Shown here: positions 1-39,797 of the stretch, one piece after another | How positions within the stretch are numbered: the stretch's first letter is position 1 | Layout of the letters: every line of letters starts with the position of its first letter | Source of the DNA: Octopus bimaculoides | Taxonomy: Eukaryota | DNA: 39,797 nt | Direction: 5' to 3' | NCBI RefSeq assembly: GCF_001194135.2 | Contig: NC_068994.1 | Span: 47,173,354 to 47,213,150, forward strand | The notes under the pieces: model-generated | The model's database searches: none | The model's input: the letters and a program-made list of their open reading frames with translations, nothing else | Told to the model about the DNA's origin: nothing | Position numbers and translations under genes: made by a program

Positions 1-27
1 AAAACTATATATATATATATATATATT

Positions 28-485
28 TGTCTTCTCTACATCTTACTCTGTTTTCTCTTTCTTCTTGGTTTCTTCATCTGCTGTCCAATTCTTCTTGATT
101 CTTCTGCCTGCCTCCCATTTGTCTTCTGTCTCTTCCTTCTGCCTGCTCTTCCTCCTTCTGCTTCTGTCTGCCTCCCCCTTTCACTTCTGTTTGCTTCTCC
201 TGCCACCCCTTCTATTTGCTCTCCTCTTGCCTCCCCCTTTCACTTCTGTTCCTTCTGCTTCTGTCTCCCCCTTCTGCTTCTGCCTGTCTTCTTTCTGCCT
301 CCCCCTTCTGCTTCTGTCTGCTCCTCCTCCTGCTTCTACCTGTCTTCTTTCTGCCTCCCCCTTCTGCTTCTGTCTCCTCCTCCTTTTACTTCTATCTGCT
401 TCTTTTTGTCTCCTCCTCCTCCTCCTCCTTTTGCTTCTATCTGCTTCTTTTTCTGTCTCCTCCTCCTTTTTCATTTTCTTCTTGT
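28..485. repeat. Pyrimidine-rich degenerate minisatellite (CTTCTG / CCCCCTTCTGCTTCTGT units)
   Basis: Directly visible tandem low-complexity units. Confidence 0.9.
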
Positions 486-595
486 AGTAAGGGAGTGAGC
501 CCCATTATATCTAATCTATTACATTATATATTGTAACCCATTGTTATGACATGGTAGCTCTACATTTCATTGTTTCTTTTTTCCCATCGTTCTAG

Positions 596-655
596 AATGG
601 TGAAAGTGTAATGGTGGACGTAGCAACAGGCAAAAGTGGCCATAATTCAGAATCA
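596..655 (+). CDS. SPPL2: SPPL2-type intramembrane protease, internal exon (NGESVMVDVATGKSGHNSES); upstream exons lie outside the window
   Basis: Pyrimidine tract + TAG acceptor (593-595), TCA|GTAAGT donor, 60 nt phase 0/0. Peptide matches the NGESIMVEVA segment that follows the YD motif in SPPL2A/B. Confidence 0.9.
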
Positions 656-1426
656 GTAAGTACAAGACGCTACACTTTCAAGGATTTTTTTTTTGTAGCT
701 GTTTCTTTTCTACATTTATTTTCAGGCAACTCAGTTTTTGTTTTCAGAGAACTTTCTATTGATTTGTAAATATTCCATTCCAGGCAAGAATTTTAATTAA
801 ATTCTAAGACGACTGCTATTTCTAAATTACACATGAAAGTATCAGTATAAGGTTTTTATAGCTGGGTTTCTAAAAGCATGATAAAGAGTTCAAATTCTCA
901 CTACAACCACTGTGTTGTTCTTTGGCCAGACATATAGTTGTTTTTGTGTTTGCCTGACTGATATAAAACTGGTTCTACTTGCTAGCTCACAGGTGAGTGG
1001 TTAGCAATAGAGACGTTCCCTTCAACTGTAAAAACTGTTGTTCCAAACACATCATTCCATCTACTCTAGAATAGAATAATGGAACAAGTATGTTGGTATA
1101 ATGGATTATTGGATATATAACTAACAGTTATGAAATGAAGGATATTTTGCACAATTTTTAAATACCGAATTATCCCTGATTGAACAAAGGTGTTCCAGTC
1201 ATGACCATCCTGTCCTATTGTGCATTTCATTACCTAAAACTACATTATGTCCTTCCTTTTTCAAACAGTAGGGTGTGATCTGAGGAAGACTTGGCTGCTA
1301 TTTTGAGAAGGGTAAGCTATTATGTAGATTCCTTTCCAGTGGCTCAGTGGATGTAAAATAGGTTTTTTTGGGGGGTTTTTTATTTTTTTATTTTTAAATG
1401 TCTAAAATATAAGGTGACTCATCATC

Positions 1427-1639
1427 CTTTCTACTAAAGACACGAGACCTAAAATTTTGGGGACGGGGCTTAGTCAATTACATCTACCCCAGTATTTCAC
1501 TGGCACTTAATTTATCGACCCCGAAAGGACGAAAGGCAAAGTTGACCTCAGTAGAACTTGAACTCAGAATGTAGTGACAGGCAAAATACTACTAAGCATT
1601 TCGTCCGGTGTGCTAATGATTCTGCCAGCTCACCGCCTT
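1427..1639 (-). mobile_element. tRNA-derived SINE, family A (GGCGGTGAGCTGGCAGAA head)
   Basis: Alignable to copies at 25.4-27.0 kb and 35295-35472; shared GCCTTTCRTCCTTTCGGGGTCGATAAA domain. Confidence 0.85.
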
Positions 1640-1944
1640 AACCATCATGATAATAAGGCAAAATTTATTAAGACTGTTAACCTTACCTTCTCAGATCATA
1701 ACTTCTCGTGGTAATGGTCGTGGCGGCAGTGGTGGTGGTGAATAAGAAGTGTCAAAAACTTCATTTCTCTTCACCCCTCCCCCCATCCCAAGGTCTACTT
1801 ACGGAGAAGCGATACAAAAAGATGACAGTGATGAATCAACAGAAGACATGTAAATGCCAAGTTAATTTAAAGAGGTTTATCGCTTTTACATTTCAAACTA
1901 TCTATAAACATATAGCACAAATACATAGTGACGATCCTGTCTAT

Positions 1945-1952
1945 TTTCTCTT

Positions 1953-1985
<33 letters not shown>

Positions 1986-2290
1986 TTTGTACCATCCCCC
2001 TCTCTGTCTTTTTTCTTGTACCACCCCTCTTTGCTGCCTTTTCTCCCTCTCTCTCCTTTTTTGTACCACCCTCTCTCACTTTGCCTACTTTCTCCTTTTT
2101 GTACCACCTTTCTCTCTATCTCTCTTTTTGCCTCCTTTCTCCTCTCTCCTCTTTTGTACCACCCTCTCTCACTTTGCCTACTTTCTCCTTTTTGTACCAC
2201 CTTTCTCTCTCTCTCTTTTCCTCCTTTCTCCTCTCTCCTCTTTTGTACCACCCTCTCTCTCTCTCCCCCTCTCTCCTTTAGTTGGATTCT
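1945..2290. repeat. CT-rich higher-order repeat, 93-bp period with TTTTGTACCACC subunits
   Basis: TTGTACCACCCTCTCTCACTTTGCC recurs at 2061 and 2154. Confidence 0.9.
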
Positions 2291-3458
2291 CTTTCACTTT
2301 ATTTTAACTTATTTACCTCTTGTCATTTCTTTGTTTTCCATTCTGTTTCCCAGAACTGTGGAATCACTGCATATCAGTACTTTATTCATCTGTCCTTTCA
2401 TGGGGCCCTCAAAACTCCTCCGTGTGTGTGTGGTGGGTTTAAGTAACAAGTGATTAAGATCCAGCTTGGATGCAAGTAATATTTCTCACAACTGCTATTG
2501 CTCTTAAGAGTATTTTGTATCATCTTTGGGTATCTACTAATACCTTGGAAGATTGGGCTATTGAGCATTAAATAACCTCATCATTATCATTACATTCATC
2601 ACCAATTCCAACTAGAACTAACCTCTTGAAAATTAAATGTTTTTGCCTTGGGGCACCTACTTAAGGCTAGGTGGACTGGGCTGTAGGACAGTTAAACAAC
2701 ATGGTTATGGACACAAGTTGATGATTCTGGGCCTGAATATTTGATGATTTTATACAATACTCAAATATGTTCTACATTAGATTATTTGCTTTTTTTTAAA
2801 AATATTTATTCGCATTATATTTGCCTTTTTCAGCAATATACTTCTTTTCTCACACAAGTTATGTTTTTCTTCAACACATGCCATACTTTCCTTTTCCACA
2901 CACACACACACACACTAAACATGCCTTCTTCAATGCACCTCATACAAGCTTTCAGTGATAATCTAACTACAGTAATCTATTATGGCATATGGATTATACT
3001 TTTTCAGGCTTTTCTCCTCATCTTTACAATTTGATATATCCTTTGATATTTACACCCTACATTTCAATCAGTTTGTTCTCCAGTCATAAGTGTCTTATCC
3101 CTAGATAGATGGTATTGTGCAAGACTTGAACTAAAAACATTTACAGTGGAACCATGGTTTAGAAATTTAATTCATTCCTGAAGGCCATTTGTCATCTGAA
3201 ATGTTTAGAAATCAAAACAAATTTTCCCATAGGAAATTCAAGAGAAACCACAGCAAATTCAAGCAGGAATGTGTACTGAGTGGAAACTAGACTACAACTG
3301 ATACTCTCTTGCTGGTATGCCCACTTACCACCAACTATTGTGTATTCATTACTCAAGACACTGTTCGTCACAACAAGACATTTTATTCAAAAAATCGTTT
3401 GTAAACCAAGGTTCCACTATATTTCTGAAGACAAGATTTATCATCTGAAAGCTTAAAA

Positions 3459-3773
3459 GTAAAAGACCCCCTTTGGTCATGAATGACCATAGGATTGCAT
3501 CCAGAAAGTTCCCCTTCAAGATACAAGTCGAGGCAAGGTTGCTTATGGAAGACCAGCAGTCACCCATGCATACCAGCCACTGATGTTATCCAAGGCAAAG
3601 GCAAAGGCTGATACAGCTTGGCACCAGTGACATCGCAACTCATTTCTACAGCTGAGTGAACTGGAGCAACATGAAATAATGTGTCTTGCTCAAGAACACA
3701 ACACTCCTCCCAGTCTGGGTATCAAACTCACTACCTCATGATTGTAAGCCCAACATCCTAACTACTGAGCTAC
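3459..3773 (-). mobile_element. CORE-like tRNA SINE, family C
   Basis: Reverse complement aligns along its full length with 22690-23017 and 32052-32300. Confidence 0.85.
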
Positions 3774-4048
3774 TAATAACAGCTCATTTCTCAGATATTT
3801 ACACATTTAACTCTGCAAGTTTTCATTTCCCTTTGAAAAAGACCAATGGCAGTCTCTCTTTTTTTCTCTCTCTCTCTCTCTCCAAAATATACCATCTTCT
3901 GCATTTCTCTGTTTAAAAAAAAAAAATATTTTTGAGATGTATAGAGACAAGCAACAGAGAATTACCTGCAAGTTCTGCACTTACTCGTATACGTGAATGT
4001 TTGTCTCAAAAATAAACCCGCTGTGATTTTTATTTCTGTTTTTGTTAG

Positions 4049-4123
4049 GATGCCAGTAACAGTATGCCTCGGTCCTTAAATGTACCAGACAATAAAAAAG
4101 ATGTAAGCTCAACTAGGGAAGTT
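4049..4123 (+). CDS. SPPL2: Candidate SPPL2 cassette exon (DASNSMPRSLNVPDNKKDVSSTREV); alternative donor gives 4049-4102
   Basis: T-rich tract + TAG acceptor; two GTAAG donors (4103, 4124) giving 54 or 75 nt, both open in phase 0. No homology support. Confidence 0.45.
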
Positions 4124-5179
4124 GTAAGTATTTCTTGCACCCAGTAACCTTGGTTCTTGTGTTCCTTCATGTAGGTTGCATTAATTTAATAGGATTTTTC
4201 ACACATACAACCCTGCACAGCTTCTTTCAAATTTCTTTTCTCTAACATTCTTATCTAATGTGGTGCATTGGCAGAACCATTTGGGCATCAAACAAAAACA
4301 CCTGCAGTATTTAGTTATGACACTGTTCTGAATTCAAAGCCTGACTAGATCAACTTTCATCCTTCTGCAGTTGAGAAAAGTAAGTACCAGGCACATAATG
4401 AGGTTGATTTTGATATTCTTATAAGGCATTCTGGATGGAAATGGAATTGTAACACTGTGGAACAGAATAAAAAATTTTTTTTTTTTTTTTTGGTCTTTGG
4501 TCAGTAAGTGTTATTTCCAATTTGCTTCTATCTAGAAATCAAAGAAAATGACTACCATTCCCTTCAAACTTTGCTTTTGTGACCTGGATATCAATGTTTT
4601 GAAACTGACCTATTTCCCATTACATTTCAGACAGATTCAGGGCTGAGTTGCTGAAGCAAAAATATTGCTATAGCAAATATTCGGCTCAATACCACAGATT
4701 TGCTTATCAGTTGCTTGATCTTAATCACTTGAGCATGTCCTTTAGTGGCTGACAATATGTGCATCTTTGATCATGAGCAGTAGTAGTGGGGGAGCATCAT
4801 AGTCATGTGTTGAGAGGAATTATTGGGGGTTTGAATAAATGTAACAAAAGCAAAGTTTGAAGGAAATATTAGCCATATTTCATACTTTCTAGGGGTAAAG
4901 GAATAAGAAATAATAGTTGCTACCTAAGGATAAAAATCATGTTACACAGTGTAATATAAACCTCCCTCCAATTTTGTCCCCTAATACACAAAACTGTAAA
5001 TCATCCTTCTAGGATTGATAAGATAAAATTCCAGTCAAGTATTGGGGTCAATTTCATCAACTAACCCCTCCATCACCTGAATCCTTCGATAGAAATCCAC
5101 TATATATTTCTCCTTTCCCAGCTAGAGCAGCCATGTATCTCCTTTACACTCCCTTTATCATACTTTGGCTCCCTCAACA

Positions 5180-5750
5180 CCTGGCACAAAGCCACTTGCC
5201 TCAACACGGCACCCCAACTCAGTTGAAGGTTCTTGTCTTGCAAGTTACTTGGTGGCATCCTTAGTACTGGTGCCACAAAAAAAAAAAGTGCACCTAGTAC
5301 ACTCTGTAATGTGATTGGCATTAGAATGGGCATCCAGCCATAGAAAACATGGCACATTGGAGTTCAGCACAGTTCTCTAGTTTGCTAGATCCTGTTGAAC
5401 CAGCCAGCCTATGACCCACATCAGTATCCAGTCCTTGTTGCAGCATGTTGGCTGATGTGCCTCAGTGATCCTGTGTATCATGTCATTGGAGCACCAGCTC
5501 CTGGTAGAGCCTACTGGACGGGTCAAAAGTTAAGGGTATCCAACTGTAAAAACCATACTAAAACAGACCTCGCCAGTGCTAGTTCCATGTAAAATGCACT
5601 CGGTCCATTCTGTAAGGTGGTTGGTGTTAGGAAGGCCATAGAAGCCATGTCAAAACAGGCAGTGAAACCTGGTGCAGTCTTCTGGCTTTGCCAACTCCTC
5701 TCAAACTGTCCAACCCATGCCGGCATGGAAAATGGACGTTAAATGATGTA
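5180..5750 (+). mobile_element. Two adjacent diverged family B-like copies
   Basis: Two GGGCATCCAGC / GTTAGGAAGG-type domains; ends AAAATGGACGTTAAATGATG. Confidence 0.6.
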
Positions 5751-7149
5751 CCCTTTTACTCTTTCATTAGTTTCAATCATTAAATTGTAGCCATGCTAGG
5801 ATACCATCTTCAAGGGTTTCAGTTGTTAATATCGACCCCTTCTTTCATTAACTTATTTTATTAACCTCACATGGGTGAACAGCAAAGTTGACCATTAACC
5901 TAAGTTTAAAGAACCATAACTAAATCCTATCAGGTATTTTTGTTTAATGTTTTAACCAGTTCTGCCATCCTTTCGCCATAGATAGATAGTTGATAGACTA
6001 ATATAGACGAGTGTATAAATGAAAGTGCACTCAACATGTGATGAAGAGTTTTAATATTGGTATTAGCTTAACTTGAAAATGCATTACTTGAAATTTCACT
6101 GATGTAAAATACCCCTGATGTTTTGTAAGCTCACTTCTGAAGTAACGCATTCTGTCTGAATGATCAAGAATTAGAGGTGGTGGTGGTGGTGGGGGGGGGT
6201 CACATCTATGAAAAATAAAGTAATGCTTCTCAGAGTGTAGCTGATTCCCATCCTAGGTCACCTGAGGAAATGTACGTGTTTTAGGCTATTTAGTTCCCAG
6301 TACACTTACACTCCTACCTCCCCTTCAAACTACCCATTTCTGGCCTTTCTGCTGTCATTGCTCCTTTTCCTAATCCCTTCTTTGGTCTACAAACCTTAGG
6401 TTACTGAGTACTCCAGTTTTGGTGCCACAAGAAAACATCTCACTTTATTCTGTAAAGTGGTTGGTGATAGAAAGGGCATCCAACTGTGGAATTTATAGCC
6501 AAGTGGACTGGAGCAACATGAAATGAAGTGTTTTGCTCAAAAACATAATGTACAGCTGATCATGAGTGCAACTACTTAACCACTAGGCCATACACACTCA
6601 CATTATATAATGTGTCCCCTTTTTGCATGCTGGCATGCATTGGACAGAGCTTCTTCAAGCAGTATTCTGCGGAAGAACGCCCTTCCTGACACCAACATTT
6701 GTCAGTTTAAGTACTTTGATTCAAGAGTTTTCATGGGTTAAGTCACTGAAACACACACACCCACAGACATATGCATGCATACAGCCCTCTGTACAGTTTC
6801 TGCCTATTAAATTTTTCCTACAAGTCATAGGTAGAAGTCACTTGCTCAAGGTGCCTTGCATTGGGATTGTACCTAAAATTACACAACTGCAAAGCAAACT
6901 TTTTAACCACACAGCCAATGTATATATTTTCTCACATACATACACACATAACAAGGCTTTGGTCAACCTGAAGCTAGATGATATGCTTGCCCAATGTTGT
7001 GCTTCGGCACCAAATTTAGGACAATGTGATTGTCAAATGAACTCCTTAATCACAGTCATACCTGTTACCCAAGAAATGAGTTGAAATTGTGTTAGTCAAC
7101 TCTACCCTACATTACTCTTACGCAAATAGTTTGTGCCAAATCCATTTCT

Positions 7150-7320
7150 GAGGTGGTGAATTGGCAGAGCTGTTAGATCATCAGACAGAATGCTTTGCAG
7201 TATTTGTTCTTATTCTATGTGCTCTGAGTTCAAATCCTGCTGAGGTCAATATTGCTTCTCAATCCTTTTGGAATTAAGAATAAGTACCAGTCCAAGGTGC
7301 AACATTGGCTGAGCTGTAAG
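7150..7320 (+). mobile_element. SINE family A, diverged
   Basis: GTGGTGAATTGGCAGAG head, GAGTTCAAATCC B-box, ATAAGTACCAG. Confidence 0.7.
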
Positions 7321-8442
7321 AACATTGGATCAACTGCCTCGTATTATTTATTCCAGCTCTTTGCATTCTGAGCTCAATCCAACCATGACCTACCAAGGTG
7401 GTAGACATAACCCATCACCCAGTTTAACACTACCACTTGACACCTTCAGCATTTTAGCAGAGTGCCCTGTCCAACACCCAGGCCAGCTTTTATCTGGTTT
7501 GAAGTTACTTTTGTCCTTTCCTCCCTCCAGTCTCAGTGACCATATAATGGGGCCTAGGTACTGACGTCTCCCACTGGCTAAAAGAAAAAAAAAATTGTTA
7601 AATAAAATCCTAATTTATTTTTGCATGTGCTTTTTGTTTCGTTAACAATTAATGTGGAACAATGTCTGTGATATTTAACCACAAAGTGATAGTTCTTTTG
7701 TTGTTGTTGTTGTTCTTTTTTTAATACTTCTAGAGCAAAATAGACTGTAGTGCCTTTTACGAACTGAGCTAACAAAATAGGAGCCACCCTTTATTTCATG
7801 GTTAGTTGACTGATTGATTACTTGATAAGAAAGGACGTTGTGAATTCCAGCTTCATCACTTTCCATTGTCGTTAGTTGTATTGTCTGCAAAGAAAACATC
7901 AAGGAACATTGTTTGACTTGTCTCATTCTGTATGGAGGACAAATAGACTGCATTCTTAGAATGTGGTTGTGTTGTTAGGAGTTAAAAAGGCCGTTGTAAA
8001 TTCAAACTTTACTACCTCAACAGTTACTGAGTTAGAAGCTTTTAAGGTACTTTATACCGGTTTCTTTATGATTTTCTCTCTCTCTCTCTCTCTCACATAC
8101 ACACATAAACAATCACAGGTAGAATAGATTTATCATCTTCATCATTTTACATCCACTTTCCCTGGTGTCATAAATTGGATAGATTATCACAGTCCAAATC
8201 ATATCTCATTTAGAGAACCACATCTCACTCCTACAAGAAATGAAAATATGCAGCGGTTTTTGTGGGTTTTTTCATTTTCTTTTTTTTTTTAATGAAAATA
8301 AGGGTTCTTGTGAACATGCAGATTCATCACAATTTTTTTTTAAAGATATACATACTTGGTTTTTTTTTTTGTTTGTTTTTTTTTTTTCTGTTACAATGTA
8401 CACACTATTGGGCTTGCTTTGTTTGCTTAAATCCACTGAAAG

Positions 8443-8451
8443 CTTTGCTGG
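8443..8451 (+). CDS. SPPL2: Candidate 9-nt microexon (LCW in phase 0)
   Basis: 95-nt AG-free T-rich zone, two TGC motifs, AAG acceptor, TGG|GTAAAC donor (moderate). Confidence 0.3.
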
Positions 8452-8631
8452 GTAAACATGCCCTCATTTGAATGACTGCTGCTGGGTGATCAGACTCTTA
8501 GCTGAACACACTATTTTGTGAATGTTTTGTTCGGTGAAGGTTTCTTTTGATGAACATGTTCGGTTAAAGTGAACATTTTGTTATCCAGTGAACAAACTCC
8601 TTTAAGTAAACAAAGCTTTGGATAAGAGATA

Positions 8632-8790
8632 NNNNNNNNNNNNNNNNNNNNNNNNNNNNNNNNNNNNNNNNNNNNNNNNNNNNNNNNNNNNNNNNNNNNN
8701 NNNNNNNNNNNNNNNNNNNNNNNNNNNNNNNNNNNNNNNNNNNNNNNNNNNNNNNNNNNNNNNNNNNNNNNNNNNNNNNNNNNNNNNNNN
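8632..8790. other. Assembly gap (others: 12281-12346, 15827-15836, 29320-29329, 33158-33416)
   Basis: Runs of N; three fall in the long SPPL2 intron and could hide exons. Confidence 1.
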
Positions 8791-8902
8791 CAGAAGAAAC
8801 AGTGTGACTCCCATAATCTTTACAAACCTTCCTAAGTCTGGTGATTAATGCTTAATTTTTTTTTATATAAACTGAGAAATCTGGATGTCAATACATGTGT
8901 GT

Positions 8903-9250
8903 GTGCAGGCATTGCTGTGAGGTTTTGGGTTCAGTCCCACTGCTTGGCACCTTCACTGTCTTTGTGTCTTCTACTATAACCTACCAAAACCTTATAAATG
9001 GATTTGGTAGATAGAAACTGAAAGGTTATTGTGTGTGTGTGTGTGTGTGTAGGTGCAGGCATGGCACTATAGTTAAGAAGCTAGCGTCTCAAGCATGTGC
9101 TCTTGGTTTCAGTCCCACTGTGTGGCACCTTGGGCGAGTGTCTTCTACTATAGCCCCAGAAACTGAAAGCAGCCCATCGTATATGTATGTTTATTATATA
9201 TGTGTGTGCATCTTTTGTCTTGACATCATGTACATGAGCATCACATGATG
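8903..9250 (+). mobile_element. Two tandem family D SINEs joined by (GT)n
   Basis: Both carry GGTTCAGTCCCACTG..GGCACCTT..GTGTCTTCTACTATA. Confidence 0.8.
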
Positions 9251-9609
9251 TTCGTTTACTGTTTTTCCCTGATAAAATATTACCTTACTTGGAAACGGGC
9301 GAGGGTTGGCAACAGGAAAGGTATCCAGCTATAGAACAATATCTGCATCAGCAAATTCTGCTGGCTCATGCAATCCTGGAAAAAGGGACATTAAAATGAT
9401 GATGGAGTGTGTGTGTGTGTGTGGGAGCATGCAGCTTGCTTAGTTTTGCAAAGGTGGCAGTGATGTTGTCATTTCTCCTATCAACAAATCACCCATTTAC
9501 TTTGTGCCTTCGAAGCCAGGTGAAATAAGAAATCCTTTCTTCGAAAAACAAGTATAGGTTAAAAACAGGAAGAGCATCCAGCTGTAAATCAATGCCGCAG
9601 TAACTGACT

Positions 9610-9807
9610 CAGTGGTTCTCAATCTTTTTTTTCGTACCTATGGACCCCTTAGATTTCTGTTTTACTCAGGTGGACACCCCGCCCCATAGCCATCTGATGT
9701 TTTAAAAAATCCTATTTTATAATTAACTATTATTAGGTATTTGCTTAAAATGATTGAAATATTTTGTGTATTGTAGAAGTATAACCAACCCCAGTTGAAA
9801 ACCACTG
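9610..9807. mobile_element. hAT-type MITE
   Basis: CAGTGGTTCTCAA...TTGAAAACCACTG termini; interior similar to 15872-16146; 8-bp flanks match 5/8. Confidence 0.7.
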
Positions 9808-9917
9808 ATCTAACCCATGTAAGCATATAACAAAAAAAAAAAACAACATAATCAAAAACTTACATGTATATAACTGAAAAAATTTGGAGTCGAATATAAC
9901 TAATGTGTGTATATATA

Positions 9918-10243
9918 TGTAGTGAAACTACCTATCGCCATTAGATACAAAACTGCTATCGTGTGGTACACGGAACAGATCTCAAAGAGAAACTGAACCG
10001 AGACAAATTTGCCGCTGAATTAATGCTACTTTTATAGTTGATAATAGGCTCACCAGACAACAGAAAAATACTCTATCACGTGACCTTATTAGGGGCTGTG
10101 ATTGGTCAGTTTGCGTTCTGGCGGGAACGGTTCGAAGAAGTTGCCGATTCGAATAATGATCAGTCACGTGATGACAAGGTTGATGTTTTCCGTTACGCCC
10201 GTGCTTGTTTATATTTAAATGAGAAGAATGGCGATAGGTAGTT

Positions 10244-10251
<8 letters not shown>
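9918..10251. mobile_element. MITE with 23-bp perfect TIRs, inserted in a (TA)n tract
   Basis: TAGTGAAACTACCTATCGCCATT (9920-9942) is the exact reverse complement of 10227-10249; CpG-rich interior. Confidence 0.88.
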
Positions 10252-10272
<21 letters not shown>

Positions 10273-10278
<6 letters not shown>

Positions 10279-10410
10279 TCGTTTAACGTCTGTCTTCCAG
10301 GCTAGCATGGGTGGAACAGTGCCACAAGAGCTGGCCAGGCCGAAGCCTGCACCAGACTTCTGTGTCTGTTTTGGCAGGATTTTTACAGCTGGATGCCCTT
10401 CCTAACACCA
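10273..10410 (-). mobile_element. Family B 3' fragment abutting (TA)n
   Basis: CATCGTTTAACGTC...CAGCTGGATGCCCTTCCTAAC. Confidence 0.75.
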
Positions 10411-10633
10411 ATTTATTTATTTATATCTGCTTATATAGTGACTGAAAATTGTCTGCATTTACTAGCGTCTGAATAATTTCCTTTTAATGGGTTATGTCTT
10501 TATAATCCTTCATTTGCATATCTTCATATTTGAATAACCAGGATTATTCTGTTAATGATTGCACTGAGCAATAATTTTTTCTTTCTTTTTTTCTTCTTTC
10601 TAATCCTAACAATGCTTTCCATTTAACAACAAG

Positions 10634-10639
10634 GAACAG
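10634..10639 (+). CDS. SPPL2: Candidate 6-nt microexon GAACAG (EQ)
   Basis: 63-nt AG-free zone, pyrimidine tract, CTAAT/CTAAC branch-like motifs, TGC at -21, perfect CAG|GTAAGT donor. Inclusion yields EQ-LP, like the EKLP of vertebrate SPPL2. Confidence 0.6.
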
Positions 10640-10958
10640 GTAAGTGATATTAACTCCTCTTTGTCTTTCTATTCACTGCAAAATTATAAAAGTTTCTGTC
10701 CTGCACTTTGGTATGTCTTCAAGTGTTTAAAAATTAAATTATAGCAACAATAACATTAAGTGGCTCTAGTTCTGTTGCTTTCTGTTGATCTGCTGATATT
10801 TTGGCATGCAGTGAAGGCTACTTTTATCGGTGTCATCGTTCAGAGCTGAAGATTTCTTTTGTCCATTAAACAAAACAAATATTTGTCTCAGCGTTTGAGG
10901 GAATCATCAGTTTCTGCTTTTTTCTGTCTTTTTTCTGCTTTTATCCCATTCAAACCAG

Positions 10959-10985
10959 CTGAAACCTACTACCATACTGTTTCAG
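10959..10985 (+). CDS. SPPL2: Candidate 27-nt microexon (LKPTTILFQ in phase 0)
   Basis: 46-nt AG-free pyrimidine tract with two TGC, CAG acceptor, CAG|GTAATT donor, frame-preserving. Confidence 0.4.
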
Positions 10986-12495
10986 GTAATTGGTCTATTG
11001 CTCTTAAACGAAAAAGAGGCAAAATAAAAAAAATCACAATCTCACAGTTAGTTATGCCATTCCCACACACATCTTTATTATTTTCATCTTCTCACTAGCA
11101 TGACTGCAGCCTCATGGCTGAAGCACACACAAGAATAAAAATAACATGCCTGGCACTCAGGGTGTTTGTTATGAATGCTTTCTGTGTCATTATCTCTTCT
11201 CTAATTCAGCTTTTAATTTTTCTAATCTGCTGGCTTAACATATATAACATTATATAGACAAACAGTTACTATATTGTTTTTTTTTGTTTTTTTAAATAAA
11301 ACCTATCCTGCAGCTGCATTGAGTTCAATCAAGCTGATTGGTTAAAAATATGATCCTCACTAGGTGAACCTTGAAAGTTATATATTTTTATCTAAAATAA
11401 ATAAGTGATTATGATTAATGATGGGGGAATATATTACAATAAACACTATGGCAACACTGGTTGACTTGCAGCATGCTAAAAGTTATTGTTTCCTACTTTA
11501 TCAATTCAATTCAGGACCCTTTTGCAAATAACATGTCATATGTCTATATTGTACTATTAATTAAACCCCTGTTTTTAAACAGACGTCCAGCATCTCACCT
11601 TTGAATGTCTTGTAATTCTGAACTTTTTATCACAACTAGCTTTGGTAGAAGCTGGTTCTATTATTATCAAAATTATCTGGAATTTCATTGATTTAAAAAT
11701 GTTTTTATTTTTGAAATGTTTATGTATTCTTCTCCTGCCTCTGCAGATTTATTTCTTCATTTGCTAAACAGTAACTATTTTACAGCAGTTCATATATGTA
11801 TGTGTATAGACGTATATGTGTTATTTTTTTTAAATGGTCTTGTTTTATTTAACTAAATCAATTACTTTTGTATGTCTATTTTAATAATATTACTGTTTTT
11901 TTTCTAGGCTAATCCAACAATTTTTCTGTATTTTAAATCCCTGCAACTTTTTTCCTTCTTTGTGAGAGGTCTAACATGTTTGTCAGCTTCACAGTACTTC
12001 ATACATATGTGTTTGTGCATATAAATGGAAGGAAAAGTACTCAGTACATAGGAGTTTCTTTATAGGTATAGCTGAATCTGTGTGCCAGTGAGTGTCTGAG
12101 GGACCTTATTAAAACAAAACCTGACAAGTCAACAGCGAGATGTTAAAACAAGCACAACATTTCATCTTGCTTTCTCTTTCCATCAAACAAAATCGGTCTG
12201 ACTCTTCACTTGAACATTATAGTTTTTATCAAATTCAACATGTTGCACCTATAATGAAGTTTATATATATATATATATATNNNNNNNNNNNNNNNNNNNN
12301 NNNNNNNNNNNNNNNNNNNNNNNNNNNNNNNNNNNNNNNNNNNNNNATATATTTGGTCAATCAAAATCTATCCCTCATTTCTCAGTAATGGTTCAATCTT
12401 CAAGTTTCCTTCTGTTTTTCTTCCCCCGACCCATTTTCTCCTCAAATAAATGTTTTGGAAATTAATTTAACACTTTTTCTTAGATATCTATTTAA

Positions 12496-12838
12496 CCCTT
12501 TCAGTCATAGATGAAAAAGTACAACTATTTTAAAATTTTATTTTTTATTTATATTAAAATACAAGGTAAATTAACACATATTGAGTAAACTTCCAAAGAA
12601 TTCAATATGCTTAATTTTTGACATGGATAAATAATTTTGCTAACACTAGGTAAAAATAATACTAATTTACTTACAACCTGCAGCCATCCTCTATGACTTG
12701 TATGCAAACACTGAGTCAGAATCACGTGGTCTTGGTTATATATGTGTTTTAGAGGTGTCCAATGAATTGGTAACTGTGACTCAATTATAATTTACACTGA
12801 AAAATTGTCCAATACATTGGACAAAGTGACTGAAAGGG
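12496..12838. mobile_element. piggyBac-type MITE
   Basis: TTAA-CCCTTTCAGTCA...TGACTGAAAGGG-TTAA: 12-bp perfect TIR with TTAA target duplication. Confidence 0.8.
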
Positions 12839-13844
12839 TTAATGATTTTTAGTGACCTTGTTTTGTATAGTAATTTTTATCATGGAACTATAAAGTAATA
12901 TCTGTCTCTCAAGATTGAATACCTGCCTTTTTGAGTCCAATTCTTCACTATGGTTAATGATGTATTTTATCTTCCTGATCAAATCTGTTTCTATGATCCA
13001 CCGTTTTTTTTTTGTTTTGATTTTTTAGTTTTGTAGTTTTATTACATCATGCAAGAAAAAACAACAGTACCTTGGTCTTTCTCTGATATGCCTTACCTTC
13101 TTAAATTGCTGAAATCAGTGTTATTGGTGTGTTTTAACTTGGACTTGAGAATTGGGACAGGAGTGATGCAGGACTTGAGGAAGAATGATCAGATAATGTA
13201 TATAGTGGAACACAATAGGCTGGAGGGAGAGAAAGTAAGACACTATTTGCTAGTTCAGAGGAGTTAAAATTGTTGTAGTAGTGGTAACAGAGACAGAAGG
13301 AGGGGCCACAGCATATTGCTGAGTTAATGATTGCAGCATGCTAATGAATACATGTTTGCTAGGCAGTTTTGGGATTGCGCCTTTATTCATGTCAGGGATC
13401 GATCTGTTGCATCCCAGATATATGCAATTTCCAATTGTTGGGAATTGCACTTGTCCCTTGTCAGCACTTTATCAACACCTTTTTTTTATTTATTTTTTTT
13501 TATTATTATTTTTTTTTTTTTATTTTTTTTTTTTATATATTTGTCTAGATCTGATGGTGAAGTCTATTTTCTGAAACGGTTTTAGTTAAGATTGGGGTTA
13601 CTAACTGCATCAACTTTGAAAAGAAAATTTTCAAAATAAGTTTGGAATTTGACATAATGATTTATATTGTGTTGTTGCTGGAATCCCCTGGTTATGTTGA
13701 TGTTGCTATCACTTTTTTCCCTTTTTTTTAAGTCTGGTATTTATTCTATCAGTCTCTTTTGCCAAACCACTAAATTACAGGGATGTAAACAAACCAAAAC
13801 TTCTTGTCAAGTGGTGCTAGGACACACACACACATACACAATGG

Positions 13845-14005
13845 GCTTCCACACAGTTTCTATCTACCAAAATTCACTCACAAGGCACTGGTCATCCTGG
13901 GAGCTATAGTAGAAGACGCTTACCCAAGGTGCCATATAGTGGGACTGAACCCAAAACCACATGGTTGCATTAGCAAACTTCTTAACCACACAGCCATTAC
14001 CTGTG
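13845..14005 (-). mobile_element. SINE family D
   Basis: GCTATAGTAGAAGAC...GTGGGACTGAACC...AACCACACAGCCA, the reverse of family D. Confidence 0.8.
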
Positions 14006-14862
14006 CCTCTAAGAGTTTACTCCCACCCCACCTGCCAAAGAAAATGTCTAAACAGTTATATATCAGAGGTTCACCAAACAATCACAAATCTAGTGGCACA
14101 ATGCTGATCTTGGTTAAAGATCAATTGTTTTCGGATGCAAATAATGACACTTACTGGAATTAATAAGTTAGTAACAGTTTTAGGTTTGCATGAATTGAAT
14201 TGGAAATGAAAACAGGTGTTGTTGCTGTGTTAGGAGATGAAGATGAAATAAGGATGGTTGATTTAGTTAAAGCTTGTTATTTGCTATGGAGCTCTTCCTC
14301 ATTACTCTTCCATGAAGGCTTGATCTTTTTTTTTAATCATCATAATCCTCATTATTATTAGTCTCTTTGTTTGTCCAGTAAGCTCTTAGACCACTACTAT
14401 GGACTGCCAAAGATTCTCACTCCATCTTTCTGCTGCTTCATTCCCTTCTGAGAAGAGATTGTCCATATTGATCTATTTGTTTGGTGCTATCTTTTTCCTG
14501 TCACTGTCTTCATCTTCATCTCCTTGCTTGCTTAGTTGTTTTCAGAAAACTATGTAGTCCCTGTCTCTCTTTGTCTCTTATACTACTATTACAACTGATC
14601 TTCTTCCTCTGTATACCATTTCTATCCAGATCCAACTTCTCTCATTACTCTCAACACCCTCTGCCTCTCCCACTAACTTTGTATTGTATTATTGTGTTGT
14701 ACACATTGCGACTCCTCATTACTCCTCTTCCTCCTGAGTTGATGGTGGGAGGTACAAAGAATATGGGACCTGCCCCTCTTCCTTAGGATGAAATAATTAA
14801 GCGAAAACAAAAGATAGCCTCTCTTACCTGTTAATGCAATGTTTCTAAAACGCAGAAACATA

Positions 14863-15025
14863 ATCATCATCATCATTGTTTAACGTCTGCTTTCCATGCT
14901 AGCATGGGTTGGACGATTTGACTGAGGACTGGTGAAACCGGATGGCAACACCAGCCTCCAATCTGATTTGGCAGAGTTTCTACAGCTGGATGCCCTTCCT
15001 AATGCCAACCACTCAGAGAGTATAG
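14863..15025 (-). mobile_element. Young family B retroposon 3' part, (GAT)n tail
   Basis: 3 mismatches over about 95 bp against the reverse complement of 16667-16765. Confidence 0.88.
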
Positions 15026-15304
15026 CCAACCACTCATCTGTTCAAAACACATTGAGGCTATGATTAGACCTTATTAATTAGCTTTGTAGTTGTTCTTTAT
15101 TTCCTAACAGTTGGAGAGGCTGATAAAAAACTAATCTCCTTAAAACCACTTCTCAGTTATGGATTAATCAGTAACCTGAGGATCTCTTATGTAGATGATG
15201 GAGGTGGAGTGCATCAATTCTAAGAAGCCCCTACCACATCAGTATAATAACTCTTTCCATAACTTCAACACATCAGCCTTTCTGTGGATATTTGACTAAG
15301 TAGT

Positions 15305-15630
15305 TCATTTCCTAACCACAAGTTCAGTTCCTCTGCTTGACACCTTAAGGAAGTGTCTTCTTCTGTAGACCTGGTCCGGCCAAAGCTTTGTGAATAGATT
15401 TGGTAGATGAAATCTGAAAAGAGTCTGTGTGTCCATGTGATGGCTGTAACCATTTCTAGGCTTTTGTAGAAACGTGTCCAACCAAGGGGAATTAGGTGCG
15501 GAAACCTTTCTTGGAAATAGGTGAGGGTTGTCAACCGGAAGAGCATCCAGCTTGAGGAAATCTGCCTCAATGAATTCCATTTGATACATGCGAGCATGGA
15601 AAAGGGGATATTAAAACAATAATGGTAGTG
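15305..15630. mobile_element. Family D (-) fragment joined to a family B-related (+) fragment
   Basis: AAGTGTCTTCTTCTGTAG/CCAAAGCTTTGTGA-type segment then GGAAGAGCATCCAGC...GCATGGAAAAGG tail; strand of each part tentative. Confidence 0.5.
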
Positions 15631-15871
15631 ATGATGGCCTCCATCGAATGTTCTCACTGCATTTTGTTATATAACATGCATGTTCAGAGAAAGATATGTA
15701 TCTGTTTCACACTCTTCGGAATACTATTGCAAGCATCTCGGCCCAAAACCAAAAGCATAGAACATCGCAAACACCTTGGTCCAAATTCAAAAGCTTTGAG
15801 GAAGTCAGTCAGTCAAGATGGGGGGGNNNNNNNNNNAAGAAGAAAATGACAAAACTGAAGATAATCTGAAC

Positions 15872-16146
15872 TAGGGGTTCTCAACCATTTTTTAATTCAT
15901 GGACCCCTTTGATTACTATTTTATTCTAGTGGACCCCCATAGCCATTCAATGTTTAAAAAGTAGTCTTATAGAAACTTTTTCCAAAATTCCAATTTTGTT
16001 TCTCACACATTAACTTGTGTAGGTTGAACTATGTAAAATGTTAGAAACAAAAAACAAACCTAGCTGTTTCTTGCAATACATATCAATACATATATCTAAA
16101 GTGAAATTTTGATATATGTTGCATGGACTCCAATTGAGAACTACTG
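15872..16146. mobile_element. hAT-type MITE, same family as 9610-9807
   Basis: TAGGGGTTCTCAACC...TTGAGAACTACTG termini; 8-bp flanks ATCTGAAC/ATCTAAAT match 6/8; shared ATGGACCCC and CCCCATAGCCAT. Confidence 0.75.
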
Positions 16147-16627
16147 ATCTAAATAAAACATGCAAAAGAAAAAAATAAAATGAAGTGTTCTTTACTACTT
16201 CTTATTTGTCTTGCGTCAACCCCAGTTTTGATTTTGTTTTGATTTTTGTTCTGTATTGGTAATGTGGTGAGGGAGTTGGAATTCATTATATTTTTCTTTA
16301 TTCCAGATAACAAACTTTTGGATATATTTCGTTTTCCCTTCTATTTAATTTCAATTTTTACTTTACAACTTAAATGTCATGCAATTTTGTCAATACACAG
16401 ATCAAGTCACTAGAGAGTATACATACACATATGTATACACACATATATTGCATACTTTTATTATTAATTTACTGGTTTTCATCACTGGGCTGTGGCCACG
16501 TTGGTGGATACCACCTTGTATAGTTTATTTACATCAATCCGAGTACTAATCTTTTATTCACCGGAAATTATTTTATCAGTCCCAGAACAATATAAGAGAA
16601 AGTGAACCTGAGTGAGATTTGAACTTG

Positions 16628-16666
<39 letters not shown>

Positions 16667-16671
<5 letters not shown>

Positions 16672-16765
16672 GCCTGGTGTTGCCATCCGGTTTCACCAGT
16701 CCTCAGTCAAATCGTCCAACCCATGCTAGCATGGAAAGCGGACGTTAAACGATGATGATGATGAT
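16667..16765 (+). mobile_element. Young family B retroposon, 5'-truncated, after (TA)n
   Basis: ...CCATGCTAGCATGGAAAGCGGACGTTAAAC(GAT)n; near-identical to the 14863 and 21474 copies. Confidence 0.9.
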
Positions 16766-16802
16766 CAGTGAAGCTAATCCTTTTTGTTTTTCTTATTTTC
16801 AG

Positions 16803-16902
16803 CTCCCTCTAGTTTTCCGAGTGCCTCCTTTGTTTCCGTCTCATCCCTCAGTGTGTTTTGTACAGGAGTCGCTTCTGGGCTTTGGCGACGTCATATTACC
16901 AG
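16803..16902 (+). CDS. SPPL2: SPPL2 exon with catalytic GxGD motif (LPLVFRVP...SLLGFGDVILPG)
   Basis: CTAAT branch-like motif (16774), pyrimidine tract, CAG acceptor, CAG|GTATGG donor; 100 nt phase 0/1; LGFGD motif. Confidence 0.97.
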
Positions 16903-17099
16903 GTATGGGTTGCCTCTCTCTCTCTCTCTCTCTCTCTCTATAAGAGGAATTATTCCTATATTCGATACAAATGTCCCACACTCCTCTTCAACTCGAGACC
17001 GGATTGCTTTCCTATCCAAGTTTGAACTTGTCAGGTGACTTCTAAAGAGGAAAATGCAAGCAGTGGTGGTTGGAGGAATTCCAGGAGAGTATAGTCGCA

Positions 17100-17500
17100 C
17101 ATTCTCCTGGAAAGGTTACTCAACTAATTGGCATGCAGTCACTTTCTGACAAGCTCCAGCCTTTGGCCCACAAAGGTACTGTGTCTACTCTCAGTTATTT
17201 TCCAATTGCTACGAGGGTCTCTGCTTCTCAAAGCTGGCTGGCCCCATGCCAGCTCCACTGAAGCACTCAACTGACTCATCTCTCCTCCTTTCATCATCCA
17301 CATTGTAGCCAACCCTGCCACCACAGGCCCACACTAACCGATATACTCAACCTTTTCTCCTCAGAATGTCAGCCCTCTTGAATTCCCACTCCCTTGCATC
17401 TTTCTTACTTGCAGTCATCAACTTGCCTCAGTTCATGCAAAACATTAACAGCATCAGTCTTGCCAGACTCGGAGATTATGGTCACTACCCCTCTCTCCAA
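17100..17500 (+). mobile_element. CR1/Jockey-group LINE ORF2 C-terminal remnant
   Basis: Peptides LQPLAHKGTVSTLSYF and NRYTQPFLLRMSALLNSH resemble the LSHRRxVASLSLF and RYSxSFFPRTxxLWNSL motifs; frameshifted. Confidence 0.6.
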
Positions 17501-17823
17501 GACCTCGCTAAAAGACATTGTTTGTTTATAACTCTGTTTGCCTTGATTGAGTAAATCTGTGATTGACAGCATTCTTGCCATGATAACCCTGTCCTTTTTG
17601 GGTATCATTTAAAAAAAACAAAAAAAAAAAAACTGCAGAGTATATTTGAGACAATTTGACTGCTGTTTCTAGCAAGTCAAATCATTATTAATAGTTCCCT
17701 AATTGTCTCACAAAGAGTTAAACTGTGAGTTAGAAATCGTTGTTTGAAGATGTAATACAACATAAATGTTAGACCTTGTTTTGATGTAGAAAGTATTTTA
17801 TATCGATGCTGTTCTCGTTACAG

Positions 17824-17901
17824 GTGTACTGGTTGTCTACAGTCATATTTTTGATATCTACGTCCGAGCAAAGAAACTCTATCTCATTATTTCTATTTGT
17901 G
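17824..17901 (+). CDS. SPPL2: SPPL2 exon (GVLVVYSHIFDIYVRAKKLYLIISIC)
   Basis: CAG acceptor, GTG|GTAAGC donor, 78 nt phase 1/1; aligns to the GLLIAYCRRFD...YYVSS region of SPPL2A. Confidence 0.93.
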
Positions 17902-18351
17902 GTAAGCATTGATAACTTTCTTTTCATTGAAACTGAATTTTAATTAGTTTGGTGGCTAATTAGTGGTGATGTTGCTTGGCTGCAAGTCACCCACCCCTCT
18001 TGTGTTTATTCTATCTTCATTATAAGTTATTATGTGCCTCATATTTTAAAGATTGTATAATGATTGTTATGATTTAGTTGCCACATTGAACAGATTTAGC
18101 AAATCTCTAAATCGGATTATGTAGTGATTGTGGAACTGACTCCAGAGGTCCCTGGTTTAAACACAGTATAGTTAGGTATGATTTAGCTGCTACATTGAAC
18201 AGGACAAATGACTGGCAGAATTCATAAAGTGTCAAACAAAATGACTTTTATGGTCTGAGTTCAAATCTTGCCAAGTACAAGTCAAGTACTGGAAGTCAGT
18301 TTAATATTCCTTTAAAGCATCCTAGATGTGAATAGAATTATAATTGCAAAG

Positions 18352-18480
18352 ATGCAGGTTTGGCTGTGTGGTTAAGTCCCAGTGCATGGCACTTTGCACA
18401 AGTGTCTTCTATAGCTCAGGCCCACCAAAGCCTTGTGAGTTGGATTTGGTAGATGGAAATTGTAAGAAGCTTGTCATGTA
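18352..18480 (+). mobile_element. SINE family D, internally deleted
   Basis: GGCTGTGTGGTTAAG head; CCAAAGCCTTGTGAGT.GGATTTGGTAGA. Confidence 0.78.
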
Positions 18481-18864
18481 TGTATTGATGTAACTGAATG
18501 TCACAAAGCATTTAGTCCACTGCCCTATCAATTCTGGCAACCCACCTTAATTTTGCAGTTCAATAATAATAAAATTGAACTACCATATTTTCTGGCATAC
18601 AAATCAAATTTTTCTGACAAATTTACAACCAAAAAAAAGATAGGTTAACTTCTACAATGAAGATGATTTAGGAGGACTAAAAATCTCATGTGAAATACAG
18701 CAAGATTTAGAAAGATAATGGTGAGGCTTGAATGTTTGCACTACATACTACATTGATTTGTATGCTGGAAAATACTGTAAAAGCTTATTTAGTTATCATT
18801 TTTGTCTGTTTCTTTATATGTATATTTATATATTTACTATTCTTTGATTTTTCTTTATCTTTAG

Positions 18865-19022
18865 GTTATTTACTTGGATTGCTTCTTGCCTTTGTTGCTT
18901 TAACTCTAATGCAAGCTGGCCAGCCAGCGTTGTTGTACCTTGTACCTACTGTGCTCTTGTCAGCTATCATTCCATCTTGTTGCCGAGGAGAATTTAGAGA
19001 AATGTGGACTGGAGATTTTTTG
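18865..19022 (+). CDS. SPPL2: SPPL2 exon with PAL motif (GYLLGLLLAFVALTLMQAGQPALLYLVP...EMWTGDFL)
   Basis: TAG acceptor, TTG|GTCAGT donor, 158 nt phase 1/0; GQPALLYLVP signature of the SPP/SPPL family. Confidence 0.97.
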
Positions 19023-19413
19023 GTCAGTTTGTTTTATCAATAAATCTTTGTGAGATGTGTGTGATATAATTTAACAGGCTCCAAAGAGATATGAATTGGT
19101 CAGCATGAGCAAGACTTGTACTATTTAGTAAAATTGACAAAAGAAGTAAACTTACATTACTATGTATGTATATGTACACAGACACACACACACACACACT
19201 CATACATATATGAAATTAAGCACTAACAACAAAAATGGATAAAAACAAAGTAAACAGAACACAATTAAAAATTCACTTTATCAGTTGTCTGCTGGCACCA
19301 TTGCAATTCTGATGTATAAGACACAGTTGCTATCACCCAGTGGCATTAGCAACATCCAGAAAGGGCTGCTTGGGAGTAATGCAAGGGAAACAAGATAATG
19401 GATATGCAAATTA

Positions 19414-20010
19414 TATTGCATCATCCCATAAATAATGCGTTTTTTTTAATGCTTCTTTTATTTTTCAAAATTAAGATAAACACAGTTCTTTTTTAATCTA
19501 AAATATACTCTTCCGAAATTCACTTGTCCGTGATGAAAAGTACTCCTCCATTACTGTTCTGACCTCGTCTACAGGATTCATATTTTTTCTGTCCAAATGA
19601 TTTTGAAGACTGCAGAATAAATGATAATCAGATGGGGCAATATCCGGTGAATATGGCAGGTGGGGCATCATTTCCCATTCAAACTGCTCCAGCCTTTGGA
19701 ATATCATCCTCACTGTATGTGGCTGAGCATTATCTTGATGGAAGCATATTTTTTTATCTTGAAACCAAAGATGGTCATTTTTCTTCTGGTGCTGACTTAA
19801 GCTGCTTGTAGTAGATCTCCTCTGTTATCGTTTGGTTTGGATTTAAAAGTTCAAAGTGGACTAAACCTTTCATATCCCACCAAACAGATAACAACACCTT
19901 ATGTGGGTGAAGAATTTTTTTTAGCCCAGGGTGTCGTGTTTCTCCTTTCCCTACCCACTGTCTTCAGCACTTGACATTTTATAGAGAACCCATTTCTTAT
20001 CATGAGTCAC
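19414..20010 (-). mobile_element. Decayed mariner (DD34D) transposon, catalytic domain to right end, 5'-truncated
   Basis: Minus-strand peptides VTHDKKWVLY, VLLSVWWDMKGLVHFELL, FHQDNAQPH and YSPDIAPSDYHLF, with 34 residues between D2 and D3; stops and frameshifts; probable TIR near 19414-19447. Confidence 0.92.
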
Positions 20011-20852
20011 TGGTTTTAACAACTTTTAAGAATTGGTGTAGGAAAACCTTAGAAATCAATTTTTAAAATCCTCAAAAACTAATTTAAAAAATAAAATCAC
20101 TAAAAATTAGCATAAAATATTTAATTTTGTAAAGGAAAATATGTTTGCTCTTCCTTATTTTGTATAAATTATCATTCACTACTATTCACAGGCTCCTGTA
20201 CGTTCCCTTCGGCCAAATCTTAAATGGTATTAAATAAACTTGCTTGGTTTAGTATTGCTTTCCAAGTATAATGGGTTCAAACTCAGGTCAGAAACAGTAC
20301 ACTACTTCAATGTGCCTCCCTCACACAACAGCTCAATGTAACCTTTGCACAAATAGCTTTTTCCATCCTTTCTTCCATACTAATGGTTCCCTAGATCATT
20401 GTACTGGCATGGAATATTCACTATGTACAGATATTGCTTGTATTTTTCTCTGTAGAGGAAGCTAAAAGCCAACTTGAGTGAATGGATTTATGTTGGTAGA
20501 AGGTATCACAGGACTATCTCATTTTACAGATCTTCTGTTCAACTCTGAAGTAGTTCCGTTTGGAACCAAAAAATACAATTGGTATTTTCTGCAATTCACA
20601 TTGCCTCAGTGAACTTGACATAACTCAAGAGAAAATAGTTTCAAACTAGACATTCCTCAACAAAAGATAGATTAGTAAATTAGAAAATAAAACTGCTTCC
20701 CACAGTTAAGGGTATTGGAATTTTGAGTGGTTATTCTACTCTTGCTTCAATTTACATAAATTGGGTGAGTAAGGCTACAGTAAGCAATCTGAAATGTACT
20801 GATGTCCTATCTAAGGGAAATTTTATATAAAAATGAAATGGAAATTGTAGTT

Positions 20853-21180
20853 GTGATACCCGTGCCAGTGGCATGTAAAAAGCACCATCCAAACGTGGCC
20901 GATGCCAGCGCCACCTTGACTGGCTTCCATGCCGGTGGCATGTAAAAAGCACCAACCGATCGTGGCCGTTGCCGTTGCCAGACTCTCCTGGCCCGTGCCG
21001 GTGGCATGTAAAAAGCACCCACTATACTCACGGAGTGGTTGGTGTTAGGAAGGGCATCTAGCTATAGAAACACTGCCAAATCAGACTGGAGCCTGGTGCC
21101 GCCTCCTGGCTTCCCAGACCCCAATAGAACCGTCCAACTCATGTTAGCATGGAAAACGGATGTTAAACGATGATGATGAT
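20853..21180 (+). mobile_element. Longer family B SINE with three internal 25-bp repeats
   Basis: (G/A)TGCC(A/G)GTGGCATGTAAAAAGCACC at 20862, 20929 and 20995; GTTAGGAAGGGCATC domain; (GAT)n tail. Confidence 0.85.
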
Positions 21181-21473
21181 CTCATCTGCTTAATGCTATG
21201 AATCTTGAACTAATCAAAAGTTCTGATGATCTCCTTGGTATTCAGGATACATTTAATCTGTTTTATTTACTATTGTCAAAGAAGCTAGATGGTTATGTGG
21301 TAATCATTCAGTCGAGGAGCTGCATTACTGAGATACAGAGTTACAAGTTCAAACTTTGTTAGAGCCATAATGTCACATGATTCGTTAAAAGGTGGTAAAA
21401 GGGACCCTCTGTTTTAGGGAGAAAAACTATGAAGTTCATGTTCCTCCTCCTTTTTCTTATTAAAAGCAATATA

Positions 21474-21625
21474 TCATCATCATCATCATCATCATCGTTT
21501 AACGTCCGCTTTCCATGCTAGCATGGGTTGGACGATTTGATTGAGGACTGGTGAAACCGGATGGCAACACCAGGCTCCAATCTAATTTGGCAGAGTTTCT
21601 ACAGCTGGATGCCCTTCCTAACGCC
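21474..21625 (-). mobile_element. Young family B retroposon
   Basis: 1 mismatch over about 99 bp against the reverse complement of 16667-16765. Confidence 0.9.
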
Positions 21626-22689
21626 AATTAGCAACAGAGGCAGTATTAATACTGATAGGTAACATTTACCTCCACTGAAATGTAGATGGTCTGTTAGAAC
21701 ACACTATACTGCAGTAGATACCATGAGAGAAATGCTCATATTGGTTTTTGGTACAAAATTCACTCCTGTTTACATCACTGGTGGAGATATAAATCCCTGC
21801 TGCCTCCAACATTGAGATAAACAAGAGGTGCATTTTTGCACCAAAAGCCAATATGAGAGTTTCTCTCTTGGTATCTACCACAGTATAGTTTGTTCCACAT
21901 TTCAATGGGGATAAATATTACCTTTCTCTTGTCTCCCATCCCCTTGAAAATTATTTGTATAAGAGAATTGAAGTGGCTTCAACCAGTTTTGAAATTATAT
22001 CCTGGCTTTTGGCTTGTTCTCCAGATTCCCTCTTGCTCAGCAGTGTTCATCGGTTGTTGTTATTGTGTAGCCCTAACTCCGCATTGATCAAGTAGTCCTG
22101 TGGCACGCAGGTCGTCAATCAACAACAAGGGAATCATCCACCACAGAGCTGCTGCTGGTGGTGTTTATGTGTAACCTTTAGTCAACTCTGATTGAGATTT
22201 ACAACTAAGTAGCTGTTGTAAAGCAGTCTTTTACCACTTCTGTATCTATCTTTTGATGACAGTCGTTTCTCTGATAGATATTGTTATATTCTGAAGTTGT
22301 CGACAGGGTGGTTCTATCTGGCATTGTACAACCCCACCACCACCACCACCATCATACAGTGTTATTATCTTCAAAAGGTTGGATTGTTATAGCATTCACT
22401 CAGTATCACAGTATGATTACTATATCAACACAGATACGACTATCAACACAGTCTACATGTACTCTCGACCTTCTACTGTCGACCAGCTACTGGTCTATTT
22501 ATAATGGCTGGTTACTACCACTTTTTACCAGGAGGGGTGTACAGTTTCACTATACAACAGTAGCATCAAGAATCCTTTGTTCCAGAAATACCATAGTGCA
22601 AATTCCATCATGCAGGAGGCATACTATACTCCCTCCACTTTCCAATTTATTTTTGTACACCTGTTGTTGTTTAACCCCAAATAGTGAAG

Positions 22690-23017
22690 ATGCTTGGCAC
22701 AGTGGTTAGAGCACCAGGCTTACAATCATGAGGTTGTGGGTTCAATTCCTGGATCAAGTTGTATGTTGTATTCTTGAGGAAAACGCTTTCATGTTGCTCT
22801 GGTTCACTCAGCTGTAGAAATAAGTTGCAACATCACTGGGGCCAATTTGTATTGGCCTTTGCCTTTCCCTCGGATAACATCAGTGGTGTGGAGAAGGGGT
22901 GCTGGAATGCATGGGCGACTGCTGGTCTTCCATAAATGACCTTGCCCAGACTTGTGCCTTGGAGGGGAATTTTCTAGGTGCAATCCCATGGTCATTCTGA
23001 CTGAAAGGGGTCTTTAT
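22690..23017 (+). mobile_element. CORE-like tRNA SINE, family C
   Basis: A/B boxes (AGTGGTTAG, GGTTCAATTCC), GTTCACTCAGCTGTAGAAAT CORE-like domain, shared 3' tail. Confidence 0.85.
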
Positions 23018-23269
23018 CCTGACCTGTTTTTTTTTTTATATCAAGGACTGAATTATTCAACAATACTCACCCCACTTTTTCTAAGTAAAGAAATTCAGTA
23101 GGGTGATGTTTGAAGGAAATTTTGCTTCTATTTTTAGCAGTCTGGTTGACCATGTAAAGGCTCCATAGCAGTGGCCACAGTGGAGGTGGTAAAAATACAC
23201 AGAGTATGACACTTGTTGCTCCTCTACATTATTCATGGTCTGCATCTCAGCACACTGTTTTAAACTGAT

Positions 23270-23306
<37 letters not shown>

Positions 23307-23400
23307 AAGAGAGAGTCATTAATTTTGGACTGTTTGAGTTTGTGGTTTATTGAGATAGCATTTTAGGTTGCTATTGCAGAAATGTTCTGAGGGTGATTAA

Positions 23401-23619
23401 CCCTCTTGCATTCAAGTTATTCTGTCAAATGTAATGCTTATTTATTCACATTGATTTGAATTAGTCATGCATTACCTTGTAGCTTAGAGATTTCACTGAT
23501 GTGATTGTTCGTTTCTACAATAATTTTATAGGGTAAGTATGAGAGGTCAGATCTGGTCAGTTTGAACATAAAGCAGGTAGAATATTTTGGCCAGATATGG
23601 TCAGATTAAATACTAAGGG
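23401..23619. mobile_element. piggyBac-type MITE, same family as 37759-37979
   Basis: TTAA-CCC...AGGG-TTAT termini; interior alignable to 37759-37979 (e.g. AGATCTGGTCAGTTTGAACATAAA). Confidence 0.75.
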
Positions 23620-23838
23620 TTATTAAACCTGCTGCAGCAAGGACTGTAAAGGTTAGAAATTGCTGTGGTAACAAATTGTGTGAATTTTGTTTGTCCGAAA
23701 TAATCTTTCCTAGTCTGTTTGCCTTCTGTTTGAATGTTGGCAAAATCCCCAGGTCATTAATACTCTATAACACAAGACATCTACTTGCTGCTTGTATTTT
23801 GTGATTTAATTTTTTTTTTTCATTTCTCTCTCCTACAG

Positions 23839-23976
23839 AATTTTCTAAAAGCCTCACCTCCAGCTGATGATAGATCTCTCTCCCAGGAGACCCTCCCAGA
23901 TGACGTTGAAACACCACCCATTTCTTCAAAGACTGACCAGTCTAAAAGAAATGAAAACGACCACCTACTAAATTAG
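23839..23976 (+). CDS. SPPL2: SPPL2 terminal coding exon, cytosolic tail ending ENDHLLN*
   Basis: Pyrimidine tract + CAG acceptor, phase 0 compatible, 45 codons then TAG. The acidic/Pro/Ser-rich tail is plausible but has no homology support. Confidence 0.75.
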   Translation, partial: NFLKASPPADDRSLSQETLPDDVETPPISSKTDQSKRNENDHLLN

Positions 23977-24210
23977 TTGCCTAATGAATATTGGGATGCA
24001 AGAAAATCGCTGACTTTTACGCCATCTTTCTGGCATTACATTATGCCAGGCCTTTTGGTTTGTGAATATCCGTGTTTCTCCCTGTGTGTCTGTGTGTCTG
24101 TGTGTGTGTGCATGTATGTATTTCGTGTGTACACCTATGTGTGTTTTTGGTGGTTGGGGTTAGATTTACAATTTGAAATAAGAGTAAATGTATATAATAC
24201 ATAAAGTTTG

Positions 24211-24256
<46 letters not shown>

Positions 24257-25224
24257 ATATATATAATATATGACAGGAATTGTAACAAATGTTCCATTCC
24301 ATCTTAGCAAAGTTTGACTGCCAAAGTAAAAGATAAACCAACTGAGGAGTAGGCTCAGAACGGCAGAGTTGATATCATATCAGGCTACAGAATCTCAGGT
24401 ATTAAGTTAACCTTTTTGCTAAATATTTTAGGCAGGAGGCCCTTTATTCTGCCTTGTTTGAGTTCTGTTGCTTCTTGGAAGAAGAGGTACCAGAATCACG
24501 AGAATGTTACCTTTATTATAAACTAGCATTCTATCCAGGAACAGATTTGACTCTCATTTGCCGAGTGCCATGAGACTAAAGCTGAGCACTGGCTGAACCT
24601 GCGAGACCCTTACATGTTCTACTGGTATCCATAGCTCATTGCATTGTGTCTTGACATATTAGCTTCACATATCTCACTCCTCTCCAAGATATCCCTTATG
24701 ATAAGGTAAGCTTTTAGGTGGTCGTTAAGTGGAGCTACTGTGAGGGAAATATCTGAGTGTGTCTGAGGGGCTCAATACAAGACATCAGAGTTCTCTATCT
24801 CATGACAACTAAATTTATTACCATCTACAAACTCTCTTCAGATTCTTTTACTACTGTTGTCAGTGCTGCCGTTTGACCATTTTCCTCGGATTCCAGATTT
24901 TATCCTTATCTCCGTGTTAAAATTCTACTAATAAATTATTACTTTCTATGGTACCTTTTACTAGCTCAGTGGACACCAGATCATTTGCGACTTGACCACA
25001 GACACAACACAATGCCTGTTGTGCAGGTTATAAACCATCAACTGTTCAGATAACAGTTTGACATCATATCAGCTGAAACCAGCAAAATAACTTACCTGTA
25101 TTTGGTAAAATTTCTTTGCATTCTCTCTGAATCCTGTTTTGTTTAACGTTCCCTTTTCCTCCTCTAAGGGTTGATAAAATAATCATTATTCATTTCGGCT
25201 TCATTAAATATACTATGCCTCTCT

Positions 25225-27020
25225 TCCCACCAGGGTCACCTTTCCCTTTCATCTTTTGGGGTTGGTAACATAAGTGCCAGCTGAGCATTGGGGTCAGTGT
25301 GATTGACTAAACCCCACTTCTAAAAATTTGGGGTCATGTGCCTATTGTAGAAAGGATTGTTATTACTACTATTTAAAGCAGCAAGCTGGCAGAATAGTTA
25401 GCACACTGGACAAAATGCTCAGCAGCATTTTATCCATCTTTACATTCTGAGTTCAAATTCTGCCAAGGTTGACTTTGCCTTTCGTCCTTTTGGAAAATAA
25501 GTACCAGTTGAGTACTGGGGTTGATGTAATTGCCTAGCCCACTCCCTCAGAATTCCAGGCCTTGTGCTTTTAGTAAAAAGGATTAAGGATTATTATTAAG
25601 GTGGTGGACTGGCAGAATCATGAAAGCATTAGACAAAATGCCATGTCGGTATTAATATTTGTTCCAGTTCCTCATGGTCTGAATTCAAATTCTTCAGAGG
25701 GAGACTTTGCCTTTCATCCTTTTGGGGTTAATGGAATAAAATATCAGTCAGATACTGGGATCAATGGCATTGACATATCCCCTACTCTGAAAAATTGCAT
25801 GTAAGTTAGAAACCATTATTATTTCATCAAAATGGTGATTAGAATTGTTGGTGTTAACGATCCTTTATAATCCAAGTTCAAATGCCACTAAACTCAACTT
25901 AGCATTTTATTCTTTGGGGATCTGCGTAATCAACTAACCCCAACCTCAAAAGTATTGATCTTCTGCCTAAATTCGAAATTATTAGATATCCTGGGTTGGC
26001 AGAATCATTAGAGCATTAGTAAAAATACTTTGCAATATTTATTCAGTCTTTATATAAGTACCATTTGGGCATTGATGGGTCAAATATAATCAACTAACCC
26101 TGCCAAAATTTCAGGCCTTGTGCCTATAGTAGAAAGACTATTATTGTAACTGAATGAAGTGGTAATTTTGCATATAAATGTCAACTTATGACAGGTGTGC
26201 ACCAAGCTCACTGGCACCATTTCCTGTCTTATATTATGTCATTTTAGATTATTAATATTATAGAAAGTGGTGATTGGCAGAGCACCGAACAAACTACTTT
26301 GCGGTATTTAAATTCGTCCCTTTTTTACATCCTTAGTTCAAATCCCACCAGAATCAACCTTGCCTTTCATACTAACAGGTTGGAGAGGTCAATAAAATAA
26401 AAACACCAGTCAAGTGCAAAAGGGCAATACAGTTGCTGGCCTTGTGTGTGTATGTTAGAAATTTTAATTATTGTTGTTGTTGTTTTTTGCTGTTGTTTAC
26501 AAACTCTGAGTGCCATTTTGTTTTTATTTTAAAGATGGAGGAATCTTTAGAAAACCATTTTACAAGTCAATTCTACCCACTTTTTCTTTTAGTTTTCCCT
26601 AATTTAAATTTAATATCAGTCCTCTAAAATTTAGTCAATTCTACCCACTTTTTCTTTTACTTTTTCCCTAATTTAAATTTAATATCAGTCCTCTAAAATT
26701 TTTAAAATGCTACATTTTACTAAATCGGGCTTTTATATCTCATCTGAGGATGGGCTATTATTAGTGTGATTATTATAATTATTATTGTTATTACTACTTA
26801 GGCAGTGAGCTAGCAGAATCGTTAGCACACCAGGCAAAATGCTTAGTAGTATTTTGTCTGTCTTTATGTTCTAGTTCAAATTCTGCTAAGGTCAACTTCC
26901 TGTCAGGGTCGATAAAATAAGTACCAGCTGAACAGTGGGGCAATGTAATCGACTAGACCCCTTCCCCCAAAATTACTAGCCTTGTGCCAAAATTTGAAAC
27001 CATTATTATTACTACTACTA
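25225..27020 (+). mobile_element. Head-to-tail cluster of about 7 family A SINE copies
   Basis: Copies at about 25225, 25374, 25598, 25830, 25990, 26265 and 26799, same orientation, each ending in (ATT)n-like tails. Confidence 0.82.
26565..26701. repeat. 68-bp tandem duplication
   Basis: AGTCAATTCTACCCAC...CCTCTAAAATTT at 26565 and 26633; one substitution and one indel. Confidence 0.95.
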
Positions 27021-27389
27021 CTACCGTTATTTTGGCAACAAGAAGAATGGTTTCCATTGTAACTCTTGAGTTTTTTTTGGGGTTTTTTTTTTACTCTCAT
27101 AACCTGGTTTACAATATATCAAAGAATATTGAAACTTGTTTTACTCCTGCATGTATTTTAAAAATATTTCGTTATCATATAAATGAAATTTAATAAACTG
27201 TACAAACAGAAAATCCTAATTCGTCTGTATAACAAAGACTTATTAAAAATGTTTAATCAAATTGAAGAAAACAAATTGTTTATTCTCATTGTTGTTTGTT
27301 TATTATAGCACATTCTTCTTCATACATGGCCATTTCCCTCACCGATACACTTTAGTTCCAACACTAATACACTTCAATGTATTAGTGTC

Positions 27390-27615
27390 TGTCTCTCCCT
27401 GTCTCACTCTCTCAATCTGCCTTTCTCTTCCTGTCTGCCTGTCTCTCTTTCTCTCACTCACTGTTTTTTTTTTCTCTCTCTCTCTCTCTGTATCTCTCAT
27501 TTTTCTCTTTTTCTCTGTCTGTCTGTCTCTCTCTATCTCTCCTCCTCTGTCACCCTCACGCTCTTTCTCTCTCTCTCTCTTTTTCACTCTGTCTGTCTGT
27601 CTCTCTCTCCCCCTC
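27390..27615. repeat. CT/CTGT low-complexity tract
   Basis: Visible simple repeats. Confidence 0.9.
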
Positions 27616-28159
27616 TCACCCTTAGTGGTTCGGCAGTAGATATCGATAAAATGTCCCCGTAACTTAGCGATTCAGCAATGGTGATCCATAAAAGGATGTG
27701 AAGTTAAAAAAAATTTGTTTTTGATTTCACATTAATCATAAAATTTTTTTTTTTTTTTATTGAAGACGAAACCCACTTTCTGGATTTGTATATAGTTTAC
27801 AAAATACTTGATATGAACTCGTGTATTGTGACGCATTTTGTTGTATCCCGGGAAGGTCCTTATGCCAATAATAAACATTATTCGACAATTGGTTTTCCAT
27901 TTAACCAACTAACTAATGAAAATAAAGAAATGAAATAAATTAGTCTGAGTGTTTATTATTGGTATAATGACGCCAACAAATACACAATGAAAAAAATATG
28001 TAAAAGGGAAATAACTCTTAAAATTTAGGAGCAATTTAAGAGTTATCTAACTTACTTTTTCTAAGTATAGTTCCAATTTTCACCAATACTAAACGGCACA
28101 CGAAGTAAGTCCATGTTACAAACATTATTGGACACGATAAGCTTACACCTGCAAGATTC

Positions 28160-28939
28160 TGTAGTGAAACCTATCTCTCGGGTATTTATTTACAAATGCG
28201 AACGTAGCAGGTAACATCTAGCCCTCGGCCCGCTTGGACCCTGCTGTGTCCATCACCCTGATTGGCTCTTATTTGCGCCAGGGTGAACATCAACCAATCG
28301 TGGCCTTCTGATAAAGTCACGTGAGAGTGTTTTTCTGCTGTTTCTGGAGCCCCTTTTTCTCTATAAATAAGCCTGTTTTATCCACGCCAGTTTGTCTCGG
28401 CCTTTGCCCTCTCACAGGTCTGGTTGTTGACCATCTCACAGAACACAGCTCTAGCCAGTTTACAGCGACGACGTCAACACCACCGTTCTACTGTCTTCTA
28501 CAGTCCCGTCGCCAGCGCCAACACGACGCCACCAGAGTACACACTACCAACAGCAATCGCGGTTTCATCTCAACACTGTGTGGATTGTTTCCATCTCGAA
28601 AGAACAGCCAGAACAACCTGCGAGAATCTTCTGTTTCTCGGAGCACAATATCCAGGCGAGCCTTTTTTTTTGAAAGACGATAATGTGTAATTTGATAGAT
28701 ATTTAGTAGGTGTTTTTAGGCAGCTCGAGTGACCACATCAAAGCTCCATCGTCGTCTCGTCAAGTGACGCTTGTAAATGTTGTATGCGTTGAGCTTGCAA
28801 GCAAATTTTTTTTGTAATCGCTCGAAACAATGTCCTTAATAAAGATTTTAGTACTTTTAAACATGGGAGATAGAGGCTTAAATGTAATCAACAGAACTTA
28901 TTAGATATATGACGAGTTCAACTAGCAATCAAACCTACA
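28160..28939 (+). mobile_element. Putative solo LTR / promoter-bearing insertion
   Basis: TGTAG...CTACA termini, flanks ATTC/ATTT (3/4), CCAAT boxes 28261 and 28294, GTCACGTGA 28316, TATAAATA 28362, AATAAA 28838; CpG-rich. Boundaries uncertain. Confidence 0.45.
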
Positions 28940-29559
28940 ATTTCCTGGGGAATGATAAGAGCAATGATGCATATATACAGCTGGTCGACTTTCTTAACAT
29001 AACTAACAAATCTTTAACAAGAAACTCACACAATGCAAAAAACGATACACCGCCACAGCAGTAACTGTATTCAACTGAATAGACGTCAGTGATTGGTTGA
29101 AATTATCGAAATAAGACAACTTTTAACATGAAATAACTTCGAATACAAAATTTATCTGTTCTATAACACAAAATATACAAGTATACGAAGTTTGAAAGTG
29201 TTTCGGTACCAAGAACACTACATAAATGAAAAATGTTGCCCGTCAAACCAAAAAGATCCGTAGTATGTATTCACAGCCAACACAAAACTCAGCCCCCACA
29301 CACACACACATACGCGCGCNNNNNNNNNNTATAAATTTGCATGTGCACTGACTCCAAATACTGCACATATATCCACATACATGCAAAAATATCCTCTCTA
29401 TGTAGACCCCATAGCAGTGCATGGACACCTGTTTTTTTTTTTTTTGTTTTTTTTTCGTTTTAAACACTTATGAGTTGAAAGGAGAGAGAAATACCTACAA
29501 ATATTTTTCGTGGTTTCTTTTTGCTACATTGATAGACTATAAATAAAGTTAACTGCCCA

Positions 29560-29691
29560 TTCAGTGGAACAGAGTAAAAACCAAAGGTAGAAGCCGGAAA
29601 AATCGTGAGTGGGATGAGCTGCTATTTGTTTTACGGTCGTTTCTGAAATGTTCGCTAGCTTTACACGTTTGCATTGTGTACAAATGTAAAC
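29560..29691 (+). promoter_or_regulatory. Probable HDDC3 proximal promoter / 5'UTR
   Basis: CpG-retaining segment directly upstream of the ATG; ETS-like CCGGAA at 29594-29599; start context AAACATGG. TSS not determinable. Confidence 0.45.
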
Positions 29692-29803
29692 ATGGAAGAT
29701 ATGTTAAGTACAGTGATCGAATGTGCCAACTTCGCGGCTATTAAACACAAAAACCAAAAACGTAAAGACGTGGAAGGAACACCGTACATAAACCATCCAA
29801 TAG
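29692..29803 (+). CDS. HDDC3: HDDC3/MESH1 exon 1 (MEDMLSTVIECANFAAIKHKNQKRKDVEGTPYINHPI)
   Basis: Matches human AADFAARKHRQQRRKDPEGTPYINHPIG; TAG|GTATTC donor, phase 1. Confidence 0.96.
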
Positions 29804-30639
29804 GTATTCATTTTTTTTTAAATGTAAGGCTGGCAAGATCTAAGAGCCTTACTTTATAGAACTGCGGGATGACTTGCACCTAATAGAACAATTATTTCCC
29901 TTTAGGTGTTGAGTTCAAATCATGCTGTGGTTGATGTTTATACTATTCTTAGACCCAAAATATGTGATTTTGTACCTAATCTCGTCAGTAAGCTGCCGAT
30001 AAGCCAAGAATAACGAGCAATTTCAATATATGATCGAAGCTATGGCATTTAATTCATGTCTTTACGAAACCAAGTTCAATCGGAAAATCCCATACCTGTT
30101 TCTTTTGAAGTACGAGCCCTTCATTTTCAGAAATGTGTACTTTGTTTTGCTTTTCTGCTTTCTGAAATGTTGGTTAGCTTAACCTGATTGTAAGCTTAAT
30201 TATATTATTATTAATTGAATCCACGTGCTTTGTCAAAAGACAAATTTAAGATCGGCAGCAAAACTGAACTTGCCTTAGTTTCGCACACAGTTGTTGTGTC
30301 TATCAGTTTAAGGAGTTTTACTTGATGGACCTTAAGATATAAGTTCAGTTTTTCATTACTAACGGTAAATACGTAGAAAGTAACTAAGAAGACAATATGC
30401 ATATTATGATTAAAGAAACTTACAGGAGAATTTTGTCAACTATCAAAATAACAGAGTTATGTCCCTTCAATTAATGCCGCTTTCCTGTTTTGCGCGAAAG
30501 TACTGGAAATGATTTTTCTTATGGTAGTCGCCCAGAAGGCCGTGTTTCTCATAGCTGGCTTATATCAGGTTCATGGTTGATTATTAGGATAGTAACTTAA
30601 CACTAATTTCTTTCCCAAAGATAAATGGTTTAAGTTTAA

Positions 30640-31460
30640 TTATTATTTAGACAAGGCTGCAACTGGTGCCCTCAGCTAAGCCAGTCTTCCAAACATCTTG
30701 TTAGCATCCAGTAATTTCTGCTTCTATATTTTAGAGTCCAGCGTTCACAGCCATATAGTAACATAAACTCTACAGCTGAATACGAGAAGCTGGGATTAAT
30801 ATGTCCATTCACTGGCTATGCCATTCAAAGTCTTTCATGCAAAATTCCTTTCTCACTTTGAGGTTTTGCTCAGGTATCTGAAGTCTTTGATTTCCATTTG
30901 AGTAGCACTCCAGTTGTCATTAGTGGTGCACGGCCTTGGAATACGTTGTAAGTGATGACCTTGGTTTTCATCACTTTAATCAAAGACCAACCTCCACTCT
31001 GCTCAAGAGCTGAGCTTGCTTCTTATGGTCAAACAGCAGGCTGATGATGTTTGCATAGTCCACATCCGGAGGCGCAATGGCCCAGTGGTTAGGGCAGCAG
31101 ACTCGCGGTTTCGCTTCCCAGACCGGGCGTTGTGAGTGTTTATTGAGCGAAAACACCTGAGGCTCCGGCAGGGGATGGTGGCGAACCCTGCTGTACTCTT
31201 TCACCACAACTTTGTCTCACTCTTACTTCCTGTTTCTGTTGCACCTGTAATTCAAAGGGTCAGCCTTGTCACGCTGAATCTCCCCGAGAACTACGTTAAG
31301 GGTACACGTGTCTGTGGAATGCTCAGCCACTTGCACGTTAATTTCACAAGCAATGTTCCTATTCACATTTATTGATAGCCTCCAAGTGTATAATCCAGGA
31401 CTATGATGAAAAAGGAGAAGGGCATGAGAGTGTCTCCTTGCAATATTTATACCAGGATAA
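30640..31460 (-). mobile_element. RTE-clade LINE reverse-transcriptase remnant, interrupted by a SINE
   Basis: Minus-strand motifs LQGDTLMPF...IIVLDY (about 31390-31445), DYANIISLL (decayed YADD), KTKV and LLYGCERWTL; many stops. Confidence 0.85.
31068..31353 (+). mobile_element. CpG-rich (younger) tRNA-derived SINE inserted in the RTE remnant
   Basis: A-box-like TGGCCCAGTGG and B-box-like GGTTTCGCTTCC head; splits the RT between the QGD and YADD motifs. Confidence 0.75.
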
Positions 31461-32051
31461 TTAATAATATTTCATTTAACCAGCAACTACAAGAATCAGT
31501 TTTAGATATTTTTCTGCATTTCTTCTATGTTCTTATCAAAATATAGCTGCATTGTAGCTTGTCAAAGTTATAGCAAACAAATTGTTAATATACAGAAGTA
31601 TATATTTGTTGACAGAAAAATAGCATTGTTTAAAATTAAATAAATATAAACTGCCATTTAAATGATAAACAATAGATCAGTTGATGTCAGCATATTTGAA
31701 GTTTGGATATTACAATAGTACGATAGCTGGAACAGTCAGACTATCCTCGGGTGATGGTAGCAAAATGTGTCAGAAGCAACATATTATTCATTGATTAATA
31801 TTATTTTCTTTCCCACTGCTTATTTCTTATTTCAAGCTCTTTGTTACTCTAGTCCTTAATGTGCATAGATCGACCTATTATTCATTAAGATTAGGCTGTT
31901 TTTTTAATTTTCTTACAGTTCACTAATAACCCAGAACATAATATATAACAAGTTCAAAAAATGGTATACATTATTTAGTTTATTGTAAGGAAGAGGAGAA
32001 ATCCAATGTTTCTGACCGAACCTCATCTCACTTCTTTCTCACAGCAAACTA

Positions 32052-32300
32052 AGGCATATGGCTCAGTGGTTAGAGCATCAGGCTCATAATCATGAGGTAG
32101 TGAGTTCAGTTCCTGGACTGGCCTGTGTGTTGTGTTCTTGGAGTTGCAACATCACTGGTGCCAAGCTGTATCAGCCTTTGCCTTTCCCTTGGATAACATC
32201 TGTGGTGTGGAGAGGGAAGGCTGGTATGCATGGACAACTTATGCCTTGGAGGGGAACTTTCTAGGTGCAATCCCATGGTCATTCATGAAGGAAGGGGTTC
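32052..32300 (+). mobile_element. SINE family C with internal deletions
   Basis: TGGCTCAGTGGTTAG head; GCAATCCCATGGTCATTCATGA tail shared with the other copies. Confidence 0.82.
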
Positions 32301-32319
32301 CTTCTTATTGTAGCCATGA

Positions 32320-32580
32320 CACCATATGCCAAATCCTCACTGATTTCATGAACAGAGATCTCAAAAGCATCTTCCAATGGGGATATACCAACCTTGTCCG
32401 TCTATCATAAAACAGGAACAAAAATGCTACACATATCACGAAAACAGTGTGTGTTCCCCCCCCCCCCCTAGTCATGAGCAGCACTCAGCTAGCATCTTCA
32501 TGATTGTTCCAAATGCTAGGTCTCACTATTTCCAAGGATCTCTTCTGAAGAAAGCACCTCCTTACAATAGCTAGTATTAT
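32320..32580 (+). mobile_element. Possible highly decayed LINE 3' fragment
   Basis: IVPNARSHYFQGSLLKKAPPYNS weakly resembles LINE ORF2 C-terminal motifs. Confidence 0.25.
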
Positions 32581-32985
32581 ATCCCAACAACCAACCTTTC
32601 ACCTCCAACAATTATTAATGCTGTCTAAAATTAGGGTCCCTAATTTGCTGCTGGTGTACTCCTGTTTATTCTGACCAATATATATTTATTACAATTTGTA
32701 CATTTGATACAGTAAATAAAAAATCCCTCTGGTGGTGTTTTAAATCTAAAAATAATAAGGTAGATCAGTTGGTCAAAATTTTTGGGTAATGGAGTCTTTA
32801 AAGTCAACAGATATTTTAGTCATTTCAGATGGAAATATTAAGTGTGATCAAGTGATTCTGATATATTTATTAAGAGTTTTTGTTCTTGACATTTGTTAGG
32901 TTTTATACTTCTTACAAGTAGCCTATTTCTATTAAGAATATATATTCAAAATGCATATTGATTTTGCATTCTATTTGTCACTTAG

Positions 32986-33041
32986 GCGTGTCCTACATAT
33001 TGACCAACGAAGCAGGTATTACTGACCCACTAGTCATCCAG
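32986..33041 (+). CDS. HDDC3: HDDC3 exon 2 (GVSYILTNEAGITDPLVIQ)
   Basis: TAG acceptor, CAG|GTAATC donor, 56 nt phase 1/0; matches GVARILTHEAGITDIVVLQ. Confidence 0.95.
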
Positions 33042-34163
33042 GTAATCACTTGATTTTTTGTTTGTTTATTTTAATATATTTTCCAGAACTTGTGTGTGTG
33101 TGTGTGTATATATGTATATCATATATATATATATATATATATATATGATAATGAATTNNNNNNNNNNNNNNNNNNNNNNNNNNNNNNNNNNNNNNNNNNN
33201 NNNNNNNNNNNNNNNNNNNNNNNNNNNNNNNNNNNNNNNNNNNNNNNNNNNNNNNNNNNNNNNNNNNNNNNNNNNNNNNNNNNNNNNNNNNNNNNNNNNN
33301 NNNNNNNNNNNNNNNNNNNNNNNNNNNNNNNNNNNNNNNNNNNNNNNNNNNNNNNNNNNNNNNNNNNNNNNNNNNNNNNNNNNNNNNNNNNNNNNNNNNN
33401 NNNNNNNNNNNNNNNNGTATATAAGGTAGAAAGTATGGTGAGTGATTACATGTGGTTGAATATATACAGAAAAAAAATAAGATTAAAAAACACAGATTTG
33501 TTTTACAAGCCTAAAAAATATATTAGAATCATAATTGCAAAAGTATTATACAATATTGTACAAAATAAGAATTTTTTCTTCCAACATAATAACCTGTTTC
33601 ACTATCGCTTTTCAAATTAAGAGTTTTGGATGAATTTCCTAATTAGACATTCAGAAATTCATCCAAAACTCAAAATTTGAAAAGTGATAGTGAACCAGTT
33701 ATTATGTTGGAAGAAAAAAAATCTTATTTTGTACAATATTGTATAATACTTTTGCTATTAGATTCTAATATATTCTTTAGGCTTGTAAAACAAATCTGTG
33801 TCTTTTCATCTTATTTCTTTCCGTATATATGCATATATTTATACACACACACACAAATATATATCAAAGACCACATATATACATATTTGTTTTGCAAGAT
33901 TTTTGATGTGAAATCGTGTGTTGAAAATGGCTGATAGTTAGCAAGGTGAGACACACATAAGAAAGAAGAAAGCAAAGGACCACTGATGAGGTCACAGAAG
34001 TGTGACGAAAGAACTCTGGCCGAAATAGGATTAATGTAATATAATGTAATATAAAGCTGAAGCAAATTAACATAAATATACAGTGCGTGTGTTTTTATTG
34101 GCTAAACTGGCAATATGACCATCCCCAAGTACAACAACCACATATATATTTCTTTCTTTGCAG

Positions 34164-34245
34164 GCAGCACTGCTTCATGACACAGTAGAAGATACAGACA
34201 CCACTCTGCAAGAAATTGAGGACCATTTTGGTAAAGAAGTGGCAG
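34164..34245 (+). CDS. HDDC3: HDDC3 exon 3 with HD motif ([27 protein letters not shown])
   Basis: CAG acceptor, CAG|GTAAAG donor, 82 nt phase 0/1; LLHDTVEDT metal-binding motif of SpoT-type hydrolases. Confidence 0.97.
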
Positions 34246-34414
34246 GTAAAGTTCTATACTCAGTTTACCACTACTTGATTACCTGCTGGAAGAGATTAAT
34301 ATCACTCATGCTAAAACTGATTCTTTGACAATTCCCATCAGAAGGCCAGTACCTCTTTTCTGTCACACATTGTTTCTTATGCTGTCTAATATTGTTTATA
34401 TTAGAACCATAACA

Positions 34415-34880
34415 GTTAACGTCTGCTTTCCATGCTGGCAAAAGGTTTGACTGGAACTGGAAAGCCGGAGAACTGCACCAGGTTCCAGTTTGATTTTGGC
34501 TTCGTTTCTATGGCTGGATGCCTTTCCTGACACCAACCACTCCAAGAGTGTAGTTGGTGCCTTTTATGTATCACCAGCGTGGCTACTTTTACATCTCACC
34601 AGTATGAGTACTTTTACGTGTCACCACCATGAGTACGTTTACGTGTCATCTTCATGGGTGCTTTTACATCTCACCAGCATGAGTACTTTTATGAGTCATC
34701 AGCATGAGTACTTTTACGTGTTACTAGTATGAGTGCCTTTACGTGTCACAAGCATGGGTGCATTTATGTTTCACCAGCACTGATCCCAAGACTTGGCTTG
34801 ATGAGTCTTTTCAAGCACAGTAAATTGCTAAGGGTCACGATCACTTGTCGTTGCCTCCATGAGACCCAATACTCAAAGGT
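34415..34880 (-). mobile_element. Family B SINE containing an expanded 25-bp minisatellite
   Basis: GGATGCCTTTCCTGACACCAACCAC domain followed by the tandem array. Confidence 0.75.
34556..34780. repeat. Nine 25-bp tandem units, consensus GAGTACTTTTACGTGTCACCAGCAT
   Basis: Exact 25-bp register counted over nine units. Confidence 0.93.
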
Positions 34881-35294
34881 CATGCTTCCCCACCATGTCC
34901 CATGTCTTCCACATGTTCCCTCCACAGATTGAGATTGGCACTTCTTTAGGCAGCTGTTCTCATCCATATGCACCTCATAACCATATCAGTGTAGTTGCCT
35001 CTTTTGCACACATCTCTTATACTCTTATACTCAATTTTTCTCTCAAGACACTTACAGCCTGTTTCGCACATGCACGCACACACGCACACTACTGCTTGTT
35101 ATTATGGGTTGAGATATATATAAATGATTTAACAAGAGTGACAGTGAGTTTGAAGTTTCAGCCTGCTTGTCTTCATTGAACAGCCCAATGATATCATCAT
35201 CATCATCATCATCATCATTTAATGTCCATGTTCAATGCCAGCATGTGTGGGATGGTACCACAAGAGTTGACCAGGCCAAAGCCTGCACCAGAGT

Positions 35295-35472
35295 GGGGGG
35301 GGGCAGTCGATTAGATCGACCCCAGTATGCAACTGGTACTCAATTTATCGACCTCAAAAGGATGAAAGGCAAAGTCGGCCTCAGCAGAATTTGAACCCAG
35401 AACGTAAAGACAATTGAAATACTGCTAAGCATTTCGCCCGGCATACTAATGTTTCTGTCAGCTCACCGCCTT
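35295..35472 (-). mobile_element. SINE family A
   Basis: Reverse complement of the family A head and central domain; preceded by a (CAT)n-tailed family B-like fragment from 35195. Confidence 0.85.
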
Positions 35473-35499
35473 ATATCACATTTATATTATATACACACT

Positions 35500-35628
35500 G
35501 GTACATTTGACATACATACAAGCATACTCACACACCATACACATGCAAACACAAACATATAGATACTTATGCACACATACACATCTTTACGCATAAGCAT
35601 TTACACAGACAAACCTTACACACACACA

Positions 35629-35662
<34 letters not shown>

Positions 35663-35765
35663 GTGACACAAGCTTATGTACACACACATACACATACACT
35701 GAGACAAGCTTGCACACACACACACACACACACACACATCACACACACACATCACACACATATGC
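35500..35765. repeat. (CA)n-rich compound microsatellite
   Basis: Visible. Other (TA)n tracts lie at about 7-26, 10247-10275, 16630-16666, 24215-24263, 36417-36448 and 39758-39797; (GT)(GA) at about 23271-23313. Confidence 0.95.
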
Positions 35766-36231
35766 ACAGAAATATTATTGACCACCTGACACAGATACAT
35801 GCAGAAAGATATGTGAAAAATATGTCAGTGTTCTGTGTGCAATGACATGTTTCTGTAAATTATTTTCACATTATTTATAAAATACCAGCTTGTCACTATT
35901 GTTGATTTAATTTTTAGTGGTTTGGTAAAAGAAGGGAGAACAACTTCCATAAGAGGGAGAGAAGGAGGAAGTTGTCCTCAAATTGGATGGGGGCCTTGTA
36001 CAAATGCTTGCAATAGAGTGGAAAAAACCTGAGGTTCAAGTGAGGGTGTTAAACCATGTGATGGTTGAAGTCTAGTTCAATGTAATCAACAGTTACTACT
36101 CATATTTGCCAGCTGAGTGAACTGGAGCAATGTGAAATGAAGTGTCTTGCTAATAAACATTTATTAGTAAGTAGGACTATACCTTTTAATATAGTTCTGT
36201 ATTTAAGAGATGAGGAATTATGGGCATTATT

Positions 36232-36380
36232 CTGAGTTCGATTCCAGGCAGTGACCTGAATAATAATAATAATAACATCGAAAAATACCTTAGGAATGAG
36301 AACCCAGGTTTGAAATTTCCCCAAGACACCTGATGAAGACTGGAGGGTATATCAGCTGAAACGTGTTAGCAACAAACAAG
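36232..36380 (+). mobile_element. SINE-like fragment with a tRNA B-box and a hammerhead-like core
   Basis: GTTCGATTCC at 36236-36245; CTGATGA...GAAAC at 36330-36362; ends in (TA)n. Confidence 0.55.
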
Positions 36381-36412
36381 ATATATATTTATATACACAC
36401 ATATAAATATAT

Positions 36413-36451
<39 letters not shown>

Positions 36452-36715
36452 TACAGACACATACACACACAAAACATACATAAACACACAAATATGCAAT
36501 TCAGGCATACTTGCATATGGCAATGTTTTGCAGAGTTTTCCTTTACCAAATTCAATCTAGTAGTAATGTGTAGTAACATGCCCAATGTGCCATGTGAAAC
36601 CAAATTCAAAACCATGTCATTGCAAATTCTTAACCACAAGTCCCTGAAGGTGCTTGTATACCTTGTAATACCTTTATCTATCTCTCACTGTCTCTTTTCT
36701 CTCTTTTGTTGACAG

Positions 36716-37020
36716 GAATTGTTGCTGAAGTAACAGATGACAAAAGTCTAGCGAAGGCAGAACGTAAGAAACTGCAAATCGAACATGCAAAGACTAGCAG
36801 CCACCGTGCAAAGTTGGTGAAACTGGCAGACAAACTATACAACCTTCGTGATTTGAACCGAAGTACACCAGTTGGCTGGACTGAAGAAAGGGTCCAACAG
36901 TATTTTGTGTGGGCAAAGAAAGTTGTCAGAAATCTTGCTGGGACCAATGAACCAATGGAGAAGGCACTTGATATTATTTTCCAAGAAAGAAATATATCTG
37001 AATTGGAGTTACTGAATTGA
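36716..37020 (+). CDS. HDDC3: HDDC3 exon 4 (GIVAEVTDDKSL...KLADKLYNLRDL...ELELLN*)
   Basis: CAG acceptor, phase 1; EVTDDK and KLADKLYNLRDL motifs. The four exons total 555 nt = 184 aa + stop. Confidence 0.97.
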
Positions 37021-37112
37021 TGGACTGGTGACTGCGGGAAAGGTTCAAAGTGCTGGACATACTGACCACAGAGTCAGTTAATAGGAACAGACAATGCTAT
37101 TATCTTCTTAAT

Positions 37113-37118
37113 AATAAA
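37113..37118 (+). terminator. Candidate HDDC3 polyadenylation signal
   Basis: AATAAA 93 nt after the stop codon; common by chance in AT-rich DNA. Confidence 0.35.
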
Positions 37119-37700
37119 TGCAATATCCAGCAAGGACCATATTATGTCCTCTACAAATGCTACCATTTGTCTTACAACCTTTGGTGATGATCAGATAGTG
37201 GGTAAGGATGAATTCATGATGATAGATGAACACTGCAGAAACAGACACTTTGATTTTACAATGTTTTGTAAAATCTTTCATAGTTATCTGACATATATTA
37301 TCTTGCTAATGTTTGTTTATGAGAGGCAAAAAAAAACTATTTAAAACCCAAACATGTACTGATCCCTATATACTGGAGTATCATTCATAGGTTTAAGATT
37401 ATGTTACTATTCACTCCACAGATGCACACACACACATACATTTATTTTCAAAGACAAATTGACATCCATAAAAAAAATGACAGTCATCACATGATAAGAA
37501 AGCCTTCCTATATTAATATCTTTCAGCCATTTGCTCACATTTGATTTGTGTCTTTTAGAATTACTACAACAGTCTTTGTTCCATTGAACTTATTGACTTC
37601 TTACTACCTCTGTTTTATACCATCTGCTTTACCTGTTTTATTGCCTTTACTCTGCCTCAGTTCCAACAAGCCTTCTGAGATATTGCTCATCATATATTAA

Positions 37701-38147
37701 CCCTTTTGTTATCATATTTCTGTTGAGATGCTCTGTGTTTTTTTACAATTAATTTTAACCCTTTAGTGTTCACATTATTCTGCCATAATTAATGCTTTTT
37801 TATCCACATTGTTTTGAACTAATCATGCATTATCGTGTAGCTATGAGATTTTGATGAGGTAGCTGTTAATCTTTAAAATGTTATTGTAGGGTTGGCGTGA
37901 AAGACTAGATCTGGTCAGTTTGAACATAAAACAGGCAGAAGACTTTTGGCCGGATATGGCCGGTTTAAATGCTAAAGGGTTAAATACAACAAGAATTTAG
38001 TAAAATAACTTAGTTATCACTAAACTAGTGTTAGAAACATAAACTGTGACTAAGGTTTGGTGGGAGATCTTAATTCAGAACTTTTGAAAACAAGACATTT
38101 CTACTACAGAGCCAGAGGCAGTTTCAAGCAGGTTGGTATCAAAAGGA
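37701..38147. mobile_element. piggyBac-type MITE (outer element of a nested pair)
   Basis: TTAA-CCCTTTTGTTATCA...TGGTATCAAAAGGA-TTAA, imperfect TIR. Confidence 0.72.
37759..37979. mobile_element. piggyBac-type MITE nested in a TTAA of 37701-38147
   Basis: TTAA-CCCTTTAG...CTAAAGGG-TTAA. Confidence 0.82.
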
Positions 38148-38719
38148 TTAAAGTATTAATTGAATAAACCTTGTCTGTAATACAGAGTTCACTATATATT
38201 ACCTTAAGCAAATTCTAAAATCTTGATAGAGAGAGCATGTGAGTGAGAGAGAAAGAAACAAAATTGTTCAAATTTACTGTATTAGACCAAAGGAATTTTA
38301 GTAAACAGTTATATTTATATAATCTTGATATTTATATACATCTTACTAAAAGCTATAAAGGACTGTATGTGACCTGAGTGCTACTGGTCACCCATTCTCG
38401 CCCTCAACAAACAAATTATCATCACCCAGTTTTTTTTTAGTTTTTTTTACATAAAACAATATTTCTTTGAAATTGTTTGTGTTTTTATTGTTTTTATTAT
38501 ACAGCATGACCGCAGCCACTTGGCTGAAACCCATAAATAAATAAATATATTTATATGGACAATAGAAACTGGTGGACATCATGTCCATTGGTTTTATTCA
38601 ACATTTGTGTCATTATCTCAGGAATATTGATTATAAAAATAAAGAGTAAGTGAGAGAGAGAGAGAGAAGGGGGAGAAAATTTATATATGTATATATATGT
38701 GTGAGTGTGTATGATTAGA

Positions 38720-38992
38720 TACTCTTTTACTCATTTCAGTCATTTGACTGTGGCCATGCTGGAGCACTGCCTTTAGTTGAACAATTTGACTCCAGGACTT
38801 ATTCTTTGTAAGCCTAGTACTTATTCTATCGGCTCCTTTTGCAAAAGTGCTAAGTTACGGGGATGTAAACACACCAACATCGGTTGTCAAGTGATGGTGA
38901 GGGGGGACAAACACAGACACACAAACATCATCATCATCGTTTAACATCCACTTTCCATGCTGGCATGGGTTGGATGGTTTGACTGAGGACTG
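38720..38992. mobile_element. Family E SINE-like element followed by a family B (-) tail
   Basis: TACTTATTCTATC...AAGTTACGGGGATGTAAAC...TTGTCAAG is shared with a partial copy near 13735-13835; (CAT)n B tail from 38927. Confidence 0.7.
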
Positions 38993-39000
38993 ACTTCTTT

Positions 39001-39268
39001 CAGTTTCTGTTTACCAAATCCACTCACAAAGCTTTGGTTGGCCCGAGGCTATAGTAGAAGACACTTGCCCAAGGTATCATGTAGTGGGACTGAACTCGGA
39101 GCCATGTGGTTGGGAAGCATGCTTCTCACCACACAGCCACTCCTGCACCTAGGACCAGGCATGGCTGTGTGGTAAGAATTTTGCTTCCCAACCACATGCA
39201 TAGTTCTGGGTTCAGTCTCACTACATGGCACCTTGAGGAAGTGTCTTCTACTATAGCCCTGAGCTGAC
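39001..39268. mobile_element. Head-to-head pair of family D SINEs (39001-39146 minus, 39156-39268 plus)
   Basis: About 110 bp inverted similarity with a spacer of about 10 nt. Confidence 0.85.
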
Positions 39269-39746
39269 TTAATAGACTGCCAGAGAGGCAAATTAGAGCT
39301 AGTAGATAGCTTCTGTTATCTAGGTAACCAAGTTAGTAGTGGAGGTGGATGCTCCGAGGGCATAGCTGTATTTTTAATCCATTCATACTCAAGAATGGTC
39401 TGACTTGGTTCTTTGTGATCAGATAATAATAATAAAAAAAAACGATATCAAAAAACAATGGTGATAAGGTTATTTAAGCAATGGGGGAAATGGTAAATGA
39501 TAAGAAAAATAAATTGATCTTTAACATGAGAATGAAAATTGAAAAATGAAAATAAGAATTAAAAAGAGAAAAGGAAAAAATATCAGAAAAATTAATTGCA
39601 GCGTGGAAGATGTTTGTAAGCCATTTAAGAACACACAAAAATCCGTAAGATTCACTTCAACATTTAAAGTTAATTTGTGTCAAAATATTTTCGTCTCTTT
39701 GAAACTATGACCCTTTCATTGACAAAACCTCGTGCAGCACGAAAGC

Positions 39747-39797
<51 letters not shown>

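Follow-up and report, generated by a model that had tools for sequence, protein, structure and literature searches.

An annotated exon and a probable 6-nt microexon lie upstream of the catalytic GxGD exon of an octopus SPPL2A-like gene

The window analysed here, a 39,797-nt stretch of Octopus bimaculoides DNA, holds the 3′ half of an SPPL2A-like gene and lies within the locus of XP_052828559.1. Against a representative protein library, the translation containing the exon that we call A matched a 588-residue protein at 100% identity in one unbroken stretch, namely XP_052828559.1, 'signal peptide peptidase-like 2A [Octopus bimaculoides]'. The SPPL2-type protease recognized in the earlier note is borne out: the 204 residues encoded in the window match Pfam PF04258 (E=2.4e-35, 123 bits), for which the curated cut-off for Peptidase A22B (SPP/SPPL) membership is 23.3 bits, and XP_014780374.1 reaches 199.5 bits, with a PA domain (PF02225, 28.8 bits; cut-off 23.9) upstream of the window. 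Human SPPL2A is the best PDB match (E=7e-67). The GxGD motif of TM7 is present as GFGD in exon 16803-16902 (alignment A1 shows no variation at G73, G75 and D76), as is the PAL motif before TM9, QPALLYLVP, in exon 18865-19022.

Three models cover the region—XP_052828559.1 (current RefSeq), XP_014780374.1 (older RefSeq, 2015 build) and UniProt A0A0L8GJR5—representing two annotation pipelines and two assemblies. The coding exons are as follows.

596..655, plus strand: coding exon of the helix TM6a region, NGESVMVDVATGKSGHNSES; 60 nt, phase 0 to 0, donor TCA/gtaagt
4049..4123, plus strand: A, annotated 75-nt coding exon, DASNSMPRSLNVPDNKKDVSSTREV; acceptor tttttgttag, donor GTT/gtaagt; in 3/3 models
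16803..16902, plus strand: coding exon LPLVFRVPPLF...SLLGFGDVILP(G); loop-6 hairpin strands β1 and β2, and the catalytic GxGD (TM7)
17824..17901, plus strand: coding exon (G)VLVVYSHIFDIYVRAKKLYLIISIC(G); TM7 to TM8
18865..19022, plus strand: coding exon with the QPALLYLVP (PAL) motif; TM8 to TM9
23839..23976, plus strand: last coding exon, NFLKASPP...DHLLN and stop codon; matches the gene models

Joined in this order (596-655, A, 16803-16902, 17824-17901, 18865-19022 and 23839-23976), they give the exact C-terminus of XP_052828559.1, and the same chain with both A and a 6-nt segment, C, gives that of XP_014780374.1. Exons 596-655 and 16803-16902 are thus placed as the earlier note had them, with both junctions in phase 0, but the single 16-kb intron that it drew between them (656-16802) is refuted, since A, lying inside it, is an annotated coding exon.

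That interval does sit in the loop before GxGD, as had been claimed, but neither the window nor the assembled gene contains the YD aspartate supposed to stand at the other end of the loop. No octopus model carries the YD motif (...NLRIPSLK/NGESVMV...), and a tblastn search across locus L006 gave no match to the YD exon anywhere. A 1195-N gap (L006 32200-33394), ending at window base 1, lies exactly between the exons that flank the missing one, so the exon is probably unassembled rather than lost; the annotated octopus protein looks inactive without it, when the protein is probably active. Three further gaps (8632-8790, 12281-12346 and 15827-15836), all non-coding and between A and exon 16803, touch none of the candidate segments A-D considered below. 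Because the exon chains exactly match the two RefSeq C-termini, no residue of those models is missing across these gaps, within which further small exons may be hidden.

The insertion point corresponds to K382/L383 of human SPPL2a, between helix TM6a and strand β1. Cryo-EM of the human protein places Met369 and Ala373 in TM6a and reveals a preformed β-hairpin in loop-6, with Asp351 and Asp412 as the catalytic residues; deleting either hairpin strand, β1 or β2, abolishes cleavage (PMC12745688). The octopus exons align to the TM6a, loop-6 β-hairpin and TM7 elements of the human structures (PDB 9k92/9k93), and the octopus AlphaFold2 model reproduces this layout, with a helix (5-10), low-confidence coil (11-50), two strands (51-54 and 70-73) and then TM7 to TM9. 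By an estimate from family spacing, the octopus YD exon being unassembled, the loop would be ~25-27 residues longer than that of the solved human form, with its 61-residue Asp-to-Asp spacing. Family members have 6-9 residues between ATG and LP, with E-Q or E-K as the commonest ending. The Glu at position −2 of the Leu-Pro that opens the β1 exon is kept in every annotated splice form, whether SES, REV or EQ stands before LP.

A is an ordinary coding exon, its inclusion resting on other groups' gene models. Its splice scores resemble those of the real exons of the gene, and an inner in-frame donor, GAT/gtaagc after 4102 (GT at 4103), would yield a 54-nt form that is used in 0 public models. At 75 (or 54) nt, A exceeds the 3-27-nt range of microexons and was rejected as one. 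The AlphaFold2 model predicts the segment to be disordered (block-mean pLDDT 52-60). No similarity of A to anything outside O. bimaculoides was detectable, and no second cephalopod sequence spanning it was found.

The earlier note proposed three smaller segments downstream of A.

8443..8451, plus strand: B, CTTTGCTGG, LCW; acceptor −5.1, donor gtaaac; in no gene model
10634..10639, plus strand: C, most likely a 6-nt microexon, GAACAG (Glu-Gln); in XP_014780374.1, with microexon-like flanks
10959..10985, plus strand: D, LKPTTILFQ; acceptor 0.2, donor gtaatt; in no gene model

All four segments lie where they were described, flanked by AG and GT, divisible by 3 in length and without stop codons in the SPPL2 frame. 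Their description as well-bounded suits A and, by microexon criteria only, C, but not B and D, with their low acceptor scores and weak donors (gtaaac and gtaatt). Splice sites were scored with a generic matrix built from human frequencies, not cephalopod-trained, on which the acceptors of real exons of the gene score 4.7-6.3 (n=3 acceptors) and that of A scores 4.9. The length range of eMIC microexons (3-27 nt, frame-preserving) takes in B at 9 nt, C at 6 nt and D at 27 nt but leaves out A.

Such segments are abundant. The intron contains 4489 AG..GT segments of 3-100 nt, 671 of them in frame and stop-free; 189 are at least equal in quality to the weakest candidate, 29 of these in frame and stop-free. 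The antisense strand of the intron, as a control, gave 274 segments (47 in frame), and the two strands of a second control, 20-39.8 kb, gave 294 and 263 (46 and 52 in frame). As a set, the four segments are not above chance. In-frame segments as good or better went unlisted, at 930-992 (63 nt, acceptor 4.1, donor 9.7) and 4371-4379 (9 nt, LRK), as did frame-breaking ones at 2354-2432 (79 nt) and 993-999, the last of which is probably the 7-nt candidate that the earlier note discarded. A UGC near the acceptor, taken there as a microexon mark, proves uninformative, given that, of the 799 AG sites in the intron, 42% carry one or more TGC within −40 to −5; B has 2, C 1 and D 1. In-frame AG..GT segments picked by eye in long introns yield false microexons at a high rate.

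We rejected B as a chance AG..GT segment on its poor acceptor, weak donor and absence from gene models, and D on its weak donor, absence from gene models and loss of a conserved Glu. Either of them, as the last exon included, would cost the protein its near-invariant Glu at −2 of Leu-Pro; D would swap the conserved Glu-x for Phe-Gln. The sequence upstream of D is rich in pyrimidines and UGC, and D is the less unlikely of these two unsupported segments. Low acceptor scores alone do not exclude B or D, as C, which is microexon-like, also scores badly.

The acceptor of C scores −3.4 on the same matrix. Upstream of C lie an all-pyrimidine 15-mer, a single UGC at about −20, a branch-point-like CTAAC and an AG-free stretch of 63 nt, and downstream of it the consensus donor gtaagt; C ranks best among the 4 intron segments classed as microexon-like. 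C resembles SRRM3/4 (eMIC) microexons in its 6-nt length, preserved frame and weak proximal acceptor, in its upstream pyrimidine tract, UGC and consensus donor, and in lying within a conserved domain, on a surface loop. It is the only AG/GARCAR/GT in the window, against a chance expectation of 0.41 for the whole window on both strands (scaled, ~0.065 for the plus strand of 4124-16802). XP_014780374.1 cannot be exactly reproduced without C, and in a MAFFT alignment the Glu of C falls at a position that at least 90% of family sequences conserve. We infer that C is most likely a genuine 6-nt microexon that is spliced in, in which case a microexon restoring the family E-Q-L-P motif appears to be missing from the current RefSeq model. 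In principle, a protein-guided aligner could have set a Glu-Gln microexon to fit homologues.

Taken together, we consider it probable that 656-16802 holds the annotated exon A plus, most likely, the microexon C, with B and D as chance matches such as an AT-rich intron of 16 kb would yield by the dozen. A and C would then lengthen the TM6a-β1 linker of the loop-6 hairpin by 25-27 residues. This hairpin adjoins the active site. The added linker, hydrophilic and predicted to be disordered, may alter how TM6a and the hairpin are arranged or how flexible they are.

The chief competing reading, that only A is real and that the 2015 RefSeq build introduced C in error, the current build having rightly dropped it, we judge unlikely. 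C is indeed missing from the current RefSeq XP_052828559.1 and from UniProt A0A0L8GJR5; the A-only form keeps Glu at −2 (REV/LP), so that C is unneeded for that residue; and a chance AG/GARCAR/GT in the intron has a scaled probability of roughly 0.06. The flanks of C, from the pyrimidine 15-mer, CTAAC, UGC and 63-nt AG-free zone to gtaagt, nevertheless resemble those of a true microexon, and E-Q directly before LP is the commonest state among invertebrates. Exons of 6 nt are commonly missed by short-read aligners, which would explain the loss of C in the newer build.

With A and C taken as exons, vertebrate SPPL2A offers a parallel. It has a cassette exon of 18-19 residues, for example NDGNLVEATGQPSAPHEK in primates and TQGNMVEIPAEPQPPAEK in Nothobranchius furzeri, for which short and long forms are both annotated (P0073 and P0119). 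This cassette and the octopus insert share one phase-0 junction, with E-x on one side and LP[VL]V on the other (in vertebrates ...E-K/LPVV, human K382/L383); both are small and hydrophilic and lie between TM6a and β1, and the cassette likewise ends in E-x, keeping Glu at −2. In human, the primers of a validated skipped-exon RT-PCR, in IMVELAA and PVSILGFG, bracket the junction (PMC12592727). The two differ in length (54-57 nt for the vertebrate cassette, 75 nt for A), and the solved vertebrate structure is the short form (520 residues, PDB 9k92), whereas the octopus insert is in every model. Local BLOSUM62 scores between A and the cassette (12-20) were no better than those of shuffles (p 0.16-0.85).

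We tentatively raise the possibility, quite unlikely at present, that regulated splicing of C and perhaps A, optional and tissue-dependent, sets the octopus TM6a-β1 linker as a counterpart of the vertebrate cassette, either independently evolved or anciently shared. If true, this would be a recurrent splicing-controlled length switch beside the SPPL2 active-site hairpin, and splicing regulated in both octopus and vertebrates would provide a testable handle on loop-6 length versus substrate handling. SPPL2 is not mentioned in the main text of a 2026 preprint with O. bimaculoides vast-tools analyses, and a protein look-up found no transcript-derived entry for O. bimaculoides.

That A is itself a prediction artefact, the true mRNA joining 655 to 16803 with a loop of usual family length, is very unlikely. 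Such a junction would give ATG, 8 residues and LP, the family-typical length seen in P0003, and A has no homologue elsewhere and is predicted to be disordered; yet A is in three models from two pipelines and two assemblies, with an acceptor and donor matching the quality of neighbouring real exons. The direct 655-to-16803 junction occurs in none of the public models covering the region, and 0/5 members of the 90% identity cluster have it or otherwise skip A.

The combinatorial system of the earlier note, in which A-D are four optional microexons giving up to 24 combinations for a tissue-specific, possibly SRRM3/4-dependent tuning of the TM6-TM7 loop, is exceedingly improbable. In its favour, all four segments are in frame and stop-free, UGC, pyrimidine-rich sequence and long AG-free zones lie upstream of B, C and D, the family tolerates loop length variation, and the cassette exon of vertebrate SPPL2A sits at the same place. 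Against it, every model includes A and none has the direct junction, B or D; the 29 equally good in-frame, stop-free intron segments arise at the same rate on the antisense strand; UGC precedes 42% of all AG sites; the B and D donors are weak; and with B or D as the last exon, Leu-Pro would no longer follow the near-invariant Glu-x.

The result is mainly corrective, 656-16802 being an unremarkable part, with several exons, of a gene already annotated. That the earlier note knew of no description calls for two qualifications: exons A and C are already known from RefSeq models, and the vertebrate cassette is annotated at this junction.

Across the window, the 3' half of a gene for an SPPL2-type intramembrane protease was read on the + strand as five coding exons, delineated by tblastn with a human SPPL2B query and by splice-site reading.

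Coding exons of the octopus SPPL2A gene (tblastn and splice sites)
596-655, + strand, coding exon NGESVMVDVATGKSGHNSES (NGES exon)
16803-16902, + strand, coding exon LPLVF...GFGDVILP (LPLVF exon)
17824-17901, + strand, coding exon
18865-19022, + strand, coding exon with QPALLYLVP
23839-23976, + strand, last coding exon with the stop codon

The encoded protein matches Pfam Peptidase_A22B (E=2.4e-35), and the window translation matches, at 100% identity along its full length, a 588-residue entry in a representative protein library, XP_052828559.1, 'signal peptide peptidase-like 2A [Octopus bimaculoides]', encoded at GCA_001194135.2, CM046614.1:47139960-47199329, with the window beginning at locus position 33395. 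A tRNA scan of the window found no tRNA. The earlier note had treated 656-16802 as one 16-kb phase-0 intron holding four candidate segments that could be spliced combinatorially.

Candidate segments between the NGES and LPLVF exons
A, 4049-4123, 75 nt (54 nt with an inner donor after 4102), DASNSMPRSLNVPDNKKDVSSTREV
B, 8443-8451, 9 nt, LCW
C, 10634-10639, 6 nt, EQ
D, 10959-10985, 27 nt, LKPTTILFQ

Segment A is an ordinary annotated exon. The junctions of XP_052828559.1, and likewise of UniProt A0A0L8GJR5, read ...HNSES/DASNSMPRSLNVPDNKKDVSSTREV/LPLVF..., including A, and the older RefSeq model XP_014780374.1 reads ...STREV/EQ/LPLVF..., including both A and C. Because A is present in gene models, the supposed single intron is at least two introns. 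The concatenated window exons reproduce the exact C-termini of both RefSeq proteins, residue for residue, so that, judged against those models, order and reading frame of the coding sequence are preserved over three assembly gaps (8632-8790, 12281-12346 and 15827-15836); all three lie between A and the LPLVF exon, touch none of the candidates and may themselves contain small exons. At 90% identity, XP_052828559.1 clusters with four other proteins, likewise all from O. bimaculoides; none of the five joins 655 directly to 16803, uses the shorter 54-nt A, or contains B or D. Word-indexed protein searches with direct-junction and full-inclusion peptides missed the octopus proteins themselves; their only hits were Sepia fragments and a single distant homologue without introns, and none was a transcript across the junction. 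An exact look-up of a window ORF for same-species contigs gave no record. In exon A a second in-frame GT donor, GAT/gtaagc after 4102, lies 21 nt before the one at the exon end, GTT/gtaagt after 4123. The distal one is chosen in all models, and the proximal one scores higher with a generic matrix of human frequencies; its use would give an 18-residue insert, the length of the vertebrate SPPL2A cassette, ending K-D versus E-x in the vertebrates.

All four segments were located as described, bounded by AG and GT, in frame and stop-free, but as a set they do not exceed chance. Between 656 and 16802 there are 4489 AG..GT segments of 3-100 nt, 671 of them multiples of 3 without a stop. Splice sites were scored with generic matrices of human frequencies, which may not suit octopus; both sites scored at least as well as the weakest candidate in 189 intron segments, 29 of which were in frame and stop-free, compared with 47 of 274 on the intron antisense strand and 46 of 294 and 52 of 263 on the two strands of 20-39.8 kb. 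Acceptor scores were 4.9 for A, 0.2 for D, -3.4 for C and -5.1 for B, against 4.7-6.3 for three real-exon acceptors of the gene. As the likely real microexon C scores so poorly, the standard matrices were dropped as sole filter and a microexon-style test was added beside them. An upstream UGC is uninformative for the candidates, given that TGC lies within -40 to -5 of 42% of 799 intron AG sites. The idea that the candidates derive from repeats or transposons was rejected, self-BLAST showing unique sequence except for low-complexity runs. Four further segments, in no gene model, have splice scores equal to or above those of B, C and D: 930-992 (63 nt) and 4371-4379 (9 nt, LRK, flanked by ttctgcag and gtaagta) are in frame and stop-free, and 2354-2432 (79 nt) and 993-999 (7 nt) break the frame. 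The first three went unlisted in the earlier note, and the last is probably the 7-nt candidate that it discarded.

For C, the sequence context and the older gene model point to a probable genuine exon. The pattern AG/GARCAR/GT occurs once in the whole window, at C, against shuffle expectations of 0.41 for both strands of the 39.8 kb and about 0.065 when scaled to the + strand of 4124-16802. Upstream of C an extended stretch of pyrimidines is followed by CTAAC and UGC, there is a 63-nt AG-free zone, and the donor is gtaagt, a context that fits a microexon. The microexon-style test called for 30 or more nucleotides free of AG, one or more TGC, a 15-mer with 13 or more pyrimidines and an intronic donor scoring 1 or higher. 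It selected four intron segments of 30 nt or less, C being the best, and 0-2 on control strands. SPPL2 homologues carry 'ATG', then 6-9 residues, then LP, with the residues before LP mostly E-Q in many invertebrates or E-K in vertebrates, and MAFFT aligns the Glu of C to a position that 90% or more of the sequences conserve; this conservation does not require C, since the A-only form (REV/LP) and a hypothetical direct form (SES/LP) also keep Glu two residues before Leu-Pro. Neither the current RefSeq model nor the UniProt models contain C, which may have dropped out of the newer release through optional use or because an aligner failed on a 6-nt exon.

B and D are treated as chance AG..GT segments. 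Their donors are weak (gtaaac and gtaatt) and fall outside the microexon-style thresholds, and as the last exon before LPLVF they would replace the conserved Glu-x by Cys-Trp and Phe-Gln, respectively; D is less unlikely than B, owing to the pyrimidine- and UGC-rich sequence upstream of it. What survives of the proposed system is thus two exons, one of them the probable microexon, and the combinatorial scheme of up to 24 products is not supported.

The earlier note knew of no description of such tuning in a cephalopod protease; exons A and C are already publicly annotated, and vertebrate SPPL2A is known to be alternatively spliced at the loop junction. Loop length at the junction between TM6a and strand β1 varies among family members. 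The vertebrate SPPL2A short form reads ...GNNEK/LPVV, whereas the long form has 18-19 extra residues at exactly the octopus junction (primate NDGNLVEATGQPSAPHEK, shark NTGNYLMGLAVEPVAHNEK), and both forms are annotated in Nothobranchius furzeri, in homologue proteins P0073 and P0119 'isoform X2'. In a 2025 paper, which also cites VastDB PSI data, RT-PCR validated the skipping of an exon of human SPPL2A (PMC12592727); the primers encode IMVELAA and PVSILGFG, on either side of the equivalent junction, from which we infer that the event is the 54-nt cassette exon. Exon A shows no significant similarity to that cassette, and may share its origin or be an independent gain. A quail Sppl2a splicing event was set aside as precedent (it concerns exon 16, unrelated to the loop), and in the literature we found no paper pairing SPPL2 with microexons.

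The loop links the YD and GxGD aspartates across the family, as the earlier note stated, although the octopus models lack the YD exon. HMMER alignment of the octopus exons to PDB 9k92/9k93 (520 residues) places the junction between K382 and L383 of human SPPL2a. In the human cryo-EM structures the catalytic residues are Asp351 and Asp412, TM6a is a short helix with Met369 and Ala373 that caps the inhibitor, and loop-6 contains a preformed antiparallel β-hairpin; the study reports that deletion of strand β1 or β2 abolishes cleavage (PMC12745688). An AlphaFold2 model of the 204 window-encoded residues with A and C (mean pLDDT 72.6) has a helix at 5-10, low-confidence coil at 11-50 (block-mean pLDDT 52-60) and strands at 51-54 and 70-73, followed by the TM7 to TM9 helices. 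The predicted effect of A and C would thus be a disordered 27-residue insert between TM6a and β1, which might conceivably modulate substrate handling.

All octopus SPPL2A models omit the exon that encodes TM6 and its catalytic YD (...NLRIPSLK/NGESVMV...), where homologue P0003 reads ...NLRLPSLKIISILLVLLLLYDVFFVFITPLLTSNGESVMV.... In the genomic locus L006 a gap of 1195 N (32200-33394, within the region 31627-33989; CM046614.1, about 47,172,159-47,173,353) falls exactly where the missing exon would be expected and stops at the first base of the window, and a tblastn search of the whole 59-kb locus turned up no exon with YD. As annotated, the protein looks catalytically dead, probably for assembly reasons. 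P0003, from a 406-kb ENA contig, is a distant SPPL2 homologue with one uninterrupted 257-residue ORF spanning YD, loop, GxGD and PAL, as might be expected of a retrogene or of a genome poor in introns. The loop of P0003 (ATG, 8 residues, LP) has the length of the octopus direct junction. UniProt A0A0L8GK67 (399 residues) and A0A0L8GJY7 (416 residues) differ by 17 residues, TNLKKINEDVSESPPTR, which correspond to an exon annotated as optional in the part of the gene for the N-terminal half (L006 about 15457-15552, outside the window), and both read through into the intron past ...IPSLK.

The five Sepia contigs cover only the LPLVF exon, with coding sequence about 80% identical and introns that do not align. 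The 30 nt before this exon in L001 (Sepia esculenta RNA-seq, SRR20545808; 1-60) were rejected as a D homologue: they are the 3' end of a far upstream exon, ...GLYFLYDYL, joined directly to the LPLVF exon, and they share 21 of 30 bases with the end of the octopus exon, ...GLYFFYNYL+G. The join breaks the reading frame and leaves TAG directly before CTC CCA, and L002 (SRR5319792; 1-40) keeps only the last 7 of these 30 bases; it is either a non-productive isoform skipping several exons or an assembly chimera.

An interspersed repeat core, CATGCTAGCATGGAAAGCGGACGTTAAACGATGATGATG, probably of a SINE-like element, has five copies in the window with 0-3 mismatches (chance expectation, none), one ending 42 nt upstream of the LPLVF acceptor.

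Copies of the repeat core
14868-14906, - strand
16722-16760, + strand
21140-21178, + strand
21487-21525, - strand
38929-38967, - strand

CT-rich tandem repeats at 30-480 (periods 34, 45 and 56 nt), just upstream of the NGES exon, and tandem repeats at 2035-2279 (periods 47, 52 and 93 nt) yield long spurious Leu/Ser/Pro-rich ORFs.

Follow-up and report, generated by a model that had tools for sequence, protein, structure and literature searches.

Does the long intron that precedes the active-site exon of an octopus SPPL2A-like gene contain a 6-nt exon, and is that exon spliced into some transcripts and left out of others? The window, that is, the whole stretch of DNA that was analyzed, comprises 39,797 nt of Octopus bimaculoides contig NC_068994.1 (positions 47,173,354 to 47,213,150 of the forward strand). 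The original prediction, which was made by reading the nucleotide sequence, proposed that GAACAG is a neural-type microexon that inserts Glu-Gln ahead of a conserved Leu-Pro. We evaluated the proposal against public protein models, background frequencies of splice signals in the window, homologous proteins and published microexon architectures.

The window belongs to the SPPL2A-like gene of O. bimaculoides, which RefSeq names signal peptide peptidase-like 2A; in assembly GCA_001194135.2 it is found on CM046614.1, at approximately 47.17 Mb. When the spliced C-terminal peptide was used as the query, exhaustive HMMER searching matched XP_052828559.1 at 98% identity in two stretches, and tblastn of that protein reproduced the window exons exactly. 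Spliced forms score 124-132 bits against Pfam PF04258 (Peptidase A22B); exon B contributes GFGD and exon D QPALLY. The exon layout is as follows (slashes mark exon borders).

596-655, + strand: exon A; encodes NGESVMVDVATGKSGHNSES; ends in phase 0; donor TCA/gtaagt
4049-4123, + strand: 75-nt exon; encodes DASNSMPRSLNVPDNKKDVSSTREV; acceptor ttgttag/GAT; donor GTT/gtaagt
10634-10639, + strand: candidate microexon GAACAG; Glu-Gln; phase 0 to phase 0; residues 432-433 of XP_014780374.1
16803-16902, + strand: exon B, the downstream partner of the microexon; encodes LPLVFRVPPLFPSHPSVCFVQESLLGFGDVILPG; opens with the conserved L-P and carries the GxGD catalytic motif
17824-17901, + strand: exon C (tblastn of XP_052828559.1)
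18865-19022, + strand: exon D, with QPALLY (tblastn of XP_052828559.1)
23839-23976, + strand: last exon (tblastn of XP_052828559.1)

The YD catalytic motif of TM6 is missing from all O. bimaculoides models, in which ...NLRIPSLK is joined straight to NGESVMV.... Exactly that intron holds an assembly gap of 1,195 Ns (L004 32200-33394) that ends at the first base of the window, and the absence of the TM6/YD exon probably stems from the assembly, not from a dead protease. Within the window itself, five runs of Ns represent assembly gaps (8632-8790, 12281-12346, 15827-15836, 29320-29329 and 33158-33416). Three of the five fall within the host intron of the microexon, where there may be further small exons. 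A second gene lies downstream on the same strand, with ORF pieces at approximately 29659-29745 and 36700-37017 (+), including ...KLVKLADKLYNLRDL..., that resemble HDDC3/MESH1, although they reach just 23.3 bits against Pfam HD_4, which is below the cut-off. No Rfam family was found at gathering score anywhere in the window.

The microexon is housed in a 12.7-kb intron between the 75-nt exon (4049-4123) and exon B (16803-16902). Each of the three public O. bimaculoides models across the junction includes the 75-nt exon, whose last residues are Glu-Val; no counterpart was found in SPPL2 of Haliotis, Owenia or human, the non-cephalopod orthologues compared. The original prediction overlooked this exon. 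Because it took 656-16802 as a single intron, it named the wrong upstream partner and gave the EQ-free junction as SES/LPLV, whereas the modelled partner yields ...STREV/EQ/LPLV. The inclusion and skipping k-mers that it proposed for RNA-seq searches were built on exon A and are unsuitable, since the modelled upstream partner is the 75-nt exon; they would probably match nothing. The predicted junctions are given below.

75-nt exon/microexon/exon B (inclusion): AGGGAAGTTGAACAGCTCCCTCTA
75-nt exon/exon B (skipping): AGGGAAGTTCTCCCTCTA
exon A/microexon/exon B (inclusion): TCAGAATCAGAACAGCTCCCTCTA
exon A/exon B: TCAGAATCACTCCCTCTA
exon A/75-nt exon: TCAGAATCAGATGCCAGT

Public protein models bear directly on the exon. 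The older RefSeq protein XP_014780374.1 (590 aa) shares a 90% cluster with the current XP_052828559.1 (588 aa), and the sole difference between them is an EQ inserted at residue 432, directly before LPLVFRVP (...DVSSTREV-EQ-LPLVFRVPPL...). Splice-site shifts of 3 or 6 nt at the neighbouring exons cannot yield E-Q, because the adjoining hexamers read GTAAGT and TTTCAG. The pattern AG/GARCAR/GT, of which approximately 0.4 decamers are expected by chance, occurs in the window only once, at 10632-41. With a single suitable site and no route through a shifted splice site, the predicted Glu-Gln is therefore the EQ of the independent model XP_014780374.1. The proposed frame-preserving Glu-Gln exon is thus upheld: AG/GAACAG/GT (10632-10641) delimits 6 nt, a multiple of three, free of stop codons and flanked by canonical AG and GT. 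Among the models, support for inclusion comes from one automated (Gnomon) model, XP_014780374.1. The EQ is missing from the current RefSeq model XP_052828559.1 and from UniProt A0A0L8GJR5, and this absence from two models could mean that the exon is truly skipped or that, as is known, 6-nt exons are hard to place. The claim that annotation had missed the exon accordingly applies to the current RefSeq and UniProt models but not to the earlier RefSeq model.

The splice signals around the microexon are as follows.

10567-68, + strand: previous AG, the upstream border of the AG-free zone
10569-10631, + strand: AG-exclusion zone of 63 nt upstream of the microexon 3' splice site
10575-10601, + strand: uninterrupted pyrimidine run of 27 nt, TTTTTTCTTTCTTTTTTTCTTCTTTCT, ending 31 nt upstream of the AG
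10600-04 and 10606-10, + strand: CTAAT and CTAAC, CUAAY branch-point-like, with branch A residues 24-30 nt from the AG
10613-15, + strand: TGC (UGC), separated from the AG by 16 nt, at the place of the SRRM3/4-responsive element
10632-33, + strand: 3' splice-site AG, weak (AAG/G, with A at -3), the last 10 nt being purine-rich
10640-45, + strand: 5' splice site GTAAGT, which with the exonic CAG forms the consensus 9-mer CAGGTAAGT (CAG/GTAAGT)
10804-08, + strand: GCATG, which lies 165 nt past the donor within GGCATGC and is not a full UGCAUG

All of the features that the original prediction listed (AG-free zone, pyrimidine tract, CTAAT/CTAAC, TGC, GAACAG and GCATG) were found where it had placed them. 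Between the previous AG and the pyrimidine run stands caataa. The run and CTAAT overlap by the CT at 10600-01, followed downstream by AATC and then CTAAC, and the stretch between the TGC (10613-15) and the 3' splice-site AG reads tttccatttaacaaca. Pyrimidine content at -22 to -3 of the 3' splice site is only 60%. The tract is U-rich and holds several UCU, without UCUC, CUCU or CUC. The microexon architecture holds for the strong 5' splice site, AG-exclusion zone, displaced pyrimidine tract, CUAAY and UGC; of a CU-rich component, UCU is seen but CUC/UCUC is not.

We then compared these signals with their background in the window. Every GT was scored as a donor with a simple consensus matrix (PWM), and every AG was scored as an acceptor by its AG-free distance and the best 20-nt pyrimidine content. 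The + strand contains 72 acceptor-like sites and two donors of at least 12 bits. If the two kinds of site were independent, approximately 0.10 pairs with an acceptor and a donor of >=12 bits 3-30 nt apart would be expected; one was seen, and it is the microexon. Of the 57 AG-N6-GT sites between exon A and exon B (656-16802), the microexon comes first. With the simple PWM, its donor reaches 13.1 bits, the top score of any exon donor in the window, compared with 7.3 bits for the next-best AG-N6-GT site and 4.9-9.8 bits for the five annotated exon donors. The consensus 9-mer, which the original prediction called a perfect donor, was found at two places in the window when both strands are counted, where 0.27 would be expected. 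Pyrimidine runs of at least 25 nt number ten on the + strand of the window, including 10575-10601, and at background, two or more CTAAY are present in 0.8% of 63-nt windows. The TGC carries little weight, as a TGC is found per 40 nt with a background p of 0.43. The Rbfox-like GCATG is present at 10804 as described, but lies in GGCATGC and is uninformative, with a background p of 0.20 for a 200-nt stretch. Overall, the combination of splice signals at the microexon exceeds chance; these signals by themselves leave the exon plausible and unproven.

A 27-nt in-frame candidate exon, CTGAAACCTACTACCATACTGTTTCAG (LKPTTILFQ), lies at 10959-10985 (+), 320 nt downstream of the microexon, with 46 nt free of AG, a tract of 95% pyrimidine and a donor, CAG/gtaatt, of 8.8 bits. 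It was rejected as a second exon: it is consistent with chance, given approximately 1.6 pairs expected at its threshold, and it is in no public model. Further consensus donors occur at 990-998 (+; CAGGTGAGT), inside the intron that follows exon A and approximately 340 nt from its start, and at 25090-25098 (-), where the second copy of the 9-mer lies. By the criteria used, the 30 nt upstream of each contain no acceptor-like site; the two may represent decoys, unannotated exons or sites of recursive splicing. A SINE-like repeat of approximately 140 nt, with copies 72-80% identical and often adjoining (TA)n microsatellites, is present at 10275-10413, 5621-5748 (-), 14872-15008, 21039-21174 (-), 21491-21629 and 35211-35292. 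The microexon region was rejected as a repeat, as it is not repeated within the window and the nearby SINE-like copy ends at 10413, approximately 160 nt before the pyrimidine tract.

The protein context shows what the two residues would contribute. The original prediction saw in the inserted EQ an echo of the EKLP of human SPPL2A/B, and the comparison with homologues agrees: E-x-[LIMV]-P is kept, and as E-x-[LIMV]-P-Φ-Φ was found in 90 of the 108 SPPL2 homologues having both sequence anchors, with x most often Q (25) and next K (20). The microexon EQ falls just N-terminal to the L-P of this family-wide motif, which on alignment to human SPPL2A runs into the active-site β-hairpin. From VAT to LP, the linker measures nine residues in Haliotis (...VATGGKSHSGEQLPMVF), Owenia (...VATGAGGTSGEQLPMVL) and octopus exon A (GKSGHNSES), and the final Glu-Ser of exon A occupies the place of EQ before LP in Haliotis and Owenia. 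Exon A thus represents the ancestral linker with its own Glu-X, to which the 75-nt exon and the microexon are additions. Glu-X ends exon A (SES), the 75-nt exon (REV) and the microexon (EQ). Since all three end in this way, E-x-L-P is kept in every splice combination, and the use of several combinations would be the simplest explanation of the shared endings. We considered whether the microexon restores a conserved motif that had been lost, and rejected this reading: Glu-X is already provided by the ES of exon A and by the EV of the 75-nt exon, and the direct exon A-exon B junction is the nine-residue linker of Haliotis and Owenia. Profile scores against PF04258 do not separate EQ-containing from EQ-free forms among the four isoforms, and so speak no more for inclusion than for skipping:

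exon A + exon B: 131.6 bits
exon A + microexon + exon B: 130.3 bits
exon A + 75-nt exon + exon B: 124.6 bits
exon A + 75-nt exon + microexon + exon B: 124.5 bits

The structure of human SPPL2A (PDB 9k92, 9k93) places these residues. In the alignment, human ...GNN, a gap of three positions and EKLPVVIRVPKL face octopus ...NSESEQLPLVFRVPPL, and octopus EQ corresponds to human E381-K382, ahead of L383-P384 (PDB 9k92). A cryo-EM study reports that the TM6-TM7 loop of SPPL2A carries a preformed antiparallel β-hairpin beside the active site, that deletion of either hairpin strand abolishes cleavage, that the β1 region has many β-branched residues and prolines, and that TM6a includes M369 and A373 (PMC12745688). 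We infer that LP(V/L)V(I/F)RVP is β1, the main text of that study giving no strand boundaries. On this alignment, the microexon would add two residues to the linker that runs from TM6a to β1, the first strand of the hairpin.

Taken together, we are highly confident that the microexon is real, and it is probably alternative. Our preferred explanation, held with moderate confidence, is that the 6 nt at 10634-10639, GAACAG, form a true cassette microexon of the O. bimaculoides SPPL2A gene. The exon would be too short for ordinary exon definition, and its recognition probably relies on the consensus 9-mer at the 5' splice site together with the long, displaced pyrimidine tract and CUAAY branch points in the 63-nt AG-free zone. 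Inclusion would convert ...STREV/LPLVF... into ...STREV-EQ-LPLVF..., replacing E-V-L-P with the family-typical E-Q-L-P. An activator of the Srrm234/eMIC type possibly acts near the UGC, which might lead to neuron-enriched inclusion. Provided that the exon is real, we regard such neural enrichment as about as likely as not, or slightly less. That any exon joinable to the LP exon ends in Glu-X argues for the use of more than one combination.

Three other explanations have to be weighed against a cassette exon of this kind. The exon could be real and constitutive, with GAACAG in all mature transcripts and the EQ-free models XP_052828559.1 and A0A0L8GJR5 reflecting a failure to place it. Alignment-based annotation is prone to dropping 6-nt exons, a consensus 9-mer with the top exon donor score would probably be used in any transcript that contains it, and inclusion gives EQLP, the commonest motif of the family. 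We nevertheless consider constitutive inclusion unlikely. The skipped form comes from two independent annotation efforts, and a weak AAG 3' splice site with a displaced pyrimidine tract is typical of regulated exons. Moreover, the Glu-Val of the 75-nt exon keeps E-x-L-P when that exon is joined directly to exon B, which would be a coincidence of approximately 6-7% (a rough estimate of ours from Glu frequency) if the two were never so joined. It is much less probable still, and in our judgement very improbable, that GAACAG is a chance pseudo-exon and that the EQ of XP_014780374.1 is an artefact, such as a homology-guided aligner forcing the EQLP of other molluscs onto the single AG/GARCAR/GT site of the intron. 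Other lophotrochozoan SPPL2 proteins do read ...GEQLPMV, so that a protein-guided aligner would seek E-Q; only one site could satisfy it, with approximately 0.4 such decamers expected by chance, and the newer annotation has dropped the EQ. However, an artefact of this sort needs the one EQ-coding site also to rank first of 57 and to come with a 27-nt pyrimidine run, a 63-nt AG-free zone and two CUAAY elements, for which we estimate a joint chance of approximately 1 in 1,000. XP_014780374.1 also includes the 75-nt exon, which has no homologue in other species and thus points to transcript evidence at the locus.

The remaining alternative concerns regulation. The microexon may be real and alternative, yet neither neural nor eMIC-dependent, its inclusion being stochastic, broad and low-level, or governed by other factors. 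SPPL2 proteins are broadly expressed endo-lysosomal and plasma-membrane enzymes, not typical neuronal scaffold proteins. The UGC and GCATG occur at background frequency, and the pyrimidine tract is without UCUC. On the other hand, the architecture overall fits the published eMIC code, and microexons of very small size are mostly neural in those animals that have been studied (PMC8797185). We regard this possibility as somewhat unlikely, and retain the cassette microexon, with its tissue pattern graded as above, as the preferred explanation.

The older model confirms an exon that was recovered from sequence signals, and reading introns can thus find exons of this type. The current RefSeq annotation on the chromosome-level O. 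bimaculoides assembly is without the exon, so that proteomes and splicing catalogues derived from it miss the isoform. In this intramembrane aspartyl protease, two residues separate the microexon from the strand of the β-hairpin on which substrate docks, and if inclusion of the exon is regulated, it would provide a compact case of convergent splicing control of protease geometry. A wider reading, which we put forward as speculative and rather doubtful, is that the TM6a-β-hairpin linker of SPPL2 is a recurrent, independently evolved target of regulated alternative splicing. In its octopus form, the exon would be neuron-specific under the Srrm234-eMIC and would tune substrate gating or cleavage. 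Cephalopods would accordingly have a 75-nt cassette and a 6-nt microexon and amniotes a 54-nt cassette, with a 'Glu-X rule' regenerating E-x-L-P in each case; this extension is equally speculative.

We found no paper in a literature search that names both microexon and SPPL2 or that cites accession XP_014780374.1. Contigs of approximately 1 kb from Logan (L001-L003; another species, probably a cephalopod) align only at exon B and approximately 20 nt more, at 82% identity. No E-x microexon was found in the 590 nt upstream of exon B on these contigs, whose introns are not alignable, and the only protein match of the junction peptides was rejected as a spurious ORF around exon B on such contigs.

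Among known systems, the closest in architecture are the SRRM3/4- or eMIC-dependent microexons, which have strong 5' splice sites, long AG-exclusion zones, strong pyrimidine and branch-point signals further from the AG, and a UCU_CUC...UGC enhancer (bioRxiv 10.1101/2024.09.17.613571; PMC8797185). CUAAY is the branch-point consensus (PMC8797185), and the 6-nt microexon of APBB1/2/3 is ancestral to bilaterians, according to a preprint. Like the vertebrate and Drosophila members of this class, of which the APBB1/2/3 exon is an example, the octopus exon falls within 3-27 nt, preserves the frame and has a very strong 5' splice site. It shares with them a long AG-exclusion zone, a displaced pyrimidine tract and branch point, a weak proximal 3' splice site, a UGC between the pyrimidine/branch-point region and the AG, and CUAAY, and it would add two residues to a surface loop of a conserved protein. 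It differs in having one UGC and no UCUC repeats, and its host is an intramembrane protease.

Closer in position are two cassettes of the SPPL2 family. In Pelodiscus sinensis SPPL2A, isoforms X1/X2 read ...GNSEK-NDGILVEGPAERSAPHEK-LPVV..., as opposed to ...GNSEK-LPVV... in X3, which defines an alternative cassette of 18 aa; both the cassette and its preceding exon end in Glu-Lys, and the same insert is present in bird, lizard, rodent and carp models. Neither the octopus 75-nt exon nor the microexon is clearly homologous in sequence to the Pelodiscus cassette, and an independent origin of the amniote cassette is therefore probable. Within octopus, the 75-nt exon resembles the microexon in its loop, its phase, its Glu-X end and its status as a lineage-specific addition to the nine-residue linker, and differs in its ordinary length, its ordinary proximal pyrimidine tract and its presence in all three models spanning the junction. 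The amniote cassette is 54 nt long compared with 6 nt for the octopus microexon, but it is likewise in frame and occupies the same intron position, directly before the L-P of LPVV(I/M)RVP, and as with the octopus exons, E-x-L-P is regenerated with or without it.
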